NCBI GenBank assembly: GCA_028718635.1
Contig: JAQULK010000001.1
Location: 242,944-306,943 of the forward strand
Direction of reading: 5' to 3'
Length of the DNA stretch: 64,000 nt
Source: Minisyncoccota bacterium
GTDB taxonomy: Bacteria; Patescibacteriota; Minisyncoccia; Phycocordibacterales; UBA9973
Program-made: the position numbers and the translations under genes
Notes under the pieces: model-generated
Databases searched by the model: none
What the model saw: the letters and a program-made list of their open reading frames with translations, nothing else
Told to the model about the DNA's origin: nothing
Part shown: positions 1 through 64,000 of the stretch, piece by piece
Layout of the letters: the number at the start of each line of letters is the position of its first letter
Numbering within the stretch: position 1 is the stretch's first letter

Positions 1-1
1 A

Positions 2-340
2 GGAAATACGACAGGGGATATTGGGTATGCGATAGAGAGTTTTATTAATTCGCAAAAATACCATAAGTATGGCATTGTGGAAGTTTTGGCTGGGCATGGT
101 GTCGGGCGAGCAGTTCACGAAGATCCTTATATCCCGAATTTTGGAAAAAGAGGCAAAGGGGAAAAATTAATTCCGGGGATGGTGGTGGCCTTAGAGCCGA
201 TGATAAATCTTGGTACCAAGAATGTAACGATAGATGGGGATGATTGGACTTTTCGCACTGCTGACAGAAAAAACAGCGCGCATTTTGAACATACGATTTT
301 GATTACTGAAGGGGAGGCAGAAATTTTGACTAAAATTTAA
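2..340 (+). CDS. map: methionine aminopeptidase type I, C-terminal part (gene starts upstream of window)
   Basis: Frame is open from nt 2. Translation GHGVGRAVHEDP...MVVALEPMIN...AHFEHTILITE matches the MAP C-terminal metal-binding region. Confidence 0.8.
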   Translation, partial: GNTTGDIGYAIESFINSQKYHKYGIVEVLAGHGVGRAVHEDPYIPNFGKRGKGEKLIPGMVVALEPMINLGTKNVTIDGDDWTFRTADRKNSAHFEHTILITEGEAEILTKI

Positions 341-370
341 AAACTCTTTCAGAAAAAATTTTAAAATAAA

Positions 371-451
371 ACTTTTTCCGGTACGGATTTTTTGAAGCTT
401 AAAAAATCCTGAAATTTTCGGCTCGACAGCCTCAAAACCCCTCCAAAAGTT
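371..451. repeat. 80-bp intergenic repeat, copy 1 (about 90% identical to 9560..9639)
   Basis: Direct comparison of ctttttccggtacggattttttgaagcttaaaaaatcctgaaattttcggctcgacagcctcaaaacccctccaaaagtt with the 9.5-kb copy. It contains the near-palindrome GGATTTTTTGAAGCTTAAAAAATCC. Confidence 0.75.
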
Positions 452-500
452 TATTCTAAAATTTTTTTTAGGATAGCTTGTGTTATAATTATACTAATGA

Positions 501-622
501 ATCCCGTTAGAAGTCCTATAGTTAATTAAAATCACAACTAGTGATATAATGAAGTCATGTCTTGTAGTCTTTATTATTTAATTTACTACGGAAATCTAAA
601 GATTTCCTACTTCTAACGGGAT
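501..622 (+). repeat. start-codon-embedding inverted-repeat element, copy 1 (ATCCCGTTAGAAG ... CTTCTAACGGGAT)
   Basis: Perfect 13-bp terminal inverted repeats at 501-513 and 610-622. The ATG of the downstream gene (621-623) shares its A and T with the right repeat. The interior is AT-rich and contains a GGAAATC-TAAA-GATTTCC sub-hairpin. It is flanked by direct ATGAAT(CCC). Confidence 0.8.
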
Positions 623-3389
623 GAATCCCTCATTCTTTAGAGAGATGCCGAAGTTTAAAAGTCCTGACGAGGAGCTGGATTATTTGCGTGCTCATGTGAA
701 AGCCAGAGAGGAAGAGCTTATAAACACAGGGCATATAGAACATGCTACAGAGAATGCTGCCCATGGCGTAATCAGTGAATATAAAAATATACCAGCCGAA
801 CAATTAATTCATAAAAATAATCTAATAAATGAAAAAGAGGCGGAAGGTATCGTGTTAAAACTAAAGCCGGAATCTCATGATAGCGTGATGGAAGAACTTT
901 TGGGAATTGTTATTACTAAAGGAGTTCGCAATGCCCTTTCTGTGGTGGAAATGATGAACAATCCACACGTGGATGATGATTTTCACAGAATTCTTATTCA
1001 GTATCTAAAAACTGGGGTGGCAAAATTAGATTTGCGAGAAGATTCTCCTATTTATAAGGCTCTCCATATGACCCTTTTCGAAATTACTCTTCCGCCACCA
1101 GAGGAAGAAGCAGACAAATCGAAAAGTTTTAAAGAATTTATCGGCGCCATGGAACAATTTTACGCTGGAATGCAATCCATCGGAGAAGGCAAATATAATG
1201 AAAAAGAAAACTATTTTACTTTGGAGATAGCCCTCGGCAATCAAAGCGATGAAGTCGTCGTCTATGCAGCTATTCCCAATAAATATCTTTCGCTTTTTGA
1301 AAAACAAATTTTGGCTTTTTATCACTATGCAAAAATCAAAGAAGTCGCGGATGATTACAATATTTTCAGCGAGAACGGCGGGTCAGTTGGCGCTTATGCG
1401 AGTTTTACCGAGCGCGCAGTGATGCCGATCAAAACTTATGACAATATTGAGCATGATCCTATGAATCCGATCTTGAATGTTTTTTCTAAATTGCAAACAT
1501 CAGGAGAAGGCGCGGCGATTCAGCTCGTGATAGCGCCAGCCGGAGATAAATTCATAAATGAATTTCACAAAATTTTAGATGATGTTAAAGACGGTACTTC
1601 GGTAAAACATGCAGATGATAATTTTTACAAATTCAATAAAGCTTTTTTAAAAGCAGGCAAAGGCTTAATGTTCGGTCATAAAGAAAAAAGCGAAGACGAG
1701 AAAAAAGAAAAATATATGAAAGGCAGGCGCGCGGTAGATGAGGGTGCTGCTGAAAAGATAGGAAACAAGATAAAAAGCACTATCATGAAAGCGAATATTC
1801 GAGTGATCGCTTCGGGAGGGACGCCGGAGCGCGCAGAGGCAATTTTACGGGAAATAGAATCTTCTTTTAATCAGTTTTCCGAAGCAGCCAGCAACTCTTT
1901 TGTTTTTGAACAAGCAAGAGGAGGCGAATTAAAAAAACTTTTCCATGATTTTTCTTATCGTACATTTTCTGCCGATAAAATATTGCCTTTGAATTTAAAA
2001 GAGCTTGCTTCAGTATTTCATTTCCCAGTCGGAATGGGGAGCCAGCCACAATTAAGAGAAGCCAAAGCAGGCATTGCTCCTGCTCCGATAGAAATGGGCC
2101 AAGAGGGAGTAATTCTTGGGGTAAACAGTTATAGAGGCAAAGATACCGAAATTCACCTTGCGCGCGAAGATCGCATGCGGCATTTTTATGTCATCGGCCA
2201 GACTGGTACTGGTAAGACGAACATTATGCTCAATATGATAACGCAGGACATTAAAAATGGAGATGGGTGTTGCTATATTGATCCGCATGGAACCGATATT
2301 CAAACGATCCTTTCTCGAATACCAAAAGAACGCATTGAAGATGTGGTTTATTTTGATCCAGCTTATACTGCGCGACCAATGGGCCTCAATATGCTCGAAT
2401 ATGATCCGAAATATCCGGAGCAGAAAACTTTTGTGGTGAATGAAATGATGGGAATCTTCAACAAGCTTTTCGATATGAAAGTCGGAGGCGGAGCGATGTT
2501 TGAGCAATATTTTAGGAATAGCGCCTTTTTAGTGATGGAAGATCCGGAGTCTGGTTCAACTTTGCTTGAGATTACCCGTGTCTTGGGTGATAAAAGTTTT
2601 CGTGATATGAAGCTCGCTAAATGCAAGAATCCTATCATCAAACAATTTTGGATTTCAGCAGAACAAACGACGGGGGATCAATCGCTCGCGAACTTTGTGC
2701 CTTACATTTCTTCTAAGTTCGACAACTTTATCAGCAATGACATCATGCGTCCAGTAGTGCTTCAACAAAATTCTGTTTTTAATTTCAGGAAAATTATGGA
2801 TGAGAAGAAAATTCTTCTAGTAAATCTTTCTAAGGGTAGACTGGGAGATATTAATGCGAACTTAATTGGTCTGGTGCTCGTCGGTAAGATTCAAATGGCA
2901 GCGCTTTCTCGCGTGGATATGTTTGGCAAACCTATGAATGATTTTTATTTATATATTGATGAGTTCCAAAATGTTACCACGGATTCCATTGCTTCTATCT
3001 TATCCGAAGCTCGAAAATATAGACTGTCTTTAAATATTGCGCACCAGTATATCACTCAGCTTGAAGAAAATATTAAAAATGCTGTTTTTGGCAACGTCGG
3101 ATCCATGGCAGTATTTCGAGTGGGCACCGAAGACGCCACTTTTTTAGAGCCGAAATTTAAGCCTCAATTTTCTGCTCGAGATATTACCAAGCTTGAGAAT
3201 CGAAATGCTTATATAAGTATGCTAGTAAATGGCCAACCAACAAAGCCATTTAATTTAAAAACTTTAGATGCAAAAAAAGGCAATCCAGATATTGTAGATA
3301 ATTTAAAAGAACTTTCCTATCTAAAATTTGGCCGAGACCGAGAAGAAGTAGAGGCGGAAATCATGGCAAGGTATTCGGGGATGGAGTAA
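621..3389 (+). CDS. large P-loop ATPase, VirD4/TraG/HerA-like (DUF87-type AAA-like domain) with an N-terminal domain of about 400 aa of unknown function
   Basis: 922-aa ORF. Walker A GQTGTGKT is followed by YIDPHG and a Walker B-like YLYIDEFQN, as in T4SS coupling-protein/HerA-like ATPases. Confidence 0.5.
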   Translation: MNPSFFREMPKFKSPDEELDYLRAHVKAREEELINTGHIEHATENAAHGVISEYKNIPAEQLIHKNNLINEKEAEGIVLKLKPESHDSVMEELLGIVITKGVRNALSVVEMMNNPHVDDDFHRILIQYLKTGVAKLDLREDSPIYKALHMTLFEITLPPPEEEADKSKSFKEFIGAMEQFYAGMQSIGEGKYNEKENYFTLEIALGNQSDEVVVYAAIPNKYLSLFEKQILAFYHYAKIKEVADDYNIFSENGGSVGAYASFTERAVMPIKTYDNIEHDPMNPILNVFSKLQTSGEGAAIQLVIAPAGDKFINEFHKILDDVKDGTSVKHADDNFYKFNKAFLKAGKGLMFGHKEKSEDEKKEKYMKGRRAVDEGAAEKIGNKIKSTIMKANIRVIASGGTPERAEAILREIESSFNQFSEAASNSFVFEQARGGELKKLFHDFSYRTFSADKILPLNLKELASVFHFPVGMGSQPQLREAKAGIAPAPIEMGQEGVILGVNSYRGKDTEIHLAREDRMRHFYVIGQTGTGKTNIMLNMITQDIKNGDGCCYIDPHGTDIQTILSRIPKERIEDVVYFDPAYTARPMGLNMLEYDPKYPEQKTFVVNEMMGIFNKLFDMKVGGGAMFEQYFRNSAFLVMEDPESGSTLLEITRVLGDKSFRDMKLAKCKNPIIKQFWISAEQTTGDQSLANFVPYISSKFDNFISNDIMRPVVLQQNSVFNFRKIMDEKKILLVNLSKGRLGDINANLIGLVLVGKIQMAALSRVDMFGKPMNDFYLYIDEFQNVTTDSIASILSEARKYRLSLNIAHQYITQLEENIKNAVFGNVGSMAVFRVGTEDATFLEPKFKPQFSARDITKLENRNAYISMLVNGQPTKPFNLKTLDAKKGNPDIVDNLKELSYLKFGRDREEVEAEIMARYSGME

Positions 3390-3396
3390 AAATGAA

Positions 3397-3436
3397 TCAC
3401 CACCCCTAGCCCCTCCTCGACAAGGAGGGGAGGAAT
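3397..3436. repeat. GC-rich hairpin repeat, copy A (CACCCCTAGCCCCTCCTC-GACA-AGGAGGGGAGG)
   Basis: GC-rich stem-loop immediately 3' of the ATPase gene in an AT-rich background. It is near-identical to 62778-62818 and related to 6909-6967 and 54547-54616. Confidence 0.7.
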
Positions 3437-3477
3437 ACTTTTGCAAAATTATTTTTTTCTGCTAAGATATTCTTATT

Positions 3478-4008
3478 ATGACAAACACACAAGAAAGAAC
3501 ATTGGTTATTTTTAAGCCTGATGCAGTGCAGAGAGGGCTAGTAGGGGAAATATTGTCTCGTTTTGAAAAAGCCGGATTTAAAATTGTCGGTATGAAAATG
3601 CTGAGACCGGATCAAAAACATTATTTTCATCACTATGAAACTATAGGCAAAATGATTTCTCGCCATAATCAAAAGATTTTTGATATAACAGTTGAAATGA
3701 TGAGTGAAGGTCCTGTCATAGCTACCGTGTTAGAGGGAGTAGAAGCAGTTTCTTTTATAAGAAAAATGGTTGGTCCTACAGAATCAAAGAGCGCTTTACC
3801 TGGTACTATCCGAGGGGATTATTCTCATATGAGTTTTGCTCATGCTGACAAAGAGGATGTTGGGTTGCCAAACTTACTACACGCTTCTGGTGATACAGAA
3901 GAAGCAAAGTTAGAAATTGCGCATTGGTTCTCCGATAATGAACTTTTTGATTACGAAACAGTACACGAAAAGTTTACTCAAACCCAAAAACATCATTCAA
4001 GAAAATAA
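3478..4008 (+). CDS. ndk: nucleoside diphosphate kinase
   Basis: TLVIFKPDAVQRGLVGEILSRFEKAGFKIVGMKM ... the NDK fold signature and a conserved His region (YSHMSFAHADKED). Confidence 0.9.
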   Translation: MTNTQERTLVIFKPDAVQRGLVGEILSRFEKAGFKIVGMKMLRPDQKHYFHHYETIGKMISRHNQKIFDITVEMMSEGPVIATVLEGVEAVSFIRKMVGPTESKSALPGTIRGDYSHMSFAHADKEDVGLPNLLHASGDTEEAKLEIAHWFSDNELFDYETVHEKFTQTQKHHSRK

Positions 4009-4013
4009 TTTAC

Positions 4014-4042
4014 AAAATCCTCGAAAGAGGATTTTGTTTTTT
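4014..4042 (+). terminator. rho-independent terminator after ndk
   Basis: AAATCCTC-GAAA-GAGGATTT hairpin followed by a T-run. Confidence 0.7.
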
Positions 4043-4111
4043 GTAACATTAATTTTTGATTAAAAAATTATTTGAAATAGTAAAAAAGTTGTGGTGTCTT
4101 GAAAAAATTTG

Positions 4112-4139
4112 TTGCCAAAAAATTTTAATAGCATATACT
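4112..4139 (+). promoter_or_regulatory. sigma70-like promoter (-35 TTGCCA, 16-nt spacer, -10 TATACT)
   Basis: Hexamers read at 4112-4117 and 4134-4139. It would drive a structured transcript of about 150-250 nt upstream of the 4401 gene. Confidence 0.4.
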
Positions 4140-4354
4140 CAAGGTAGGGTTATTTCCGATTATTACCTAGAACACTAATTTATGGGAGTTTCGATCGCTT
4201 TAGGCCTTGGCCCAACGCGTCTAACACCCACTTAGCTTTAAAGCTACGGTAATACATCAGAGATAGTCCTAAGAAGAACTCCGCTACTTAAATTTATCTT
4301 AATTTATTTTGGCGGATTTTTTCTTTTACATAAGTTTTTTTTGTGATATTATCA

Positions 4355-4394
4355 AAGAACGGTTCTTAGAGAAACTCTCTTAAGAACCGTTCTT
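4355..4394 (+). promoter_or_regulatory. near-perfect 18-bp inverted repeat (AAGAACGGTTCTTAGAGA / TCTCTTAAGAACCGTTCTT) ending 7 nt before the ATG of the 4401 gene
   Basis: Read directly from the sequence. There is no T-run after it on the + strand, so it looks like an operator or translation-control hairpin rather than a terminator. Confidence 0.45.
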
Positions 4395-4400
4395 AAAAAA

Positions 4401-5765
4401 ATGAAAAAAACAGCCAAAATAACATTTTGCGGGGGGGTAGGCACAGTAACGGGTGCTAATTTTCTTTTAGAGATTGACGGCAAGAAAATTCTAGTCGATT
4501 GCGGTCTTACTCAAGGAGACAAAATGGATGACGCCATCAATTGGGAGCCTTTTATATACGATCCGAAAGAAATAGATATTCTTTTTGTGACCCATGGGCA
4601 CATCGATCACTTGGGAAGGATTCCAAAATTAATCAATGACGGATTCCATGGAAAAATTTATTCCACCGAACCGACAAAAGGACTTGCCTTGCCTATGCTT
4701 GAAGATACTGCAGGCATCTTGAGCAACTACACTGCCCTCGGTTTAGATAAAATCTACACAGCGGAAAATATAAAATCAGCTTTATCGCTTTGGCAGGGCT
4801 TTACCTATCACGAGACGATAAAAATCACAGATAATTTAGAGGTTGTTATGTTAAATGCCGGGCATATTTTAGGTTCGGCGATGATTGAGTTTCTTTATAA
4901 TGGAAAGAAAATTCTTTTTACCGGAGATCTAGGCAACAGTCCTTCGCCGATCCTTCCTGATACAGAAAAAGTCACTGATGCGGATTATTTAATAATTGAA
5001 AGTGTTTATGGAGATAGGAATCACGAGTCGAGAGAAGATCGCAAAAGATTCTTGGAAGAAGCAATTGAAGATAATTATAAAAGAAAGGGTACATTAATTA
5101 TTCCTACTTTTTCTCTCGAGCGTTCTCAGGAGCTTTTGTTTGAATTGGATGATTTGGTCACTAATAATCGCATTCCAATGATGCCTATTTTTTTAGATTC
5201 TCCTTTGGCTATTCGTTTGACTGAAGTTTTCAAAAAATATAAAAGTTATTTTAATGAGAATGCGCAAAAAGTGATACATCCTGGTAGACATCTTTTTGAT
5301 TTTCCGGGGCTTCACGACACTTTGCAATCCAAAGAATCGCAAATGATTAGAAATGTGCCCAATCCTAAAATAGTTATCGCTGGGTCCGGAATGTCGACTG
5401 GCGGACGTATCGTGCATCATGAAAGACATTATTTGCCAGACCCAAACAATACTTTGCTTTTGACTGGGTATCAATCTGTCGGCACCCCGGGGCGTCTAAT
5501 AGAGGAAGGAATGAAGACAGTGCGAATAACTGGAGAAGATGTGGCCATAAGGTCGCATATTGTAAAGATTTCTGGGTACTCAGGACACAAAGATTCGGAT
5601 GGGCTTGTAAATTTTGTGGGAGATATGGAAGATACAGTCAAGAAAGTTTTTGTGGTTATGGGAGAGCCAAAATCATCGATGTTTTTAGTTCAGAAATTAA
5701 GAGATTGTTTAGGCCTTGAAGCTTTTGCTCCGGAGAGAGGGGAGAGCGTGGTTTTGGAATGTTAA
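4401..5765 (+). CDS. metallo-beta-lactamase fold, beta-CASP family ribonuclease (RNase J-like)
   Basis: ILVDCGL...HGHIDHLG MBL motif, with later HxH/D motifs and beta-CASP-like spacing. 454 aa. Confidence 0.6.
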   Translation: MKKTAKITFCGGVGTVTGANFLLEIDGKKILVDCGLTQGDKMDDAINWEPFIYDPKEIDILFVTHGHIDHLGRIPKLINDGFHGKIYSTEPTKGLALPMLEDTAGILSNYTALGLDKIYTAENIKSALSLWQGFTYHETIKITDNLEVVMLNAGHILGSAMIEFLYNGKKILFTGDLGNSPSPILPDTEKVTDADYLIIESVYGDRNHESREDRKRFLEEAIEDNYKRKGTLIIPTFSLERSQELLFELDDLVTNNRIPMMPIFLDSPLAIRLTEVFKKYKSYFNENAQKVIHPGRHLFDFPGLHDTLQSKESQMIRNVPNPKIVIAGSGMSTGGRIVHHERHYLPDPNNTLLLTGYQSVGTPGRLIEEGMKTVRITGEDVAIRSHIVKISGYSGHKDSDGLVNFVGDMEDTVKKVFVVMGEPKSSMFLVQKLRDCLGLEAFAPERGESVVLEC

Positions 5766-5886
5766 TCCCGTACGAAGTCCTTCAGTTAATTAAAGTCATA
5801 ATAAATGTTATACTAAGACAGTATTTTAAAGTCGTTATTAATAATTTAACTACGGAAATCTAAAGATTTCCTACTTCGTACGGGAT
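5765..5886 (+). repeat. start-codon-embedding inverted-repeat element, copy 2 (ATCCCGTACGAAG ... CTTCGTACGGGAT)
   Basis: 13-bp inverted repeats at 5765-5777 and 5874-5886. ATG is at 5885. The interior is about 70% similar to copy 1, including the GGAAATCTAAAGATTTCC sub-hairpin. Both arms carry compensatory TTAG>TACG and CTAA>CGTA changes. Confidence 0.8.
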
Positions 5887-6505
5887 GGATTCTAAAATTA
5901 ATTTTCCAGACAAACATGGACATAACCAAATAAAGATTTGTGTTTCAGGCGCGGCGGAGACAGGAAATTGCGGAGTAGACGCACTAGAAAAAGCCAAAGA
6001 ACTTGGACGCGAGATTGCGCGTCAGGGAGCCGTGCTTGTAACAGGCGCCACGACCGGATTTCCTTTTTGGGCAGCGATGGGAACGAAAGAAGCAGGCGGG
6101 ATTTCTGTGGGGATATCTCCTGCAGCTTCAGAAAAAGAACACGTCGAAGTGTACAAGCTTCCTCTAGATTATATGGATTTGATTATTTATACTGGTTTTG
6201 GTTATCCCGGGCGCGATCTTTTACTTACTCGCAGCTCTGACGCAGTTATTTGCGGTTGCGGGCGCATAGGTACTATTCACGAGTTCACAGTTGCTTTTGA
6301 AGATGGAAAACCTATTGGTATTTTCAAAGGTACATGGGAAATGGGAGCAGAACTTGAAGAGATTATTGCCAAGGGGCATCGCCCAAATTCTAAAATAGTC
6401 GTCGGGAATGATCCAAAGGAACTTTTAGAAGACGTTATTGCCCTTGTTAGAAAAGACAAGATACCGGAATACAAAATTACAAAAACTCCAATGCCCAGCA
6501 AGTAA
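5885..6505 (+). CDS. Rossmann-fold SLOG/TIGR00725-like nucleotide-binding protein
   Basis: KICVSGAAETG...VLVTGATTGFPFWAAMGTKEAGG...VICGCGRIGTIHEF resembles TIGR00725/LOG-like proteins. Confidence 0.45.
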   Translation: MDSKINFPDKHGHNQIKICVSGAAETGNCGVDALEKAKELGREIARQGAVLVTGATTGFPFWAAMGTKEAGGISVGISPAASEKEHVEVYKLPLDYMDLIIYTGFGYPGRDLLLTRSSDAVICGCGRIGTIHEFTVAFEDGKPIGIFKGTWEMGAELEEIIAKGHRPNSKIVVGNDPKELLEDVIALVRKDKIPEYKITKTPMPSK

Positions 6506-6551
6506 GAAACTATAAAAAACTCAAGATTTATCTTGAGTTTTTTATAGTTTC

Positions 6552-6896
6552 TTACTTTATCGCTGCTAAAACTTTAGCAAAAGTTTCTGGGTGATGTTCT
6601 GCGAAGTCAGAAAGGATTTTTCTATCCAGCATTATGTTTTTCTTATGAAGGGCACCGATCAATTTTGAATAAGACATACCGAGCTCTCTCGCGCCGGCGT
6701 TGATTTTTATATTCCAGAGTTTGCGATTGTGAGATTTTTTATCTTTTCTGTGGGCGAAAGAATAACTTCCAGCATGCAGAAGCGCATCTTTTGCTAGGCG
6801 TTCCTTGGTAGAACGTCCATGGCGCATTCCTTTGGTCTGTTTCAAAACACTTCTTCTTCTTTTTAACGCATGTACTCCTTTTTTTACTCTGGTCAT
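6552..6896 (-). CDS. rplT: 50S ribosomal protein L20
   Basis: MTRVKKGVHALKRRR...GRSTKERLAKDALLHAGSY... is the canonical L20 sequence. Confidence 0.9.
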   Translation of the reverse strand: MTRVKKGVHALKRRRSVLKQTKGMRHGRSTKERLAKDALLHAGSYSFAHRKDKKSHNRKLWNIKINAGARELGMSYSKLIGALHKKNIMLDRKILSDFAEHHPETFAKVLAAIK

Positions 6897-6908
6897 GAAT
6901 ATAATTTA

Positions 6909-6967
6909 CCTCACCCCTTCGCCCCTCTCCATAATTTTCAGATTATGGAGAGGGGTTGGGGAGGGGT
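6909..6967. repeat. GC-rich hairpin repeat, copy B, in the rpmI-rplT intergenic region
   Basis: CCTCACCCCTTCGCCCCTCTCCATAATTTTCAGATTATGGAGAGGGGTTGGGGAGGGGTC forms a long imperfect hairpin. It belongs to the same family as 3397 and 62778. Confidence 0.65.
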
Positions 6968-7165
6968 CTAACTAAATGGTAATAAGTGACTTTTTGGTTT
7001 GTTTTTAATAACAAAATTCTGCCCTTTTTTGCCGGCGAGCTGGGTTCCGCGCGATTGTTTTGCATTGAAATGATTAAAACCGGGCTTGCGGGAAATTATC
7101 TTTCCGTTTTTCGTAAGTTTTAATCTCTTGCTGTATGATTTATTTGTTTTCATTCCTTTTCCCAT
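6968..7165 (-). CDS. rpmI: 50S ribosomal protein L35
   Basis: MGKGMKTNKSYSKRLKLTKNGKIISRKPG... matches the L35 family. Confidence 0.85.
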   Translation of the reverse strand: MGKGMKTNKSYSKRLKLTKNGKIISRKPGFNHFNAKQSRGTQLAGKKGQNFVIKNKPKSHLLPFS

Positions 7166-7168
7166 AAA

Positions 7169-7699
7169 TTATTTTTTCTCTATTGTTGTTGTTAAACCTT
7201 TTGGACCCCTTTTGTAATTATCTGATATTTTATAATCTTCGGTAATTAAATGTAAAACTCTATCTAAACGTTCTCTCAAAAATTTTTCATCCATATATTT
7301 CGCGCGTCCTGCGAGGAAAAGCTCAACTTTGATTCTGTGGCCTTCCTTTATCCACTTTGAAGCAGTTTTTGCTTTCAGCTCTAAATCATGATCTCCTGTG
7401 CCTATTTTTATTTGGATGGACTTGGTTTCCGTCTTATTTGAGCTAGCCTTAGCCTTTTTTAATTTCTTGGCAGTTTCATATTGGTATTTGCCGAAGTCCA
7501 TCAGCTTGGCGACTGGGGGATTGCCATTCGGGGATATCTCAATTAAATCCAATCCTTTGCTTTGAGCTAGCTCTAAAGCATCTCTGATACTTAAAACACC
7601 GAGATTTTTATTTTCACTGTCTAAAACCCGCAGTTCTTTCGCTCGTATTTGGTTGTTTATTCTTTCTCGCAATTGATATAGTAGGCTTTGACTACACAA
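7169..7699 (-). CDS. infC: translation initiation factor IF-3 (true start may be a non-ATG codon further upstream)
   Basis: LDLIEISPNGNPPVAKLMDFGKYQYE and the C-terminal domain are conserved. Operon order is infC-rpmI-rplT. Confidence 0.85.
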   Translation of the reverse strand: MCSQSLLYQLRERINNQIRAKELRVLDSENKNLGVLSIRDALELAQSKGLDLIEISPNGNPPVAKLMDFGKYQYETAKKLKKAKASSNKTETKSIQIKIGTGDHDLELKAKTASKWIKEGHRIKVELFLAGRAKYMDEKFLRERLDRVLHLITEDYKISDNYKRGPKGLTTTIEKK

Positions 7700-7759
7700 G
7701 GAATATTAGCTTATTTGGACGTTAAAGTCAAACATTATGTGCAATTTCAACAAAATGGC

Positions 7760-7786
7760 TTGACTTAATTATTTGCATAGTATATC
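7760..7786 (+). promoter_or_regulatory. candidate promoter upstream of the toxin-antitoxin-like cassette (-35 TTGACT; -10 TATATC or TAGTAT)
   Basis: TTGACT at 7760-7765. The spacing to the -10 candidates is ambiguous. Confidence 0.3.
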
Positions 7787-7844
7787 ATTATTGATATCTT
7801 ACGATAAATAAGAAAATTGTAGGTCGAATATTAAAAATAACTAT

Positions 7845-8198
7845 ATGGAAATTATTATTCCTGAAAATAATAAAGATGGTCAGAAAGTTAGCGATTTTTT
7901 GAAATCTAATTTTACTGATATGGAGCGAGTTGAGGTTTTTGAAAGAATGGAGACTTATGAAAAATTTAGTATTCTAGAACTTATACAAAAACACAAAATT
8001 GAAAAGTTGAAGGGATCTCTATATGAGCTCAGGATCCCAATAGCTAAAACTAAATTAAGATTTTTTGGTGTAGTGTGTAAAGATAAACTTATACTAATAT
8101 ATGTTTTTAAGAAAAAAACCCAACAGATACCAAGAAGAGAATTAAAAATAGCAAAAACAAAAGCATCTTTATTGGATATTAATAATTACAAAAAATAA
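7845..8198 (+). CDS. RelE/HigB-like toxin of the phage Gp49 (PF05973-like) family
   Basis: The GSLYELRI...LRFFGVVCKDKLILIYVFKKKTQQIPRRELKIA motif is typical of Gp49/HigB-like toxins. It lies immediately upstream of an XRE HTH gene. Confidence 0.55.
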   Translation: MEIIIPENNKDGQKVSDFLKSNFTDMERVEVFERMETYEKFSILELIQKHKIEKLKGSLYELRIPIAKTKLRFFGVVCKDKLILIYVFKKKTQQIPRRELKIAKTKASLLDINNYKK

Positions 8199-8199
8199 C

Positions 8200-8610
8200 A
8201 TGAAAATAGGAGATATAAAAAAAGAAATATTAAAAAATAAACCCTATATTGATCTTGAGGTTAAGAAAGATCTAGCTTTTCAAGTTGCTAGACATTTTGA
8301 AGAGGCGAGATTGGTAAAAGGTCTTACTCAAAAAGAATTGGCAAAAAAAATTGGTACAAGTCAATCAAATATAGCAAGGACGGAAAATGGGAATTCTCTA
8401 CCAAGTTTATCTTTTTTAAAACGCGTAGCCGAAGCCTTCAATACCTATCTTTTGCCACCCAAATTCGCTTTTATGGAAAAACAGAGTAATCATATCGTTA
8501 ATACAAATGCTCCGAATTCTACTAATAATGTATATGATTTTCCAACTCTCACTCCATACTTTGTAGGGGACAGGTCAAATAATAGTCAGTTAATAATAAA
8601 CACAATATAA
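8200..8610 (+). CDS. XRE-family helix-turn-helix protein (HigA-like antitoxin)
   Basis: LTQKELAKKIGTSQSNIARTENG HTH. It starts 2 nt after the stop of the toxin gene. Confidence 0.6.
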   Translation: MKIGDIKKEILKNKPYIDLEVKKDLAFQVARHFEEARLVKGLTQKELAKKIGTSQSNIARTENGNSLPSLSFLKRVAEAFNTYLLPPKFAFMEKQSNHIVNTNAPNSTNNVYDFPTLTPYFVGDRSNNSQLIINTI

Positions 8611-8613
8611 AAA

Positions 8614-9087
8614 ATGAAAAATTCACTTAATCATGTTTGGTCTATAATTTGTTCTAATTCACTTCTTGATAAAGATACAAATAATTTAAGTTTTTTCAAT
8701 GCAATTGAAAAATTTACTTTTAAAATACAAGAATCTGAGTTAGAAAAAATAAAAAAAGACAACAAAGAAGATATTATTTTTCAAATTCCTTTTCAGGTTG
8801 TTAGTCGTTTTGCTCGCCAAGATACTGGAAAAGTTGAAACACTTGATTATAAAGTAATGCTTATTAGTCCTGAAGGTAAAATTATATCTACTTCCAATCA
8901 AAAATTAGCAATAGAAAAAAACATTAAAAATTTTAGAGTTAGAACTAATTTTCAATCATTACCAGTAAGTAAGTCTGGGGATTATCTAATTGCTATTGAG
9001 TTTAAAGATCTTATAGAAAATAGGTTTAATAGAGTTGCTGAGTTGCCCATAGAAGTGGTTTTGGAAATTATCCCAGATAAGAAATAG
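8614..9087 (+). CDS. hypothetical protein (third gene of the cassette)
   Basis: 157-aa ORF tightly spaced after the HTH gene, with no recognisable motif. Confidence 0.35.
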   Translation: MKNSLNHVWSIICSNSLLDKDTNNLSFFNAIEKFTFKIQESELEKIKKDNKEDIIFQIPFQVVSRFARQDTGKVETLDYKVMLISPEGKIISTSNQKLAIEKNIKNFRVRTNFQSLPVSKSGDYLIAIEFKDLIENRFNRVAELPIEVVLEIIPDKK

Positions 9088-9102
9088 ATAAATAATTAAA
9101 TC

Positions 9103-9129
9103 AAAAAACACCCTGCAGGGTGTTTTTTG
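9103..9129. terminator. bidirectional rho-independent terminator (AACACCCTG-CAGGGTGTT flanked by A-run and T-run)
   Basis: Hairpin plus T6 on the + strand after the 8614 gene. The A-run on the other side makes it usable by minus-strand ssrA. Confidence 0.7.
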
Positions 9130-9135
9130 ATTTTG

Positions 9136-9532
9136 TGGAGATGGGGGAAATTGAATCCCCGTGCAGAAGGTTATTGTAAAGAAGTCTACATATATAGCGC
9201 GCTTTTTTGTTTAGATTAAAAAATTCTTAAGCGAGCCAAATATTTTTTAATCGAGTTCTTTTGTTTCGAAAAAAAGTCAGAACAGTCTTTTCTCTATCCC
9301 GATAATATTATGCCTCATCTTATATATCGGAAGTCTATAAGAGAGACACCAGCCGAGCTTACGCGAAGGCTGGAGCGAAAGCGAAATCCTTCATACCGAA
9401 GTAAGGAGAAAGTGCAGCTTTTGCTTTAGCAGTCAATTTTGCAATTAACATTTGGACGAATTTTTACGAGATTACGTCCATGCTCGATATGCATCAATAA
9501 CAAATGGCCAACTGTCTATGCCTGGCATCCCC
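9136..9532 (-). ncRNA. ssrA: candidate tmRNA (ssrA), about 397 nt
   Basis: On the minus strand, 5' GGGGATG pairs with 3' CATCTCC to give a 7-bp acceptor stem (one G-U), followed by discriminator A. The T-arm is GGGGA-TTCAATT-TCCCC. An internal ORF GCT AAA GCA AAA GCT GCA ... GCT CCA GCC TTC GCG TAA encodes a tag ending AFAPAFA*. It lies adjacent to smpB. Confidence 0.55.
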
Positions 9533-9559
9533 ATGTTTATAAAAAATGTTGGAACATAT

Positions 9560-9639
9560 CTTTTTCCGGTACGGAATTTTTGAAGCTTAAAAATTCCTGA
9601 AGTTCTCGGCTCGACAGCCTCGAAACCCCTGCAAAAGTT
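9560..9639. repeat. 80-bp intergenic repeat, copy 2, bracketed by the 12-bp inverted repeats ATGTTGGAACAT (9546-9557) and ATGTTCCAACAT (9640-9651)
   Basis: About 90% identical to 371-451. It lies between the smpB stop and the predicted ssrA 5' end. Confidence 0.75.
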
Positions 9640-9652
9640 ATGTTCCAACATT

Positions 9653-10096
9653 TTAGTTTTTCAAGGTTCTACGAATCTCGCGATCAGTATCGCGTTTCTT
9701 TATAGTTTCTCGTTTATCAAATTTTTTCTTACCTTTTACTAAAGCAATTTCAACTTTGATTTTTCTGTTTTTATTATACACTGAAATTGGTACTATTGTC
9801 AAACTCTTATTTTTCTCACTTCCTGCCAGTTCCGCTATTTCTTTTTTAGTGAGCAAAAGCTTTCTATTGCGAAGCGGGTCATAGTCTTTGGGTGAGTTTT
9901 TTACTTGGTATGGTGGAATATTTGCATTGATTAAAAATGCTTCCCCTCCACGAATAATAACAAAAGCTCCTTCGAGCGACATTTGCCTTCCACGCACAGA
10001 TTTTACTTCTGTACCCAAAAGCTCAATACCAGTCTCGTATTTTTCCAAGAATTCATAATTGAATCGCGCTTTTCGGTTTTCCGCATAGCTTGCCAT
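9653..10096 (-). CDS. smpB: SsrA-binding protein SmpB
   Basis: RKARFNYEFLEKYETGIELLGTEVKSVR...LLLTKKEIAEL is the canonical SmpB sequence. Confidence 0.9.
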   Translation of the reverse strand: MASYAENRKARFNYEFLEKYETGIELLGTEVKSVRGRQMSLEGAFVIIRGGEAFLINANIPPYQVKNSPKDYDPLRNRKLLLTKKEIAELAGSEKNKSLTIVPISVYNKNRKIKVEIALVKGKKKFDKRETIKKRDTDREIRRTLKN

Positions 10097-10152
10097 AAGT
10101 TTATCTTAGCACAAATTCTTTTTATTTTTTTTTAATTTTCTTTTCATGTATT

Positions 10153-12105
10153 TTGTGCTATTATCATCCTATGGATTTGAATTTTTTCAACAAAAAGGAA
10201 CCAAATAATAAAGGAAAAAAAATTCCACCCAAGAGCAATTTCGGCGGGAATATTGCCGGCGCGATAGTTTTTTTTATGCTCATTACAGCGCTTTATTTAG
10301 TGGTGTCTGGAGACGGGAAAACAACTCCCCAAGTTTCGATTTCTGAATTAGCCAATAGTGTCGTGGCAGGGAATGTCAAAACCATCTTAGTGGAAGGGGA
10401 TAAGCTCACTATCACTTATCAAAATGGCGATGTTAAAGAATCTAAAAAAGAAGTCGGCGCGCCGCTTTCGCAAACACTTTTTGATTATGGGGTAACATCT
10501 GCCGCGATTGCAAAAACAGACATTCAAATAAAAAACGAGAGTGGTTTTATGTTTTGGCTGGTAAATTTGCTGCCGTTTATTTTGCCGATAATTTTTATTT
10601 TAATTTTCTTTTGGTATTTGTCTCGGCAAGTCAAGGGCGCAGGAATGCAGGCTTTTACTTTTGGACAATCCAAAGCTCGTCTCACGAATCCGGATGATAA
10701 AAACAATCGGGTCACCTTTAAAGATGTGGCTGGTTGCAAAGAGGCTAAAGAAGAATTAAAAGAAATAGTAGATTTCTTAAAAAGTCCCAAAAAGTTTTTA
10801 GATATTGGAGCCAGAATTCCCAAAGGAGTCATTTTAACCGGCGCCCCAGGGACTGGCAAGACTTTGCTCGCGCGAGCAGTGGCAGGAGAAGCGAACGTGC
10901 CATTTTTTCATCTTTCTGGAAGTGAGTTTGTGGAAATGTTTGTCGGAGTCGGAGCTTCTAGAGTGCGAGATCTTTTTAAAATGGCCAAAAAAGCGGCGCC
11001 TGCTATTATTTTCGTAGATGAAATAGACGCCATAGGCCGTACTCGCGGAGGAGGATTCGGAGGAGGGAATGACGAACGCGAACAGACCTTAAATCAAATT
11101 TTAGTAGAGATGGATGGTTTTGAGCCGAACGACAAAGTAATAGTGATGGCAGCGACTAATAGGCCAGACGTGCTAGATCCGGCACTCATTCGTCCAGGGC
11201 GTTTTGATCGAAAAGTTATGCTTGATTTGCCTGATCGTACCGATCGCGAAGAGATATTGAAAATTCATGCATTAAAAAAACCGTTAGCTGAAGATATAAA
11301 TTTGAAATTGATTGCTGAACGCACTCCCGGTTTTTCCGGCGCGGATTTGTATTCACTTATGAACGAAGGCGCCATCTTGGCGGCTCGAGAAAATCGCAAG
11401 AAAGTTTTTCAATTTGATTTGATTCGCGCGATTGAAAAAGTGATGCTTGGTCCAGAGCGAAAAAGTCATTTACTTTCCAAAAAAGAAAAAGAAATTACTG
11501 CTTACCATGAAGCCGGGCATGCGATCGTGGCATCGGTGCTTCCGCATGCAGATCCGGTGCACAAAGTTTCTATTATCGCTCGCGGAAATGCCGGGGGATA
11601 TACTTTAAAGTTACCGCTTGAAGAACGACGTTTGCAATCCAAAAAAGAATTTATTGATGACATCGCTATGTCCCTCGGCGGATATGTGGCTGAGCAAATG
11701 ATTTTCGGAGACATCACCACCGGACCGTCGAGTGATTTGCAAGTAGCGACAAATCTAGCGCGAGCGATGGTGACGAGATGGGGGATGTCCGATGTTATCG
11801 GACCGATAGCTTTAGTGGATTCTCCCGGTAGGTCTCAATATGGTGAAATGTCTGCTGAAAAAGAATTTTCTGAAGCCGTTTTCACTAAAGTCGATAGAGA
11901 AGTTTCGAGAATCATAAATGATGGGTTAAAGACTGCGCAAAAAGTGTTGGAAGAAAACAAAAAAGCATTTACCGCCATTGCTTTAAAACTTATAGAAGTG
12001 GAAACTTTAGAACAGGAAGACTACGAGAAAATTTTGGTTGCTCATGGTATTATGTTAAAAAAGAAAGATGTTATAGAAACATCCGTCCTTAGCTCAGTTG
12101 GTTAG
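10153..12105 (+). CDS. ftsH: ATP-dependent zinc metalloprotease FtsH (start possibly at the MDL codon at 10171; the 3' end runs about 23 nt into the tRNA)
   Basis: N-terminal TM segments, AAA module GAPGTGKT...[11 protein letters not shown], and the zinc motif HEAGHA. Confidence 0.9.
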
Positions 12106-12156
12106 AGCACAGAGCTTATACCTCTGGGGTCCTTGGTTCGAATCCAAGAGGACGGA
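12083..12156 (+). tRNA. tRNA-Ile, apparent anticodon TAT (UAU)
   Basis: Manual fold: acceptor CCGTCCT/AGGACGG, D-arm GCTC-AGTTGGTTA-GAGC, anticodon arm CAGAG-CTTATAC-CTCTG, T-arm CTTGG-TTCGAAT-CCAAG, discriminator A. Confidence 0.7.
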
Positions 12157-12220
12157 CACGAAGAGTCTTTTTTAAAAAATCTCTAAAAAGCCAAATGTCA
12201 AGAAGTTTTACATAACATGC

Positions 12221-12248
12221 TTGACTTCTTTACATTTATCTATATACT
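12221..12248 (+). promoter_or_regulatory. sigma70-like promoter (-35 TTGACT, 16-nt spacer, -10 TATACT) ending 6 nt before the ATG, suggesting a leaderless transcript
   Basis: Hexamers read at 12221-12226 and 12243-12248. ATG is at 12255. Confidence 0.45.
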
Positions 12249-12254
12249 AATTAC

Positions 12255-12929
12255 ATGAGTAATAAATATGCACAATTTATAAAAACTACTAGAAAAGAGC
12301 GTGGACTTTCTCAGTCTTTCTTGGCTAATAAATTAGGTATTTCTAGACCTTCCTATATAAGCATAGAACAAGGCAAAAGAGAATTAACCTTGGGAGAGTT
12401 TGAAAAGCTTTCCGGAGTTTTGGGTGTTTCTTTTGAAGAATTAGAGGGAGGAGAATCTCCGAATTATGAAAAGTACAAGCAAATGATCTTGGCTTTCTTA
12501 CGATTAGACAAAAAAATTCCAAAAACTAAACTTGCAAAACTTGTGTATCTTGCAGATGCTGGTTGGTTTTATTATCGTTTGCGCAGTATGAGCGGTATGC
12601 AATATAGAAAAATCCAATATGGTCCAGTAGCAGAATCATATTTTAGTATAATAGATGAGCTATATCAAAATGGTCAAATTGAGATAGAACAAACAAAAGA
12701 AGGCGCCATGCTCGTATCTCAAACTCGCGCTGGCGGAAAAAGTTCTTTATCTGAAATAAAGAAAGAAGAATTAAAACTAATAACAGATGTTAATCACAAA
12801 TGGAAAAATAAAAAAACTAAAGAAATCGTTGAGTTTACTCACAATCAACTTCCATATTTATGCGCTAAAAAAAATGAAATTATCACTCTTGGCTTAATAA
12901 CACAGGAAGATCCGCATGAATATTACTAA
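12255..12929 (+). CDS. XRE-HTH fused to a DUF4065 (Panacea)-like domain, an antitoxin-like protein
   Basis: N-terminal HTH LSQSFLANKLGISRPSYISIEQG. The C-terminal KLAKLVYLADAGWFY resembles the DUF4065/SocA-like antitoxin domain. Confidence 0.5.
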   Translation: MSNKYAQFIKTTRKERGLSQSFLANKLGISRPSYISIEQGKRELTLGEFEKLSGVLGVSFEELEGGESPNYEKYKQMILAFLRLDKKIPKTKLAKLVYLADAGWFYYRLRSMSGMQYRKIQYGPVAESYFSIIDELYQNGQIEIEQTKEGAMLVSQTRAGGKSSLSEIKKEELKLITDVNHKWKNKKTKEIVEFTHNQLPYLCAKKNEIITLGLITQEDPHEYY

Positions 12930-13317
12930 TGAATACGAAGTGGTGTTTGAGCCTTTTTCCGAAAGACATTTCATAAAAACTTTTTCGAAAAAATATAAAA
13001 ATGCATGGGATAGCACTTTCTTTTTTATAAAAGAAGAGTTTAAGTTTTTTGATGTTTTATTTAGTAAAAGTATTGCGGAATATATTACTGATAAAAATGC
13101 AGACATTGCTATTTGTAAAACAGAATTTAAGATTTCTGGTACGAAAGAATCTCGTCATGGTTCTGGCAATAGATGTATTGTCGCTATTCATAAAAATATA
13201 AACAAAGTTTGTGTTTTGCTTGTGTATCATAAAAATGACATGGGAGGGGGTAGTGAAACGGGTAATTGGGTTAAATTAGTTAAAGAAAATTATCCCCAAT
13301 ATTCTAAAATCTTGTAA
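12916..13317 (+). CDS. hypothetical protein, candidate cognate toxin
   Basis: 133-aa ORF that overlaps the upstream gene by 14 nt (translational coupling). No known motif. Confidence 0.35.
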   Translation: MNITNEYEVVFEPFSERHFIKTFSKKYKNAWDSTFFFIKEEFKFFDVLFSKSIAEYITDKNADIAICKTEFKISGTKESRHGSGNRCIVAIHKNINKVCVLLVYHKNDMGGGSETGNWVKLVKENYPQYSKIL

Positions 13318-13403
13318 AAGGTACCTCCCAAAGACTCAAAAATATTTATAATAAATGGGCTATATTTAGATAGGTGATTTTTGGATATTTATAATTTTTT
13401 ATT

Positions 13404-14033
13404 TTGTGTTTTAATGCTAAAAATCATGGTTATACACCTTACCTAAGAGGACTAGTTTCGTGTATAATGATTTTTATGAGTGTAGTTAAAGAAAATTATT
13501 CTAAATTCTCCCCGAAGTTTTTCTTTGCTCTCCTTTTGTGTTTAGTCGTTCGGTTGATTCCGTTCCGTGCGCCGAACGTTGAGCCTATCCTCGCGACGAT
13601 GATGCCTTTTTCAAAAGCTTATGGAGCATTTATTGGTTTTTCTTTTGCTGTTTTGAGTATTTTTATTTACGATTTATTAACTGGCACTATGGGAATACAG
13701 ACGCTCTTTACTGTCGGGGCATATGGAGTGCTTGGTTTGTGGTCAGCGAGTTATTTTAAAAAATATCAAGGCAGCAGATGGGATTATGTCCGTTTTGCCA
13801 TTTTTGGGACGCTTTTTTTTGATGCGTTTACCGGGTTCACAGTCGGTCCTATTTTCTTTCATCAATCATTCACCCAGTCTTTCTTCGGCCAAATTCCATT
13901 TACCGCGCTTCACCTGACAGGTAATGTAATTTTTGCCCTAATTTTATCTCCTGCGATTTACAAAAATTTAATTAAGAAAAAAGAAAAAAATTTGTTATCA
14001 CCCTCTAACATCTTTAATCCTAAAATAATTTAA
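13404..14033 (+). CDS. polytopic membrane protein, possibly an ECF-type S component (true start likely downstream of 13404)
   Basis: 5-6 predicted hydrophobic helices over about 190 aa. It lies directly upstream of the B12-dependent reductase. Confidence 0.3.
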   Translation: MCFNAKNHGYTPYLRGLVSCIMIFMSVVKENYSKFSPKFFFALLLCLVVRLIPFRAPNVEPILATMMPFSKAYGAFIGFSFAVLSIFIYDLLTGTMGIQTLFTVGAYGVLGLWSASYFKKYQGSRWDYVRFAIFGTLFFDAFTGFTVGPIFFHQSFTQSFFGQIPFTALHLTGNVIFALILSPAIYKNLIKKKEKNLLSPSNIFNPKII

Positions 14034-14037
14034 AAAA

Positions 14038-16332
14038 ATGAAAAAAACAGAAAAAATTTTAAAAAGTGAATTAGCAAAAATAAAATCAATCCGAAGAAGA
14101 ACTGGTGAGGTTGTTTCTTTTGATTTAGGGAGAGTGGCTCGAGCAATTTTGAAAGCTTTTGAGGTGACAGGAGAAGGAGGAGAGGCAGAATCACAAGAAG
14201 TCGCTAAGCGCGTTTTTAGAAATCTTTTAAAGATTCAAGCCGGCTTGGTAAGTGCGCATAAAGGAGCAAAATTTTTACCTACCGTTGAGATGGTTCAAGA
14301 TCTAGTGGAAAAAGAATTAATGAAAAACAATTTTACCGATACCGCTAAAAAATATATTCTTTACCGCAATAAACGTTCAGAGCTTCGCGCTGCTTTCGGT
14401 CCTGTGCCTGAATCTGTCCGGCTGGCTGTAGAAGAATCCAGTAAGTATTTTAGCAGTCCTTATTCTGAATATATTTTTTACCAATTTTATTCCAGGTGGG
14501 TTCCAGAGCTGGGACGCAGAGAGACCTGGATCGAGGCTATTGATCGCTTTATGTCTTTTATGAAAGAGAATATGGGAGATAAACTTACCGCTAAAGAATA
14601 TGTGGATGTTCGCCAGGCCATTTTAAATCAAGATATTTGCCCTTCTATGCGTCTTTTGTGGTCTGCTGGAAAAGCTTGCCGTGAGTCTAATGTTTGGGCG
14701 TATAATTGTTCATATATTGCTCCAACTTGTCCTCAAGATTTAGGTGAAATAATGTATATTTCCATGTGTGGGGCTGGTCTCGGCTTTGCCGTTGAATGGG
14801 AAAATGTTCAACAATTTCCCCAAATAAAAAAACAAACAAAAGAAAAGCCAACAATTCATATAGTTCATGACAGCAAAGAAGGCTGGGCGAATGCTTTTGT
14901 TTTAGGACTCAAAGCTTGGTTTGATGGCAAGGATGTGAAATTTGATTATTCTGCGATCAGACCAGCTGGAGCACGGCTCGAAACAGCAGGCGGGAGGGCC
15001 TCCGGACCACAACCCTTGATGGATTTAATGGAATTCGCTAGACGTAAAATTTTATCAAAACAAGGCCGTCGTCTTTCAAATCTAGACATGCATGATATTA
15101 TTTGTCAGATTGGAATGATCGTGGTGGCAGGAGGAGTCAGGCGTAGCGCTTTGATTTCTCTTTCTGAATTAGAAGACAAAGAGATGCGAGATGCCAAAAA
15201 AGGACAGTTTTATTTAACCGAGGGTCAACGTTCTATGGCAAACAATTCCGCAGTCTATAATTCTAAACCATCAGCTGAAGAGTTTCTAAATGAATGGACT
15301 GCTTTAGTGAAATCTAAATCCGGGGAGCGTGGGATTTTCAATCGAGGCGGATTAGAAAAACAATTACCAGCTCGCAGGTGGGCAGCTATAAAAGATGAAC
15401 GACAAATAGGAATGAATCCTTGTGGAGAAATTTATTTGCGTTCCAAACAATTTTGTAATTTGACCAGTATCGTGATTCGGCCAAAGGACACCATTGAAAC
15501 TCTCAAAAGAAAAATGGAATTAGCGACTTTGCTCGGGACTTATCAATCTACTTTGACGAATTTTGGTTATCTTTCAAAAAAATGGAAAGAAAATTGTGAA
15601 GAAGAAAGATTGCTCGGCGTATCCCTCACAGGTTATTACGACAATCCTCTTATTAGAAATGATAAAGTATTGGACATTCTTCGTCTTGATTCTATTGAGA
15701 CAAATAAAAAATATGCGAAACGCTTCGGAATCAATCCTTCTACCGCGATAACTTGCGTGAAGCCCCATGGCAATTCCGGTCAGCTCTTGGGAGTCGGTTC
15801 TGGTATGCATCCTTGGTATGCTCCGTATTTTATTCGCCGAGTACGAATTTCTCACACCGACACATTACTTCAAATGGCTCGAGACCAAGGGGTACCTTGT
15901 TTACCGGAAGTCGGTCAGTCTTCCGAATCCGCAACCACTTACGTTTTAGAATTTCCAGTCAAAGCGCCAGCAGGAGCAATCTTCAAAGACGAAGTTTCAG
16001 CCCTTGATTTGATTAAAGAATGGAAAAGACTCAAGGAGCATTTCGTGGAACACAATCCATCCGCGACGATCTATGTCGGTCCGGATGAATGGCTCGCTGT
16101 TGGAAATTTCGTTTACGAAAACTGGGATGTGATCGGCGGGCTTTCTTTCCTTCCTCGATCGGAGCATGTTTATCAATTAGCTCCGTATGAAGCAATTACC
16201 AAAGAAGAATACGAGAGGCGCGCTCGAAATATTGGCAAGATTGATTTCTCAAAACTTTCTCAATATGAAGCGACAGACAACACCACTGGAGCGAAAGAGT
16301 TTGCTTGTGTTTCTGGTGTTTGCGAATTGTAA
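14038..16332 (+). CDS. nrdJ: adenosylcobalamin-dependent ribonucleoside-triphosphate reductase (class II, monomeric NrdJ type)
   Basis: 764 aa with the NPCGEI active-site motif and the general class II architecture. Confidence 0.75.
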   Translation: MKKTEKILKSELAKIKSIRRRTGEVVSFDLGRVARAILKAFEVTGEGGEAESQEVAKRVFRNLLKIQAGLVSAHKGAKFLPTVEMVQDLVEKELMKNNFTDTAKKYILYRNKRSELRAAFGPVPESVRLAVEESSKYFSSPYSEYIFYQFYSRWVPELGRRETWIEAIDRFMSFMKENMGDKLTAKEYVDVRQAILNQDICPSMRLLWSAGKACRESNVWAYNCSYIAPTCPQDLGEIMYISMCGAGLGFAVEWENVQQFPQIKKQTKEKPTIHIVHDSKEGWANAFVLGLKAWFDGKDVKFDYSAIRPAGARLETAGGRASGPQPLMDLMEFARRKILSKQGRRLSNLDMHDIICQIGMIVVAGGVRRSALISLSELEDKEMRDAKKGQFYLTEGQRSMANNSAVYNSKPSAEEFLNEWTALVKSKSGERGIFNRGGLEKQLPARRWAAIKDERQIGMNPCGEIYLRSKQFCNLTSIVIRPKDTIETLKRKMELATLLGTYQSTLTNFGYLSKKWKENCEEERLLGVSLTGYYDNPLIRNDKVLDILRLDSIETNKKYAKRFGINPSTAITCVKPHGNSGQLLGVGSGMHPWYAPYFIRRVRISHTDTLLQMARDQGVPCLPEVGQSSESATTYVLEFPVKAPAGAIFKDEVSALDLIKEWKRLKEHFVEHNPSATIYVGPDEWLAVGNFVYENWDVIGGLSFLPRSEHVYQLAPYEAITKEEYERRARNIGKIDFSKLSQYEATDNTTGAKEFACVSGVCEL

Positions 16333-16360
16333 CTACAAAACTCGTTGCAGGTGTAGTTTT
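16331..16360 (+). terminator. possible terminator after nrdJ (AACTACA ... TGTAGTT followed by TTTT)
   Basis: 7-bp stem with a 14-nt loop and a short T-run. Confidence 0.35.
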
Positions 16361-16469
16361 ATGGAAACATTGCGCAGGCGGGTAGCCGAGCATAGCAAAA
16401 AATCAGCAGATTTTTATGCGTGTTGACAGAAAACTATACCAAGAAAGAGTTTTGTAGTAATATAAATTT

Positions 16470-17027
16470 ATGCTCTACACTAGAAAAGGAGACAACGGCA
16501 CAACGAAAACTTTTGCTTGCGATCAGCGTATTTCTAAAAGTTCCATAGTGGCTGAAGCCTTAGGCGCGCTCGATGAAGCGAACTCTTTTTTAGGTTTAGC
16601 CCGCGCTAGAACCAAAGATAAAGTTTTTGAAATTAAAGGTGAGCGAATAAAATTTCCTGACCTTATCTTAGAGATTCAGCAGAATTTATTTATTGTGCAA
16701 GCAGAAGTCGCCGGGGCGACTCTTTCCATAGAAGGAGAGAAAGTAAAAAAAATAGAAAAAATAGTGGATGAAATTGAAAAAATCTTACCGCCTATTAAAA
16801 CTTTTTTTATCAGTGGCGCCACAAAAGATGGAGCAGTGCTGGATATTTCTAGAACCTTGGTGCGACGCGCGGAGAGGAGGGTGATAGATGCAAAAGAGGA
16901 AGGAAAAACAAAAATCAGCGTTGAGACGCTGACATATCTTAATAGACTCTCTAGTTTACTATACGCCTTAGCTCGCATCGCGAGCCACTTAGAAGGCGAA
17001 GAAGAAATCAAACCGGAGTATAAATAG
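16470..17027 (+). CDS. ATP:cob(I)alamin adenosyltransferase, PduO type
   Basis: N-terminal MLYTRKGDNGTT...EALGALDEANSFLGLARA matches the PduO/MMAB family. Confidence 0.75.
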   Translation: MLYTRKGDNGTTKTFACDQRISKSSIVAEALGALDEANSFLGLARARTKDKVFEIKGERIKFPDLILEIQQNLFIVQAEVAGATLSIEGEKVKKIEKIVDEIEKILPPIKTFFISGATKDGAVLDISRTLVRRAERRVIDAKEEGKTKISVETLTYLNRLSSLLYALARIASHLEGEEEIKPEYK

Positions 17028-17063
17028 TTGACATTCTGTAGCACATTGTGCTACACTTGAAAT

Positions 17064-17279
17064 ATGAGAACAACATTAAACATTTCAATGCCACCACTTC
17101 AAAAAAAGAATGTGGATCGCATGATAAAAGATTATAATTATTCTTCTACTAGTGAGTTTTTTCGTGATGCTGTTAGAGCTCTTGAGGAAGACAAGCTTAT
17201 TAAGGATATTATGGAAAGTGAGCGAGAGTTTGCTGCTGGTAAGGGTAAAAAACTTCGTTCATTAAAAGATTTGATGTAA
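17064..17279 (+). CDS. ParD-like ribbon-helix-helix antitoxin
   Basis: 71 aa (MRTTLNISMPPLQKKNVDRM...SEFFRDAVRALEEDK). It precedes the ParE/RelE ORF with a 4-nt gap. Confidence 0.5.
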   Translation: MRTTLNISMPPLQKKNVDRMIKDYNYSSTSEFFRDAVRALEEDKLIKDIMESEREFAAGKGKKLRSLKDLM

Positions 17280-17283
17280 ATTT

Positions 17284-17541
17284 ATGGAAATCGAGTATTC
17301 TCCAAAATTTATAAAGCAATTTAAAAAGCTACCTAAAGAGATAAAAGAATCTGCTCTAAAATGTGAGAAATTATTTCGAGAAAATCCATTTAATCCTAAA
17401 TTAAAAACACATAAATTGCATGGAACTATGCAGGAGTACTGGGCATTTTCTATTTCTTATAACTATCGTATAGGTTTTACTTTTTTTGATACTAATTCTG
17501 TACATTTTCATGCAATTGGTAGTCATGATATTTATAAATAA
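17284..17541 (+). CDS. ParE/RelE-family toxin
   Basis: KLHGTMQEYWAFSISYNYRIGFTFFDTNSVHFHAIGSHDIY is typical of the RelE/ParE C-terminal part. Confidence 0.6.
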   Translation: MEIEYSPKFIKQFKKLPKEIKESALKCEKLFRENPFNPKLKTHKLHGTMQEYWAFSISYNYRIGFTFFDTNSVHFHAIGSHDIYK

Positions 17542-19728
17542 TCACTCGAAATGAAATTCGCTGGTTTTTTGGTGCACTTTTTGTTTTAGGAGGGGGTATT
17601 TCAAGAGTTCTGGATCTTTTTCTATTAGAGCTATGGCTTCTGTGCGGGCGGCTTCTACCATTTTTATATTCTTTATGGCTTCCATGCCGAGATCGGTGAT
17701 ACCCCATTGTTTCGTACCTCCGAGTTCTCCTGCACCGCGGATAGTTAGGTCTAATTCAGCCAATTCAAAACCATTTTTGGCGGTTTTTAAAGCTTTTAAG
17801 CGAGCAATTGTTTTTTCGCTTTTCGCTTCAGCGAAAATATAACAATAAGCTTGATGGGAACTTCGGATGACGCGTCCGCGAAGTTGGTGAAGTTGGGCTA
17901 GGCCGAAACGTTCAGCCCCTTCGATTATTATTACTGTCGCGTTTGGAACATTAACCCCCACTTCTACCACAGAGGTAGCACACAATATATTTATTTTCCC
18001 TTCGGTAAATTCTTGCATCACTTTTTCTTTTTTTTCTTTGCTCATTTTACTGTGCAAAACTCCTATTTCATATTCTTGAAAAACCCCTTTTTTTAATCTT
18101 TTAGCCTCGGCTTCTGCTGATTTTACATTGAGAGCTAATTCTTTTTCTGGATCTGGTTCGTTGATTCTCGGGCAAATAACATACAGCTGTCTGCCAGCTT
18201 TTAATTCTTGGCGAATTTTTTCATAAGTTTCATTGCGTTTATTCGGGGTGATTATTTCAGTAATTATTTGTTTTCTGCCCAGAGGCATTTCCTCAAGAAG
18301 AGATAAATCCAAGTCACCATATATTGTGAGCGCAAGTGTGCGGGGTATGGGGGTGGCAGTCATTGAGAGCAGGTGTGGTGCAATGTTATCTTTGTGGACA
18401 AGTTTCCTTCGTTGGGCTGTGCCGAAACGGTGTTGTTCATCAATTACCACAAAAGCCAAATTTTTAAATTTTACAGTTTTTTGAATAAGCGCATGGGTGC
18501 CGATTAAAATTGGGATTTCTCCATTTGCTACCCATTTTAATAGTTGGGCGCGAGAGATAGTGGTCCAACCGCTAGGATTTAATTTAGAAGGAAATTTACG
18601 ACAACCTGATCCAGTGATGAGTCCGATGTTTATTGGTAGATGTTTAAAATATTCTATAAAAGATTCGAAATGCTGGGTGGCCAATATTTCTGTCGGTGCC
18701 ATATAGGCTGTTTGTAGATTACCAAAAGTTTGAGATTTGCCAGAAGTGTTATCGAAGGGTCTTTGATTTTGAACTACATAAGCCGCGGTGGCAGCGACGG
18801 CAGTTTTGCCGCTCCCTACGTCGCCTTCAAGCAAGCGAGACATTGGAAAAGTTTTTCCCATGTCATTCAGTATTGTTTCTATAGCTTTTTTTTGTGAGAC
18901 AGTTAGTTCAAAAGGGAAACGAGATAAAAATTTATCTACGTTTAAAGCAAGAGGTCCCACTTTTATTTGGAAAGATTTATTTTTTCTATATTCAAATTTA
19001 TCGTGTTGGCGTTCCAGCTGGATACAGAAAACTTCCTCAAAAGCGAATCTTTTGCGCGCAGACTCCGCATCCTTTTTATTTTTTGGTTTATGTATCCAAA
19101 CAAGCGCAGTTTTTAAAGTCGGTAAGTGATATTTTTTAAGAATATTGTCTGGGATATAATCTTGGATGTTATCTAATGTTTTATCTTTAAATATTTTTTC
19201 TATTGCGTGATAAAACCATTTAGAAGTAATGCCTCGAGTTTCAGCGTAAATAGGGTAAGAAAAACCAGAATTGGAGGTTTTGTTTTTTGTGAATAGAGTA
19301 TCGTGCATATCTATCGGCATATTGGGTAATTTTTCAAATTCTGGATTCGCCAAATAAATACTATTTTTCCCTTGGCTAACTTTCCCTGTAAGTTTCACAT
19401 TTTCTCCTTCTTTCATCATTTTGGCTAAATAAGCTTGGTTGAACCAAGTTATTTTTATTTTTCCAGACAGGTCTTCTATTTCACCCTCAGCCATAGGAAT
19501 ATGAGATCGAAAAGCTTTTTTTGTTTTCAGTTTTGATACTTTGCCGTAGACCGTAGCCATATCGCCAGCAACAAGATCTGCAATATTTTTTACTTCACTC
19601 ATATCGCTATATCTGACAGGGAAGTATCCAAGCAAATCTGCCACTGAAAAAATATTTAATTTACGCAAAGCTCTTTTTTGATTTACATCTAGGCGGAATT
19701 TTTCTTCCAGTTTGTTATGAAGCTCCAT
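17542..19728 (-). CDS. recG: ATP-dependent DNA helicase RecG
   Basis: Wedge domain, GDVGSGKT, VIDEQHRFG, and the helicase C-terminal motifs. Confidence 0.85.
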   Translation of the reverse strand: MELHNKLEEKFRLDVNQKRALRKLNIFSVADLLGYFPVRYSDMSEVKNIADLVAGDMATVYGKVSKLKTKKAFRSHIPMAEGEIEDLSGKIKITWFNQAYLAKMMKEGENVKLTGKVSQGKNSIYLANPEFEKLPNMPIDMHDTLFTKNKTSNSGFSYPIYAETRGITSKWFYHAIEKIFKDKTLDNIQDYIPDNILKKYHLPTLKTALVWIHKPKNKKDAESARKRFAFEEVFCIQLERQHDKFEYRKNKSFQIKVGPLALNVDKFLSRFPFELTVSQKKAIETILNDMGKTFPMSRLLEGDVGSGKTAVAATAAYVVQNQRPFDNTSGKSQTFGNLQTAYMAPTEILATQHFESFIEYFKHLPINIGLITGSGCRKFPSKLNPSGWTTISRAQLLKWVANGEIPILIGTHALIQKTVKFKNLAFVVIDEQHRFGTAQRRKLVHKDNIAPHLLSMTATPIPRTLALTIYGDLDLSLLEEMPLGRKQIITEIITPNKRNETYEKIRQELKAGRQLYVICPRINEPDPEKELALNVKSAEAEAKRLKKGVFQEYEIGVLHSKMSKEKKEKVMQEFTEGKINILCATSVVEVGVNVPNATVIIIEGAERFGLAQLHQLRGRVIRSSHQAYCYIFAEAKSEKTIARLKALKTAKNGFELAELDLTIRGAGELGGTKQWGITDLGMEAIKNIKMVEAARTEAIALIEKDPELLKYPLLKQKVHQKTSEFHFE

Positions 19729-20007
19729 ATAGTTTATAATATACCCATGGACACACTTCTACAATCTCAAGTTTTCTTTTTTATATCTTCTATGGGCTTT
19801 GTTGTTTTGTGGATTTTAACAGCGATATTTTTGTTTTACCTTATTCGCATCACTCGCGCCTTTTCAAGGATTATGGATAAAATAGAAGATAATATAAATG
19901 AAATTGGTGATACTACGAAAGAAATGTTGGGAGATTTACGAGATAGTGCATTATTTAGTTTCTTTTTAAGAAAAAAAAGAAAAAGTCGCAAGGGTCGTGA
20001 AGATTAA
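19717..20007 (+). CDS. small membrane protein (hypothetical)
   Basis: 96 aa with one long hydrophobic helix. Confidence 0.3.
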   Translation: MKLHIVYNIPMDTLLQSQVFFFISSMGFVVLWILTAIFLFYLIRITRAFSRIMDKIEDNINEIGDTTKEMLGDLRDSALFSFFLRKKRKSRKGRED

Positions 20008-20113
20008 TCCCGTTAGAAATTTACAAAACGGGAAAATATTATTAAATTAACAATAATCAACTGTCTTTATATATAAAAATAAATGTACAGATAGTATGAT
20101 TTCTAAACGGGAT
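20007..20113 (+). repeat. start-codon-embedding inverted-repeat element, copy 3 (ATCCCGTTAGAAAT ... ATTTCTAAACGGGAT, one bulged A)
   Basis: Inverted repeats at 20007-20020 and 20099-20113. ATG is at 20112. A proximal AAACGGGA at 20027-20034 can alternatively pair with the left repeat. Confidence 0.75.
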
Positions 20114-20486
20114 GAAAAAAAATAACAAAAAAATGTCAGTTGGGAAAAAGGTAGCAGTGGGAGCAGCAGGGGCAGCAGCTATTAGCGCAGTTGGAGCTGG
20201 AGTATATTATTTATTCGGTCCCAAAGCTAAAGTGCACCAAAAGAAAACAAAAGCTTTGATCTCCAAGATGAAAAAAGAGATAGACAGAGAAGTAAAAAAA
20301 GCCAGGAAGGTTACCGCCCCTATTTATGACGACGTCGTAAATGCCATTTCTTCAAATTACGCTAAACAATATAAAATTCACGAAGGAGATATAAAAGCTC
20401 TTGCCAAGAAAATGAAAGATGAATGGAAAGGAGTGAATAAAGTTGCTAAAAAAACTGTAAGAAATATTAAAAAGAAAAGTCTATAA
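20112..20486 (+). CDS. lysine-rich membrane-anchored protein (hypothetical)
   Basis: N-terminal hydrophobic segment VGKKVAVGAAGAAAISAVGAGVYYLF followed by a charged tail. Confidence 0.35.
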   Translation: MKKNNKKMSVGKKVAVGAAGAAAISAVGAGVYYLFGPKAKVHQKKTKALISKMKKEIDREVKKARKVTAPIYDDVVNAISSNYAKQYKIHEGDIKALAKKMKDEWKGVNKVAKKTVRNIKKKSL

Positions 20487-20491
20487 GAATT

Positions 20492-21427
20492 ATGAAAAAA
20501 GAAATAGGCTATATTGGGCTTGGGAGAATGGGGAAAAATATGGTTTTTCGATTGTTAGGTGCAGGTTGGAACATCGTCGCTTATAATCGAAGTCCGGAAA
20601 GCGTCAAAGAAGTAGGGGCAAAAGGCGCTGTCGGAACATCCAGTATAAAAGAATTAGTCTCCAAACTTCCTACTCCTCGTGTTGTATGGATAATGGTTTC
20701 TCATCAAGCGGTTGATGAAGTGATAAATGAAGTGGCGCCAATGCTTGAAAAAGGTGATTTGATAGTGGATGGTGGAAATTCTCCGTACCGAGAATCAATG
20801 CGCCGAGCTAAAGAATTAAATGCCAAAGGAATTGAATTTTTGGATATCGGCGTTTCTGGCGGACCTGGGGGATCACTCAATGGCGCTTGTATGATGGTGG
20901 GTGGAAAAAAAGAATTGTATGATAAATTTGATGGTGTAGGATTTTTTAAAGATACTTGCAAGCCGGAAGGTTGGGGGCATTTTGGTCCGTCCGGAGCGGG
21001 ACATTTCGTGAAAATGGTTCACAACGGCATAGAATATGGAATGATGCAGGCTATCGCAGAAGGGTTTGACCTCATGCGTCACTCAAAAGAATTTAATAAT
21101 TTAGATTTGGAAAAAATAACAGAAGTGTATTCTCATGGAAGCGTGGTTACCTCGAGTTTGGTTTCATGGATGAATGATGGATATAAAAAATATGGGAAAG
21201 ATTTAAATGAAATTTCCGGCAAAGCTTCTGCTTCCGGAGAAGGCCATTGGACAGTGGAAGCAGGGAAGAGAGAAAATATTCCTATGCCTGTTATTCAAGC
21301 GTCCCTCGATGCGAGAGAGGCCTCACAGAAAAAACCATCCTATCAAGGAAAAGTAGTTTCTACTATGCGTGGAGAGTTTGGCCAACATCCCGTCAAAAGA
21401 TCTCCCGACGAACCGGAGGTGTTGTAA
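20492..21427 (+). CDS. gnd: 6-phosphogluconate dehydrogenase (decarboxylating), short NAD-binding form
   Basis: GLGRMGKNM Rossmann motif, GGNS, and GHFVKMVHNGIEYGMMQAIAEGF. Confidence 0.75.
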   Translation: MKKEIGYIGLGRMGKNMVFRLLGAGWNIVAYNRSPESVKEVGAKGAVGTSSIKELVSKLPTPRVVWIMVSHQAVDEVINEVAPMLEKGDLIVDGGNSPYRESMRRAKELNAKGIEFLDIGVSGGPGGSLNGACMMVGGKKELYDKFDGVGFFKDTCKPEGWGHFGPSGAGHFVKMVHNGIEYGMMQAIAEGFDLMRHSKEFNNLDLEKITEVYSHGSVVTSSLVSWMNDGYKKYGKDLNEISGKASASGEGHWTVEAGKRENIPMPVIQASLDAREASQKKPSYQGKVVSTMRGEFGQHPVKRSPDEPEVL

Positions 21428-21600
21428 GAAAAGTCTCAAGTTGGAGATCTCGTGTTCGGACTTTTCAATAACAAGCCCTGTGACGTTATTTATTATAATT
21501 TTGTCTTTTACCACAAGGATACGTTTCGTGCGAGCTAAAAAATGACAAAAATGACACAGGATAAATTTTAAATGTTACAGCTATCTGTAACATTCCTTTT

Positions 21601-22125
21601 TTAAATCTTAGTGCTGTCATAGGCCCAATGCAAAAGTGCCTGCCTTTGTCCTGGACGGCAAGCAAGGTCTTTTACTCTACAGTTCTTAACGATCTGGGCG
21701 ACGTGCCGCCTTATTGCTTTCCATCGCTTGATCTGGCGCTCGTCCTCATCTGGCAATCTTCTACCCATATAATACCGGCCATACCACTGGAACCATCCGC
21801 GCGGATCATGTTCTTCATTGATCCATCCTTTCTCTTCCCACACCTTAAGTGGTTGGCTGGCATGTTTGTGAAAATAGTTAAGCGTATCGTCGTGGTGCTT
21901 TGGTGACAGCTTGGCATGGATAAACCAGCTTTTAGGGAATTCTCTTCTACAGTCGGTCATATATTTGCCTCCAAAGACACCAAGCTTAAGCATTTTCTTC
22001 GGTGTAAGTTCTGGCTTGAAGTCAGAGTGAAAATTTCTGCCAACTGGTTCAGAAATTTCATATCTATAGCCCTTCTGGAATTTGTCGTTTACTATAACTA
22101 CTTTTATCCTGTGCTTAGGTTTCAT
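21601..22125 (-). CDS. conserved hypothetical protein
   Basis: 174-aa ORF with no assignable motif. Confidence 0.35.
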   Translation of the reverse strand: MKPKHRIKVVIVNDKFQKGYRYEISEPVGRNFHSDFKPELTPKKMLKLGVFGGKYMTDCRREFPKSWFIHAKLSPKHHDDTLNYFHKHASQPLKVWEEKGWINEEHDPRGWFQWYGRYYMGRRLPDEDERQIKRWKAIRRHVAQIVKNCRVKDLACRPGQRQALLHWAYDSTKI

Positions 22126-22128
22126 AAT

Positions 22129-22584
22129 TTAATTACCTACTATATACACCACAAGTAAAATAAGTCCGCCCCACCAACCGATGTCTGAGACAATGAGACT
22201 TATTATGATTTTCTTCTGCCACGATGCAGGCAGTAGCTCTCCCGATCGTCCTTCTTTTTCACGCTGCAGTAAAAATGGACTGACTTTGAAAGAAAGAAAA
22301 TAGCCATTAGTAATGAGGAGAAGCGCGGTAATGAAATGAATGAGTGGAATACCCGAAAAAGATTGATGGCGGTAGAAAATCAAACCACCAATTGTGGCAA
22401 GAATAATTCCAACCCAAATCATAGGTTTTGTAACCTTGTGCGTTCGTGTTGTCGCTTCAGTCCAATAGGAGGATTTTCTTCCGAGAAAGCCGTGAATATC
22501 GATGACTGTCACAGCTCCGAGTCCAATAATAAAACCGGAAATAAAAATAAAGAGTCCTAAAAAATTCAATGTTGTATTTGCCAT
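22129..22584 (-). CDS. membrane protein (about 4 TM), hypothetical
   Basis: Hydrophobic helices throughout. Confidence 0.4.
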   Translation of the reverse strand: MANTTLNFLGLFIFISGFIIGLGAVTVIDIHGFLGRKSSYWTEATTRTHKVTKPMIWVGIILATIGGLIFYRHQSFSGIPLIHFITALLLITNGYFLSFKVSPFLLQREKEGRSGELLPASWQKKIIISLIVSDIGWWGGLILLVVYIVGN

Positions 22585-22693
22585 AGTTTATTAACATAAT
22601 TATACCATTTTTGTGTCGAACTATGCTATGATTGAAGTATAAAAGTGTTATGGTCGAAACACACAAGTAAGTTAAAAAAATTAAATTAAAATT

Positions 22694-22900
22694 ATGAATA
22701 AACTTAATGTTCTCGACTGGCTTGCGCTCGTTTTGGTGATAGTAGGAGGTCTTAACTGGGGTCTCGTAGGTGCTATGAATTTTGACCTTGTTGCCACAAT
22801 ATTTGGCGACATGTCTGTTCTTTCTCGTATAATATATGTATTAGTGGGCATTTCTGCAGTATATCTTGTTTTTGTATGTTCCAAGTTTTCTAGAAAATAA
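22694..22900 (+). CDS. DUF378-family small membrane protein
   Basis: LDWLALVLVIVGGLNWGLVG...RIIYVLVGISAVYLV matches the DUF378 pattern. Confidence 0.6.
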   Translation: MNKLNVLDWLALVLVIVGGLNWGLVGAMNFDLVATIFGDMSVLSRIIYVLVGISAVYLVFVCSKFSRK

Positions 22901-22912
22901 TTTTTGCTCCAA

Positions 22913-22944
22913 AAAACCACTCCGTAAATCGGAGTGGTTTTTTG
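22913..22944 (+). terminator. rho-independent terminator
   Basis: CCACTCCG-TAAAT-CGGAGTGG followed by T6. Confidence 0.75.
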
Positions 22945-23158
22945 TTTGCGGGCAGTTTGGTACGTCGCTCAAGCCTTGAGGATCTTCAGATTTGAATGAG
23001 TTTTTTGGAGTCGTGCGAGGATATGCCAGATATATTAAGAAACAGGAGTGATATTGAGAAGAGAGAGCTATTGGGATGTTTGAAGAGTAAAATATTGCTG
23101 GCAATTACGCACAAAAAACAAGCTTAAAATCTAAGCATCTCGTGCTATCTGTTGCTTG

Positions 23159-23247
23159 CGGAGCCGGGCGGATTCGAACCGCCGAGGGGTTTTAAAGCCC
23201 CTGCCTCTTTAGCAAAGAGGTACGTTAGACCACTCTGACACGGCTCC
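23159..23247 (-). tRNA. tRNA-Ser (GCT)
   Basis: Minus-strand fold: acceptor GGAGCCG/CGGCTCC, anticodon arm CCTCT-TTGCTAA-AGAGG, long variable arm, T-arm GGCGG-TTCGAAT-CCGCC, discriminator G. Confidence 0.8.
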
Positions 23248-23317
23248 TGTTGAACTTATTTACTCTAGCATATTACTGCTCTTTTTTCATTTTTTTGTTA
23301 TACTCTTCCTAAGTTTA

Positions 23318-23404
23318 GGAGAGATGGGTGAGTGGTTGAAACCAACAGTTTACTAAACTGTCGTCCCTTTAAAAGGACCGAGGGTTCGAATCCCTCTCTC
23401 TCCG
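23318..23404 (+). tRNA. class II (Ser-type architecture) tRNA with an unusual anticodon loop TTACTAA, apparent anticodon ACT
   Basis: Acceptor GGAGAGA/TCTCTCC, 3-bp D-stem GGT/ACC with loop GAGTGGTTGAA (parallel to E. coli tRNA-Ser), anticodon arm ACAGT-TTACTAA-ACTGT, long variable arm GTCC..GGAC, T-arm GAGGG-TTCGAAT-CCCTC, G73. Confidence 0.6.
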
Positions 23405-23492
23405 CAGTCAGTATTTAGTATCGGAAGACTCTGATGCTCGACACTTTCTTTAGTGTGATAACTATTGGTTTTTAATATATACTTTACTCAGT

Positions 23493-26400
23493 ATGAAGAA
23501 AGTATCACTAACCGAAAAGCTGCAAAAAAGAATTTGGAGGGACGCTAAAGATGCAGCTGGTCCTCGCTATACCAGCGATATAAATGTTGAATTGGAAATA
23601 AAAGATGTATTCGATGGTATTGGTAGGACTGAGAAGATTTTTGAGGAAATTGAAGAATTTAGAAAAAAAATAAGAAGTGCATATAAATCAATCAGTCACC
23701 TAAAAACTTCAGAATATAAAGACGACGTTATAAAAAAGAATCTCAAAAAAATTCAAGCTCTTGGAAAATTTTTCCTAGTAACCACCGAAAAATTTGGCAA
23801 GGACCAGTCTAGAATGATTGATTTAAAATCAATCATTCTAGCAACAAAAAAAATTTCTCCCTATTTTTCTCCTATTGAAAGGAGTATATGGGATTTTGAG
23901 AGAAAGGAGGATGATGAACAAAGGGAAAAAGCAAAGACTGAGAACCGACAGTACTTTGGACATAGCCAGTCGGACGAATTAAGAAAACTTAAAAGCCTTG
24001 AGCATAATCTCAGAGAATTTAGTAGAGGTATTCGAGAAATAGATTATTTTGCAAAAAGTCACAAGGCACAACTTTTAAATAATCCTTTTTTGCTCATCCT
24101 TGGTCAGGCAGGAATGGGGAAAACACATTTGGTATGTGATATAACTAAAAACCGCCTTGAAAATGAACTTCCGCCAACTGTGATTGTTTTAGGTGAAAAA
24201 CTTCTAGACATTCAAGATTCTCTTGGTGCCATATTCAGCGCCGTCTCAATAAAAGGATCTAAGAAAAAGATTTTAAATGAACTTAATGAAAGAGGTAAAA
24301 AAGCAAATCGAAGGGCTTTAATAATTGTTGACGCAATAAATGAAGCTGACAGACGAGGTTGGAAATCGGGAGTGTATAAACTTATTCACGAGGTAAAGAA
24401 TTATCATTGGGTTGGGTTAGTGATGACATGCAGAGTACCCTTCCAGTTTCTATACCTTCCAAAAAAGTTAAAAATAATAACGGAATATCATCAAGGTTTT
24501 CAAGACAACGAGTTAGAGGCCATGACTGCATTCTTTAATTTTTACGGTTTATCTTTACCTCAAGTGCCACTTCTTATATCCGAGTTTAGTAGCCCACTAT
24601 TCCTTAGTTGTTTTTGTAGAACGGCGAGAGATATTAAAGGTGGGAAAGCAAAGGTAGTAAAAGGGATTAATGACCTTGCTTTGGGTCAAGTGGGAATGAC
24701 TAAAATCTTGGAAGATTTCTATATCTCGAAAGAAGAATGGATAGTAAAGAAACACACATCAAAATTCAAAATTCTTATAAAGCAATCTTGGATTTGGCAT
24801 AAATCTGGAGATTGTCTTATAAAGAATATCGCCAAGGTAATGGCAATTAACGGACAACAGTATCTCAAAGAAAACGAAGTGCTTCAGGTTATTAAAGACC
24901 TATCTAATAATAAGTATTCATTCATAACATGCTCAAAAGTTTTAAAAATTTTAATAGAAGAAGGAGTACTAATTCGAGATGCAGCTTGGGATGATCAAAC
25001 AAAAAAATATTTTGACGTATTCAAATTCTCTTTTCATAAATTTAGTGACCATATAATTGCAAGATATCTCTTGGGGGGATTTTTTGACAGCAAAAAGATA
25101 ACAGCTAGTCTCCATGCTTCAAATTCTCTTGGTAACCTTTTTTCTTCAGAAGAAAGTATATTAAGAAACATAGGATTGATTGAAGCTCTGATGGTTGAAT
25201 TTCCAGAAAGAATAAAGAAAAATCCAAAATTAACAGAAAGTGACTTAATTGATTACATACCAGAAACACTCAAGGCTGATTCTCAAATCATGTCAGCTTT
25301 TATCGAAAGCTTATATTGGAGGAAGCCTGAGAATTTCCTAAACACTAAAGGACTAATCAAAAAGTCTATAGTTGATTATATAAATAAAACGCTTCTACGT
25401 TACGAAAACTCTTCTCGGGAATTTTTAAACCTATTTGTTGCAACAGCCACAAAACCATTCCATCCCTTTAACTCAAAAATGCTCAACAAATATTTATTGA
25501 AATTCTCGCTTACTGATAGAGATTTAATCTGGTCTGAATATGTAAGAAAACAATATGGTTCAGGCAGTATATATAAACTAATTTCTTGGATTGAAAATCA
25601 AACTCTTGAAAAAATTACGGCTGACCAAGCTGCTTCTGTAATTACAGTATTATCATGGGCGTTGGGAACAAACGTTAAATTACTGAGAAATAGAGCTACA
25701 CGGTGTTTGTATATTGTTGGCAAGATTCATCCGGAGGAATTTTTTAAATCTCTTCAAGAAATTATACACATAAACGACCCTTATATCCGAGAACGAATTC
25801 TATCCGTAGGGTATGGAATTGCAATGGCGATTGAGGACCTAGATAAAAAGCTAATTTCAAAAGTCTTATTTCCTAATGCTAAAACTATTTATGCTCTTTT
25901 TTTTAAAAAAGGAGCTAAGTTGGGTTCAACAAATGTTCTCATCAGAGACTATGTTCGAGGTATTATTGAGGTAGCGTTATATCATAATGAGAAATTACTT
26001 TCACCTGCTCAAATAAGACGTGTTAGACCACCCTATACTGACGGTGGCACCCGCAAATGGGGTCGCAACCTAGACAAGGATGAAGGCAAATATCGAGATG
26101 GTAATTCACCTTTAGGGTGGGAGTTTGAAAAAGACACTTTAAGACACCTTGTTGGTAGTCAAGCTTATGATGATAAGGACAAGAATTACATTCGTCTAAA
26201 AGAAAACATGATGTGGCGACTTTATCAGCTTGGCTATTCTCTTGAAAAATTTGGCGAAATTGATAAAGAAATTGTTCGTAATACAAGATACGATGGACCT
26301 CAAAACTATGCTGGAAAAATAGAAAGATATGGAGAAAAATATTCTCTTATCGCATATCATGAAATGCTAGGTATTAAGCTAGATAAAAAGAAGTTGGACC

Positions 26401-27392
26401 GTTGGTGGTACACAGAAGATGGGAGAAACAGTGAGTTTGAAGTAGATGCTAGTTTTCCACAAACACCGAAACGAAATAAATTATTTTCAAAAGATCTGAC
26501 CTCTGGTCCAACAGATATTAAGAAATGGATGGTTCAGAAAAATCCTCCTGATATTTCCAATTATTTAGAAATTGATAAGATTGATGGCCTTCCAGGCCCT
26601 TGGATTTTAGTTGATGGAATTATTGGGGAGAAAAATACAAATAAAAGTCGAAAAGTCACAACTTTTATTTATGGTATTCTTGTAAATGAGGTAAATGAGA
26701 AAAAAATCGAGGAATTCATGGCAAAGACTCCATTTCCAGGAAATGATAATATCCCTTCTCTACCTGAAACCAGAGAAGTTTTTGCAGGAGAGCTTGGATG
26801 GAGAGAGAAAAATACACCAGATCCAAATTTATATATCAAAATTAAACGAGGAGAAATACAAAAAAAACTTACGGAAAAAGAAAAAAGGTTCCATTCTATC
26901 CGATTCGCTTTCTTTGGAGAAAAGGAAGTTGTCCAAAAGAAACAATCACTACCAGAATTTAAAACAGAAACTATATATGAAGAGATACCAATACAGCGTC
27001 TTGCAAGATGGTTTGTATCAAAGGATTACACCTACATTAAAGATAACGATACAACCGGACTACATTTATTGAGTAAGAAAATAGTAAAAAAATATAAACT
27101 GCATTGTGCTCCAGCATCATTCAATATCTTGAACGCCAAGAGAGAAGTTGTTGCTATTCCTGTTTCTGTAGGAAATCAATATGGCACACATGAGAACCTA
27201 CTCTATGCAAGAAAAGATTTAGTTGATCTTATATTAAAAGAGAGCGGTAAAAAGATGCTTATTGTCACTTGGGGCGAAAGACAATATTGGCCAGAAAATT
27301 TAGATGACATACACCGAACTGACCATAGAAGCATAATTGAAAAACGTGAGAATATATACAAACAAAACTACAGCTATCCTTTTAAAAAGTAA
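23493..27392 (+). CDS. giant (1299 aa) P-loop NTPase, STAND/AAA-like (Avs/NACHT-like architecture), a candidate defense protein
   Basis: Walker A LILGQAGMGKTHL and Walker B RALIIVDAINEAD at about aa 195-290, with an N-terminal domain of about 190 aa and a C-terminal helical region of about 900 aa. Confidence 0.5.
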   Translation: MKKVSLTEKLQKRIWRDAKDAAGPRYTSDINVELEIKDVFDGIGRTEKIFEEIEEFRKKIRSAYKSISHLKTSEYKDDVIKKNLKKIQALGKFFLVTTEKFGKDQSRMIDLKSIILATKKISPYFSPIERSIWDFERKEDDEQREKAKTENRQYFGHSQSDELRKLKSLEHNLREFSRGIREIDYFAKSHKAQLLNNPFLLILGQAGMGKTHLVCDITKNRLENELPPTVIVLGEKLLDIQDSLGAIFSAVSIKGSKKKILNELNERGKKANRRALIIVDAINEADRRGWKSGVYKLIHEVKNYHWVGLVMTCRVPFQFLYLPKKLKIITEYHQGFQDNELEAMTAFFNFYGLSLPQVPLLISEFSSPLFLSCFCRTARDIKGGKAKVVKGINDLALGQVGMTKILEDFYISKEEWIVKKHTSKFKILIKQSWIWHKSGDCLIKNIAKVMAINGQQYLKENEVLQVIKDLSNNKYSFITCSKVLKILIEEGVLIRDAAWDDQTKKYFDVFKFSFHKFSDHIIARYLLGGFFDSKKITASLHASNSLGNLFSSEESILRNIGLIEALMVEFPERIKKNPKLTESDLIDYIPETLKADSQIMSAFIESLYWRKPENFLNTKGLIKKSIVDYINKTLLRYENSSREFLNLFVATATKPFHPFNSKMLNKYLLKFSLTDRDLIWSEYVRKQYGSGSIYKLISWIENQTLEKITADQAASVITVLSWALGTNVKLLRNRATRCLYIVGKIHPEEFFKSLQEIIHINDPYIRERILSVGYGIAMAIEDLDKKLISKVLFPNAKTIYALFFKKGAKLGSTNVLIRDYVRGIIEVALYHNEKLLSPAQIRRVRPPYTDGGTRKWGRNLDKDEGKYRDGNSPLGWEFEKDTLRHLVGSQAYDDKDKNYIRLKENMMWRLYQLGYSLEKFGEIDKEIVRNTRYDGPQNYAGKIERYGEKYSLIAYHEMLGIKLDKKKLDRWWYTEDGRNSEFEVDASFPQTPKRNKLFSKDLTSGPTDIKKWMVQKNPPDISNYLEIDKIDGLPGPWILVDGIIGEKNTNKSRKVTTFIYGILVNEVNEKKIEEFMAKTPFPGNDNIPSLPETREVFAGELGWREKNTPDPNLYIKIKRGEIQKKLTEKEKRFHSIRFAFFGEKEVVQKKQSLPEFKTETIYEEIPIQRLARWFVSKDYTYIKDNDTTGLHLLSKKIVKKYKLHCAPASFNILNAKREVVAIPVSVGNQYGTHENLLYARKDLVDLILKESGKKMLIVTWGERQYWPENLDDIHRTDHRSIIEKRENIYKQNYSYPFKK

Positions 27393-27397
27393 AAAAA

Positions 27398-28717
27398 TTA
27401 ATCAATCAAAGTAAGAACTTTTACAGTAATTTTTATTTTAGACTTAAAACATCCCATCAGCTCTCGCTTTTCTTGATTGGTGCCTTCTTTAAAAATATAC
27501 TTGGCATAAGTTCTTAAATCTATGTCTTCGTGCTTAGTCTTTGAATTTTGGACTCCCAATACTCCTTTTTGAAATCTATTATGCCGCTTCAATTCATCCT
27601 CAAATTTATGTTGTATCCCAATTTTATTCAGATCCACCTTATCTAGACTAATAAGGAGTTGATCAATTAATTCTTCTTCCCTCATATATGGGTTCTTGCA
27701 ATGTCGATCCCTTGATCTTCCGCATCCATAGTAAATATACTTAGCTACCGTTCCATCTTTTAGTTGTTTGTATTTCTCTTCAGCTGATATTCCAGAGCCA
27801 CATAGTCCGCAGGTCATTAATTTTGTAAAGGCAAACTCATGACTTTGTCGTATAATATTGTCTCTTTTTAATTGTGCCTGCACTTGTTCAAATAATTCTT
27901 TAGTGACTATTGGTTCATGTTTGCCTGCGTACCAATTACCTGATTTTTTTGGATACTCAAATGTTCCATAATAGAATGGGTTCATCAAAGTTCGGTAAAT
28001 ATTTCCAAGTGCTAGGTTTTTATTTCCTATTGTCTTGAAATTTAATTCAAACTTAAGCCACTGATGTACCTTTCTGCCGGACCATTTATCGTATGCAACT
28101 TTTTCGTACATTTTCTTTATGATATGCCCACGATCAGGATCAATAATTACCTGACACTTTTTATCCATAAGTTTTTGATTAAGATATCCAGTTGGTGCCA
28201 CTCCAGGCCATAACCCCATCTCTACTCTTGTTCTCAACCCTCGCTTCACATTAATTCCTCGATTATCATTTTCAAGTTTTGCTTGTCCACATAAAATCAT
28301 CAACATGAATTTGTCGTTTGGCGAGTTCATGAACCGTTGACCAAATGTTCGGATGTCTTGCAATAAATTCGCATCCATTAAGTCTACAATTTTCCCAAGA
28401 TCGCCCGCGTTACGACTGATGCGGTCAGGAGCCCACGTCAAAATTCCATTGAATTTTCCTTGCTTTAGTTCTTCAATAATTTCGTTAAAGACTGGTCGTT
28501 GTCCGGTTTCTTTTGCACTATGTGATTCTCTTTTCATTGTAATAACCTCTAATCCCTCACGATCTGCGAGTTGTAACATCTCCTTAATTTGGCTGTCTAT
28601 GCTCAAAACCTGCCGTTCTTCAGACTCAGTGCTTTTTCTTGCATAAAGGCAGTATTTTACCTTTATGGGAGTTGCTTGTTTGACCGTCACTCCAGTCGGC
28701 ATTTGCATCGTATTCAT
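27398..28717 (-). CDS. large serine recombinase (resolvase/invertase-type catalytic domain plus recombinase and zinc-ribbon domains)
   Basis: YARKSTESEERQVLSIDSQ (catalytic Ser region), a resolvase fold, and a C-terminal CGLCGS...YYGC zinc ribbon. Confidence 0.8.
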   Translation of the reverse strand: MNTMQMPTGVTVKQATPIKVKYCLYARKSTESEERQVLSIDSQIKEMLQLADREGLEVITMKRESHSAKETGQRPVFNEIIEELKQGKFNGILTWAPDRISRNAGDLGKIVDLMDANLLQDIRTFGQRFMNSPNDKFMLMILCGQAKLENDNRGINVKRGLRTRVEMGLWPGVAPTGYLNQKLMDKKCQVIIDPDRGHIIKKMYEKVAYDKWSGRKVHQWLKFELNFKTIGNKNLALGNIYRTLMNPFYYGTFEYPKKSGNWYAGKHEPIVTKELFEQVQAQLKRDNIIRQSHEFAFTKLMTCGLCGSGISAEEKYKQLKDGTVAKYIYYGCGRSRDRHCKNPYMREEELIDQLLISLDKVDLNKIGIQHKFEDELKRHNRFQKGVLGVQNSKTKHEDIDLRTYAKYIFKEGTNQEKRELMGCFKSKIKITVKVLTLID

Positions 28718-28834
28718 ATATACCTAATGAATGACGCAAAGCCCTGTAGGAGTCCAGAGCGTCTCGGTTGGTACTGTTGGTAACTTTAAAGCTTTAGAAT
28801 CATTAAAAATAATGTTAAAATGAATTAACTATTT

Positions 28835-30142
28835 ATGGAGAACTTTAACGATAAATTTTTACTTTCTTTTGAAAAAGAATTTAATATCAATTATCCAAAA
28901 ATTAACTCTGCAACATATAAGAGTCTTGTTAATTATGCTTCTGATTTAGATTTACCAATACAAAGCTGGTATCGCTACAAGGAAGGATACTCGATTAAGC
29001 TAGTTGATCAAGTTCTTACTAAGTACAATGTAAAACAAGGCGACCTAATAGTCGACCCTTTTTGTGGTAGTGGAAGTACTCTTTTACAAGCCAAAATAAA
29101 TAGATGTAACAGCATTGGTTTTGAGATAAATCCTTTTTCTGCATTTTTAGCAAAAGTAAAGACTCAAGATTATAAAAAACAAGATATTTTAATATTTAAT
29201 GAAAATGTAATTGAACTTAAAAAAGTGACAAGTAAACAGAACGTTGATATTCCAAAACTTTCAACAATTGAACAACTTTTTGAAAAAAAAGCACTATTTT
29301 ATCTTTTAACTTTAAAAGATAAAATTAATAAAATAAAAAATAAAAAAGTTTCTAATTTACTGATGCTCGCTTGGTTGGGTATTCTTGAAGAAGCATCAAA
29401 TTATAAAAAAGCTGGTAATGGTTTAAAGTTCCGTAAAACTATTAAAAAAACACTTCGAGATCAGGAGTATGTAAGAAAAATATTCTTTAAGGCAATCGAT
29501 AATATAAAAAATGATTTAGATTTTGCGGTTAAGATATCTAACAAGGTAGATACAGAGGTCATTGAAGACTCTTGTTTTAATTTAAATAAATACACAAAAA
29601 AAAATTCTATAAAAGGTGTTATTTTTTCACCCCCTTATGCTAATTGTTTTGACTATACAGAAATATATAAAGTAGAACTTTGGATGGGTTCTTTTGTAAA
29701 AGAATACTCTGATTTAAAAGTTTTACGAAAGAAAGGTATTAGATCTCATTTAAATGGATATGAAATAGAATCTAAGCTTGCAGTAAAAAGCGTTCCAGAG
29801 TTAGGAGCATTAGTGAAGGAACTTTCTTTAAAAAAACTTTGGGATAAAAGAATTCCAAAGATGATAGAAGCATACTTTAATGATATGTTTCGTTCAATGG
29901 CTGAAATATATAAAGGATTAAAAAAGAATGGGTTTTGTGTAATTATTGTTAGTAATTCTGCATATGGAGGAATAGTTATCCCAACTGATCTATTATTAGC
30001 AAAATTCGCTAAGCATTTAGGTTTTAAGGTTTCTTCAATTGATGTTGCTCGTAACATTATTACTAGTTCACAACAATACAAAGAAACCGAAAAATACCGT
30101 GGTTACTTAAGAGAAAGTATCATTTACTTGGAAAAAAAATAG
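28835..30142 (+). CDS. DNA methyltransferase (alpha-class N6-A/N4-C), motif I DPFCGSGST, motif IV SPPY
   Basis: LIVDPFCGSGSTLLQA at about aa 70 and VIFSPPYANCFDY at about aa 265. Confidence 0.7.
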   Translation: MENFNDKFLLSFEKEFNINYPKINSATYKSLVNYASDLDLPIQSWYRYKEGYSIKLVDQVLTKYNVKQGDLIVDPFCGSGSTLLQAKINRCNSIGFEINPFSAFLAKVKTQDYKKQDILIFNENVIELKKVTSKQNVDIPKLSTIEQLFEKKALFYLLTLKDKINKIKNKKVSNLLMLAWLGILEEASNYKKAGNGLKFRKTIKKTLRDQEYVRKIFFKAIDNIKNDLDFAVKISNKVDTEVIEDSCFNLNKYTKKNSIKGVIFSPPYANCFDYTEIYKVELWMGSFVKEYSDLKVLRKKGIRSHLNGYEIESKLAVKSVPELGALVKELSLKKLWDKRIPKMIEAYFNDMFRSMAEIYKGLKKNGFCVIIVSNSAYGGIVIPTDLLLAKFAKHLGFKVSSIDVARNIITSSQQYKETEKYRGYLRESIIYLEKK

Positions 30143-30144
30143 AA

Positions 30145-31440
30145 ATGGAAAAAGATGAAAAAGAGAAAATTATAGAAGTAACTAATATCCCAGCAAAACC
30201 AAAAGACGGGGATGTTTTTTTAATAAAAGCATTTGGTATTTCAAGTTTTACTCATGGCATTTTTAAGTACCCATGTAAATTCATACCACATATCCCACGT
30301 TGGTTTATAGAAAATTATGCTTCAACTGATACAAAAAAATATGGTGTAATAGATCCATTTATGGGTTCAGGAACAACTCTCGTAGAAGCTTCTTTGTTAG
30401 GTTATCCTAGTTATGGTATTGATATTGATCCATTAAGTAAATTATTGAGTAATGTTAAAACCACACCATTTTATGATAGAGAATTTTCTATTATTGATCA
30501 ATTTATCTCTGATTATAAAATAACAATAAAAAAGCCTGATCAATTAAAAAATAAGATTGAGGAGTTTGTTCCTGATAGGGATTTAATTAATTACTGGTTT
30601 TCTGAGTCTACAATTAAAGATCTCGCACTTATTCGTTTTCTAATTCAAAAAAACTTTACTCAATTTAAGAATAAAAAGGTAAAAAACTTTCTTGAAATTG
30701 TATTGGCTTCTATAATACGAAAAGTTTCTAAGGCGGATAATCAATCACCTAAACCGTATATTTCAACTAAAATAAAAAAAGATCACGTTATTGTGTTTGA
30801 TGAATTTTATAAAAACCTAATTAAGTATATAGATTCAATTAAGCAGTTTTCAGATGAATCAAAAGCAGAGGTAAAAATAATTGGATTTGACGCAAGAAGT
30901 GTTGATAAAAAATCTCTCTATTTTAATAAGGTTAGTTTAGCAATGACATCACCACCTTATATAAATGCCTTCGATTATGTTCGTTCCTTAAAGCTAGAAA
31001 ACTTTTGGCTTGATGGTTTTAGTAAACAAAAGTTAGATGAACTTTATGATCATCAGATTGGCTCAGAAAAAGTAAAAACTTTAAAAGAAGTTCCTGCATA
31101 TGGAATTAAAGAACTTGATTCTGTATTGGCTCAAATATATTTATTAGACAAAAAAAGAGCATGGATTACTTTTAAGTATTTTCAGGCAATGACAGAAAAT
31201 CTAAAATCTATACATGATTCTCTTCAAAAAGGAGGATATTATTGCATAGTTGTAGGAAACAGTAAAATAAGAGGATTTGATGTTGATACAGCTAGTATTT
31301 TGTTAAAAATAGCAAAAGATGTAGGATATAAAAAGAAGCTTGTCTTTTCTTATATAATAAGAAATAGATACCTTCGTATCCCAAGATCTGGTCGAGGTGG
31401 ATTTATCCCTAAAGACTATGTATTAGTTTTTGAAAAATAA
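30145..31440 (+). CDS. second DNA methyltransferase (alpha-class), motif I DPFMGSGTT, motif IV SPPY
   Basis: IDPFMGSGTTLVEA and AMTSPPYINAFDY. It starts 3 nt after the first methyltransferase gene. Confidence 0.7.
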   Translation: MEKDEKEKIIEVTNIPAKPKDGDVFLIKAFGISSFTHGIFKYPCKFIPHIPRWFIENYASTDTKKYGVIDPFMGSGTTLVEASLLGYPSYGIDIDPLSKLLSNVKTTPFYDREFSIIDQFISDYKITIKKPDQLKNKIEEFVPDRDLINYWFSESTIKDLALIRFLIQKNFTQFKNKKVKNFLEIVLASIIRKVSKADNQSPKPYISTKIKKDHVIVFDEFYKNLIKYIDSIKQFSDESKAEVKIIGFDARSVDKKSLYFNKVSLAMTSPPYINAFDYVRSLKLENFWLDGFSKQKLDELYDHQIGSEKVKTLKEVPAYGIKELDSVLAQIYLLDKKRAWITFKYFQAMTENLKSIHDSLQKGGYYCIVVGNSKIRGFDVDTASILLKIAKDVGYKKKLVFSYIIRNRYLRIPRSGRGGFIPKDYVLVFEK

Positions 31441-33145
31441 TTTTATGACACGAACAAGGAGTTTAGAAATTTGGCATATACCAAAGAGACAAAATATCCA
31501 TCAAATTATTGGTTCTGTAGAAATCTTATCTCAAGATAGTTTTAATGGAAAATCTTGGACTTCAATGAAACAAGAAGCTTTTAATACTCTTCTTGGGAAA
31601 CATGGCTTAACTAAAAGAGGTAGACCTTTATCTCCATCAGCAAGAAGAACATTAGAGGCCCTAATTAAATATTTAGGTTTTATTGTTATCGATAATTCCA
31701 CAACACCTTCAACAATACATGTAACAAATGCAGGTTTTGAGCTAATAAAAAAACACGGTTCCGTTTTGGGTTTAGGAAAAAATTTAACTATTGTTTCTGG
31801 TAATGGAAAAGAAATTTTGGAATCTAAGGTTGTGGAACACCAAATGAATAAGTTGCAAATTACGAATCCTGTAATAAAGGAGGATTGTGTAAATATTCTT
31901 CTTTTCCCATTTCGTGTTACCTTAAAACTTTTATTAGAACTCGAATCCCTTTCGAAGGAAGAATTAGGATACATTGTTTTCTCAATGAAAAAGGAAGATG
32001 AGTATAAATTAATTATTGAAAAAATTAAAACTTTTAGACAACTACCAGAGAAACGAAGAAAAGCAGAAATTGATGCTTTTAAAAATACTGAGGTTGGTAA
32101 TCTTACTTTAGTACAAGCACCTACCGCAGGTTACTATATTGGTCTTTGTGTTGCTACAGGTTTATGTGAAAGAAAATCTAGTGATTTATGTATAAAAGTA
32201 GATAAAAAAGAAGAAATACTTTTAATCCTTGAAAAATACAAAAATATTAGACCATTTGATTTTGGAGATAATTTAAGACTTTGGATTGAATATTTTGGTG
32301 ATTTCAAAAGAATACGGCCACCATTACTTGTTAATGTTCACATTAACTTACCTGAAAAATGCTATGTTCGTGTTTATAACCACGAAAATAAAGAAACTTC
32401 TTCTGGTGTTGTTTCGGGTTCTTTATCCTTTGGCGCCGCTCTTTTTGAAAATGAAGAGTATAAATTTGATTTTTTTAGTTTTAGTGATGCAACACTTTTT
32501 TACTCTGAAAAGAAAAAAATTAAATCAGATACTATTAAATTTTTACTCCCCACGGTGAAAAAAGCTATACAAGGAGATGATACACAAGAAATATTAGAGA
32601 AGAAAATTTTAGAGCTTATAGCTAGTAAAGATTATGATTCTTTATATGGTCATCATATATCTATAGTTAGTTCAATTACCGGTAAGAATAATTTTAATAC
32701 TGCCCAACTTAGGGGTGGCCGACTAGAATATTTATTTTTTAAATTACTTCAAAAGTATAAAGACTTAGGTAAAATCGATGATGTTATATGGAATGGTCGG
32801 GTTGATGAATTTGGAATTATGTATCCAGCATTGGGTGGTAAAGAAGGATATCCGGATGTATATTTTTTTATAAAACAAAATGTTTATGTTCTAGAACTTA
32901 CAACAATAAGGGCTAATGCAATGCAGTGGTCTGCGGAAGGAGGTTCCGTGCACGATCACATAATGAACCTTCAAAAGAAAATCGGTACTCAGTATTTTAC
33001 TCATGGTATTTTTTCTGCACCAACTATTGCACCAAGAATTGAGGGAATGTATAAACACATCGCTACAAAAGAAGATACTCCTCATCACACAATACCAATT
33101 GAAGCATTGATAAAGGAACTTAAAAAGTTGCCGAATATTTTTTAA
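31430..33145 (+). CDS. hypothetical 571-aa protein, a candidate restriction endonuclease partner of the two methyltransferases
   Basis: It overlaps the second methyltransferase gene by 11 nt (operon). The C-terminal GYPDVYFF...VLELTTIR is weakly PD-ExK-like. No firm motif. Confidence 0.3.
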   Translation: MKNNFMTRTRSLEIWHIPKRQNIHQIIGSVEILSQDSFNGKSWTSMKQEAFNTLLGKHGLTKRGRPLSPSARRTLEALIKYLGFIVIDNSTTPSTIHVTNAGFELIKKHGSVLGLGKNLTIVSGNGKEILESKVVEHQMNKLQITNPVIKEDCVNILLFPFRVTLKLLLELESLSKEELGYIVFSMKKEDEYKLIIEKIKTFRQLPEKRRKAEIDAFKNTEVGNLTLVQAPTAGYYIGLCVATGLCERKSSDLCIKVDKKEEILLILEKYKNIRPFDFGDNLRLWIEYFGDFKRIRPPLLVNVHINLPEKCYVRVYNHENKETSSGVVSGSLSFGAALFENEEYKFDFFSFSDATLFYSEKKKIKSDTIKFLLPTVKKAIQGDDTQEILEKKILELIASKDYDSLYGHHISIVSSITGKNNFNTAQLRGGRLEYLFFKLLQKYKDLGKIDDVIWNGRVDEFGIMYPALGGKEGYPDVYFFIKQNVYVLELTTIRANAMQWSAEGGSVHDHIMNLQKKIGTQYFTHGIFSAPTIAPRIEGMYKHIATKEDTPHHTIPIEALIKELKKLPNIF

Positions 33146-33403
33146 GTCTTAAAAACAAAATGCCAAAAACAAAAAAACTTAAAAAACCGACTCCCTCAGA
33201 AATACAAAAAAGAAAAACAATTGAGTTAGGTGCTGAACGACTCGCTGAGATTTTTATATCACAAATTGACGAACAACACCTATCAAAAAATAAGGACTCG
33301 TCAGATTCAGCTGTTGGTAACTAAACTACACAAATCCTATGATCTAAGCTAGGATGGCAAGACCTCTAAAAAAGAGGTATAATCTCATTACAAATTAATA
33401 AAG

Positions 33404-33585
33404 TTGACCTAACCCCTAAAATCTTTAGGATATGGTCTTATGAAAACTCGCTACAAGATAAAGAACCCTTCGTCAGGGTACTTGTAGCGAGTCATAATCG
33501 GAAACGGTTATGGGTGGTCGAAAGACCATCGCCCGGCGGAGGGCTTTTTGTCTCTCTAGGCAACTAATAAAACTCGCTACAAAAA
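33404..33585 (+). promoter_or_regulatory. promoter-like site (-35 TTGACC, -10 TAGGAT) plus a structured leader with three copies of AACTCGCTACAAG (two direct, one inverted) and a terminator-like GCCCGGCGGAGGGC-T5
   Basis: Repeats at 33442-33455, 33481-33494 (inverted) and 33572-33585 (abutting the ATG at 33586). A GGTGGTC-GAAA-GACCATC tetraloop hairpin sits at 33513-33530. Confidence 0.4.
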
Positions 33586-34242
33586 ATGAAAACACAACAG
33601 AGTGTAATTCAAGATTTATTTCTTGAATATGGGCTACTCAATTCGGATCTCACAATCAACGAATTAAAAATTAAACCAATCTTGGCAAAATTAAAGAAGG
33701 GTCTAAAACAGTATTTAAGTATTCAGCGAAGCGTTAATATTACGGATACAAGCAAAGATATCTTGTTCCAAGAAATGTTTAGTAATTTTTATGGTTTTGA
33801 TCGAAATAGAGATAGCGCTTGGAAAAAAGAATATTTTAATTTGTTTGAAACATTAAAAATAAAAGACAGAGATTTCAAGAAAACACTTGAAGGAGTGTAT
33901 ACAAAAACAAATAAAATAGAGCCGTCATTTTCCAGTAAGCTTTTAGCAACTCTTAATCCTGATTTACCTGTAATAGATAAGTGGATACTAAAAAATCTTT
34001 CTCTTGAAAAGGAATCTCAAAAAATAAGCAGACTGAAAGATGTATCAGAGCGACTTAATGAAACTGAAAATTTGTACAAAAAATTGTCAGAAATGTTTGA
34101 AGAATTTATAACCACAAAAGGTGCAGATAATTTATTTGATCGCTTTGTTTCTGAATATCCTTTCACTAATACAACACAAAATTCCAGCCTAACGAAAGCT
34201 AAGATGCTTGATCTCATACTTTGGCAATTACGAAGGAAATAA
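33586..34242 (+). CDS. hypothetical protein
   Basis: 218-aa ORF with no motif. Confidence 0.3.
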   Translation: MKTQQSVIQDLFLEYGLLNSDLTINELKIKPILAKLKKGLKQYLSIQRSVNITDTSKDILFQEMFSNFYGFDRNRDSAWKKEYFNLFETLKIKDRDFKKTLEGVYTKTNKIEPSFSSKLLATLNPDLPVIDKWILKNLSLEKESQKISRLKDVSERLNETENLYKKLSEMFEEFITTKGADNLFDRFVSEYPFTNTTQNSSLTKAKMLDLILWQLRRK

Positions 34243-34246
34243 TACC

Positions 34247-34768
34247 TTATTCCCAACTTTCTCTGGGTCTTTTGTTTCTTTCCCTTGCATTTTTTAAAAT
34301 ACTTTTCATAAGTGCATCTTTTTCTTTTTTTGCTTTTGGATTTGACAATCTTGTGACCTCTGCCTTTATTCTTTGTTTCATTTCTTGTTCTTTATTTTCT
34401 TTTTCGACAGCTACACGAATGCAAAGTTCACAGACTTCTGATTCATCATTGTGTTGATGTACGAAAAGTGGAGGAGGATCAATATTCCGCTTTGGAGCAT
34501 ATTTTGGATTATTGTTAATTAGATGAAATTTGATTGCTGGAAAGTATCCTTCCTTTAGTTTCTTTGCCAACCCCATTTCTGCAATTTCATCTATTTGAGA
34601 CACTCCTGCTTTCATGGCAACATTCACTTCTCGTCTGAATTCAGGACTATCCTTCATCCATCGGTAAATTGTAGCCCTCGAAATACCCGTCTTTTTGGAG
34701 GCGAACGAGATCCATGGAGATTCACGAAGAATCTCCAAAAACTTTGATTTTTCATAATTATGTTTCAT
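34247..34768 (-). CDS. HTH-containing small protein (phage terminase-small-subunit/Psq-like HTH)
   Basis: ISFASKKTGISRATIYRWMKD HTH. It lies directly downstream of the ParB-methyltransferase gene. Confidence 0.4.
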   Translation of the reverse strand: MKHNYEKSKFLEILRESPWISFASKKTGISRATIYRWMKDSPEFRREVNVAMKAGVSQIDEIAEMGLAKKLKEGYFPAIKFHLINNNPKYAPKRNIDPPPLFVHQHNDESEVCELCIRVAVEKENKEQEMKQRIKAEVTRLSNPKAKKEKDALMKSILKNARERNKRPRESWE

Positions 34769-36094
34769 TTAAGATAATTTAATCCTTCTTTTACCAGTGA
34801 ACTTCTCCCAGCGATTAATAATAACTTCTGTGTAGACTGGAGACTTCTCCATGACAAAACATCTACGTTTTAGCTTTATTGATGCAATTAACGTCGAACC
34901 TGATCCGCCAAATGGCTCAAGCACTAATTGATCCCTAGTCGTTAGAACTTTGATATATGGAATTAAGATTTCTAACGGTTTGGTTCCAAAGATAATGCCT
35001 TGTCCTGATGATTTTTCGTCAGCGGCAAGATGTTCAATATGATCTGTGGGACAATATTTTTTACCTTTACCATAGCTTTCCCATTGAGGACTGCCTGAGA
35101 TAGCAAACAGAGCCGTATTATATTCATTCTCCAGTAATTCTTCCTCGATTTCAGTCTGCAAGCCCTCATGCTGTTCGCTAGTTGCCACCATCGCAATATC
35201 GTACTTCGAGAAAAATTTATGCTTACCCGCATATCCTTGGTTTCTGTTAGCAAGATGCCACACGAGCATATTTTTAACTTTCCAATACTTTTCCATTTCA
35301 TTCCAAATGGTCCTGATATTTTTCCAGTTCTCATAACAAATAATGGAAAAATCTTCTGCTTGTACTTTATGCACATTCGCCATCCATAATTCAGTAAAAT
35401 TATCAGGCAAGACATCAGTTTCAAGATATCGTCTATTTTTCTTTGCGCCAAATCCTTCAGTCGCTTTCCCTTGGCGGCTTTTTCCATGGAGATAATCTAA
35501 AATATATGGCGGATCAGTCATAACCATATCTATTTTATCTTCACCACAGAGCTTTAACATATCTGCTTCTACCGTACTATCGCCACACATAACTTTTGAA
35601 CCATCTAAGTCATACACATCTCCTTTTTCAACAGTTATCTTTTCGATATTTAATTTTTCTAGCTCTTTGTTTAGGTCGAATTGTTCTTCCACTTTGTCTT
35701 CTTCAAAGATGCTGTCTATGTCCTCAGAAGTAAAACCGACATCTGCGAGGAATGCTTCGTCGAACTTAGCTAAAAGATTAAAGTCAAACTCTCCAGTATT
35801 TTTGTTAAGCCTGATATTTAGTTCTTTTTCTTTTTCGATATCAGGAATATTAATGTAGACAACTGGCACTTCTTCAATACCAAGTTCCTTGATCACAGAC
35901 AATCTAAAGTGACCTCCGATAACAACATTTTTTCTTTCTTCGGCAGAATTCACAAGTAGTGGATCTACTATACCGAATTTTTTAATACTTTCTTTTAACT
36001 GACTCTCTGCTTCTTTATCCCATTTTCTAGGATTATATTCTGCAATCTTGAGTTCGCTTACAACCACATGCACTATTTTTATTTTTTCTGGCAT
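34769..36094 (-). CDS. ParB-like nuclease domain fused to an N6-adenine/N4-cytosine DNA methyltransferase (DPPY)
   Basis: The N-terminal ParB/Srx-like region VHVVVSELKIAEYNPRKWD...GIVDPLLVN and MVMTDPPYILDY are common in phage/plasmid methyltransferases. Confidence 0.7.
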   Translation of the reverse strand: MPEKIKIVHVVVSELKIAEYNPRKWDKEAESQLKESIKKFGIVDPLLVNSAEERKNVVIGGHFRLSVIKELGIEEVPVVYINIPDIEKEKELNIRLNKNTGEFDFNLLAKFDEAFLADVGFTSEDIDSIFEEDKVEEQFDLNKELEKLNIEKITVEKGDVYDLDGSKVMCGDSTVEADMLKLCGEDKIDMVMTDPPYILDYLHGKSRQGKATEGFGAKKNRRYLETDVLPDNFTELWMANVHKVQAEDFSIICYENWKNIRTIWNEMEKYWKVKNMLVWHLANRNQGYAGKHKFFSKYDIAMVATSEQHEGLQTEIEEELLENEYNTALFAISGSPQWESYGKGKKYCPTDHIEHLAADEKSSGQGIIFGTKPLEILIPYIKVLTTRDQLVLEPFGGSGSTLIASIKLKRRCFVMEKSPVYTEVIINRWEKFTGKRRIKLS

Positions 36095-36128
36095 ATTTTT
36101 TTTAAGTTAAATTTAATAATGAGACAAC

Positions 36129-36160
36129 AAAAAAACAGCTTGGTAGCTGCCTTTTCTTTT
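36129..36160. terminator. bidirectional terminator-like hairpin (A-run, CAGCT-TGGT-AGCTG, T-run)
   Basis: Read from the sequence in a 440-bp divergent intergenic region. Confidence 0.35.
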
Positions 36161-36535
36161 CAATAAAATATTAAATTTATTGATGAAGAATTGGCAACTT
36201 TTTGAAACACTAAACAGATTGTTTAGTCACAAGATTGCCAACTCCACACCAATTCCCTAATTTACGACTTCGGCCATTCGTTTACCTGAATGATAAGGTT
36301 ATGCATTTAAATCGACCATTAAAACATAAGATACTTTTTGCCTCTTTAGCTTTGTAAAAAAGAGAATAAATATTTGTTGGGACAATGCACAACTCTTACT
36401 CTTTAAAGATAAAGAAAAGATTATTGCACATTGGTCTGCGTTATAAACTCAAAGAACTATTTTTAGTATATCAAGCGTAAATAGCTAGGCAAGGAAAAAA
36501 GTGGAAAACTTTTATAAATTTTCTATAATAAATAC

Positions 36536-37795
36536 ATGGAAAAGCATCTTAAAGACAAGCAATATTATATTGACCTTTACGACCGCCACACCGTTAAACG
36601 CTGTCGAGACCTCGTACGCACTCATTCAGAACCAATAAAAAATCCTCCACTGATTGAGGGCAAAAAACCAACACAGAAAATGGTTGATGCCATTTCAAAA
36701 ATGGCTCTTGAGTGGAGTATGATGTTTCAAACAGGCGAAAGATATTTGAACAAAGAAGAGACAATCCGAAAATGGATGGATGCTGATAAAAGAAAAGACG
36801 AATTGTATGAAACAGCACAAGCACCAGAAAATATACGCTGTCTAACCTGTCGAAATCTTCTAAAACCAACATTTAAAAATCTATGGTCTGAAAATGGTAA
36901 AGAAGACAGAATGTTTTTTATGTATGATTGTCCAAATCAATGTTTACCAAGAAGAGCATTTTTCTCAGACGGCGAAGAATGGAGACCTAAGCCAAACCCT
37001 TGCCCAAACTGCAAAGCAAAACTCGATTGTAAAGATGCAAGTACTAAAGAAAAATTTATTACTGAATACACCTGCATAAATTCAGAATGCGGATATGTTA
37101 AAAAAAGTGAAATAGAAAGAAACGCAATAAAAGAAGAAGAGTTTGATGAGAAATTTACCGAAGATAGAGATCGTTTTTGTTTAACTGAGGAAGCAGGTAA
37201 AAAATGGCAAGAAGAAAAATGGCGACTAGAACAGCTTGGTAAATTTATGGATGAATGGAAAGAGGAAGAAAAACAAAGAGCAGAAAAATTAAAGGCAAAT
37301 CCGAAAGGATTTCATCTTGAAGGTGCTGGTTATCGCTGTGCTATATGCGGTGATGGCACTCCCGAAGGTGATAATTGGTATGACGAATATGGCATAAAAT
37401 GTTTGATCTGTCAGAAAGCAATCGATGAAGGAGAAATACCTGCATCTGTTGCAAAAGACAAAGATAGTTGGTATTCAAAATACGATATTGAAAGCAGGTT
37501 CGGTGTCAAAGGTCCAACGTTTTATAAGTGGGTAAGGAAAGGGATTATTAAACCAAGAATTATTACTCGTTACGGTAAGGGCGAACATTGTCATATTTTT
37601 ATGGTTAAAGACAATAAAGATATCTTGCCACCCAAGAAGCTGACTGAATCACAAATGGGTAGAGAGACAAAAGATGGAAAAGAATTAAATTCAATGCATC
37701 CTTGGTATCATTTTACTCATTTAGTTGAAGAGGTGAAAAAGTATAAGATTATGGATTATATTAAACTTGTTCCTATGGAAGAAAATAAAAAATAG
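36536..37795 (+). CDS. hypothetical protein with multiple CxxC zinc-ribbon pairs
   Basis: CLTCRN, CPNQC, CPNCKAKLDC, CINSECGY, CAICGD, CLICQK. Confidence 0.35.
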   Translation: MEKHLKDKQYYIDLYDRHTVKRCRDLVRTHSEPIKNPPLIEGKKPTQKMVDAISKMALEWSMMFQTGERYLNKEETIRKWMDADKRKDELYETAQAPENIRCLTCRNLLKPTFKNLWSENGKEDRMFFMYDCPNQCLPRRAFFSDGEEWRPKPNPCPNCKAKLDCKDASTKEKFITEYTCINSECGYVKKSEIERNAIKEEEFDEKFTEDRDRFCLTEEAGKKWQEEKWRLEQLGKFMDEWKEEEKQRAEKLKANPKGFHLEGAGYRCAICGDGTPEGDNWYDEYGIKCLICQKAIDEGEIPASVAKDKDSWYSKYDIESRFGVKGPTFYKWVRKGIIKPRIITRYGKGEHCHIFMVKDNKDILPPKKLTESQMGRETKDGKELNSMHPWYHFTHLVEEVKKYKIMDYIKLVPMEENKK

Positions 37796-37802
37796 ATGTA
37801 CG

Positions 37803-38195
37803 TTATTTTTCCCATTCCTTAACATCAGGATGAAAATCTACTTGATATTCTGGGATACCTAAGGAAATACCATACTCCTTTGCCTTATTATATTCTTCAA
37901 TACTATTTCTATTTATATAAAATACTTTATCTCTGAAAATAATATAGTGATGCGTTTTGTTTCTAAAATCAGCATACCAATTATGCTCTTTATCTAAAGA
38001 TACACTAATCTCTTTAGCTATGGCTTCAGCTTCATTTTCTGGAATTAAAACAGTGTGCAACGTCCATTGTTTAACCCAAGGAGTTTTATGTTTTTCTGCA
38101 ACAACACTGACTTTGGTTTCCAAAATCTGAACTTTCTTAAGCACTTCTTTGTTTTCTAAACTTTCTTCAATTATTACTCCACGATAATTATCCAT
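37803..38195 (-). CDS. hypothetical protein
   Basis: 130-aa ORF. Confidence 0.3.
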   Translation of the reverse strand: MDNYRGVIIEESLENKEVLKKVQILETKVSVVAEKHKTPWVKQWTLHTVLIPENEAEAIAKEISVSLDKEHNWYADFRNKTHHYIIFRDKVFYINRNSIEEYNKAKEYGISLGIPEYQVDFHPDVKEWEK

Positions 38196-38199
38196 AATT

Positions 38200-38673
38200 T
38201 TATTTATGCTTTTCTTTATACTCTTTATAAATTTCTATTATTTTTGGAACAGCAAAGGAACAATTTTCTGGAAGTTTTTCGGGGTCATACCAACCTGAAT
38301 CAATTATTTCAAAATTATCAATTTTTACAAAAGAAGAATCTGTATGTAAATAAAAACATTTTACGATATTTTTCTTAAAATAACGTTCTGACGAATATTC
38401 TCCCATTTCAATTATATCTTGAGCTTTTATTCCTACTTCTTCTTCTAACTCTCTTAATCCTGCTTCTTTAAAAGATTCATATTTATCTACTCCACCCCCT
38501 GAGAATGTCCACCCCTTATGGGCATAACCAATTCTGACCATAAGAATTTTATTATTATTTTCAACTACTACTTTTACTCCGAGAGACTTTGGTCTAAAGA
38601 TGAAACAATAAAATTTATAAACTGGATTTCTAAAAAAATAATAAAGTTTTTTAATTTTTTGTTTAAAATTCAT
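38200..38673 (-). CDS. NUDIX hydrolase
   Basis: Nudix box GGGVDKYESFKEAGLRELEEEVGI. Confidence 0.7.
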   Translation of the reverse strand: MNFKQKIKKLYYFFRNPVYKFYCFIFRPKSLGVKVVVENNNKILMVRIGYAHKGWTFSGGGVDKYESFKEAGLRELEEEVGIKAQDIIEMGEYSSERYFKKNIVKCFYLHTDSSFVKIDNFEIIDSGWYDPEKLPENCSFAVPKIIEIYKEYKEKHK

Positions 38674-38857
38674 ATTATCTTATTTTGATATCATCTTTAC
38701 CTCTCCAATTTATCTCAAAAGAGATTGAATGCTTGTTTGGAATTTTCCATTTAGAAAATCTAAAACAAAAAAATTGAAATTTATTTTCAGCAATCTTTCC
38801 AAATCCAAACCTATTCAAAGTAAGTTCTATATCTATAACCATTTTTTTACATTAAAT

Positions 38858-39643
38858 TTATAATTTACCTAACTGGACAGCTTCAACAATTTCATTATGC
38901 AAAATACCATTTGAAACAATACATCCAAGTCCGTCTTGATCGTATCTTCTTTCTTCTCCATTTAGATCCGTAACCTTTCCTCCAGCTTCTTCTGTAATAA
39001 TTTTTAATGAGGCAACATCATGAGCATCTTTTTTATAAAATACAGCTCCGGTATACTTTCCATTAGCAACTTGAACACCACCATAAATAAAAGAAGGGAG
39101 CTTCATGTATTTGCAACCCTTTTCAATTATTAATTTAATGAAGGGCAATGTTGAAAAACCAACCGTTTTTCCTTCAGCACCGATATTTAAATATGTATTT
39201 TTTAAAGTAGTCTCTTTTGAGACAAATATTTTTTGACCATTTCTATATGCTCCGCCCTCTTTATATGCCCAATATGTTATTTTCATTATTGGATCATATA
39301 TTAAACCTAAAATAGGCTGACCATTTGATTGATCAACTAAAGCAATAGAAAAAACGAATATGGGTAAACCAACCGAAAAAGCCATGGTTCCATCTATTGG
39401 GTCACAGACCCAAATGTATTTAGAACCTCCTTTTCTGTCACTTTTTTCTTCACCATAAATACTATGTTCTGGGTAAGTTTCATTAATTCTTTTTATAACT
39501 AAATCGTTTATTTCTGTATCCGCTAAAGTTAATGGAGTGTTGTCTCCCTTCCAAGTGTTTTCTACTTCAAAACTAAAATATTTCAAAGCTATTTCTTCAG
39601 CTTCTTTGGCTAGTTTCTTTGCAAATTCTAAATATTGTTCCAT
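38858..39643 (-). CDS. inositol monophosphatase family protein
   Basis: WVCDPIDGT motif and the overall IMPase fold. Confidence 0.7.
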   Translation of the reverse strand: MEQYLEFAKKLAKEAEEIALKYFSFEVENTWKGDNTPLTLADTEINDLVIKRINETYPEHSIYGEEKSDRKGGSKYIWVCDPIDGTMAFSVGLPIFVFSIALVDQSNGQPILGLIYDPIMKITYWAYKEGGAYRNGQKIFVSKETTLKNTYLNIGAEGKTVGFSTLPFIKLIIEKGCKYMKLPSFIYGGVQVANGKYTGAVFYKKDAHDVASLKIITEEAGGKVTDLNGEERRYDQDGLGCIVSNGILHNEIVEAVQLGKL

Positions 39644-39648
39644 GGATA

Positions 39649-40137
39649 TTAATTTATTATTTTTTTTAATTCTTTTAAATCTAGTTCGGTTCTAGTATCA
39701 ATAGAATTTCCATCTATTTGACCTGTTCCATTAATCCATATTTTTTCTGGAACAAATTTATAAACTCTCCTAGGATATGAAGTCAAAAACATAGCCACAT
39801 CTTTCATTTTGTGCTTACTTCTCATATAGACACATTTTATACCAACTAAAATCTCAATAGGATTAGTTAATTCATAAGATTTACCTTGAAAGTATACTCC
39901 AATACCAGTACTGGCTGGTACGGTTGAATCATAGATTGTAGTAAAAGTATTTGGGTTATTTCTTATATTTATTGAATGTTGATTTTCTTTCCAAGATAAC
40001 CAGTAGAAATTAAGTTCTTTATCATAGGCACAATACACTGGGCTATTCCAAGGCAAACCCTCTGGGGTAATGGTAGCTGAATTGAGATATTCAATCTTTT
40101 CTATTATTTCTTTTGATTTTTTTAAAAGATTTTCCAT
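39649..40137 (-). CDS. hypothetical protein
   Basis: 162-aa ORF. Confidence 0.3.
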   Translation of the reverse strand: MENLLKKSKEIIEKIEYLNSATITPEGLPWNSPVYCAYDKELNFYWLSWKENQHSINIRNNPNTFTTIYDSTVPASTGIGVYFQGKSYELTNPIEILVGIKCVYMRSKHKMKDVAMFLTSYPRRVYKFVPEKIWINGTGQIDGNSIDTRTELDLKELKKIIN

Positions 40138-40379
40138 TATTTATTTATTAATTCTAATTTCTTATTTTTTCTTAATTTTTTAATTCTAGCTTCTTCTTTT
40201 GAGGCGGTAGATCTGTTTTTGAATTTCTTTGAATAAACAATTTTTACCGGTCTTCTAGAAACAGTATACCTTGCTCCCAGCTTTGTATTATTGTGTTCAA
40301 CAGTTCTTCTTTCTAAATTTGTGGTAATTCCAGTATATAGAGTTTTGTCAGCACATTCAAGAATATAAAGATAATACAT
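40137..40379 (-). CDS. GIY-YIG domain nuclease (UPF0213-like)
   Basis: YYLYILECADKTLYTGITTNLERRTVEHN. Confidence 0.7.
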   Translation of the reverse strand: MYYLYILECADKTLYTGITTNLERRTVEHNNTKLGARYTVSRRPVKIVYSKKFKNRSTASKEEARIKKLRKNKKLELINK

Positions 40380-40392
40380 ATATTCTTTGAAG

Positions 40393-40956
40393 TTATAGAA
40401 TCTTTCTAATTTTTTCTAATAAATCAGGGAAAGTTAAATATCCAGCTCTTGCATTAAAATGTCCAGCGTTTGGAATAAAGGAAAGCTCAACGCCTAACTC
40501 TTTAGCTAATTGTTCTCCATTACCTAAAGACACATAAGGATCATTGTCTGAATGATAAACGGTGAAATGTTTTGAGTTATTTTTTATGGTATTCCAATCA
40601 AAATCAAAACCACTAAAACTACTATCTCGATCATAATTTAGAATCGGTTTTACTCCTATTGGGGTTCCAGTTAGAAAAACTGCCCTAATTGGATACTTGA
40701 GTTTTTCTAAAACTCTCAAAGCAAAAACACCACCTAAACTATGTCCAATAATAATGGTATTTTCGTCAATATCCTGTTCATAGTTTTTTAGCACTTCAAA
40801 CCATTCAAAGATTTTGGCTGGCACTACAGCTGGTGTTGGAAATTGAGGCACAATAACCTTGCAACCTTTTTCTTCCAGTTTTTCTTTTAACCAAGGAAAC
40901 CAATTTTCCTGCGGATGCCCCTCTGTTCCATGAAAGATGAATACGTTATTAATCAT
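40393..40956 (-). CDS. alpha/beta hydrolase (serine esterase-like)
   Basis: GHSLGG nucleophile elbow. Confidence 0.55.
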   Translation of the reverse strand: MINNVFIFHGTEGHPQENWFPWLKEKLEEKGCKVIVPQFPTPAVVPAKIFEWFEVLKNYEQDIDENTIIIGHSLGGVFALRVLEKLKYPIRAVFLTGTPIGVKPILNYDRDSSFSGFDFDWNTIKNNSKHFTVYHSDNDPYVSLGNGEQLAKELGVELSFIPNAGHFNARAGYLTFPDLLEKIRKIL

Positions 40957-41371
40957 GCCCTGATTGTATCAAAAATTCAAAAAAAGAGACATCTAACGGA
41001 TATCGCATAAAAGTGTCTCATTTGTCTCATTTTGACGTAAAATAAGGTTATATTGTCGTTTAAAAGACACACTCCTGTTTTTCTTTTAGCGACTCGAGTG
41101 CCTCAGCAACACCCGGAAAAAAGTGCTAGAATACCTTTACATGGTCTCATTAGCACAGTACTTAACTCTTAGACACCGCAGTCAGTATTTATTATCGGTA
41201 GACGTTGAGGCCTTATTTTCCCGCACTTTTTTGCGCTGATTTTTCTAAAAAACCATGACCCATCCGGGATTCGAAATAGGAAGTAAATTAACTATATTTT
41301 AAATATACAATGTAAAAATGTATTCAGAACTAAAAAAATAAAAAAATTATTTATGTTATACTGCAATAGTA

Positions 41372-41938
41372 ATGAAAAAAACCGACGAACAATTAATTTC
41401 AGATTACCTAGAAGGAGATGAAAAATCTCTAGAAGTGCTTGTCGATCGATATCTTATAAATATCTATAATTTTGTATATAAACTAGTAAACGATCGTCAA
41501 GCAGCGAATGACATCAGTCAGGAATCTTTCATAAAAGCTTGGAAAAATATTCGTAAATATCGACAAGGAAGTAATTTTCAAAATTGGCTTTTAACTTTAA
41601 CTAGAAATACAGCTATTGATTGGTTGCGAAAAAGAAAAGACCTTTCTTTTTCTATTTTTGAAAACGAGAAGGGTGTAAATATATTTTCAGAAACCTTAGT
41701 TGACGATAAACCTTCTCCTTTCGAACTTCTTACTCAAGCTGAAGACACAATATTTGTGGAAGCACTTTTGAATGAACTTAATCCCCAATATCGTGACGTA
41801 CTAACGCTTCGATATTCAAGTGATTTTACATTCGAAGAAATTGGAAAACTCTTAAAGAGACCTCTTCATACCGTTAAAAGTCAACATCGTAGAGCTCTTG
41901 TTGCCCTTCGTAGATTACTGGAAGCACAGTCAGCCTAA
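41372..41938 (+). CDS. RNA polymerase sigma factor, ECF (sigma-70 region 2/4) family
   Basis: Region 2 FIKAWKNIRKY...WLLTLTRNTAIDWLRKR and region 4 LTLRYSSDFTFEEIGKLLKRPLHTVKSQHRRAL. Confidence 0.75.
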   Translation: MKKTDEQLISDYLEGDEKSLEVLVDRYLINIYNFVYKLVNDRQAANDISQESFIKAWKNIRKYRQGSNFQNWLLTLTRNTAIDWLRKRKDLSFSIFENEKGVNIFSETLVDDKPSPFELLTQAEDTIFVEALLNELNPQYRDVLTLRYSSDFTFEEIGKLLKRPLHTVKSQHRRALVALRRLLEAQSA

Positions 41939-41963
41939 ACTCAAATAAATATTTTTTATTGTA

Positions 41964-42371
41964 ATGCACCAAAATGCATGGCAATTTCGTTTATATAGTA
42001 TGAACAAGTTGAAACCAACAAAAGAGCTTAGAAACAACATCCTCTTTAGGATTAGGCAAGAAGAGCGTCGTAGGGCTAAAGTTTACCTTTTTAGTTATGC
42101 AAGTATTATCCCTTTTTCTTTAATTGGAGTTGTTCTCTCGATTCGATATGTATCGGAAGGATTTTATCAATCAGGTTTTTATGAGTATCTTTCACTTCTC
42201 TTTTCAGGTGATAGTGCCGTATACACTTATTGGAAAGAATTATCACTTTCTTTAATTGATTCAATGCCAATTATTGGGATAATTGCTTTTCTTATGGCGC
42301 TCGGAGCTCTTATCTGGTCAGGTGCTAATACATTTACTAATACTCGTCGTTTTATTTTACAAGCCAATTAA
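41964..42371 (+). CDS. membrane protein, possible anti-sigma factor
   Basis: Position downstream of the ECF sigma gene, with two TM helices. Confidence 0.3.
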   Translation: MHQNAWQFRLYSMNKLKPTKELRNNILFRIRQEERRRAKVYLFSYASIIPFSLIGVVLSIRYVSEGFYQSGFYEYLSLLFSGDSAVYTYWKELSLSLIDSMPIIGIIAFLMALGALIWSGANTFTNTRRFILQAN

Positions 42372-42383
42372 TATTTAAAAAAT

Positions 42384-42872
42384 ATGGATTTAAAAGATAT
42401 ACACAAATCAAAGACCGTTCGCGGAATTATCATAGGGCTAGGAGTTGCCGTCCTTGTTCTTGGGATTTTTAAACTTGGACAGGTTTCCGGTTACCACAAA
42501 GCAAGATTCTCTCAAAAATTCGGAGATAATTTCAATAGAAATTTTGTTGATCCTCGTGGAGAAGGGTTCTTTAAAGATTTCTCTGGTGGGCTGGATCCCA
42601 TAGGAGGTCACGGAGCAGTCGGGAAAATTGTAAGCATTGCATTACCTCTTATTGTTGTGGCTGGTCCAGATAATATTGAAAAAACAATTATGATAAGTGA
42701 AAGTACTGAGATACGCAAGTATCGTGATGATATAACCACTACTGATTTGAAGGTCGGAGATTTCATTGTTGTTTTAGGAACTCCCAACGATGATGGACAG
42801 GTTGAAGCAAAGCTTATTCGTACATTACCACCTCCACCAGAAAAATTGCCAACTAATCAACCTATCCAATAA
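42384..42872 (+). CDS. hypothetical membrane-anchored protein
   Basis: N-terminal TM followed by a soluble domain. Confidence 0.3.
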   Translation: MDLKDIHKSKTVRGIIIGLGVAVLVLGIFKLGQVSGYHKARFSQKFGDNFNRNFVDPRGEGFFKDFSGGLDPIGGHGAVGKIVSIALPLIVVAGPDNIEKTIMISESTEIRKYRDDITTTDLKVGDFIVVLGTPNDDGQVEAKLIRTLPPPPEKLPTNQPIQ

Positions 42873-42874
42873 TT

Positions 42875-44527
42875 ATGAAATCATTTTTACTAAAACTAAA
42901 AAGCTGGGTTTTTGCTCACAAGAAAACAGCTATCCTTCTAGTTATTATTCTAAGTGCAAGTGTCTATGGAATTTTCAAGATTTTTAACAACTCTGCACAG
43001 GAAACTCGGTATGTTTTTGCGAGTGTTGAGAGAGGCACGATAGTCTCTTCTGTTTCAGGAACAGGCCAAGTATCTGCCTCAAATCAAATTGAGATAAAAC
43101 CAAAGATATCTGGTGATGTTATTTATATTGGCGTTCAGAGTGGGCAAGAAGTAAAAGCTGGAGCCTTAATTGCTCAGATTGACGCAAAGGATGCGCAGAA
43201 ATCTATTCGTGATGCAGAAATTAATTTGGAAAGTGCCAAATTATCTTTAGAAAAATTAAAACTTCAAAACTCAAATGAAAATATGAATGCAAATTTAACG
43301 AAAGCATATGATGATGGTTTTAATGCTGTCTCTGATACTTTTTTAGACTTACCGTCAACCGTAACTGGACTTGAAAATCTTTTAAATCAAAACAATCTTT
43401 CAGAAAATGCTGCACGGGTGAGTGGAAAAACTGCGCAAGATTATAGAAGTACTGCTGAAACTGCATATTATGATGCAAAAAATGCCTTTGATAAAAATAG
43501 AATATATTACAGAACCCTCAACCATAATTCTCCCGCTAAAGATATTGATAAAATTATTAATCAAACCTATGAGACGACTAAGCTTATCGCTGATGCCATA
43601 AAGAAACTCCGAAATTTCGTAGATTTTTTATCAGAAGATACAGGAAGGACTTCAGAATTTACCTCCTATCAAAACACACTTTCTACCTATACTAGTACAA
43701 ACAATGGACACCTTGATAACCTTCTCACAATAAAAACTAACATTAGAAATTACAATGACGCTTTTCCTAATGCAAACTTGGATTTACAATCTTCAGAACT
43801 TTCTGTAAAACAAAAAGAAAATACTTTACAGGATACAAAAGACAAACTGGCAGATTATTATATTCGAGCGCCTTTTGAAGGAGCCATAGCGATTTTAAAT
43901 ATTAAAAAGTCGGATTCTGTAAGTTCCAGTACAGTAATTGGAACTCTTGTCACAAAGCAGAAGATTGCAGAAATTTCACTGAACGAAGTAGATGCGACAA
44001 AAATAAAAGTTGGACAGAAAGCTACACTCTCCTTTGACGCAATCGAAGATCTTACTATCACAGGAGAAGTAATAGAGGTTGATCTTATAGGTACAGTCAG
44101 CCAGGGAGTAGTAAGCTACATCGTAAAAATTGGTTTTGATACGGGTGACGATAAGGTGAGGCCAGGTATGACCGTGAGCGCAAATATTATTACCAACATG
44201 AAGCAAAATGTCCTAATTGTTCCATCAAGTGCTGTGAAAACCCAAGGCAATACAAGTTATGTGGAAATTGTTAATGAAGACCTACCACTAACACAGACAA
44301 GTCAAACTGCGGGTGTTCTTCTGCCTACTCTTCCAATTCAGGTGCCTGTGACGTTAGGTCTTTCAAGTGACGAATCAGTGGAAATTGTTTCAGGACTCAC
44401 AGAGGGTGATAAGTATGTGGTTCGTAAAATTACAACTGTAACAACATCACAACCGATCTCTACTTCTGCTCCGAGTCTTCTAGGAGGAGGTGGTGTCAGA
44501 ACAGGAGGAGGAAATTTCCCAAGATAA
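42875..44527 (+). CDS. efflux transporter periplasmic adaptor (HlyD/MacA-like membrane fusion protein)
   Basis: N-terminal TM, biotinyl/lipoyl-like IKPKISGDVIYIGVQSGQEVKAGALIAQID, long coiled-coil, beta-barrel. Confidence 0.65.
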   Translation: MKSFLLKLKSWVFAHKKTAILLVIILSASVYGIFKIFNNSAQETRYVFASVERGTIVSSVSGTGQVSASNQIEIKPKISGDVIYIGVQSGQEVKAGALIAQIDAKDAQKSIRDAEINLESAKLSLEKLKLQNSNENMNANLTKAYDDGFNAVSDTFLDLPSTVTGLENLLNQNNLSENAARVSGKTAQDYRSTAETAYYDAKNAFDKNRIYYRTLNHNSPAKDIDKIINQTYETTKLIADAIKKLRNFVDFLSEDTGRTSEFTSYQNTLSTYTSTNNGHLDNLLTIKTNIRNYNDAFPNANLDLQSSELSVKQKENTLQDTKDKLADYYIRAPFEGAIAILNIKKSDSVSSSTVIGTLVTKQKIAEISLNEVDATKIKVGQKATLSFDAIEDLTITGEVIEVDLIGTVSQGVVSYIVKIGFDTGDDKVRPGMTVSANIITNMKQNVLIVPSSAVKTQGNTSYVEIVNEDLPLTQTSQTAGVLLPTLPIQVPVTLGLSSDESVEIVSGLTEGDKYVVRKITTVTTSQPISTSAPSLLGGGGVRTGGGNFPR

Positions 44528-44528
44528 C

Positions 44529-45242
44529 ATGATTACAGTCAACGATATTACAAAAACATATGGCTCGGGTGATACGGCATTCCAGGCTCTCAAAGGTGTT
44601 TCTTTTACGATTAAGGACGGAGAATTTATCGCTATTATGGGTCCTTCTGGTTCGGGAAAATCGACATTGATGCATATATTAGGTTGCCTAGATATTCCCA
44701 CTACAGGCAAATACCTCCTGAATAAAAAAGATGTATCCATGTTCACTGACGACGAGCTTGCCGATATCCGTAGATTACATATCGGCTTTGTTTTTCAGAC
44801 CTTTAATTTACTCCCGCGCACAACTGTCATGCGGAATGTGATGTTGCCACTTATATATGCAGGGGTTAATGAAGAAGATAGAGAGACAAGATCAAAGAAG
44901 GCACTCGTTGCAGCAAGCATGACAGAGTCCCATTTTTTTCACAAAAGCAATCAACTCTCGGGTGGACAGATTCAGCGTGTAGCAATTGCGAGAGCGCTTG
45001 TGAATGATCCTTCTCTCATTCTTGCCGATGAACCCACCGGGAACCTCGACACAAAAACAGGAGAAATTGTTTTGGGGACATTTCAGAAGTTAAACAAGGA
45101 ACATGGTCGTACTATTATTTTAATTACGCACGAGCATGATGTTGCAGAATATGCGGAACGTATTATTACTCTCCGTGATGGCATCATTGTTTCGGATTCT
45201 AAATCTCATGCGCGTAAGCATGCAAAACATTATGAAACTTAA
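44529..45242 (+). CDS. ABC transporter ATP-binding protein (MacB/LolD type)
   Basis: GPSGSGKSTL, LSGGQIQRVAIARAL, ILADEPTGNLD. The start was chosen at MITVNDITKTYG, right after the upstream stop. Confidence 0.85.
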   Translation: MITVNDITKTYGSGDTAFQALKGVSFTIKDGEFIAIMGPSGSGKSTLMHILGCLDIPTTGKYLLNKKDVSMFTDDELADIRRLHIGFVFQTFNLLPRTTVMRNVMLPLIYAGVNEEDRETRSKKALVAASMTESHFFHKSNQLSGGQIQRVAIARALVNDPSLILADEPTGNLDTKTGEIVLGTFQKLNKEHGRTIILITHEHDVAEYAERIITLRDGIIVSDSKSHARKHAKHYET

Positions 45243-46458
45243 CGATATTATTCACGAGACATACGCAGCACTATCGGCGAACAAGGTTCGATCTGGACTT
45301 ACAATGCTCGGCATTGTGATTGGCATATCATCGGTCATCGCGATGGTTTCGATCGGCACAGGCGCATCAAATACCATTTCATCCTCCATAGAATCGCTCG
45401 GATCAAATCTCATTCAGATTATGCCTGGGGCACAGCAAAGGCAAGGATTCGGTGTTTCGAGCGGTCGCGGAGGTGCAAAGACTCTCACAAATGAAGATGC
45501 AGCTGCAATTGCAGAACAGATTATGGATGTTGAAGCAGTAGATTCTCAAGTGTCCGGACGATATCAAATTACCGCTAAGGGTACTAATACCAACACCAGT
45601 GTAACAGGTGTTACTTCAAAATACTCTCAAATTCGTAATATAGAAATAGCAGAAGGATCATTTATTTCCGACACCCAGAATAATTCTGCATCAAGAGTTG
45701 CCGTGTTGGGACCAACCACTCGCGATGATCTTTTTGGAGAAGGTGCAACAAATGTAGTTGGACAATCGATTCGTGTTAATAGTTTAGAATTCAAGGTGAT
45801 AGGTATTACCGTAGCGAAAGGAGGAAGTGGTTTCCAAAATCAAGACGACATGATTTACATCCCGGTCAAAAGCGCGCAACGTTATCTTTCAGGCGATCAG
45901 TATTTAACAACAATTGCTGTGCAAGCATCTTCGCCAGACACAATGACACAGGTGCAATCGGATATTACAGCACTTCTATTAGATAGGCATAAAATCAGAG
46001 ATGCGACTTTAGTCGATTTTAGTGTTCTCAATCAGAGCGATATCCTATCGTCAGCATCGAGCATCACCTCAACCTTGACGTATTTATTGGCGGCAATAGG
46101 ATGTATTTCACTTCTAGTCGGTGGCATTGGTATTATGAATATGATGCTCACCACAGTAACTGAACGTACGAAAGAAATTGGTCTTAGAAAAGCAATTGGG
46201 GCACGTAAAAATGATATTTCAACGCAGTTTTTGGCTGAAGCAGTCGCATTAACCCTTGTTGGTGGTATCATCGGTATTGCGCTTGGATGGCTAATCTCGT
46301 TTGTTGTAAATTTGACTGGTCTTGTGGCGACAAGTGTTTCGCTTGTTTCAGTTCTTATTGCTTTTGGTGTTTCAGCGTTAATTGGAATTATCTTCGGATA
46401 TTATCCTGCTCGTCGAGCAGCAGGACTCAATCCGATTGATGCTTTGAGGTACGAGTAA
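45229..46458 (+). CDS. ABC transporter permease (MacB periplasmic domain plus FtsX-like 4-TM)
   Basis: MKLNDIIHETYAAL... with a C-terminal FtsX-like region. It overlaps the ATPase gene by 14 nt. Confidence 0.8.
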   Translation: MMKLNDIIHETYAALSANKVRSGLTMLGIVIGISSVIAMVSIGTGASNTISSSIESLGSNLIQIMPGAQQRQGFGVSSGRGGAKTLTNEDAAAIAEQIMDVEAVDSQVSGRYQITAKGTNTNTSVTGVTSKYSQIRNIEIAEGSFISDTQNNSASRVAVLGPTTRDDLFGEGATNVVGQSIRVNSLEFKVIGITVAKGGSGFQNQDDMIYIPVKSAQRYLSGDQYLTTIAVQASSPDTMTQVQSDITALLLDRHKIRDATLVDFSVLNQSDILSSASSITSTLTYLLAAIGCISLLVGGIGIMNMMLTTVTERTKEIGLRKAIGARKNDISTQFLAEAVALTLVGGIIGIALGWLISFVVNLTGLVATSVSLVSVLIAFGVSALIGIIFGYYPARRAAGLNPIDALRYE

Positions 46459-46486
46459 TTAATAGTTAATAATTTATATAAAAATT

Positions 46487-46906
46487 ATGAAGAAAAAAAT
46501 AATTGTATCGGTTATCGTAGGGGTAATTATCGTTGGAGGAGGATCATTTTATGCAGGAACAAAATATGCTAGCTCTAGTAGAGCTCCCGAGGCAAATTTT
46601 ACTAGTCAGATGCGTGGTAGTCAGAGTGGTTTTGGTATGGGAATGCGAGGCGGGCAAGGACTTGGTGGGGTAACTATGGGAGAAATAATTTCTAAAGATG
46701 GTACAAGTATTACGGTTAAACTTCCTAATGGAGGATCTAGAATAGTTTTCTTTACTGGTAAAACGGCAATTACAAAAAATATAACTGGTTCTATTGCAGA
46801 CCTTGTAGTAAATGAAAATGTAGTAGTTAATGGTTCAGCTAACACAGATGGAAGTATTAATGCACAAACGATTCAATTAGGCTCTATCTCCAATTTAAAT
46901 AAGTGA
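46487..46906 (+). CDS. secreted or membrane-anchored hypothetical protein
   Basis: N-terminal hydrophobic segment followed by a Gly-rich region. Confidence 0.3.
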   Translation: MKKKIIVSVIVGVIIVGGGSFYAGTKYASSSRAPEANFTSQMRGSQSGFGMGMRGGQGLGGVTMGEIISKDGTSITVKLPNGGSRIVFFTGKTAITKNITGSIADLVVNENVVVNGSANTDGSINAQTIQLGSISNLNK

Positions 46907-47282
46907 TCGTTAACTGCAAGACAGTCGCAAAAGTAACCCAAAGTAGATAGGGGATTTGAATGTATGATAAATAGGGAGCGTGCGGATATATGGCAATTAT
47001 TGCCCAGATTAAAGTTCCTAAAACAAAAAGAATATCAAAAGCAGCAAGTAAATTATTTTGTAATCCGAATTGCAGTGGAGTAAATGCAAGATTGAAAATT
47101 ATATTTAAAATAAATGGCAAAGCTACGGTAAATGGAATCTGTTTCTGCCAAGTCATCAGAAATACTTTGCCGAAAGAAAAAATAATTAAGACATAAAGAA
47201 AACTCCAAACTGGCCCGAAGAGCCATGCAGGCGGGGACCATGAGGGCTTGATAAGTTGCGAATACCAATTATATGTATTCAT
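46884..47282 (-). CDS. tryptophan-rich sensory protein TspO/MBR family
   Basis: LIKPSWSPPAWLFGPVWSFLY matches the TspO signature. Confidence 0.65.
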   Translation of the reverse strand: MNTYNWYSQLIKPSWSPPAWLFGPVWSFLYVLIIFSFGKVFLMTWQKQIPFTVALPFILNIIFNLAFTPLQFGLQNNLLAAFDILFVLGTLIWAIIAIYPHAPYLSYIQIPYLLWVTFATVLQLTITYLNWR

Positions 47283-47334
47283 TATTAAATTTTAACATAG
47301 ATAGAATTTTTTTTCTTCTATTTTTTAAACATTT

Positions 47335-47838
47335 TTATTTCCACCTAGCCAGCTGGGCTTTTTTGATATTAGTTCTTTGGGCTATTTTCTGCTTCAGAGT
47401 AGGTTTTGAACTTTCAGGGACATTCGCTCGGGGATAAGCTTTAAAAATATCGCCTTTAACTCGAAGGATTGGTCCTCTTAAGTTTTTGAGAACCGATTTT
47501 GCCTTAGCTTCTTTAATTATCAGTTCTCGATCTCTTATCTTCGCATCTTCTTTGGAGACTAACCATGCGACGGTATCCCATGAACCACTTGAACGTCTCC
47601 CCGCCAATCTTTCAAGTCCGCCTTTTCTGCCTACATCTTGAATGCGAAAAGTTTTAAATTCGCTTTTAGGACGCACTTCAATTCTGAAGAATTTTCCTTT
47701 GCCGGTAGTCCCGGGCTTTTGTCTGGCCATACCTTCCGGCTGAGCCAGAGCATGTTGCCTGTGAGTCATACTTTTCCATTTTGCTTGCGCCTTTTTTATA
47801 TTCTTTTTTGCCGCTACTTGCTGTTTTTTTGTAGCCAT
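47335..47838 (-). CDS. basic hypothetical protein
   Basis: 167-aa Lys/Arg-rich ORF. Confidence 0.35.
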   Translation of the reverse strand: MATKKQQVAAKKNIKKAQAKWKSMTHRQHALAQPEGMARQKPGTTGKGKFFRIEVRPKSEFKTFRIQDVGRKGGLERLAGRRSSGSWDTVAWLVSKEDAKIRDRELIIKEAKAKSVLKNLRGPILRVKGDIFKAYPRANVPESSKPTLKQKIAQRTNIKKAQLARWK

Positions 47839-47996
47839 AATTTTATATTTTATATTTATTAAGTTTTTTAATAGGATTCATTTTTGCGTTTTTCACCACG
47901 CCTTCGAGCCGAGGAGGCCGAGTGAGGTGGTTTGATTCGCGCAGAAATTTCTTTTTATCTATTAGTTTATGTTTTTTCATTAATTATTATTTATGG

Positions 47997-48374
47997 TTAA
48001 TGTGTTGTTGAAACACTTGCGCTGGTTTCACCTATCATGGTGTGAATTACTGGAGCAAGGAGTATCAAAGCATAAGCCAACCAATATTCCCACCTACCGA
48101 ACAAATCAGCCATAAATCGCATACTAATTAACAAGTCAAGCACCACTCCTACGATAACCCAAGAAACACCATAACCAAAAGCGGTAGAAGGTTTCAGCGA
48201 TTTTGCATCCGGTGTAAACAAATAGGACAGAACTCCGGCAGCAAGCACAATAATTATTTTAGAAATTACAGAGTCAAACAAAGAAAGACTTATTAAGAGC
48301 CAAACAAAAGCAAACATTATTACCCAGATCAAAGCTCCGTAACCTGCTACCTTAAACCAATTAAATTTTTCCAT
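47997..48374 (-). CDS. membrane protein (hypothetical)
   Basis: About 4 TM helices. Confidence 0.35.
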   Translation of the reverse strand: MEKFNWFKVAGYGALIWVIMFAFVWLLISLSLFDSVISKIIIVLAAGVLSYLFTPDAKSLKPSTAFGYGVSWVIVGVVLDLLISMRFMADLFGRWEYWLAYALILLAPVIHTMIGETSASVSTTH

Positions 48375-48546
48375 AAAATTATTTTTATTAAATTTATAAT
48401 ATTTCCTTATTTATAAGGTTCGACCATTATTGCAGTATATTTTCAACTTCATTTCTTAATTTATCATTAACAAAGATGGTCCCTCGGGTGTTGCAATCTG
48501 GGACATACATTGTATAGTATGATAGTTAAGCGTTAATGTTAAAATT

Positions 48547-49032
48547 ATGACCTTTTTTGATAAAATAAAACAAAAAATTTGGGACTTTTTTTATGGTTTT
48601 TTTCTGCCAATTCGTAAATTTCTTTTAAAAACTGGAATTATTTGGCATAAAAAAGGCAGGCAGAGATATCATATCGGATGGCTGGCTTCTGGGAAAACTT
48701 TAGAGGATTTAAAAAAACATCTTCATGACGAGTGGGGTTTTGGTAATCATTTCATTGCTTGGATAGATGAAGATCAAGTTTTGAGTTGGCGAAAATTAAC
48801 CGATTTTCAAGATCAATATCATCTGCGTGTTTACAGAGATGGAGAGATATGCGGGCATTTTGAATTTACTCCTGAAGCGCATCCGCTTGAGCATATGGAA
48901 GAAAAAGGGGAGGTAGATAAAAAAGAAGATTTTTTAAAATTTCTCGGAGATTTTGTGACACAAGAAAAATATATCTCATGTCTTAAAATGGATCCGAATG
49001 CTTTTGATCCAAAGTCAGAAATTACATTTTAG
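48547..49032 (+). CDS. hypothetical protein
   Basis: 161-aa ORF. Confidence 0.3.
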   Translation: MTFFDKIKQKIWDFFYGFFLPIRKFLLKTGIIWHKKGRQRYHIGWLASGKTLEDLKKHLHDEWGFGNHFIAWIDEDQVLSWRKLTDFQDQYHLRVYRDGEICGHFEFTPEAHPLEHMEEKGEVDKKEDFLKFLGDFVTQEKYISCLKMDPNAFDPKSEITF

Positions 49033-50251
49033 ACTCTGGCAATATTAAATCCCAAAGTTTGCCGGCGACGTTGTTTGGTTTTCCAAAAAGAGGATAATGA
49101 TGCAGGTCGATAAATGGCAAGCTGTTGCATTCGATGATTCCACAGTGTTGTTCCCTGCCTGTCCGGTAGGCAGGTTCTTTCCATGATTTTGTAATGTCTT
49201 CAATTATAAAATCAATACCGACAAGCGGGTCATTAAGAAATTTAGCCGCGTGTTCAAGCATTTCTACGTTTTCTGGGTGAGTGATATCTGTGACTTCGGT
49301 CGTAGTGCCTCCGCATCCCCGGCTTGTTTTTTGGGAAAACGTTACCACTTTATTTTTCTCTATCACATCCTCGAGTTTCACCTTTTGTCTTTTGAGTTCT
49401 TCCTCCGCCTCTTTATCAATAATTATTTTATGGAAAATCGGGCCATTACGTTCTGGTCTTCTGTTTTCTTCCTCCAACAATTCTTTTACGGTATTTATCC
49501 CATTGCCGATTACTTCAGGCTGGTCGCGTTTGATCACTCCGGCTAATTTTCCTCCGATTAAAGTTCCTCGGAAAAGATATCCCCGCAATTCTTCTTCTAC
49601 CACGACAAGCGGGGAGAGTTTCTTGGCTTTTCTAAAACCGATCATTAAATCTTCCGGCGTGTTTATGTGGATCATAGTGTGCCGACTGCGGGAACCGAGG
49701 TTAGGCTTGGTAATCACAGGTCTTTTTTTGGGCTTGGTTATATCATTAAAAATCTTAAGCGCAGTTTTTTTCGTAAAAGCAACTCCTCCACGCGCTACTG
49801 GCAAACCTTCTTTTAAGAATTTTGTTTTCATAATACCTTTATTGTCCATCCATTTTAAAGCAGGGGATTCTTTGAAACCTGGTCTTGGCAAGCCGTCGAA
49901 AATTATTATTTTTTTCTGATTGTCTTTTTGATACTCTGCCACAAAGCCGTCTTGAACTGGACCTAAATGAAATTCTCGCATTTTTATCCCGCGTTTTTCC
50001 GCTTCTTCCCAAAAACATTTCGTCCGCCAGGTGTCTTTGTCGTCAGGTTCATTAGAAAAGTGTCCAAGTTTTAAAAAAACCATTAAATTGAAAAAAGGAA
50101 GGGTAATTTTATCAGAAATTGTTTCCGCTGTATTCTTAAAAAGATATTCCATCAAATTAAAAAACGGCTCATCTATCCAGCCTAAAATCACTGAGGTATA
50201 CGCTACGAAATGATTTTCTTGCGCTGGTTCGCAGTCTTTACAGTGTTTCAT
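49022..50251 (-). CDS. ATP-grasp domain protein (cyanophycin-synthetase/RimK-like)
   Basis: Central ATP-grasp-like region VVVEEELRGYLFRGTLIGGKLAGVIKR ... GIIECNSLP. Confidence 0.4.
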   Translation of the reverse strand: MKHCKDCEPAQENHFVAYTSVILGWIDEPFFNLMEYLFKNTAETISDKITLPFFNLMVFLKLGHFSNEPDDKDTWRTKCFWEEAEKRGIKMREFHLGPVQDGFVAEYQKDNQKKIIIFDGLPRPGFKESPALKWMDNKGIMKTKFLKEGLPVARGGVAFTKKTALKIFNDITKPKKRPVITKPNLGSRSRHTMIHINTPEDLMIGFRKAKKLSPLVVVEEELRGYLFRGTLIGGKLAGVIKRDQPEVIGNGINTVKELLEEENRRPERNGPIFHKIIIDKEAEEELKRQKVKLEDVIEKNKVVTFSQKTSRGCGGTTTEVTDITHPENVEMLEHAAKFLNDPLVGIDFIIEDITKSWKEPAYRTGREQHCGIIECNSLPFIDLHHYPLFGKPNNVAGKLWDLILPESKM

Positions 50252-50915
50252 CTTCTTTTTTTAGAAATAATTTCCAATCTTTTTTGAACAAAAACTTGCA
50301 TATATGGAAAATAGAGAAAGTAATGAAATATGCCGACAATACGTCTATAGAATAATGCAGATGTCCGAGCAGAACGACAATGGCGAACATAACAGAGAAA
50401 GCCAAGAAAATAAAACGTAACATCTCATCTTCCCAGAATATTAAAGCTAGAAGAAATGGAATCCCCGTATGTCCAGAAAAGAAAAGGTCGTTGCCGGTAA
50501 AGATGCCATTAAAAACTTCTCTATTAAAAAAAGGCGAGTCTATCACCACTCGCGTAGGGAACGGGCTGATGTGCGTGAGGCTGATAAAAACTGATCTGAT
50601 AAAAGTAAAAACAGCGATGCTCTTCATCAGAAAAGGCGCGCGATTAGGTTTGTTCAACGCTATGAAAGCGCCTATCGCCACTAATAAGATAGCTCCCCAG
50701 ACGAAAATAACCGACACGTCATACACTCGAGTATTGCTGAGGATAATATCCGTGACAGAAGAGCTCGCAGAACGGTTGACGTAAATACTTATGTAAAATT
50801 GCGTTACGAGACTGGCTGCCAGTAGCACCATACCGCTCAGGAAAGAGATTATGAATTTTTTGTCAGAAAAATAAGTTTTATACGTCTGCCACATGCATTT
50901 AGTATACCCCAACAC
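50238..50915 (-). CDS. PAP2-superfamily membrane phosphatase-like protein
   Basis: FFSGHTGIPF and HLHYSIDV resemble PAP2 motifs 2 and 3. Multiple TM segments. Confidence 0.45.
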   Translation of the reverse strand: MLGYTKCMWQTYKTYFSDKKFIISFLSGMVLLAASLVTQFYISIYVNRSASSSVTDIILSNTRVYDVSVIFVWGAILLVAIGAFIALNKPNRAPFLMKSIAVFTFIRSVFISLTHISPFPTRVVIDSPFFNREVFNGIFTGNDLFFSGHTGIPFLLALIFWEDEMLRFIFLAFSVMFAIVVLLGHLHYSIDVLSAYFITFSIFHICKFLFKKDWKLFLKKEDETL

Positions 50916-50968
50916 TTATTTTAATTCAAAATTTAAAATAAGTGTACGGGTATAGCAAAAAGTACTTT

Positions 50969-51787
50969 TTAAGAAAATACCCCTTTGTTTTTTTCTATAA
51001 AAGACTCTATAGTTTCAGATGTCTTTTTAACGTCTTTAATCATAAAAAAATGGTCAGTATCTGGCAGAAGTATAATTTCTGAATCTTTTATTTTTCTGGA
51101 CAAAATAATTGAGTTATCCGATACCGCTAAAGTGTCTCTTTTTCCGTGCATAAAAAGGATCGGTATCTTTATTTGCTCCAGGGCGTATTCCTGTTTAGGA
51201 AGCATGCATTGTTTTAAACAATGTAAATAAACTCGTAAGGTTGTGTTTGGAATATCTGCCAAAATTCTTTTAATATCCCAATCGGTAGTATTTTGATGTT
51301 TAGTGTAGTCTATATGGCTACCTTTTCTATGATTAAATGGGAATAAATTTAAAATAGAAGTGAGTTTTAAAAATTGTCGTAAAATTTTCTTCGCGTATTT
51401 TTTGTTTGGATTAAAAATTGGCGATAATAAAACACCTGCCAATACCTTTTCTCCATAAAGCCTAGTGTATTCAAGAGCTATAAGCGTGCCAAACGAATGA
51501 CTAACTAAGATTAATTTTGAAATATTTAAATGCATGATTAAATTATGTAAATCTTCCGCAAATCTTTTTATTTCATAATCGGAAAAACTAGGATATTTTT
51601 TTGACTTCCCATGTCCGCGGATATCGTAAGTTAAAATATTGTATTTACTTTCAAATATTTTCTCATATGGAATCCAGACAGAGGATGAACCTGAAAGCCC
51701 ATGAATAAATACTAAAGTTGGTCGATTTTGTTCAAAAGTGTTTATTCTATAATATAAACCTTTTTCTTTTAAATATGATTCTTTCAT
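50969..51787 (-). CDS. alpha/beta hydrolase
   Basis: VFIHGLSGSSSVW and VSHSFGT nucleophile elbow. Confidence 0.6.
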   Translation of the reverse strand: MKESYLKEKGLYYRINTFEQNRPTLVFIHGLSGSSSVWIPYEKIFESKYNILTYDIRGHGKSKKYPSFSDYEIKRFAEDLHNLIMHLNISKLILVSHSFGTLIALEYTRLYGEKVLAGVLLSPIFNPNKKYAKKILRQFLKLTSILNLFPFNHRKGSHIDYTKHQNTTDWDIKRILADIPNTTLRVYLHCLKQCMLPKQEYALEQIKIPILFMHGKRDTLAVSDNSIILSRKIKDSEIILLPDTDHFFMIKDVKKTSETIESFIEKNKGVFS

Positions 51788-51792
51788 TGTTA

Positions 51793-52530
51793 TTACCTTA
51801 TGTCTTTATACGACTTTGTAACAGACTTTTTTGTAAACACTTGAGAAAAGAAATTTAGAATATAAATAAAAGTTGTCTTTGCCATACCCTGACCGTGCAT
51901 CCTTCTTGCAGAGGAATATACAACAAAACCTAACTTAAATTTTACCTTTCCATGTTTACTAGCGCGACGGGCTATATTAGTGTCGTCTCCGTAGAATATG
52001 GTTGTATCAAATCCGCCTATTTTTTTAAGTGTTTCTTTTTTAATTACTAAATTCCCATTCATAGCCATATATCCTACGAAAAGATAAACAGGATAGGCAA
52101 AGTACCAAAACAATAAGGACAAAAATTGTTTAGATTTTGAAAAATCATAGTATATATACGGTCCGCTCAAGCACACAAGTTCTGAATTATTTTCGAATTC
52201 TTTTATTAAGATATTAATCCAATTTTTTGGTATATGATTATCAGCATCTATGAACGCTAAAATATCTCCACTGGAAACTTCAAAACCCTTTTGTCTGGCA
52301 AAATTCGCTCCTTTTTGTATTTCCTGTACGACTTTTACTCCCGGAATTTTCTCTGCTATCTCCTTGGTTCGATCAGTGCTGTTATTGTCGACAACTATTA
52401 TTTCATGTAATTTTCTAGAAGAATTTTCCATAGCCTTTTCCAGACATGTTTTAATATAATTTTCTTCATTATATGCACAGATGATAAGACTAATTTTCAT
52501 ATTTTTAAAATTTAACGAATTTCTTCCCAA
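51793..52530 (-). CDS. family 2 glycosyltransferase
   Basis: ISLIICAYNEENYI ... DADN. Confidence 0.7.
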   Translation of the reverse strand: MGRNSLNFKNMKISLIICAYNEENYIKTCLEKAMENSSRKLHEIIVVDNNSTDRTKEIAEKIPGVKVVQEIQKGANFARQKGFEVSSGDILAFIDADNHIPKNWINILIKEFENNSELVCLSGPYIYYDFSKSKQFLSLLFWYFAYPVYLFVGYMAMNGNLVIKKETLKKIGGFDTTIFYGDDTNIARRASKHGKVKFKLGFVVYSSARRMHGQGMAKTTFIYILNFFSQVFTKKSVTKSYKDIR

Positions 52531-53234
52531 ACTTCATGATAAGAATGTTTTTTTGTCATGACTGTTAGTCCATTTATAGTCCAATTAAAAAGTAATTTAG
52601 GCCAGCCTATTTTATGCGCCCTTCTACCTGGATGCATAATTTTGAGTGACATTTCTATCCTTGTTTTACCCTTTTTTGCCAAACGTTGAAACATATCAAT
52701 ATCTTCTGCCACGGCTATTTTTTCATTATATCCCCTGAGTTCTTTAAAAGCCGAAGCTCTGATCATTTGAAATTCACCGCTTGCTCCACCAAAACCAACA
52801 ACATTATTTAAAAAGAAATTAATATAATCAAATGCCCCTAAAATTATTTTATCAGCCAATGTTTCTACATCCTTATGAATTTTAATACGAGTTGTTAGTC
52901 CGGTTAATTCTTTTTGTTCTTCGAAAAGTTTAACGGTTTTTTTAAAAAAATTATTTATATTAGGAATTTCAACATCTGCGTCTAGAAAAACCAGAAGCTC
53001 CTTTGATGCAATAGACGCTCCTAAATTTCTGCCGTGGCTAATAGTCTGTCTGGTCATACCCTCATAAACTATTACCTTTGCTCCGTGTTTTTTAGCAATT
53101 TCAATTGTTTTGTCTTTGCTTCTTCCATCAGAAATTATTATTTCATAATCAAAATCTCTAAGTTCTTTTAAAGTTAGAAGAGTTTTTTCAATAATTTTTT
53201 CTTCATTTAGAGTTGGAATAATGATTGAAATCAT
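52512..53234 (-). CDS. family 2 glycosyltransferase
   Basis: ISIIIPTLNEEKII ... DADV. Confidence 0.7.
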   Translation of the reverse strand: MISIIIPTLNEEKIIEKTLLTLKELRDFDYEIIISDGRSKDKTIEIAKKHGAKVIVYEGMTRQTISHGRNLGASIASKELLVFLDADVEIPNINNFFKKTVKLFEEQKELTGLTTRIKIHKDVETLADKIILGAFDYINFFLNNVVGFGGASGEFQMIRASAFKELRGYNEKIAVAEDIDMFQRLAKKGKTRIEMSLKIMHPGRRAHKIGWPKLLFNWTINGLTVMTKKHSYHEVWEEIR

Positions 53235-53827
53235 AAAGATTCGTCTATAGGCATTTTATTACGAACATATCTAGTAATACTTACTAATACCACAAATATT
53301 ATAACTATCAAAGACAAAATTCCTAATTTACCCAAAAAGCTATCCACTTTTAAGTAAAAATTTCCCAAATAAAATCCAATTGACATCAAAACGGCAACCC
53401 ATACTAATTCTCCCAGAGCATTCCAAAAAATAAATTTTTTTATGGGAATTTTTACCAATCCCGCAGTGATTAATGTGACTAGCGAAAAACCAAAACCCAT
53501 GGTTATTTTTGAGATAAAAAGAATTTTTGCGCTGTGTTTATGGAATATTTTTTTTACTTTTAATATATTTTGTTCTGCGACGTTGAAAAATTTCCCGAAT
53601 TTATTTACAAAACGCATTCCAAATACATTTCCTAATTCATACCATAAAATATCTCCAAATAAATCTCCCATAACAAGTACTAAATAGGTGTATAAAAAAT
53701 TTAAATATCCAAGTTTAACTAAAAATCCAGATACCATCATTACTAGGGGACCTTCAAGTACTACTATCGGAAAAAGTATAAGATATTTCAGAGAGAGTAT
53801 TAGACTGATAATACTTGTGCTTGGCAT
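53231..53827 (-). CDS. DedA/SNARE-associated family membrane protein
   Basis: FPIVVLEGPLVMMVSGFL...GDLFGDILWYELG. Confidence 0.55.
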   Translation of the reverse strand: MPSTSIISLILSLKYLILFPIVVLEGPLVMMVSGFLVKLGYLNFLYTYLVLVMGDLFGDILWYELGNVFGMRFVNKFGKFFNVAEQNILKVKKIFHKHSAKILFISKITMGFGFSLVTLITAGLVKIPIKKFIFWNALGELVWVAVLMSIGFYLGNFYLKVDSFLGKLGILSLIVIIFVVLVSITRYVRNKMPIDESL

Positions 53828-53830
53828 AAT

Positions 53831-54250
53831 TTATTGATTTGAGAGCAGGATTCTTCTACGTAAATCACTGCTCGAAAAATTGTGATCACGGCTATTGTAA
53901 ATAACTTTCATGTTTGGTAACAAATCTCTGGAATAATTAGGTTTATATTTCCAATCTGCTCCCATGAAACGAATATCCGGATTTATTTTTTTTAAAAGAT
54001 TGTAAAGGCCAATTTCTGTATTATATACTACGATTTCATCAACATATTTACATCCTTGTAAACGAATCATTCTTTCCTCCAGTATTTCTATGGGCTTTTT
54101 TTTGTAAGGGCGATCAATTGATGGGTCAATTTCTAGTCCAACTATCAAATAGTCGCATTGTTCTTTACATTCTTTTAACATAAGCACATGTCCCGCATGT
54201 AATAAATCCATAGCGCCACAAGTAAATCCTATAATCTTAGACATATGCAC
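53831..54250 (-). CDS. cytidylyltransferase-like nucleotidyltransferase (TagD/RfaE domain II-like)
   Basis: GFTCGAMDLLHAGH HxGH motif. Confidence 0.6.
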   Translation of the reverse strand: MHMSKIIGFTCGAMDLLHAGHVLMLKECKEQCDYLIVGLEIDPSIDRPYKKKPIEILEERMIRLQGCKYVDEIVVYNTEIGLYNLLKKINPDIRFMGADWKYKPNYSRDLLPNMKVIYNSRDHNFSSSDLRRRILLSNQ

Positions 54251-54276
54251 AAATTATATACTTTTTTAGAAAATTT

Positions 54277-55014
54277 CTAATGCGCCACGGTGAAAGCGAT
54301 GATTTTTCTGGCGCCGGCTTGCTTTAGAACCTTTCGTGCTTCACTTAAGGTGGCGCCGGTGGTGGTGATGTCGTCTATTAAAATTATATTTCTATTTTTT
54401 ATTAAGCTTGTATTTTTTTCCGCACTTTTAATTGCAAACGAACCAATCAAATTTTTTAATCTAATCCGTCGATCTTTGATGCGCGCTTGGTGTTCAGTTT
54501 CTTTTATTTTTATTAAAATATTATTTTCTAATTGCAAATTTATATTTCCCTCACCCCCAGCCCCTCTCCAACTTTGTTGGAGAGGGGAGGAATGCGAAGC
54601 AGGAGGGGTGAGGTGTCTTGTTTTTGATATGCGAACTATTTCCCTGCAAATTAATTCCGCTTGATTGTATCCTCGTTCCCAGTATCTCTTAGGTGAGAGG
54701 GGAACAGGAATTAAAATAATATTGCTAAAATTTTCCATCACAGATAATTCTGAAAGTTCCTCTAAAATTTTTTCGTAAATAATTTCTGCAAAAATACTGG
54801 CTAGTCTTTTTTTACCTTTATATTTTAAAAGCCACAGCGATTTTTTAATAGGCAGGTGGCGATAGTCATAAAGAGGGAAGATCCACTTGGCGCTTTCGCG
54901 TTCAGCCGAGGGCGCATCTCTCAAACAGGTTAGACATAGGTCTGCCCCATCTTCTTCGCACAAGATGCATTTCGTGGGGAAAACTACATTTAAGATGGTG
55001 TCTAAAAAACTCAT
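54277..55014 (-). CDS. comF: ComF-family phosphoribosyltransferase (zinc finger plus PRTase) carrying an in-frame GC-rich hairpin insertion
   Basis: N-terminal CILCEEDGADLCLTC and C-terminal ILIDDITTTGATLSEA PRTase motif. The repeat segment 54547-54616 encodes TRHLTPPASHSSPLQQSWRGAGGEGN. Confidence 0.6.
   Translation of the reverse strand: MSFLDTILNVVFPTKCILCEEDGADLCLTCLRDAPSAERESAKWIFPLYDYRHLPIKKSLWLLKYKGKKRLASIFAEIIYEKILEELSELSVMENFSNIILIPVPLSPKRYWERGYNQAELICREIVRISKTRHLTPPASHSSPLQQSWRGAGGEGNINLQLENNILIKIKETEHQARIKDRRIRLKNLIGSFAIKSAEKNTSLIKNRNIILIDDITTTGATLSEARKVLKQAGARKIIAFTVAH
54547..54616. repeat. GC-rich hairpin repeat, copy C, inside the comF coding sequence (in frame)
   Basis: TCCCTCACCCCCAGCCCCTCTCCAACTTTGTTGGAGAGGGGAGG... 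belongs to the same family as 3397, 6909 and 62778. Confidence 0.65.
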
Positions 55015-55055
55015 ATGTTATACTTAAGGGATATTTTAACATATATTAAAAATGG

Positions 55056-55177
55056 ATCCCGTTAGAAGCCGCGATCGCAATTTAAAATATAAACAAAATA
55101 TGAAATCAAGGAAAATAGAAATTAATAACTTAAAATATCAGATATGCGAATTGATCGCGATCTGCTTCTAACGGGAT
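55056..55177 (+). repeat. start-codon-embedding inverted-repeat element, copy 4 (extended GC stem GAAGCCGCGATCGC), preceding pilM
   Basis: Inverted repeats at 55056-55068 and 55165-55177. ATG is at 55176. It is flanked by direct ATGGAT. Confidence 0.8.
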
Positions 55178-56309
55178 GGATAATCCATTAAAACCATTAA
55201 AAAACTTTTTTTCTGGCTTAGGCAAGCTTGGAAGCGGCGGAGAAAATTCTGCTGTAGGAATTGATATTGGTTCTTCCGCGATTAAAGTAGTTGAAATTAA
55301 GTTGAAAGAAGGCAAAGCCGTGCTGGAGACTTACGGATCGATAGCCCTTGGCCCTTATGCTGACATTGATGCCGGCGGAGTTACCAATCTCCCAGTAGAA
55401 AAAATTGTTTTAGCTTTGAAAGAAGTTTTGAAGCAATCCGACATCACAAGCACTTCTGCCGCTCTCTCTCTTCCTATCCAATCGAATTTGATTTTCACCA
55501 TTGAGCTTCCAGCCAAAATAGACGAGAAAGAAATAGCTGCCATTGTTCCCATAGAAGCCCGTAAATATATTCCAGTTCCCATCACCGAAGTTTCAGTCGA
55601 TTATTTTATCATTCCTAAAAAAGAAGCTTCTTTTGAAGAAATGAACGCCGAGGATGCGGAAAAAAAGAAAGAAAAAACAAATGTCTTGGTTGTCACGACT
55701 CAAAACGACGCCGTGGCCAAATACCGTTCAATCGTTTCCGCATGCAACCTCTCAGCTTCTTTTTTTGAAATTGAGATTTTTTCTTCCATTCGAGCAAATT
55801 TTGAACATGAGCTTTCGCCGGTTTTACTGGTTGATTTTGGCGCGTCCCGCACCAAGCTTTCCATTGTCGAATTCGGCATGGTTACAAACTATCACACCAT
55901 AGACAGGGGAGGGGCGGACATAACCAATTCCATCTCCAAATCCCTTTCCATTTCTTTTTCTGAAGCGGAAAAAATGAAAAAAGAATTCGGTTTTTTTGGA
56001 AATCCCGCAGAAAAAACCTTAGTCGATATTATCAAGGTGCACATTGATTATATTTTTTCTGAAACCAATAATGTGCTGCTTGGATATGAAAAGAAAAATA
56101 ATAGAACTATCAGCAAGGTAATATTTACAGGCGGAGGCGCCTTGATGAAAGGGCTGTCTGAAGTCGCCGTAAATAATTTTCGCGCAGAAATAGAAATCGG
56201 GCGTCCTTTTTCGAAAGTGGGCGCGCCTGCATTTTTAGAAAAAGTTTTTTCGACTATTGGTCCAGAATTTGCAGTTGCTTTGGGCTTAGCCTTGCGAAAA
56301 TTAAAATAA
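55176..56309 (+). CDS. pilM: type IV pilus assembly protein PilM (actin-like ATPase fold)
   Basis: VGIDIGSSAIKVVEIK... Confidence 0.8.
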   Translation: MDNPLKPLKNFFSGLGKLGSGGENSAVGIDIGSSAIKVVEIKLKEGKAVLETYGSIALGPYADIDAGGVTNLPVEKIVLALKEVLKQSDITSTSAALSLPIQSNLIFTIELPAKIDEKEIAAIVPIEARKYIPVPITEVSVDYFIIPKKEASFEEMNAEDAEKKKEKTNVLVVTTQNDAVAKYRSIVSACNLSASFFEIEIFSSIRANFEHELSPVLLVDFGASRTKLSIVEFGMVTNYHTIDRGGADITNSISKSLSISFSEAEKMKKEFGFFGNPAEKTLVDIIKVHIDYIFSETNNVLLGYEKKNNRTISKVIFTGGGALMKGLSEVAVNNFRAEIEIGRPFSKVGAPAFLEKVFSTIGPEFAVALGLALRKLK

Positions 56310-56375
56310 ACCCGCACACTTGTGCACAAGTGTGCGGGTAAAGTTATACACAATTTACTTCTTTGAAATCCTCTT

Positions 56376-57008
56376 TTGCTGTATAATAAAGAAGGTAAGT
56401 GTAAAAATATGGAACAAAATTTTCAAACCTCATTTATCCCCAAAAAACCGATAATAAAAGAAAATACTGCTTATGGTGGACGTTCTATTGGTGTTTTTTT
56501 TATTATCTCTCTATTTATTTTTTTTGCCGTTCTTATCGTAACAGGAGGACTTTATTTTTATAAAGGAATTTTAGTAAAGAAAATTGCCAATATGGAAAAT
56601 ACTCTGAACTTAGCCAAAAATCGTTTTGAGCCTGCAAAAATAACCGAGCTTCAAACTTTTGATAAACGTTTGATTTATTCCAGCGAAATTCTAGCCAAAC
56701 ACATCACCGTCGTTCCTATTTTTAATGCCCTAGAACAGCTCACCATGAAAAGTGTCCGCTATACCAACTTTAGTTATAACATGGAAAGCGGTGACAAAAA
56801 TACCATAAATGTAAAAATGTCCGGAGTTGCTATCGGTTATCGTTCAATCGCCCTTCAATATGATTTGTTTGCAAAAAATAAAAATTTGATTGATCCTATT
56901 TTTTCAAATTTAACGCTTGATAATAGCGGTAATGTTCTTTTTGATCTACAATTTTCAGTCGATCCAAGTTTTGTTAATTATAAACAAACCCTTATGGTTA
57001 AAAGTTAA
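56376..57008 (+). CDS. PilN-like pilus assembly protein (single TM)
   Basis: Position after pilM. Single TM plus a periplasmic domain. Confidence 0.45.
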   Translation: MLYNKEGKCKNMEQNFQTSFIPKKPIIKENTAYGGRSIGVFFIISLFIFFAVLIVTGGLYFYKGILVKKIANMENTLNLAKNRFEPAKITELQTFDKRLIYSSEILAKHITVVPIFNALEQLTMKSVRYTNFSYNMESGDKNTINVKMSGVAIGYRSIALQYDLFAKNKNLIDPIFSNLTLDNSGNVLFDLQFSVDPSFVNYKQTLMVKS

Positions 57009-57014
57009 ATTTTT

Positions 57015-57617
57015 ATGATGAGATTTACAATACCAATTATTTTAATAGGAATTACCGGAGCATTCTTTTTTATATTTACCAATCCTATTTATAATAATAT
57101 TTCCGCACTAAATTCAGACGTTGCATCATACAATGGGGCGCTGGATAATTCTAAAATGTTTGAAAATGAACGTGATAAATTGACATCCAAGTATAATCAA
57201 ATTGACCCCGACAATTTAATGAAAATAAAAAAGCTTTTGCCTGATAATGTTGACAATATTCGTTTGATCTTGGAAATAGGGCAAATAGCATTACCGTATG
57301 GGATGGTTTTGAAAGATGTAAAATACAGCATGATAAACACAGATAATACCGCAGCAGCGGGAGCAGTTATCAAAGGAGGGTCAGCCTCTAAGCCTTCTCC
57401 AAATTATGGGGTTTTTGATTTAGAATTTTCCATATCGGGGACTTATGATAATTTTATTTCTTTTACCAAAGACTTGGAAAGCAATCTTAGAATTGTGGAT
57501 ATATCCTCCATTACTTTTTCATCCAATACTTCGAGTGTCGGCAGTAATCCAAAAATAAATTCTTCCGATATTTATAAATATGACTTTAAAATTAAAACTT
57601 ATTATTTAAAAAATTAA
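57015..57617 (+). CDS. PilO-like pilus assembly protein
   Basis: N-terminal TM with a coiled region, in pilM/N/O gene order. Confidence 0.4.
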   Translation: MMRFTIPIILIGITGAFFFIFTNPIYNNISALNSDVASYNGALDNSKMFENERDKLTSKYNQIDPDNLMKIKKLLPDNVDNIRLILEIGQIALPYGMVLKDVKYSMINTDNTAAAGAVIKGGSASKPSPNYGVFDLEFSISGTYDNFISFTKDLESNLRIVDISSITFSSNTSSVGSNPKINSSDIYKYDFKIKTYYLKN

Positions 57618-57644
57618 TTTTTAAGATAATTAAACAAGAAAAAA

Positions 57645-58076
57645 ATGCCAAAAATTAAAAACATTATAATATTCGTAGCAATAGCATTAATATTCTTTTT
57701 AATTTATCTTTTTTTTGCAAAACCAGAAGGAGAACAAGCCAGTCTAGTGTCTTCCGGGGCAAACGCCACTTTGCCAAACATGGATGGCTCTATCCCAAAT
57801 CCAAGTACTTCAAATACCAACTCTGAAGTCGCAAAAGATTTTCTTGTAATATTTTCTAATATCAAAAATATAAAGTTAAATGATGCTATTTTTTCTGATC
57901 CAGCCTTCAATAGCTTGCATGATTCTAGTATTATACTTATCCCAGATGGTACCGAAGGTAGGCCAAATCCATTTGCTCCATTTGGTAATGATGCCGCACC
58001 TGCACCAGCATCTACAACTGTAAATAATTCAACTTCCGCTCCAACTGCTCCAGCATCGTCTAATTCTAAAATATAA
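57645..58076 (+). CDS. TM-anchored Ser/Thr/Pro-rich protein (PilP-like position)
   Basis: N-terminal TM. The C-terminus is rich in P, A, S and T. Confidence 0.3.
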   Translation: MPKIKNIIIFVAIALIFFLIYLFFAKPEGEQASLVSSGANATLPNMDGSIPNPSTSNTNSEVAKDFLVIFSNIKNIKLNDAIFSDPAFNSLHDSSIILIPDGTEGRPNPFAPFGNDAAPAPASTTVNNSTSAPTAPASSNSKI

Positions 58077-58195
58077 TCCCGTTAGAAGCCGCGGTCGCAG
58101 TAATATAAAAAAATATGTTTATAAAAAATATAAAATTTAATAAAATAATAAAGCATAGTCACGGCATACTGACCGCGACCTGCTTCTAACGGGAT
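58076..58195 (+). repeat. start-codon-embedding inverted-repeat element, copy 5 (extended GC stem GAAGCCGCGGTCGC), preceding pilB
   Basis: Inverted repeats at 58076-58088 and 58183-58195. ATG is at 58194. The left repeat starts at the last A of the upstream TAA. Confidence 0.8.
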
Positions 58196-59936
58196 GAGTT
58201 TTTTAGAAGAATTAGCAAAAAAAGGTTTAATAAATGAAAGCCAAATTGGTGAAATCAATATTCGTGCAAGAAAAGATCATAATGGAGATATTGAGGAAAC
58301 CCTCGTTGAATTAGGCATAGGAGAGGATAAAATTCTTGAAGCAAAAGGAGAATATTTGGGAATTCCAGTAAGAAACGTAAACTCTAAAGAAATATCTTTT
58401 GATGTATTGAAATATATTTCAGAAGATTCAGCCGCTCATTATCATTTTGTGCCTTTGGCATTAAAAGATGGAGTACTAGAAGTGGGGGTGCTTGATCCGG
58501 AAAACATCCAAGCGATAGATGCCTTACAATTTATTTCAACGAAATTAGGTATTCCTTTTAAGATATTTTTGATTTCTAAAAGCAACTATGAAAGTGTAAT
58601 GCAATCCTTCAAAGGATTGGGAAGCCAAGTTGAAGAAGCTCTAAAAGAGTTAGGCAATGAAGAAACAATAAATATCAAAAGTGTCAGTGAGGAAAATTTA
58701 AGCAAAGAAATAAAAAACATAAAAGAAGGAGAAGAGGTAAAGATGGTAGAAGATGCGCCAGTAATAAAAATTGTTGCAGTTATTTTACGTAATGCCATAG
58801 AAAGAAATGCGTCTGATATTCATATTGAACATACCGGCGAAAAAGTTAAAGTGCGTTTTCGAGTGGATGGTATCCTGCATACCTCGATAGTATTACCGCC
58901 CACTGTTTATGGCGGGATCGTAGCGCGTATAAAAATTCTTTCTAAATTAAGACTGGACGAGAAGCGCAAGCCTCAAGACGGATCTTTTAGTGCGAATATC
59001 GATGAACGCAAAATTGATTTTCGTGTTTCTACTATGCCCGCATATAATGGGGAGAAAGTAGTTATGCGTATCTTGGATTCCGAGAAAGGAGTCAAACCTC
59101 TTGATCAACTTGGACTGTCAGAAGTAAACTTGAATATAATTAGGGAAGCAATCAAGAAGCCTTATGGACTCATCTTGATCACTGGTCCTACCGGATCTGG
59201 TAAATCTACCACCCTATATTCAATGATGAATGAACTTAATAAAGAGGAGAGCAATATTGTATCCTTGGAAGACCCCGTGGAATATCATATGCTAGATATA
59301 AATCAGTCCCAAGTGATGCCAGAAATTGGTTATACATTTGCCTCAGGGCTTCGTTCCATTCTTCGCCAAGATCCCGATATAATAATGGTTGGAGAAATAC
59401 GAGACAAAGAAACAGCCCAGCTTGCGATTCAGGCGGCTTTAACCGGACACCTTGTGCTTTCTACTCTGCACACTAATAATGCAATCGGCGCGATCCCTCG
59501 TCTTGTTGATATGGGTATCGATCCATACCTTATTGCGCCGACCTTGATTGTTTCTATTGCTCAACGTCTGGCTAGGATGACCTATCCGGCTTCACGCAAA
59601 GAAATACCATTAGAAGAAAGTGTAAAAAAACAAATAGAAGAACAGTTTAAAGATTTGCCTGACGAATTTAAGCCGAAAATAGGGGATAAAATGTATGAAG
59701 TCGTGCCGTCCACCGATTGTCCTTCTGGAACACGAGGACGAATTGCTATTTTCGAAATGTTCAAAATTGATAAGGAGATGCAGGCGGTAATCTTGAAAAA
59801 TCCGACGGATGTGGCAATTTATAAATTAGCTCGAAGTAAAGGAATGTTGATGATGAAAGAAGATGCGATATTAAAATCTTTGCAAGGATTAATTCCATTT
59901 GCAGAAGTGTATAATTTTAGCAACGAGAGCGAATAG
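58194..59936 (+). CDS. pilB: type IV pilus assembly ATPase PilB/GspE
   Basis: GPTGSGKSTTLYS, the GspE signature, a tetracysteine-like region, and the N-terminal GSPII_E_N domain. Confidence 0.85.
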   Translation: MSFLEELAKKGLINESQIGEINIRARKDHNGDIEETLVELGIGEDKILEAKGEYLGIPVRNVNSKEISFDVLKYISEDSAAHYHFVPLALKDGVLEVGVLDPENIQAIDALQFISTKLGIPFKIFLISKSNYESVMQSFKGLGSQVEEALKELGNEETINIKSVSEENLSKEIKNIKEGEEVKMVEDAPVIKIVAVILRNAIERNASDIHIEHTGEKVKVRFRVDGILHTSIVLPPTVYGGIVARIKILSKLRLDEKRKPQDGSFSANIDERKIDFRVSTMPAYNGEKVVMRILDSEKGVKPLDQLGLSEVNLNIIREAIKKPYGLILITGPTGSGKSTTLYSMMNELNKEESNIVSLEDPVEYHMLDINQSQVMPEIGYTFASGLRSILRQDPDIIMVGEIRDKETAQLAIQAALTGHLVLSTLHTNNAIGAIPRLVDMGIDPYLIAPTLIVSIAQRLARMTYPASRKEIPLEESVKKQIEEQFKDLPDEFKPKIGDKMYEVVPSTDCPSGTRGRIAIFEMFKIDKEMQAVILKNPTDVAIYKLARSKGMLMMKEDAILKSLQGLIPFAEVYNFSNESE

Positions 59937-59973
59937 TGTTGCAAAGTATTTTATAGTATAATGAATCATTCCT

Positions 59974-60375
59974 ATGGAAAGTGAAAAAAAGAAAATTTTA
60001 ATAGTCGATGACGATAGTTTCCTTTTAGATATGTATGCGCTTAAATTCAGCCAAAATAATTTTGAAGTTTACACTGCAAGCAATGGTGTTCATGCATTAG
60101 AAAAACTCAAAGGGGGACTATCTCCCGATATTCTTTTGATTGATATAATTATGCCGGAAATGGACGGTTTTGAAACCTTAACTCAAATAAATGCGGAGAA
60201 GTTGTGTCCAAATTCTGTAAAAATAATTTTATCCAATAAAAGTGAACAAAAAGATATAGATGAAGGCAACAAATTGGGGGTAGTGGGTTATATTGTGAAA
60301 GCAAATTTCACTCCAGGAGAAGTTATTGAACAAGTTGAAAAAATTTTAGAACAAAAAAATCATGGATCCCGTTAG
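59974..60375 (+). CDS. response regulator receiver domain protein (PilH/CheY-like)
   Basis: ILIVDDD...DILLIDIIMPEMDGFE. The TAG stop lies inside the left repeat of element copy 6. Confidence 0.75.
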   Translation: MESEKKKILIVDDDSFLLDMYALKFSQNNFEVYTASNGVHALEKLKGGLSPDILLIDIIMPEMDGFETLTQINAEKLCPNSVKIILSNKSEQKDIDEGNKLGVVGYIVKANFTPGEVIEQVEKILEQKNHGSR

Positions 60376-60446
60376 AAATAAAAAAATATTGAAAACGGGT
60401 TATAATAAGTTAAGTATTATTAATTAATATAAATTTCTAACGGGAT
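60366..60446 (+). repeat. start-codon-embedding inverted-repeat element, copy 6 (ATCCCGTTAGAAAT ... ATTTCTAACGGGAT), preceding pilT
   Basis: Inverted repeats at 60366-60379 and 60433-60446. ATG is at 60445. It is flanked by direct ATGGAT. A proximal AACGGG at 60402-60407 allows alternative pairing. Confidence 0.8.
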
Positions 60447-61503
60447 GGATTATAAAAAAGAACTTGAAGATCTTATTTTGAATGTTATTCACGAAGGTGG
60501 TTCAGACTTGCATTTGGGTGTTGGACGTGTGCCGGCGATTCGTGTGTCCGGAGAACTTATTTTTCTAACGAAACATTCAATTTTAACAAAAGAAGACGTT
60601 TTGGGAATTTTGGGAGAAATTCTAGAAAAACCGCAAATTGATAATTTCAAAGAAAATTTTGAAGCTGATTTTTCTTATGATTTTCGCGGAGAAGCCAGAT
60701 TGCGCGGGAATGCTTTTTTTCAAAAAGGTTTAATCAATATAGTTTTTCGATTGGTGCCTAAAGTCCAAACCATAGAGCAATTGCGTTTGCCTCCGATTTT
60801 AGCTGACTTGGCTCGTAAAAAACAAGGATTCTTTTTAGTCGTCGGTCCAGTTGGGCAAGGTAAATCAACTACATTATCTGCGATGATAAATGTGATAAAT
60901 AATGAGCAAGCGCGCCATATAGTAACCATCGAAGATCCGATTGAACACATATATGTGCCCAATAAATCCATAATCAATCAGCGGGAAGTTGGTATTGATA
61001 CCAAAGATTTTCATGTCGCGCTAAAAGAAGTTTTTCGCGAAGATGTAAATGTGATCATGGTTGGCGAAATGCGCACCCCAGAGACAATTTCCACTGCTGT
61101 AACGGCAGCTGAAACCGGGCACCTTGTGCTTTCTACTCTTCATACCAACAATGCTTCTCAAACTATAGATAGAATTATTGATTCTTTTCCAGGAAGCCAA
61201 CAAGATCAAATTCGCGCTCAGCTTTCTTCCTCCTTGCTCGGTATTTTTTCTCAGAGACTTATTCCCAGAATTGCGGGCGGGCTTGTTCCGGCTTATGAAC
61301 TTCTTTTAAACAACAACGCGGTTTCTAATTTAATTCGTGAAAAACGCACGCACGAAATAGATGTGGTTATAGAAACGGGGATGGAATCCGGAATGGTGGA
61401 CTTGAACCACTCCCTGCTTGAGCTTTTACGCGCTGGGGAAATTTCTATAGAGAACGCTTATCAGAACTCTTTTAATCCAAAAGGTCTAGAACGATTAATT
61501 TAA
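60445..61503 (+). CDS. pilT: twitching motility ATPase PilT
   Basis: GPVGQGKSTT and the PilT family length and motifs. Confidence 0.85.
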   Translation: MDYKKELEDLILNVIHEGGSDLHLGVGRVPAIRVSGELIFLTKHSILTKEDVLGILGEILEKPQIDNFKENFEADFSYDFRGEARLRGNAFFQKGLINIVFRLVPKVQTIEQLRLPPILADLARKKQGFFLVVGPVGQGKSTTLSAMINVINNEQARHIVTIEDPIEHIYVPNKSIINQREVGIDTKDFHVALKEVFREDVNVIMVGEMRTPETISTAVTAAETGHLVLSTLHTNNASQTIDRIIDSFPGSQQDQIRAQLSSSLLGIFSQRLIPRIAGGLVPAYELLLNNNAVSNLIREKRTHEIDVVIETGMESGMVDLNHSLLELLRAGEISIENAYQNSFNPKGLERLI

Positions 61504-61505
61504 GA

Positions 61506-61550
61506 TTCCGGACGTTGGACGTCCGAAAAACGGACGTCCAACGTCCGGAA
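61506..61550. other. perfect 20-bp inverted repeat TTCCGGACGTTGGACGTCCG-AAAAA-CGGACGTCCAACGTCCGGAA between pilT and pilC
   Basis: Read directly from the sequence. It is GC-rich in an AT-rich region, contains nested palindromes (GGACGTCC), and is not followed by a T-run. Confidence 0.85.
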
Positions 61551-61566
61551 TAAGGTAAACAAAACT

Positions 61567-62775
61567 ATGCTATTTAAATATAAAGCTATTAATGAAAAAG
61601 GTCAGAATAAAGAGGGAGAAATTGACGCGCCCAATCGTGATATGGCGATTAGTGGGCTTCAACATAGAGGTCTCGTTGTTATTTCTATCAATGAAGAAAC
61701 TGAAAAAAAATCTTTTTTTCAGTTTTCTTTTTTTGAAAAAATAAGGATGAAAGATGTTGTTATTCTTTCTCGCCAAATAGCCACGTTGTTTGAAGCGCAA
61801 GTTTCTGCCTTAAAAGCTTTCACTATGCTTGCGAACAATACTGAAAATAAACTTTTAGGACACAAACTTACTCAAATTGTCGATGATCTTCAAGCAGGAG
61901 TTTCTATTTCTGGCGCTCTATCTCATCATCCAGATGTATTTTCTGATTTTTATATAAATATGGTAAAAGTAGGTGAAGAAACTGGAAAACTCAATCAAAC
62001 CTTTTTACATTTGGCAGATTATTTAGATCGTCAATATTCTCTTACTTCTAAAACTAAAAATGCACTTATTTATCCAATTTTTGTTGTCATCACTTTCTTT
62101 GTTGTGATGACCTTAATGTTTACAGTTGTTATTCCTAAATTAGCAGTTATTATTCAAGATTCTGGTCAAACGGCTCCCTTTTTTACTCAAATAGTGATTG
62201 TCGTTTCAAATTTGTTTGTTCATTATGGTTTTCTTATTTTGATATTTTTGATATTAATAGGGGTTTGGATTTGGTATTTATCAACTACGGTAAAAGGCAA
62301 AATTTATCTTGATGATCTCAAGCTTTCTTTGCCCGGCATCGGTGATTTATATAAAAAACTTTATCTTTCGAGGATAACCGACAATTTGAGTACTATGATT
62401 GAGTCTGGTGTTCCTATAATACGATCGGTAGATATTACAGCGCAAGTCGTAGGGTCTTTGGCGTATAAAAATATATTAGGGGATGTGGCAGATAGTCTAA
62501 AATCAGGATTGGTGCTCTCAGAAGCATTTGGGAAATTTCCAGAGCAAATTCCCAAAATTTTCGTACAAATGGTTCAGGTTGGAGAAGAGACCGGTTCTAT
62601 GGGATCTATTTTAAAGAATCTAACTAACTTTTATGAGCGTGAAGTAGGCGCTGCGATAGATACATTGGTTGGTTTAATAGAGCCTGCGATGATTGTGGTT
62701 TTAGGTTTTGGGGTAGGGATACTTTTGGTTTCTGTCTTGATGCCTATTTACAATATGGCGGGGAGTATTAGTTAA
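61567..62775 (+). CDS. pilC: type IV pilus inner-membrane platform protein PilC/GspF
   Basis: Two GspF-like repeats and the typical 3-TM topology. Confidence 0.85.
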   Translation: MLFKYKAINEKGQNKEGEIDAPNRDMAISGLQHRGLVVISINEETEKKSFFQFSFFEKIRMKDVVILSRQIATLFEAQVSALKAFTMLANNTENKLLGHKLTQIVDDLQAGVSISGALSHHPDVFSDFYINMVKVGEETGKLNQTFLHLADYLDRQYSLTSKTKNALIYPIFVVITFFVVMTLMFTVVIPKLAVIIQDSGQTAPFFTQIVIVVSNLFVHYGFLILIFLILIGVWIWYLSTTVKGKIYLDDLKLSLPGIGDLYKKLYLSRITDNLSTMIESGVPIIRSVDITAQVVGSLAYKNILGDVADSLKSGLVLSEAFGKFPEQIPKIFVQMVQVGEETGSMGSILKNLTNFYEREVGAAIDTLVGLIEPAMIVVLGFGVGILLVSVLMPIYNMAGSIS

Positions 62776-62777
62776 AG

Positions 62778-62843
62778 TCACCACCCCTTACCCCTCCTCA
62801 ACAAGGAGGGGAGAATTCCTTCTCCTCCTTATGAAGGAGGAGT
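62778..62843. repeat. GC-rich hairpin repeat, copy D (near-identical to 3397-3436) plus a second hairpin TTCTCCTCCTTATGAAGGAGGAG
   Basis: CACCACCCCTTACCCCTCCTCAACAAGGAGGGGAG lies directly after the pilC stop. Confidence 0.7.
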
Positions 62844-62994
62844 GCCCAAAGGGCGAGGTGGTTCCCTGTGGATAACTCTCTTGCCTAAAAATTTTTGTCT
62901 CTATGATATAATAAATGTATTAGAAACAAGTCGAAATATTTTCGCCGGAGGCGAATAAAATTATAAGTTATTATTAATAATTAGAATTTAATTT

Positions 62995-63468
62995 ATGAAG
63001 AAATTTAAAAAAGGTTTTACGTTGATTGAACTTTTAGTTGTCGTTGCTATCATTGGTATCTTGGCATCGGTTGTGTTAGCTTCCCTTAACACTGCTAGGA
63101 CAAAAGGTACAGATGCTGCTATCAAGGCAAACTTGACCAATACTCGTGCTCAAGCAGCAATATTTTATGATTCAAATACCGCAGCAACTAATACATATAC
63201 TAATGTTTGTGCTTTAGGTCCAATAGTGGGTGGAGTAAATACAATCAATGCTGGGGTGCAAGCAGCCTCAACTGCAGCGGGTACTGGCACCGTTGTTGTT
63301 AATGGCGCAATCGGAAATGCAAATTGTAATGATTCCTCTTCTGCATGGGCAGCCGAGGTTAAATTAAAAGCTCCTACTACTACAACATATTTTTGTGTAG
63401 ATTCGTCTGGTGCTGCAAAGGAAACGACAACAGCACTTACCGATTCTGCAGATACTACATGTAATTAG
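62995..63468 (+). CDS. type IV pilin (prepilin with N-terminal methylation motif)
   Basis: KKGFTLIELLVVVAIIGILASVVL. Confidence 0.7.
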   Translation: MKKFKKGFTLIELLVVVAIIGILASVVLASLNTARTKGTDAAIKANLTNTRAQAAIFYDSNTAATNTYTNVCALGPIVGGVNTINAGVQAASTAAGTGTVVVNGAIGNANCNDSSSAWAAEVKLKAPTTTTYFCVDSSGAAKETTTALTDSADTTCN

Positions 63469-63520
63469 GGTAGGTAAGGTATAACAAAAAAACAGTTCTT
63501 ATGAAAATCAGAAAAAGTCA

Positions 63521-63560
63521 TTGAAAAATGGCTTTTTCTTTTTATATATATGGTATAATA
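63521..63560 (+). promoter_or_regulatory. candidate promoter with extended -10 (TGGTATAAT) for the second pilin
   Basis: TGgTATAAT at 63551-63559. The -35 is unclear. Confidence 0.35.
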
Positions 63561-63595
63561 TTGATAGGTTTTTTATAAATTTTATTAATCTTTTA

Positions 63596-64000
63596 TGAAA
63601 ACAAATTTGAAGAAAGGTTTTACATTACTTGAACTTTTAGTTGTCGTTGCTATTATTGGTCTTTTAACTATGGTTGTTGTGGCAGCGTTGAAAAGTTCAA
63701 GGGATAAGGGTGGGGATGCAGGAGTAAAAGCAAATTTACGAAATGCTATTGCGCAGGGGGAAATTTTTTATGGCACAAATACTGCTTCTCCAAATAGTTA
63801 TACTAGTGTTTGCACAAATGGTTTAGTGGGTGGTGCTTTGGGTGTCGGTGCACAAATTTTAGCTGCGGCAAAAGCTAATGGATATAGTTATGGTGTTTCT
63901 AATATAAATCCAGCTACTGTTGATATTTCAAAAGTAGCATGTAATTTTAATGCGAACGGTTGGGCAGCGCAAGTTCCGCTTAAAGAGACATCTGGGTATG
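63596..64000 (+). CDS. second type IV pilin (3' end truncated by the window)
   Basis: KKGFTLLELLVVVAIIGLL prepilin N-terminus. Confidence 0.65.

Follow-up and report, generated by a model that had tools for sequence, protein, structure and literature searches.

Six repeats in the 64,000-nucleotide stretch of DNA analysed here, which we call the window, are probably copies of a non-autonomous, hairpin-forming, MITE/REPIN-like element that is specific for start codons and has spread throughout Patescibacteria (CPR). The elements represent a large, apparently undescribed family of mobile DNA of 80-125 bp across this group. Each is a flanked palindrome, ATGR[ATCCCGTTAGAAR...YTTCTAACGGGATGR]A, and orthologous genes with and without the element, together with 96 % identical copies at unrelated genes, show that the element is a mobile insertion.

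The six copies in the window

A first-pass annotation of the window had called six elements in the same orientation, and all six are present on the plus strand. Copies 1 (501-622) and 2 (5765-5886) are both 122 bp long and belong to sub-family A, copy 2 carrying a TACG/CGTA variant of the arms. Copy 3 (20007-20113) has 107 bp. Copies 4 (55056-55177, 122 bp) and 5 (58076-58195, 120 bp) belong to sub-family B, which has a 21-bp stem, with the extension GCCGCGATCGC / GATCGCGATCTGC in copy 4 and its G:C variant in copy 5, and copy 6 (60366-60446, 81 bp) is of the short class. The annotation had described the arms as perfect repeats, and complementary 14-bp ends are indeed found; copy 3 departs from this description because its left arm is perfect and its right arm holds one extra A, a 1-nt bulge (TTTCTAAACGGGAT).

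The terminal AT is in six of six cases the AT of the ATG of a plus-strand gene, as had been noted. These genes code for a TraG/VirD4-like ATPase (621-3389), a SLOG cluster-4 protein (5885-6505), a 124-aa ORF (20112-20486), PilM (55176-56309), PilB (58194-59936) and PilT (60445-61503). Pfam supports the assignment of five of them (TraG/VirD4-like ATPase, SLOG cluster-4, PilM, PilB and PilT) and gives no match for the 124-aa ORF after copy 3. PilM, PilT and the SLOG protein can be aligned with their orthologues from residue 1-5 onwards, so these starts are not mis-called.

On the other side, the stop codon of the upstream gene adjoins or falls within the left arm in copies 2, 3, 5 and 6, again in agreement with the annotation. 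The stop of the beta-CASP gene upstream of copy 2 finishes on the first A of the element, and the left arm of copy 6 contains the TAG of a response-regulator gene. The direct repeats reported around copies 1, 4 and 6 are likewise present on the plus strand: ATGAAT at 497-502 and 621-626 (copy 1), and ATGGAT at 55052-55057 and 55176-55181 (copy 4) and at 60362-60367 and 60445-60450 (copy 6). The left repeat of copy 1 is a relic start codon. We refer to the left and right ATG of an element as AUG1 and AUG2. Copy 1 is preceded by a -10 box, TATAAT, in the extended -10 sequence TGTTATAAT; 7 nt separate the end of this box from AUG1 downstream, which is the spacing expected for a near-leaderless start.

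In three copies a plus-strand uORF is closed by the right-arm TAA, with 4 nt left to the ATG of the gene: 19 codons in copy 1 (557-616, before the ATG at 621), 24 codons in copy 5 (58115-58189, before 58194) and 39 codons in copy 4, where the frame starts at AUG1, spans the whole element (55052-55171, before 55176) and has an internal ATG at 55100.

The interiors of copies 1 and 2 had been thought to be related, and their ungapped alignment bears this out. They have in common an inner hairpin GGAAATC-TAAA-GATTTCC (590-607 in copy 1, 5854-5871 in copy 2, plus strand), which co-varies in other genomes (GAGAATC/GATTCTC, GGGAATC/GGTTCCC), and an extended -10-like motif TGnTAnAnT (542-550 and 5806-5814, plus strand). 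The motif is directed towards the gene, and its conservation is confined to sub-family A rather than family-wide.

The elements of the window fold with z-scores of -3.8 to -7.4, and a strict paired-arm pattern matched five of the six copies with 0 expected in shuffles. Rfam 15 at the gathering threshold gave no match at the elements of the window; neither did a search at E<=1 with three blocks holding five elements, nor one at E<=10 with a 330-nt composite. Nothing relevant was found in the literature on the arm sequence or on combinations of CPR, MITE, start codon and leaderless.

A family of paired arms

The annotation had taken the repeats for a six-copy family of one genome. Instead, the family is spread over the superphylum, and the paired-arm pattern matches at least 120 genome blocks, nearly all from Patescibacteria and from many classes. 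Family counts given here refer to elements among the matches listed, with 8-kb blocks per genome. The search pattern bounded the size of the elements; those found have 77-126 bp, and one copy of 133 bp lies outside the pattern. Three size classes are seen at about 80, 105 and 120 bp, with an AT-rich, variable interior that spaces the arms by about 55-100 bp.

The consensus is ATGR[ATCCCGTTAGAA-R-N ... N'-Y-TTCTAACGGGATGR]A, with a 14-bp terminal stem and a flanking direct repeat ATGRA. Short arm pairs number 151 among the matches listed. The arm core of 12 nt is near-invariant and is identical in very distant lineages. Such identity would call either for horizontal transfer at a high rate or for a host factor that is conserved; a host function would fit it equally well. 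An ungapped stem of exactly 14 bp, the commonest length, is found in 75 of 121 elements listed.

Selection on arm complementarity, proposed earlier from copy 2, is supported across the family, since arm positions co-vary. Positions 8/9 change together (TA/AT or AT/CG), and a GAG/CTC variant at position 12 is complementary too. Among the 121 elements listed, position 13 pairs are AT in 61 and GC in 53, and position 14, which was left free in the search pattern, is TA in 67, CG in 34, AT in 9, GC in 4 and TG in 5; at either of these two free positions, 114 of 121 pairs are thus of the Watson-Crick type. The double change of copy 2 (TTAG>TACG, CTAA>CGTA) is real, yet it is a recurrent arm variant of many genomes and no private event. 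The SLOG orthologue in block L009 has an element of the same sub-family with TTAG arms. Mismatches in the arms are balanced between the G-U type (8) and the A-C type (7) among the matches listed and so do not demonstrate that the pairing is one of sense RNA and not of DNA. Canonical arms practically never lack a partner, and the few lone arms are degenerate or lie at block ends.

Like MITEs, the elements are shorter than about 300 bp, have terminal inverted repeats and a flanking duplication, occur as dispersed polymorphic copies and have no coding capacity for a transposase. Their coding content is limited to uORFs of at most 40 codons.

Insertion at start codons

The coupling to start codons holds throughout the family. 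Among the matches listed, 124 of 130 elements make an ATG with the next base, and 115 of these are followed by an ORF of at least 60 codons. With strict ORF calling, 64 % of the listed elements lie at gene starts, compared to 34 % expected from ATGRA sites outside genes (p = 2e-14). The pentamer is itself common at starts, ATG-RA opening 42 of 67 crudely called ORFs in the 64-kb window. The start-codon bias is greater than the ATGRA pentamer explains, and this excess fits targeting or retention alike.

The flanks reveal a duplication. For 121 elements among the matches listed, the left flank has A in 99, T in 103, G in 98 and R in 114, and the right flank has G in 121, R in 111 and A in 112. 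ATGn immediately precedes the element in 90 of the 121, and n is the base that follows AUG2 in 88 of these 90. The direct repeat is anchored at the ATG and its length varies (ATGA in 8, ATGRA in 90 and ATGCAA in 5 of the listed elements), with the 4-nt and 6-nt forms accounting for 13 of them. Such varying length is unusual for a fixed staggered cut.

Empty sites had been suggested as a check in related genomes, and empty orthologous starts were found, each with one single ATGRA. The empty site of pilM reads ATGGATAATCC at L003:1417(-) and that of pilT reads ATGGATTACAC at L016:2372(-). The reverse case is the pilN-like gene of the window, whose start is an unoccupied target ATGGA (56409-56413, plus strand); in L003 the start of the orthologue (182, minus strand) is filled and reads ATGG[AT..ATGG]AGCAAAATTTTC. 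Filled and empty starts can thus be compared for the pilM, pilN-like and pilT genes and between L081 and L118. One contig holds two elements that are 96.5 % identical, before adk and the L29 gene, with unrelated flanks. Tandem re-insertions also occur, in which neighbours have one ATGA in common, and orthologous genes carry different interiors.

Among the readings offered by the annotation was a mobile promoter cassette that targets start codons. Its mobile part, with a MITE-like origin and a target-site duplication, stands, resting on the filled and empty orthologous sites, the near-identical copies at unrelated genes, the tandem re-insertions and the flanking ATGRA repeat. Its promoter part does not hold in general and applies at best to sub-family A (copies 1 and 2). 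The annotation had seen a -10-like hexamer in every interior; in the family, however, such hexamers are about as frequent in antisense (66 vs 62), and two-hexamer matches in the window are at or below the shuffle level. We therefore rejected a general promoter cassette.

No transposase or recombinase linked to the arms was found. In 942 kb, made up of 8-kb blocks of each genome, there are no arm pairs more than 160 bp apart that enclose an ORF, and a regular-expression search for an IS200-type TnpA was negative. Clustering of 705 ORFs revealed a Y1/RAYT-like family in six blocks, which we rejected as the mobiliser because its members have their own, different flanking hairpins (L029, L085, L096, L093). 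Carriage by phages was rejected as well, a viral collection giving a single match to the arm pattern that is not at an ATG. The arm matches the Neisseria DNA-uptake sequence at 9 of 12 positions; a role as an uptake sequence was dismissed since the arms always come in pairs and keep a fixed phase with the ATG.

In the model that we favour, a start-codon-specific mobile hairpin, insertion takes place at the start codon and the first bases of codon 2 (ATG-RA). The old ATG stays on the left as AUG1, together with the native promoter or the upstream stop codon, and the terminal A(T) of the element restores an in-frame ATG on the right as AUG2, leaving the protein unchanged. An upstream gene that overlapped at ATGA retains its TGA after insertion. 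Once inserted, presumably only a precise deletion would be tolerated, so that copies at start codons would persist. The mobilising enzyme would act in trans, and its substrate may be the folded hairpin, as suggested by arm positions that vary and yet are strictly complementary. The excised junction would read CTTCTAACGGGATGRATCCCGTTAGAAG.

Several known elements share part of this behaviour. Correia elements of Neisseria (CREE/NEMIS) are also non-autonomous and about 100-150 bp long, bear inverted repeats at their ends and are flanked by a short duplication of the target; they often lie beside gene starts, are co-transcribed, fold into hairpins and can affect expression. Unlike the present family, they duplicate TA, have 26-bp repeats of other sequence, occur in one genus and show no start-codon register; our elements target the ATGRA of a start codon, rebuild the ATG themselves and are distributed superphylum-wide. 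The flanks of our elements are ATGR and GRA rather than TA, and the arms are unrelated to the Correia consensus. REPINs, mobilised by RAYT, are hairpins of ~100 nt that likewise have two inverted conserved ends, no gene of their own, many copies and a presumed mobilisation in trans by a single-copy enzyme. In REPINs, however, each REP is a small palindrome with GTAG, there is no target duplication and the location is anywhere intergenic; the arms studied here are not self-complementary and lack GTAG, and the Y1-type genes are flanked by other hairpins. Rickettsia palindromic elements are small palindromic mobile elements that are also tolerated in contact with coding sequence, in their case because the insertion keeps the reading frame. 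They lie inside ORFs and are translated into protein, whereas the insertions described here are at codon 1 and leave the protein unaltered. IS200/IS605-derived PATEs are similarly short, strand-specific and hairpin-dependent and adjoin a fixed target of 4-5 nt; they differ in that each end has a sub-terminal hairpin of its own and that there is no duplication, whereas here a single long-range stem joins both ends and the variable base R is equal on both sides in 88 of 90 elements among the matches listed.

Expression across the element and competing explanations

The elements have a polarity relative to the gene. Among the matches listed, related interiors keep the same orientation in 43 cases and are opposite in 8, and at position 15, 45 elements have C/T and none has T/C. 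The sense strand of the interior is purine-rich. The frame that closes at the right-arm TAA has a median of 19 open codons in the listed elements, vs 9 and 12 for the other frames. Compared with its antisense counterpart among the same matches, it is longer (median of 20 vs 13 codons, Wilcoxon p = 0.001), more often has an ATG (50 vs 16) and is more often open across the whole element (30 vs 9). This excess over the controls, in combination with the position of the TAA 4 nt before the ATG, suggests translational coupling. About half of the listed copies have no uORF ending at the arm TAA or one that does not contain an ATG, and in no more than about 42 % does the AUG1 frame close at 25 nt or less from AUG2.

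AUG1 keeps signs of its own initiation. The -10 hexamers peak at -12/-13 of AUG1 (27 of 92 among the matches listed), and the AUG1 frames at sites with this leaderless signature are no longer than elsewhere. Shine-Dalgarno cores are rare ahead of both AUG1 and AUG2; an apparent Shine-Dalgarno sequence before AUG1, seen by eye, was discarded as it occurs in only 6 of 90 listed cases.

For expression, the mobile-hairpin model predicts that a transcript with both arms folds and that the stem buries AUG2. Ribosomes initiating at AUG1 or at an internal AUG would melt the stem, would in many copies stop at the UAA in the right arm (UUC-UAA-CGGG-AUG) and would re-initiate at AUG2 without a Shine-Dalgarno sequence. 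The 5' end of a leaderless mRNA would coincide with about 30 % of AUG1 sites. The uORF frame, the purine-rich sense strand and the position-15 C/T asymmetry may then reflect compatibility with expression. It is conceivable, but decidedly doubtful, that a conserved machinery of Patescibacteria recognises the folded 14-bp hairpin and installs cassettes at translation starts, including the leaderless 5'-terminal AUG. The stem, together with the AUG pair and the UAA of the right arm, would then act as a ribosome relay by termination-reinitiation or shunt, in a start-codon-homing class of elements that is possibly domesticated to tune about a tenth of the genes.

The alternative that we take most seriously, while still considering it rather unlikely, is a host cis-regulatory RNA in which the 14-bp stem sequesters the start codon or serves as a site for RNase III or an RNA-binding protein, with a host protein recognising the 12-nt core. 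Start-codon sequestration and RNase III processing had also been among the possible functions listed by the annotation. The element would be retained for regulation or mRNA processing, and mobility would be a mere means of spread. This would account for a core that is invariant across phyla, for a stem that is mostly of exactly 14 bp and always includes AUG2, and for interiors with a fixed orientation to the gene and a purine-rich sense strand. It also fits the repeated hits on the same genes (SSB, HPF, TopA, PilC) by elements with differing interiors, and the ungapped alignment of the 122-nt copy 1 with the L007 element, which have most columns in common (mean column identity of 87 % over four aligned sequences) when the proteins downstream are only about 43 % identical. 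Against it stand the balance of G-U-type and A-C-type mismatches, the great diversity of the downstream genes, the many orthologues that lack the element and whose start is otherwise unaltered, and the absence of an Rfam match. We regard as unlikely that the elements move by site-specific recombination of a folded single-stranded hairpin, as in CTX-phage attP/Xer and integron attC/IntI, or by an HUH enzyme instead of a DDE transposase, ATGRA being a shared crossover core and not a fill-in duplication. The resemblance to attC and attP lies in complementary conserved ends around a variable interior of 55-140 nt, with complementarity kept over sequence at some positions. In our elements the variable arm positions are strictly complementary per copy even within one genome, the variable interior comes in discrete lengths, the R is the same on both sides in nearly all listed cases, and no transposase lies between the arms in the 942 kb searched. 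In addition, the joined right-plus-left end, CTTCTAACGGG-ATGRAT-CCCGTTAGAAG, is physically present at tandem junctions and has an 11-6-11 layout that resembles dif or lox sites. However, no integrase, Xer or other recombinase linked to the arms was found, the target has no conserved arms beyond ATGRA, and the repeat length varies. The core motifs are also in reversed order: GTTAGAA...TTCTAAC matches at 6/7 positions each, in the opposite order to the R''(RYYYAAC)...R'(GTTRRRY) of attC, and the position is fixed at start codons next to core genes (pilB, L29, adk).

The remaining explanations are far less probable. Ribosome shunting or bypass, in which the AUG pair at the foot of the stem would be a take-off and landing pair and the element would stay untranslated, has precedents in the T4 gene 60 gap and the byps of Magnusiomyces mitochondria, which are mobile hairpin insertions between matching codons survived through the behaviour of the ribosome. 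The matched ATGRA on either side of a stable stem, the native initiation context of AUG1, which in 27 of 92 listed cases has leaderless -10 spacing, and the lack of a Shine-Dalgarno sequence at AUG2 would agree with it. Yet bypassing takes place at gaps inside an ORF and requires a peptidyl-tRNA for take-off, whereas empty-site orthologues start at the Met that corresponds to AUG2, with no protein upstream of AUG1. Insertion by itself accounts for the repeat, AUG1 is missing in about a quarter of copies (including copies 2, 3 and 5 of the window), and the many translatable frames that close at the arm UAA beside AUG2 indicate ordinary translation of the element; we therefore consider bypass very improbable. 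An inverton, with the arms as invertase sites and the interior as an invertible promoter switching the downstream gene on or off, has in its favour the inverted repeats around a short AT-rich segment directly upstream of genes, the conserved extended -10 in sub-family A and a minority of reversed interiors (L051, L019:1783). Recombinase-mediated inversion normally needs longer segments, and interiors of about 55-95 bp would be very short for it. The orientation is moreover strongly biased across loci, promoter motifs are not general, and the flanking duplication and empty sites point to insertion, which leaves an inverton with hardly any probability. The same very low standing is given to arms that act as transcription-factor operators of a type IV pilus or DNA-uptake regulon. 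Such a regulon is suggested by the window elements before pilM, pilB, pilT, SLOG and the TraG-like ATPase gene and by repeated occurrences elsewhere before SSB, TopA, RmuC and PilC genes. But adk, L29, L4, AlaRS, H+-PPase, ClpP, epimerases and many others have an element in front of them too, the elements are in base-exact register with the ATG, the arm spacing ranges from 55 to 100 bp, and orthologous pil genes lack the element. The annotation had likewise listed a pair of protein-binding operators; with 136 Pfam families among 110 downstream proteins in the matches listed, the genes are too diverse for a regulon, and this option is unlikely.

If the proposed explanation is true, this would be the first small mobile element known to land on a start codon and to repair it with the initial bases of a new ATG that it brings along. 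It would explain how the most compact of known bacterial genomes can harbour about one selfish element per 10 kb, even within ribosomal-protein operons. For genome engineering, an enzyme able to place cargo precisely at ATG-RA would also be an attractive tool, and the invariant 12-nt core is both a marker of CPR DNA and a handle for finding that enzyme. The elements are a trap for gene callers, with duplicated ATGs, upstream genes that end within the arms and spurious small ORFs. With a leaderless AUG1, a hairpin-buried AUG2 and uORF coupling, they would further provide a natural experiment on initiation. The organisms in these data have a weak Shine-Dalgarno signal and many leaderless-type starts.

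Copies in the window and across Patescibacteria

The window carries six elements exactly where the first-pass annotation had placed them, at 501-622, 5765-5886, 20007-20113, 55056-55177, 58076-58195 and 60366-60446 (copies 1 to 6). That annotation called their terminal repeats perfect. This holds for five, which match the strict paired-arm pattern (ATCCCGTNNGAA...TTCNNACGGGAT with 51-101 nt between the arms; no match in 100 window shuffles), while copy 3 has a perfect left arm and one extra A in the right arm. The downstream ORFs start at 621, 5885, 20112, 55176, 58194 and 60445, so the final AT of the palindrome belongs to the ATG in all six copies, as first noticed, and Pfam confirms the TraG/VirD4-like ATPase, SLOG cluster-4 protein, PilM, PilB and PilT as downstream products. 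Both ends are paired in each folded element, with z-scores of -3.8 to -7.4.

The window has a G+C content of 36 % and contains genes for a tmRNA (9133-9532, minus strand, 124 bits), a LOOT RNA (33406-33530, plus strand, 80 bits) and three tRNAs, namely tRNA-Ile with anticodon UAU (12083-12157, plus strand) and a divergent tRNA-Ser pair (23158-23247, minus, and 23318-23405, plus), to one of which ARAGORN assigns the anticodon ACU. An Rfam search of the window found no family at any of the elements. Two G+C-rich perfect palindromes are unrelated to them: ACCCGCACACTTGTGCACAAGTGTGCGGGT, just past the pilM stop (about 56310-56339), and TTCCGGACGTTGGACGTCCG...CGGACGTCCAACGTCCGGAA, 5' of pilC (about 61506-61550). 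They could be terminators, or members of a different repeat family; a similar palindrome also lies upstream of pilC in L018 (L-numbers denote fetched 8-kb genome blocks, with positions in the block after a colon).

What had been described as a six-copy family extends well beyond the window. The same strict pattern, scanned over one genome per prokaryotic species, matched at least 120 DNA blocks. Among the matches listed, nearly all hosts are Patescibacteria by record titles (Nomura-, Kaiser-, Kerfeld-, Zambryski-, Jorgensen-, Moran-, Levyi-, Doudna- and Campbellbacteria, Saccharibacteria and others), host G+C spans about 35 % to 59 % by MAG names, several MAGs hold three to five copies, and a few blocks are labelled Omnitrophota, Planctomycetota, Smithellaceae or 'Gammaproteobacteria'. 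A scan of a viral collection gave a single match. In the 942 kb fetched, canonical arms are practically always paired, as 151 short pairs of 69-133 bp; of the few that stand alone, each either has a partner that is degenerate or is cut off by the end of its block.

The start codon as insertion target

With each element oriented by its gene (n = 121), the left flank reads A, T, G and R in 99, 103, 98 and 114 copies and the right flank G, R and A in 121, 111 and 112. ATGn immediately precedes the palindrome in 90 copies; in 88 of these 90 the second ATG is followed by the same base n. The target-site duplication suspected in the window is thus family-wide, and the insertion has the general form ATGR[ATCCCG...CGGGATGR]A.

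Empty sites exist as well, and orthologous filled and empty genes differ by exactly the element. The pilM gene is filled in the window (ATGG[..]ATGGATAATCC) and empty in L003 (ATGGATAATCC); a pilN-like gene is filled in L003 (ATGG[..]ATGGAGCAAAATTTTC) and empty at window position 56409 (ATGGAACAAAATTTTC); pilT is filled in the window (ATGG[..]ATGGATTATAAA) and empty in L016 (ATGGATTACACA); and a further gene is filled in L081 (ATGA[..]ATGAACATACACCC) and empty in L118 (ATGAACATACACCC). Filled and empty alleles encode the same protein N-termini, which makes the second ATG the functional start, and mis-called gene starts do not explain the arrangement. In contig L050 two copies that are 96.5 % identical precede adk and the L29 gene in unrelated flanks, and mark a recent transposition into ATGA stop/start overlaps of the ribosomal-protein operon. 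Duplication, empty sites and this near-identical pair bear out the MITE-like origin that had been considered possible. Tandem elements have one ATGA common to both neighbours, as expected if each insertion regenerates the target, and interiors differ at some orthologous genes (for example L008, L095 and L119).

In 124 of 130 elements the end of the palindrome and the base next to it together make an ATG, on exactly one side, and an ORF of at least 60 codons follows in 115 of these; the search pattern imposed no G after the palindrome. By crude ORF calling, 64 % of elements occupy the first ATG of an ORF that is complete and has 70 codons or more, against 34 % expected from random use of non-genic ATGRA sites (p = 2e-14). 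None lies inside a gene, compared to 77 % of ATGRA sites. In 67 of 119 elements (about 56 %) the left end lies no more than about 40 nt from the stop of a same-strand upstream ORF; in nine this stop is the TGA of the left ATGA and in eight it is the TAG within the left arm, the arrangement first seen in copies 2, 3, 5 and 6. A regulon is rejected, as the 110 downstream proteins (including SSB, TopA, HPF, PilC, ClpP, L4, AlaRS, H+-pyrophosphatase and epimerases) fall into 136 Pfam families.

Some genes bear elements in different genomes: SSB (L062, L077, L094, L101; four of the five genomes seen), PilC (L016, L040, L019), the gene in L008, L095 and L119, and also HPF, TopA and epimerases. The interior often differs between genomes, and the recurrence points to hot spots or to turnover at sites already occupied. 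Degenerate copies still sit at start codons, with a solo right arm directly on an ATG (L061:2028-2045) and a decayed ATG-proximal arm in L004 (ATCCCATTAAAAAT, about 3862-3951) and L009 (ATCCCATTAGAAAT, about 7173-7240). The few elements away from an ATG keep complementary arms and are mostly in non-Patescibacteria blocks (Omnitrophota L012 and L074, Smithellaceae L114) and the sole viral contig (L121); L047 is labelled Saccharibacteria.

Arms, interiors and candidate movers

Element lengths cluster near 80, 103-110 and 119-123 bp. The search pattern fixes 12 nt of each arm, so the free positions are the informative ones, and these co-vary as complementary pairs across the family. Position 13 is A:T in 61 and G:C in 53; position 14 is T:A in 67, C:G in 34, A:T in 9, G:C in 4 and T:G in 5; positions 8/9 are TA/AT or AT/CG. 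The position 12 variant GAG/CTC, met outside the pattern, is also complementary. In 75 of 121 elements the stem runs for exactly 14 bp without a gap, and position 15 is usually mismatched (5' C with 3' T in 45, the reverse in none). The double substitution reported for copy 2 is indeed complementary (TACG/CGTA), but it is one of several arm types that recur, and several genomes have it with different interiors; L063 is a hybrid. As several types coexist in one genome, the window for example, complementarity itself seems to be maintained, which favours a folded element as the species that functions or moves. Arm mismatches of the G-U type and of the A-C type are equally common (8 versus 7) and thus give no pointer to sense RNA rather than DNA.

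Distant lineages share interior sub-families. In sub-family A (copies 1 and 2) the motif TGnTAnAnT is conserved and an inner hairpin, GGAAATC-TAAA-GATTTCC, co-varies; in sub-family B (copies 4 and 5) GCGRTC/GAYCGC extends the stem after a 4-nt bulge, R and Y co-varying. Among 51 best pairs of related interiors, 43 agree in their orientation relative to the gene, and the sense strand has an excess of purines (A>T in 76 versus 39 elements, G>C in 79 versus 35). MAG JAJYLD01 holds two copies, 85 % identical, of a 330-nt composite element (L054:7255-7585 and L098:500-835), without Rfam match or further copy among the fetched blocks, in which outer arms surround a nested helix, CCCCGTTAGAA...TTCTAACGGGG, together with further helices that are conserved; each copy ends on an ATG.

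No arm pair encloses a gene in the 942 kb, and a motif search of the fetched blocks did not find an IS200-type TnpA. Six of 121 blocks encode Y1/RAYT-like proteins, which have the HUH motif MPNHFHLLV and, further on, YIHLNPV (L029:3586-4245, L085:6902-7615, L096:5803-6468, L093:3572-4231, L005:~7353-7958 and L033:5606-5830). We reject this family as mobiliser because its flanking hairpins are its own and differ from the element arms; several genes have short hairpins alongside (TACAAGGTTCAACCTTGTA in L029, TGTCCAAAGCCGAGCTTTGGACA in L096), and it looks as if these genomes harbour a second hairpin-element system, separate from the first. In the element's direct repeat the ATG is the fixed point and the length varies (ATGA in 8, ATGRA in 90, ATGCAA in 5); the target is asymmetric, and there is an orientation bias. 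The mover may be a DDE transposase that makes a 2-5-bp duplication, or it may work by a hairpin-dependent HUH or tyrosine-recombinase mechanism, in which case the joined ends would make a dif- or lox-like 11-6-11 site. This layout is physically present at tandem junctions.

The element resembles MITEs and REPINs in being small and non-coding, with inverted ends, duplication, many copies and insertion polymorphism, but by the specific test of each it is not a Correia element, a REPIN/RAYT system, an attC site or a bypass gap. It matches no Rfam family, and we found no open-access paper in which the arm sequence is printed or a palindromic element specific for start codons is described from CPR bacteria. 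What is new is that the start codon itself is the target, that its ATG is rebuilt by the element end, that a stop within the arm adjoins the new ATG and that a 12-nt core is conserved throughout a superphylum.

Proposed expression of the interrupted gene

Shine-Dalgarno cores are rare upstream of both the relic ATG to the left (AUG1, 6 of 90) and the rebuilt start (AUG2, 5 of 121); ordinary gene starts of these genomes have only a weak positional peak. Upstream of the relic ATG, by contrast, -10-like hexamers form a sharp peak at -12/-13 (27 of 92 elements). At 1054 crude element-free ORF starts from all fetched blocks, such hexamers peak at -12 from the ATG (95 versus a background of about 17 per position). 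This is the spacing of leaderless mRNA, and we therefore infer that many targets are leaderless genes; many Patescibacteria genes look leaderless from their sequence. Hexamer counts and window shuffles indicate that promoter activity of the interior, one function initially proposed, is not general.

After insertion into a leaderless gene, the transcript would start with AUG1 and the true start would lie 80-125 nt downstream, in the stem. The right arm has a TAA 4 nt before the ATG (TTC TAA CGGG ATG). The frame ending there has a median of 19 open codons, versus 9 and 12 in the other two frames. Compared to the same frame in antisense, a control with identical arms, it is longer (median 20 versus 13 codons, Wilcoxon p = 0.001), more often contains an ATG (50 versus 16) and is more often open across the whole element (30 versus 9). 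On this statistical inference we propose termination-reinitiation at AUG2, whereby translation of the element would melt the stem and bring ribosomes to AUG2. Against such coupling, about half of the copies lack a short upstream frame (uORF) of this kind, and the AUG1 frame ends at most 25 nt from AUG2 in only about 42 %. The arm-TAA frame runs from AUG1 through the whole element in 18 and from an internal ATG in 38, and in the window uORFs lie at 557-616 in copy 1, 55052-55171 in copy 4 and 58115-58189 in copy 5.

Follow-up and report, generated by a model that had tools for sequence, protein, structure and literature searches.

PanAT toxin-antitoxin systems, in which a small toxin (PanT) is paired with a Panacea-domain antitoxin (PanA), were defined by Kurata et al. 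(2022; PMC8832971), who described 88 toxin clusters and 343 PanAs with an N-terminal helix-turn-helix (HTH) domain. [quoted passage not shown] Where PanAT pairs have been tested, antitoxin and toxin bind each other directly, as is typical of type II systems, and eight tested PanTs were non-toxic in E. coli (PMC8832971). Two predicted PanT clusters in Dataset S1 of that study, T14 and T28, have HHpred matches to HigB-2, YoeB, and ParE, and their PanAs, which come from archaea, Proteobacteria, and other groups, are listed without an N-terminal domain (PMC8832971). The Panacea domain can either bind the toxin directly or leave neutralization to an appended element (Ernits et al., PMC10440598). 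Names of Patescibacteria are absent from the Kurata et al. paper and from those of its supplements that were searched (PMC8832971).

A second point of reference is HigB-2 of Vibrio cholerae, a RelE-like ribosome-dependent mRNase that is neutralized by the disordered N-terminus of its antitoxin, HigA-2 (PMC5416850). Its RelE-like active site is made up of Arg51, Arg64, Tyr82, and Lys84, and alanine substitutions at active-site residues lower its activity 170- to 3000-fold (Hadzi et al. 2017, PMC5416850). Activity also requires the long loop between strands beta2 and beta3 (PMC5416850).

The window analyzed here is a stretch of 64,000 nucleotides from a member of the ultra-small Patescibacteria, and the locus of interest within it consists of a panA-like antitoxin gene, ORF1 (12255..12929), followed by a panT-like toxin gene, ORF2 (12916..13317), both on the forward strand and both with ATG starts. 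A preliminary description of this DNA had recognized the two overlapping frames and suggested that they are a candidate PanA-PanT pair with the antitoxin-like gene preceding the unknown ORF, and we find the same gene limits and the same order. The locus resembles PanAT systems in that a Panacea-domain antitoxin lies directly upstream of a small toxin in a two-gene arrangement conserved across species, and RelE-superfamily partners of Panacea antitoxins have already been predicted. Unlike the T14 and T28 PanAs, ORF1 has an N-terminal HTH domain. The ORF2 family matches no Pfam model and was found only in Patescibacteria. We judge it likely that the two genes form a self-contained PanAT-type cassette, a type II toxin-antitoxin system that regulates itself and whose toxin is a RelE/HigB-2-like mRNase.

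Domains and folds of the two proteins

ORF1 encodes a protein of 224 aa with an XRE-type HTH domain, a Panacea domain, and a conserved C-terminal tail. The XRE/Cro-C1 HTH domain (aa 9-63; 12279..12443, +) is matched by Pfam HTH_3 with an E-value of 3e-14 and 53.2 bits (cut-off 23). The Panacea (SocA_Panacea/DUF4065) domain (aa 93-199; 12531..12851, +) is matched by PF13274 with an E-value of 5.5e-14 and 53.5 bits (cut-off 25.7), which places ORF1 among PanA-type proteins. The fusion of an XRE HTH to a DUF4065-like domain had been read from the letters alone, with a PF13274 search named as the check on it; the result that would have refuted it, the lack of a significant DUF4065 match, did not occur. 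The peptide that had been singled out, KLAKLVYLADAGWFY, lies at the start of the Panacea match. NCBI names ORF1 'DUF4065 domain-containing protein', and its 2341 homologs bear the names 'DUF4065 domain-containing' or 'helix-turn-helix domain-containing', with one 'antitoxin SocA domain-containing' among them. The Panacea region also matches phage protein families (phrog_1281) and, weakly, the PADLOC candidate PDC-M19A.

Two segments of ORF1 are conserved but modeled with low confidence, one at aa 110-124, which includes an invariant SMSG...YGPV pattern, and the other in the tail at aa 200-224. The first is the motif RSMSGMQYRKIQYGPV (window 12584-12628), which is nearly invariant among ORF1 homologs, has an AlphaFold2 pLDDT below 50, and could be a loop through which the Panacea domain binds a ligand or partner. 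The tail (12852..12926, +) reads LPYL...LITQEDPHEYY. Its residues P200, Q217, E218, and P220 are invariant in alignment A3, and pLDDT values are below 50 throughout residues 200-224 except at 207 and 221. The toxin-binding region of a type II antitoxin is usually a conserved tail that is unable to fold alone. Since the ORF1 tail is conserved and probably disordered, it is a candidate toxin-binding segment. The neutralizing element of ORF1 is nonetheless uncertain, because in some multidomain PanAs the toxin is not neutralized by the Panacea domain itself (PMC10440598).

ORF2 encodes 133 aa and has no match in Pfam or NCBIfam at E <= 1 and none in PADLOC; its only match in PHROGs is weak (E 0.015). 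The earlier statement that it has no known motif thus stands for libraries of hidden Markov models, but the protein is not featureless, since its predicted structure and a profile comparison point to a divergent RelE/HigB-2-like toxin. ORF2 has 952 homologs of about 131-133 aa, the best 120 of which are 66-100% identical to it. Every named one among the matches listed comes from Patescibacteria (Paceibacteria/Parcubacteria lineages), and 'hypothetical' is the annotation throughout. Given 952 homologs of ORF2 and the many homologs of ORF1, neither ORF is a chance reading frame. The best-ranked matches in the literature on toxin-antitoxin work in Patescibacteria contain nothing on the ORF2 family.

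An AlphaFold2 model of ORF2 built from a 30-sequence alignment has a pLDDT of 87.2 and a pTM of 0.82, and its topology is beta1, alpha1, alpha2, a short alpha3, four strands, and a C-terminal helix. Proteins of the RelE/ParE superfamily have an antiparallel sheet of three to four strands that is preceded by an N-terminal strand and a helical hairpin and followed by a C-terminal helix, and the predicted structure of ORF2 has this arrangement. ORF2 is not matched by the curated sequence models for RelE (PF06296), ParE_toxin, YoeB, or HigB. Of 54 ORF2 relatives, only one matches PF06296, with an E-value of 0.014, and this lack of matches counts against reading ORF2 as a RelE toxin. ORF2 is therefore a member of the RelE/ParE superfamily by fold and of no curated sequence family. 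Archaeal and bacterial RelE and YoeB (1wmi, 7v6w) are 11-16% identical to ORF2 in sequence, and their antitoxins, RelB and YefM, are unrelated to Panacea.

A search of PDB sequences using a profile of close ORF2 relatives (A1, hmmsearch) returned no matches at E <= 10. The profile of 54 divergent family members (A2) has a sole PDB match, which is V. cholerae HigB-2. This match has a borderline E-value of 0.01, covers only the C-terminal half, and pairs 'SGNRxI...ILLVYxKN' with 'GGSRII...LLTIYGKN'. An hhalign comparison of the ORF2 family with a HigB-2 sequence whose residues 52-91 agree with the output of the A2 profile search gives a probability of 79.9% over 54 columns; the identity across these columns is about 20%, and ORF2 is about 20 residues longer.

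In this alignment of borderline E-value, the invariant R86 of ORF2 is paired with HigB-2 Arg64, and Y104 and K106, which are at least 90% conserved, are paired with Tyr82 and Lys84. The equivalent of Arg51 may be either K72 or K68, the latter an invariant residue on beta2, and the choice is ambiguous because the alignment has gaps inside this strand. The beta2-beta3 loop of ORF2 is also long and conserved, with the sequence SRHGSGNR here and the motif SxKxSGNR across the family, whereas the corresponding loop of HigB-2 is lysine-rich. Together with the predicted fold, these residues suggest that ORF2 is most probably a ribosome-dependent mRNA endonuclease.

Pairing, distribution, and control region of the cassette

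Among 85 loci that encode an ORF2 relative, 84 have a full-length ORF1 homolog (48-80% identity) directly upstream on the same strand, and the remaining locus is truncated at the edge of its contig. Each of the 84 has the antitoxin-like gene in first position. In the window, the antitoxin stop codon and the toxin start codon lie within a 14-nt overlap, ATGAATATTACTAA (12916-12929, +). Across the 84 junctions there is an 11-nt overlap in 36, a 14-nt overlap in 32, a 4-nt overlap in one, and a gap of 2-6 nt in 15. A divergent subgroup from Saccharimonadia, with toxins about 30% identical to ORF2, also has an overlapping upstream partner with HTH and Panacea domains, so the pairing holds in every subgroup examined. 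With the two genes overlapping or no more than 6 nt apart in 84 of 85 loci and no flanking protein family in more than 7 of 80, the cassette conforms to the definition of a PanAT locus, and its flanks are variable.

Pairwise distances among the antitoxins and among the toxins are correlated (r = 0.69), a value reached by none of 999 Mantel permutations. Strict pairing, variable flanks, and co-divergence, along with the RelE/ParE fold and the HigB-2-type residues, support the proposal of a PanA-PanT pair, which stays a candidate. Both proteins are conserved to a degree that is unusually high for a toxin-antitoxin pair (mean pairwise identity 61%), and this counts against the toxin-antitoxin reading.

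The distribution of the module is patchy. A pattern scan finds it in 105 of 185,579 species-representative genomes, a minimum count, given that the search patterns miss divergent members, and a search of 1.84 billion cluster representatives yields 206 clusters at E <= 0.001. A search of 50,697 phage records, 72,556 plasmids, and the IMG/VR viral contigs turned up no member of the toxin family. Judging from these sequences, the cassette is strictly conserved and found only in Patescibacteria, with some contigs carrying other labels. Cassette contigs labeled Verrucomicrobiota, Nanoarchaeota, Pacearchaeota, Bacteroidia, or Gammaproteobacteria occur among L029, L046, L049, L057, L059, L076, L079, and L084. 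In the two closest genomes (L007 and L024), the module is near the same housekeeping genes as in the window; the FtsH neighbor recurs only in L007, and the ribonucleotide reductase (RNR) and membrane protein neighbors recur only in L024. The module is more diverged than these neighbors (79%/69% for the toxin and 67%/67% for the antitoxin versus 86% for FtsH and 88% for RNR).

Between a tRNA-Ile gene and ORF1 there is a sigma-70-like promoter (12221..12248, +) that consists of TTGACT, a spacer of 16 nt, and TATACT and has 10 of 12 matches. Such sites are no more common overall than in shuffled sequences, and a single match is at chance level. The hexamers are conserved, however, in the consensus of the upstream DNA that is common to 77 distinct homologous loci, ATGTCAAaaTTATtAACAcctaATGTTTGACTTTTTTACATAaaTgTATATACTtaAagTATG. 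This consensus also holds two 19-bp imperfect palindromes of the form ATGY-N11-RCAT, whose distances to the antitoxin ATG are about 61 and 38 nt; most of the 77 regions have the motif at the first of these positions. In the window, the operator-like palindrome O1 (12195..12213, +; ATGTCAAGAAGTTTTACAT) is upstream of the -35 hexamer, and its counterpart O2 (12217..12235, +; ATGCTTGACTTCTTTACAT) overlaps this hexamer. The core TGY-N11-RCA occurs 121 times in the 77 upstream regions versus 6.5 +/- 2.6 times in shuffles, and 48 of the regions have both sites while 71 have at least one. In an autoregulated type II operon, the antitoxin recognizes operators at its own promoter; ORF1 has an HTH domain and two conserved palindromes at its promoter, and this domain may bind O1 and O2.

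The -10 hexamer is 6 nt from the antitoxin ATG in the window and 6-9 nt from it in 61 of 74 loci, and a Shine-Dalgarno-like tetramer precedes this ATG in only 5 of 77 loci. The antitoxin mRNA is therefore probably leaderless or near-leaderless. Before the toxin ATG such a tetramer is present in only 19 of 79 loci, so translation of the toxin is probably coupled to that of the antitoxin via the overlap. The same count led us to reject the idea that the invariant C-terminal QE(D/N)P of the antitoxin mirrors a Shine-Dalgarno sequence of the toxin gene. Downstream of the cassette no intrinsic terminator is predicted, which speaks against the toxin-antitoxin reading.

Genomic context and alternative explanations

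The cassette is surrounded in the window by housekeeping genes for NDK, a beta-CASP RNase, a SLOG protein, IF3, SmpB, FtsH, and tRNA-Ile, and further neighbors encode a membrane protein, a B12-dependent RNR, a cobalamin adenosyltransferase, RecG, and 6PGD. The L001 cassette is likewise located among housekeeping genes. There is no integrase or transposase among the ORFs examined in the window, another point against a toxin-antitoxin cassette. The class II RNR, which has an ATP-cone (14038-16332, +), and the cobalamin adenosyltransferase that follows it (16470-17027, +) are a coherent B12-use pair in a reduced genome. Two very large ORFs in the window, of 922 aa (621-3389, +) and 1299 aa (23493-27392, +), have no Pfam match at E <= 1e-5.

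The tRNA-Ile gene (12083-12157, +; anticodon TAT) immediately precedes the cassette and shares 23 nt with the end of the FtsH ORF (10153-12105); tRNA-Ile also comes after FtsH in the closest relative, L007. A tRNA-Ile with a UAU anticodon is uncommon in bacteria, where AUA is usually read by a lysidine-modified CAU tRNA. We considered this gene as an integration site for a mobile element and rejected it, as there is no integrase or repeat evidence and the near relatives retain the housekeeping neighbors. That tRNA genes are near only 24 of the 85 loci and are of many different types also argues against such a site. Farther downstream, ARAGORN predicts a tRNA-Ser with the unusual anticodon ACT (23318-23405, +), a clean cloverleaf with a long variable arm. 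This gene and that of a normal tRNA-Ser(GCT) (23158-23247, -) are transcribed away from each other, and L037 likewise has two divergently oriented tRNA-Ser genes.

Some homologous cassettes in other Patescibacteria lie beside restriction or defense genes. The cassette adjoins an HsdM/Eco57I methylase and an SLFN_AlbA_2 ATPase in L004 (1-3124), an MmeI-type RM gene and an Mrr nuclease in L086/L087 (1-1745), and SIR2_2 and Bro-N genes in L088 (1-1446 and 5375-5974); DUF4268 is also among the genes beside the cassette in this set. These cases are anecdotal hints of an association with defense islands, a pattern not seen in the window.

The closest described systems differ from the cassette in gene order, antitoxin, or toxin. 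In V. cholerae HigB-2/HigA-2 the toxin gene comes first, whereas the genes here are in the opposite order in all 84 loci and the antitoxin carries a Panacea domain. Because both gene order and antitoxin differ, the cassette is not HigBA. The toxins of SocAB (type VI) and DarTG, SocB and DarT, are unrelated to RelE, and the NCBIfam models for SocA and DarG stay far short of their cut-offs. SocA is the protein in which the Panacea domain was first characterized, and ORF1 does have a weak match to the NCBIfam SocA_antitoxin model (NF047745, E 0.0045), which might suggest that ORF1, rather than sequestering the toxin, hands it over to ClpXP as a proteolytic adaptor. We consider this highly improbable. 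The score of 16.7 bits is far below the cut-off of 190, the predicted fold of ORF2 is RelE-like and not SocB-like, and the direct complexes known from tested PanAT pairs are of the type II sort (PMC8832971). The cassette is thus not SocAB, given an unrelated toxin and a SocA score so far below its cut-off.

It is possible, if rather unlikely, that the same cassette serves in phage defense by abortive infection, with the Panacea domain sensing a phage cue and releasing or activating the RelE-like toxin, and this role would be compatible with a RelE-type mechanism. The restriction and defense genes in L004, L086/L087, and L088 are consistent with such a function, as are the matches of the Panacea region to phrog_1281 phage families and, more weakly, to PDC-M19A. 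These defense neighbors come from only three distinct loci, and they are set against the housekeeping neighbors in the window and in L001, the lack of a PADLOC model that matches ORF2, and the absence of the toxin family from phage records, plasmids, and IMG/VR contigs. Gyrase poisons also have the RelE/ParE fold, which weighs against an mRNase; use of this fold by ORF2 for ParE-like poisoning of DNA gyrase or for ribosome-independent RNA cleavage seems distinctly unlikely. The pair might instead be a domesticated, non-toxic regulatory unit of an XRE repressor and a co-regulator that Patescibacteria keep for gene regulation. Its unusually high conservation across lineages, promoter and palindromes included, would fit this idea, as would the housekeeping neighborhood here, the same locus in L007 and L024, and the eight PanTs of Kurata et al. 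that are non-toxic in E. coli (PMC8832971). We find such a role very unlikely, since invariant or nearly invariant residues of the catalytic type make little sense in a protein with no enzymatic activity, the module is patchily distributed with variable flanks, and the pair diverges faster than its housekeeping neighbors FtsH and RNR.

Proposed mechanism and implications

If the locus is a type II cassette of the PanAT kind, as we favor, then ORF2 would be a RelE-superfamily toxin with Vibrio HigB-2 as its nearest relative in sequence. It would most likely enter the ribosomal A site and cleave mRNA under translation, using R86, Y104, K106, and a basic beta2 residue (K68 or K72), while its beta2-beta3 loop, SRHGSGNR, would probably contact 16S rRNA. 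ORF1 may bind and neutralize ORF2 through its Panacea domain, its conserved and probably disordered C-terminal tail, or both. Probably as a dimer, ORF1 would also bind the two 19-bp promoter palindromes via the N-terminal XRE HTH and repress the operon. Translation of the antitoxin may start on a leaderless or near-leaderless mRNA, and that of the toxin may be coupled to it across the 14-nt overlap.

Beyond the preliminary description, sequence comparison and structure modeling thus add a putative RelE/HigB-2-like mRNase, a strictly conserved pairing found only in Patescibacteria, a conserved candidate promoter with two palindromes, and a probably leaderless mRNA. Conceptually, this is an expected combination of known parts. 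It would nevertheless provide a likely fold and mechanism for about 950 'hypothetical proteins' (about 200 clusters at 50% identity) that HMM libraries do not recognize, and it would carry the PanAT network over to Patescibacteria, a group with very little work on toxin-antitoxin biology. Conservation extends to the non-coding control region, which makes the locus one of the rare sources of a candidate promoter and operator in uncultured Patescibacteria. With its promoter, two operators, antitoxin, and toxin, the compact cassette is well suited for locating the part of an HTH-Panacea antitoxin that neutralizes a RelE-type toxin.

A more far-reaching interpretation, which we regard as unlikely, is that the ORF2 family is a Patescibacteria-specific RelE branch that has remained tied to a single HTH-Panacea partner and a single promoter-operator design. 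If this is true, the branch would span at least two classes, Paceibacteria and Saccharimonadia, and its SxKxSGNR loop would be an adaptation to the ribosome of these ultra-small bacteria, which is atypical. The cassette would then serve episymbionts across the lineage as a growth-arrest or defense switch, which would set it apart from interchangeable toxin-antitoxin pairs.

Follow-up and report, generated by a model that had tools for sequence, protein, structure and literature searches.

The closest described systems are found among the bacterial MITEs, whose definition is given in PMC3184786 together with the Correia element of Neisseria (CREE) as an example. CREE is small and non-coding, has terminal inverted repeats (TIRs) and a short target duplication, and exists in many dispersed copies that are present or absent between strains; it forms a long hairpin when transcribed, often lies 5' of genes and may carry promoters (PMC3184786). 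All these traits recur in the family described below. The REP2 repeats of Neisseria and the IR sequences of Borrelia plasmids, which are likewise located directly upstream of many genes, supply a promoter together with a translation start region, the ATG itself included, and contain internal stem-loops (PMC3184786). For the REP/REPIN sequences, GTAG- or CGTC-tags are the defining feature according to PMC3733652. At the RNA level, riboswitch expression platforms resemble the present locus in having two helices that exclude each other, with the initiation region occluded by one of them. Long-range stems that are controlled kinetically or opened by ribosomes are known from the maturation gene of phage MS2, from hok mRNA and from coupling by the unfolding of a sequestered start.

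The window, which is the whole stretch of 64 kb analysed here, contains six elements, all on the + strand and each ending with ACGGGATG at the start of an ORF, as found by pattern searches (Table 1). Six of the 68 genes of the window start behind such a copy. These copies very probably represent a Patescibacteria-wide family of palindromic insertion elements, mobile in the manner of MITEs, with the termini ATCCCGTTAGAA/TTCTAACGGGAT. The insertion nature of the repeat had been missed in an earlier note on this DNA, which had interpreted copies 3 and 6 as a two-state, riboswitch-like architecture; of that interpretation, the existence of two states is supported.

In copy 3, the last A of the upstream stop codon doubles as the first base of the left repeat, and the final two bases of the right repeat are the AT of the start codon (ATG 20112-20114). 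The ATG at 20112 is also present in relatives with an empty site. The local pairing proposed earlier for copy 3 is real and involves TCCCGTT (20008-20014) and AACGGGA (20027-20033) across a 12-nt spacer; the start and spacing of this proximal box had been placed correctly, its end one base too far, at 20034. About 65 nt separate the box from the right repeat. In copy 6, the 20-nt spacer between CCCGTT (60368-60373) and AACGGG was also correct, the box itself having been placed 8 nt away from its real position, at 60402-60407 instead of 60394-60399. As had been stated, only these two of the six window copies have the box. In the distal stem formed by the two terminal repeats, the AU of the start codon is buried.

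Table 1. Elements of the window, with the parts of copies 3 and 6 and their neighbouring features
Feature	Position	Strand	Remarks
Element copy 1	501-622	+	before 922-aa TraG/VirD4-like ATPase gene; direct repeat ATGAAT(CCC)
Element copy 2	5765-5886	+	before SLOG-family gene
Element copy 3	20007-20113	+	ATCCCG...CGGGAT; locus under study; 107 bp
Element copy 4	55056-55177	+	before pilM; direct repeat ATGGAT
Element copy 5	58076-58195	+	before pilB; stop-abutting junction
Element copy 6	60366-60446	+	in front of pilT (60445-61503)
Stop codon TAA	20005-20007	+	ends upstream DUF948-like ORF 19717-20007
Copy 3 left terminal repeat ATCCCGTTAGAAAT	20007-20020	+
Copy 3 proximal box AACGGGA	20027-20033	+	alternative partner of TCCCGTT 20008-20014
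Copy 3 interior hairpin, c3 subfamily	20060-20095	+	MFE fold
Copy 3 right terminal repeat ATTTCTAAACGGGAT	20099-20113	+	bulged A at 20105
ORF downstream of copy 3	20112-20486	+	124 aa; without Pfam family
Copy 6 left repeat ATCCCGTTAGAAAT	60366-60379	+
Copy 6 proximal box AACGGG	60394-60399	+	corrected coordinates
Copy 6 right repeat ATTTCTAACGGGAT	60433-60446	+	ATG 60445-60447
Copy 6 duplicated target ATGGAT	left 60362-60367; right 60445-60450	+

The distal stem is the fold of all six copies (MFE -20.5 to -40.8 kcal/mol; z-scores -3.4 to -6.7). The arms of copy 2 (CCCGTACGAA/TTCGTACGGG) are a compensatory variant with two adjacent pair changes, and the stems of copies 4 and 5 are extended, with a 4-nt bulge (CGCGATC/GATCGCG versus CGCGGTC/GACCGCG). 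The interior hairpin of the c3 subfamily contains four pairs with compensatory changes as well as conserved U.G pairs, read on the sense strand in a six-sequence alignment. No Rfam family matched the window copies, either at the gathering threshold or at E <= 10, a spurious miRNA match aside.

The family would comprise non-coding elements of about 60-160 bp, spread throughout Patescibacteria/CPR and bounded by TIRs of 12-14 bp (ATCCCGTTAGAAR...YTTCTAACGGGAT). A scan with the pattern ATCCCGTNNGAA-N(46-106)-TTCNNACGGGAT, using one genome per species, gave at least 120 loci (126 elements). Nearly all the matches listed belong to Patescibacteria/CPR, in many named lineages, the GC content of the host lineages among these matches being about 34-59% as judged from bin names. 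Element size ranges from 57 to 161 bp over the listed matches and a metagenome sample, and the uORFs that start at the left side are short (median 19.5 codons). Among the matches listed, the arms are 12-14 bp long with complementary centre pairs in 121 of 126 elements (115 TA/TA and 6 AC/GT), and a G follows on exactly one side, giving ATG there, in 113 of 126. A looser scan for solo arms was too permissive and was of use for flank counts only; rows L011 and L020 of the interior alignment A1 are to be disregarded.

Interior subfamilies are common to different genomes, in which they stand in front of unrelated genes. The c4 interior type precedes pilM in the window, a murG-like gene at L040 and a pyrD-like gene at L098, and the c5 type precedes pilB in the window and an alaS-like gene at L092, these murG-, pyrD- and alaS-like genes being presumably what their N-terminal sequences indicate. 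Among the matches listed, 87 downstream proteins fall into 110 Pfam families, the largest of which has four members. A regulon motif for competence or pili, which the pilM, pilB, pilT and comF-like neighbours of the window copies could evoke, was rejected, the downstream genes elsewhere being unrelated. Carriage by phages was also rejected, a viral collection having given one match only. Tandem elements that share an ATGA occur at L013, L089 and L072, the last with hybrid arms. Neither an autonomous element nor a transposase with the same termini was found in the window, the scan of 50 window proteins recognised no transposase-like family, and about 1 Mb of family loci contained no long unit bounded by TIRs. 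A literature search by sequence and by keywords gave no description of the element family, which appears to be undescribed.

Detailed insights about mobility were obtained by comparing filled and empty alleles. The relatives L121 and L122, whose PilT is 97% identical, are devoid of the pilM, pilB and pilT elements. At the pilT junction, the empty sequence AAAAATCATGGATTATAAAA of these relatives corresponds in the window to AAAAATCATGGA[TCCCG...CGGGATGGA]TTATAAAA, which is, as judged from this alignment, a clean insertion with a duplicated start-codon region. The c6-type element is present in a 94% relative (L123, L124) and absent from a 92% relative (L125). At the c3 locus, the element is found in L126, on the same contig as L121, and L127 and L128 are empty, a 32-34-nt AT-rich spacer replacing the element. 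Filled and empty alleles thus coexist among relatives at four loci (pilM, pilB, pilT and c3). Since the empty sites in close relatives are clean, they argue for a MITE-like mobile element and not for a gene-specific regulator. Two further possibilities, that these alleles are assembly artefacts or that the elements are confined to orthologous positions, already look excluded.

According to the proposed mode of insertion, the element would land on a start codon and duplicate it along with the 2-3 nt that follow (ATGxA(T)). Because the start codon is duplicated, the right terminus would end ...CGGG|ATG, with the working start codon half inside the stem. Among the matches listed, the left arm has an ATG within 6 nt in 103 of 119 elements; the base or bases after this left ATG are those found after the right ATG in 101 of the 103, the next base being A in 98. 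The direct repeat is absent from 16 of the 119 and elsewhere varies in length, from 4 to 6 nt and occasionally more. In the main set, among the matches listed, positions 1-5 of the repeat each match in 97-110 of 119 elements and position 6 in 38 of 119, and variants with non-AT flanks have 6-bp repeats around a CCCG...CGGG core (ATGAGT/ATGAGT, ATGCGT/ATGCGT, GTGTAC/GCGTAC). The duplication was thus probably of 5-6 bp, its sixth base, a third codon position, having presumably drifted since. Of the 68 gene starts in the window, 39 conform to NTGRA, and the non-coding DNA contains 26 ATGRA sites; target preference combined with the purging of coding insertions predicts about 60% of elements at start codons, compared with about 90% observed. 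No Shine-Dalgarno sequence was found at the three empty pil-gene sites examined.

In elements without a left ATG, an upstream stop codon often abuts the arm, as in copies 2, 3 and 5. For operon-internal copies such as copy 3, the old spacer and the left copy of the start codon would have been deleted after insertion, and the upstream stop codon would therefore abut the left arm. In the orthologue of copy 2 at L011, the arm is still preceded by TAG, an 8-nt spacer and ATGG, which indicates that the window form of copy 2 arose by later deletion.

Two other views of the repeats were also tried and rejected. The arms are not paired operators of a transcription factor, given that they change together (TTAG/CTAA to TACG/CGTA) and that extended stems covary. 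An in-frame translated insertion, like the Rickettsia palindromic elements, does not fit either: distances from left ATG to right ATG that are divisible by 3 are the rarest (26 of 103), and only 1 of 34 in-frame cases is free of stops.

The proximal box is a recurrent component of the family. In the window, AACGGG occurs 16 times over both strands, 10 times in arms, twice as the boxes and 4 times elsewhere in about 63 kb; at this background rate the element interiors, roughly 510 nt in all, should contain about 0.016 occurrences, and 2 are observed. Over 119 elements among the matches listed, interior CGGGA is found 25 times, versus 3.7 +/- 2.0 in shuffles, and its complement TCCCG is not enriched (3 versus 2.4). 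Position and orientation are equally constrained, 28 of 32 occurrences of CGGG[A/T] among the matches listed lying 4-33 nt after the gene-distal (left) arm. An independent metagenome sample gave a box beside the gene-distal arm in 13 of 47 elements and at the mirror position in 1 of 47. A chance origin of the box is excluded by this interior enrichment, orientation and position. The box recurs, oriented and complementary to the arm, in about 28% of related elements from other genomes. No association was seen between the presence of the box and operon position.

The consensus of the box, WARCGGGAT, is a partial copy of the right terminus and complementary to the left arm. It can be regarded as a putative conserved subterminal box, a third and partial copy of the terminus that would sit 4-33 nt inside the gene-distal arm. 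Of 48 boxes, 25 have A, 20 have G, 3 have T and none has C before CGGG, at the base that faces U7 of the arm; A and G both pair with U7, and the right arm invariably has A at this position. The box is retained in L001 and L126 (c3 type) and in L005, L123 and L124 (c6 type), the c3 box being also kept in L143, L179 and L198. Close relatives show three substitutions in arm or box, all of them wobble-compatible, with pairing kept only as G.U: L123 has C to T once in the arm and once in the box, and L126 has A to G in the box.

Folding calculations give a more contrasted view of the two states. For copy 3, the distal MFE is -24.6 kcal/mol, the best fold with the proximal helix forced is -20.9 kcal/mol and the local hairpin alone is -7.8 kcal/mol; the corresponding values for copy 6 are -20.5, -11.4 and -7.9 kcal/mol. 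The resulting gaps of 3.7 (copy 3) and 9.1 (copy 6) kcal/mol in favour of the distal stem are reflected in equilibrium proximal fractions of 6e-4 and 2e-6, respectively. The left repeat does have two mutually exclusive partners, as proposed earlier, but the proximal helix is negligible relative to the distal stem at equilibrium, an outcome that the earlier note had itself named as one that would refute its proposal. The picture is different for the nascent transcript: when it is cut off ahead of the right arm, copies 3 and 6 both have the proximal hairpin as their MFE structure. Of 48 box-bearing elements, 44 have arm and box paired in the nascent MFE fold, and 46 have the distal stem as the MFE fold of the full-length sequence. 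The calculated barriers out of the proximal state, 9.8 kcal/mol for copy 3 and 8.0 kcal/mol for copy 6, would correspond to a lifetime on the order of seconds. The free 3' half of the left arm offers a toehold for the right arm, so the latch would be short-lived. Folding of the sense versus the antisense strand was also considered as a proof of an RNA role and discarded; the excess stability of the sense strand is mostly compositional (-1.61 versus -1.06 kcal/mol in shuffles), and this test thus adds little.

A second line of evidence about the RNA comes from the reading frame of the left ATG. In 50 of 144 elements, this frame runs through the interior without a stop, versus 18 and 14 in the other phases (binomial p = 3e-7). 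In 34 cases, versus 7.6 +/- 2.4 in shuffles, the UAA of the right arm is the stop codon of the uORF, 4 nt ahead of the real ATG; copy 4 of the window provides an example, with 39 codons from the left ATG to this UAA. A further 14 uORFs stop just past the real ATG, in those listed at the UGA of an overlapping AUGA. These counts show the left-ATG frame to be under selection, and they speak for translation of the duplicated start codon and for ribosomes crossing the stem. A frame that is stop-free about three times more often therefore points to ribosome-driven opening of the stem. The gene pilM has its native extended -10 motif, TGTTATACT, upstream of the left ATG whether the allele is filled (window) or empty (L123), and thus the transcript of copy 4 should contain both arms. 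Open uORFs are found in 7 of 40 box-bearing elements and in 43 of 104 others (p = 0.01), an anticorrelation partly explained by lower GC; it fits two alternative ways of opening the stem. One homologue has its gene called from an internal ATG.

Taken as a whole, a mobile element in which the box acts as a kinetic latch is the explanation that we tentatively put forward, and it could well be correct. For the proximal AACGGG(A) itself, a role as a kinetic latch on a translational gate, working without any ligand sensing, is suggested by the folding models and is to be regarded with some doubt; that the box is a kinetic decoy is plausible. In an mRNA including the left arm, the box would form a hairpin of 6-9 bp (about -6 to -10 kcal/mol), either immediately on transcription or once the long stem has been melted by a ribosome. 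This hairpin would hold the left arm off the right arm for some seconds, during which the start codon would be single-stranded. The long-range stem would then close by strand displacement, and the closed stem would probably block initiation. Family-wide, the main opener of this gate may be the ribosome. Ribosomes would start at the duplicated left ATG and melt the stem by reading through it, or would melt it by terminating at an abutting stop, for which the candidates are the TAA at 20005-20007 in copy 3 and the TAG at 60373-60375, inside the arm, in copy 6. After such melting, the box would capture the left arm and may thereby prolong the exposure of the start codon.

An alternative is that the box is a promoter feature acting at the DNA level: an outward promoter would lie near the gene-distal end, its -10 region being overlapped by the box or directly downstream of it. 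Transcripts would then start inside the element, without the left arm, and form neither helix, and the resemblance of the box to the terminus would reflect a shared protein-binding motif. Outward-promoter MITEs are known (PMC3184786), and such a promoter accounts for the strict orientation toward the gene. Several sequence features can be read in this way. Hexamers resembling a -10 box follow CGGG at 0-5 nt in 46% of cases, compared with 29% of random interior windows (p = 0.04). The motif CGGGTTATAAT is present in copy 6 and L156 and TGGGTTATAAT in L173, on the gene-sense strands, and TGTATAAT comes after the box in L245; TATAAT follows the box in the c6 subfamily, the c3 subfamily keeps A..AT.AT after it, and promoter-like sites are found at 20014 and 20020. 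In family a, the box aligns with the extended -10 motifs TGATATAAT (copy 1) and TGTTATACT (copy 2). However, the enrichment is weak, and such hexamers arise easily in AT-rich DNA (6 sites versus 3.4 expected). A promoter also leaves unaccounted for the copying of 6-9 nt of the terminus by the box, its pairing-compatible R base, and the selection on the left-ATG frame, which implies that the left arm is in transcripts. On balance, this alternative appears unlikely.

A role of the box in transposition is less probable still and looks quite doubtful, whether as a subterminal site or hairpin for the mobilising enzyme or as a right terminus left over from a nested or tandem insertion. Transposons often have asymmetric subterminal sites, and the box does copy the terminal repeat partially, over up to 10 nt (CTAACGGGAT in L155). 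The tandem elements mentioned above and the hybrid arms of L072 show, moreover, that elements can be juxtaposed and that copies can recombine. Yet the box is present in only about 28% of elements and is therefore unnecessary for mobility; it prefers G where the terminus has A, and it is always gene-distal, unlike a relic. The inner unit that a relic implies, with an interior of 4-33 nt, would also be smaller than any free-standing element recovered.

The two mutually exclusive helices, one of which takes in part of the start codon, are what led to the comparison with a riboswitch, that is, a two-state leader of the downstream gene controlled by a ligand or a signal. This reading is highly improbable. 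The spacer between arm and box varies from 4 to 33 nt without conserved sequence or pocket, which speaks against an aptamer; no Rfam family corresponds to the element; the downstream genes are functionally unrelated, as indicated by the 110 Pfam families for 87 proteins; the element is present or absent between close relatives; and the proximal state is thermodynamically negligible. The riboswitch-like character attributed to copies 3 and 6 is thus not retained. Equally hard to credit is an inverton, in which the terminal repeats would be recombinase sites and flipping of the interior would turn the gene on or off: inverted repeats do surround an AT-rich interior that resembles a promoter, in L021, L023, L033, L055, L058 and L060 the inner-hairpin module of family a adjoins the left and not the right arm, the whole interior of L021 reads as the reverse complement of the family, and the window contains a gene for a large serine recombinase (27398-28717), but this recombinase, the only one, is within a 29-kb island absent from relatives, the interior has the same orientation in all orthologous sets compared (c1/L009, c2/L011, c3/L126 and c6/L123/L124, a small sample), box-bearing interiors are never seen flipped, and inversion leaves the start-codon duplication and the empty sites unexplained.

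With the kinetic latch on a mobile element as the preferred reading, a broader proposal can be outlined. CPR-wide elements homing on start codons would be portable translational gates, opened by ribosomes and latched by the box in about one quarter of cases, their 12-nt termini being read by a conserved enzyme or RNA-binding factor. In this general form the proposal is speculative and is rather unlikely to hold entirely. If true, about one gene in ten in these reduced genomes would stand behind a mobile hairpin that rebuilds its start codon. This would bear on translation initiation and coupling in Patescibacteria, on gene calling in CPR genomes and on how a non-autonomous element keeps identical termini across phyla, and would indicate where to seek a new mobilising enzyme. 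The decoy box would then be a compact kinetic RNA latch carried by a transposable element.

Compared with known systems, the integron attC sites show a superficial likeness, being also imperfect palindromes of 60-140 bp between ORFs, and the arm motif GTTAGAA resembles their GTTRRRY core. The order is however reversed with respect to attC (5'-RYYYAAC...GTTRRRY-3'), the 5' arm carrying GTT and the 3' arm AAC, and the element alone is gained or lost here, not a gene cassette; no integron integrase was found nearby among the window proteins scanned. REP/REPIN sequences are extragenic, RAYT-associated palindromes of 20-40 nt, whereas the termini here start with ATCCCG and the 50 window proteins include no transposase-like family. 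Compared with riboswitch expression platforms, the present leader is devoid of aptamer, ligand logic, association with gene function and Rfam family.

The MS2, hok and coupling stems resemble more closely what is proposed here, with a start that is open only before long-distance pairing or while an upstream ribosome melts the stem. The likeness extends to a nascent fold that differs from the equilibrium fold, and to uORFs that end 4 nt before the real ATG or overlap it. Those stems are single and gene-specific, whereas the putative one described here would be carried by a mobile element to hundreds of genes. The REP2 repeats have a ribosome-binding site and a co-regulated gene set, without TIRs or start-codon duplication; in contrast, the present element has TIRs and unrelated target genes, and no Shine-Dalgarno-like sequence at normal spacing.

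The family shows the following attributes of a MITE: small size and non-coding nature, terminal inverted repeats, target-site duplication, and dispersed polymorphic copies. The target duplication has been confirmed against empty sites for pilT and pilM. With respect to CREE, the termini are different, and the target is a start codon, rebuilt by the right end, instead of TA; the termini are also identical across many phyla of a superphylum and not within one genus, and no parent IS is known. The family thus differs from known MITEs by its targeting of the start codon with duplication, its superphylum-wide termini, its uORF signature and its decoy box.

In the related elements sampled from this stretch and from loci of other genomes (166 elements), the reading frame opened by the left ATG, the copy of the start codon duplicated at the gene-distal arm, crosses the element without meeting a stop in 50 of 144 cases, as compared with 18 and 14 for the other two phases. 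In 34 of these stop-free upstream frames, termination occurs at a UAA located 4 nt 5' of the real start codon.

Tandem elements at three loci from other genomes, L013, L089 and L072, share an ATGA junction (...CTAACGGGATGAATCCCGTTAG...). The arms of L072 are hybrid, with TTAG on the left and CGTA on the right, and indicate recombination between element copies.

All six copies in the window have + strand genes downstream, in a gene set comprising 41 + and 27 - strand genes, and this uniform placement may be due to chance (about 5%). Gene callers may be misled by such start-codon elements: for an identical protein of 117 residues (P0121), the public gene call begins at the internal ATG 20133, 7 codons after the ATG at 20112 which opens the 124-aa frame downstream of copy 3.

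Among the matches listed, six (L014, L041, L042, L067, L075 and L080) come from bins that carry the labels Omnitrophota, WOR-3, Gammaproteobacteria, Planctomycetaceae or Sedimentisphaerales, and they may reflect either mis-binned contigs from Patescibacteria (CPR) or a true spread beyond this group.

Features of the window and of its 29-kb island
Feature	Position (nt)	Strand	Remarks
Perfect palindrome	6500-6557		28-nt arms; intergenic
Perfect palindrome	9098-9133		18-nt arms; intergenic
tmRNA	9133-9532	-	
tRNA-Ser	23318-23405		anticodon ACT; ARAGORN prediction
Large serine recombinase	27398-28717	-	in island
LOOT RNA	33406-33530		in island; Rfam RF03000, 80 bits
AlwI-like restriction enzyme, two methylases	within 21431-50255		in island
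ParB-methylase	within 21431-50255		in island
Sigma-70-family factor	within 21431-50255		in island; regions 2 and 4 only
HlyD/MacB transporter	within 21431-50255		in island
Perfect palindrome	61505-61551		21-nt arms, GC-rich; between pilT and pilC

The three intergenic palindromes look terminator-like. The predicted tRNA-Ser(ACT) gene adjoins a tRNA-Ser(GCT) gene on the opposite strand; a serine tRNA with an unmodified A34 would be unusual.

The island, about 29 kb at 21431-50255, is absent from L126 and L127, two of the relatives compared at the copy 3 locus, which carry the two tRNA-Ser genes and nothing else at this position. It is flanked by a 6-phosphogluconate dehydrogenase gene on one side and a PAP2 gene on the other, and in the window the orientation of the two tRNA-Ser genes is inverted relative to L127. 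We read its sigma-70-family factor as ECF-like.
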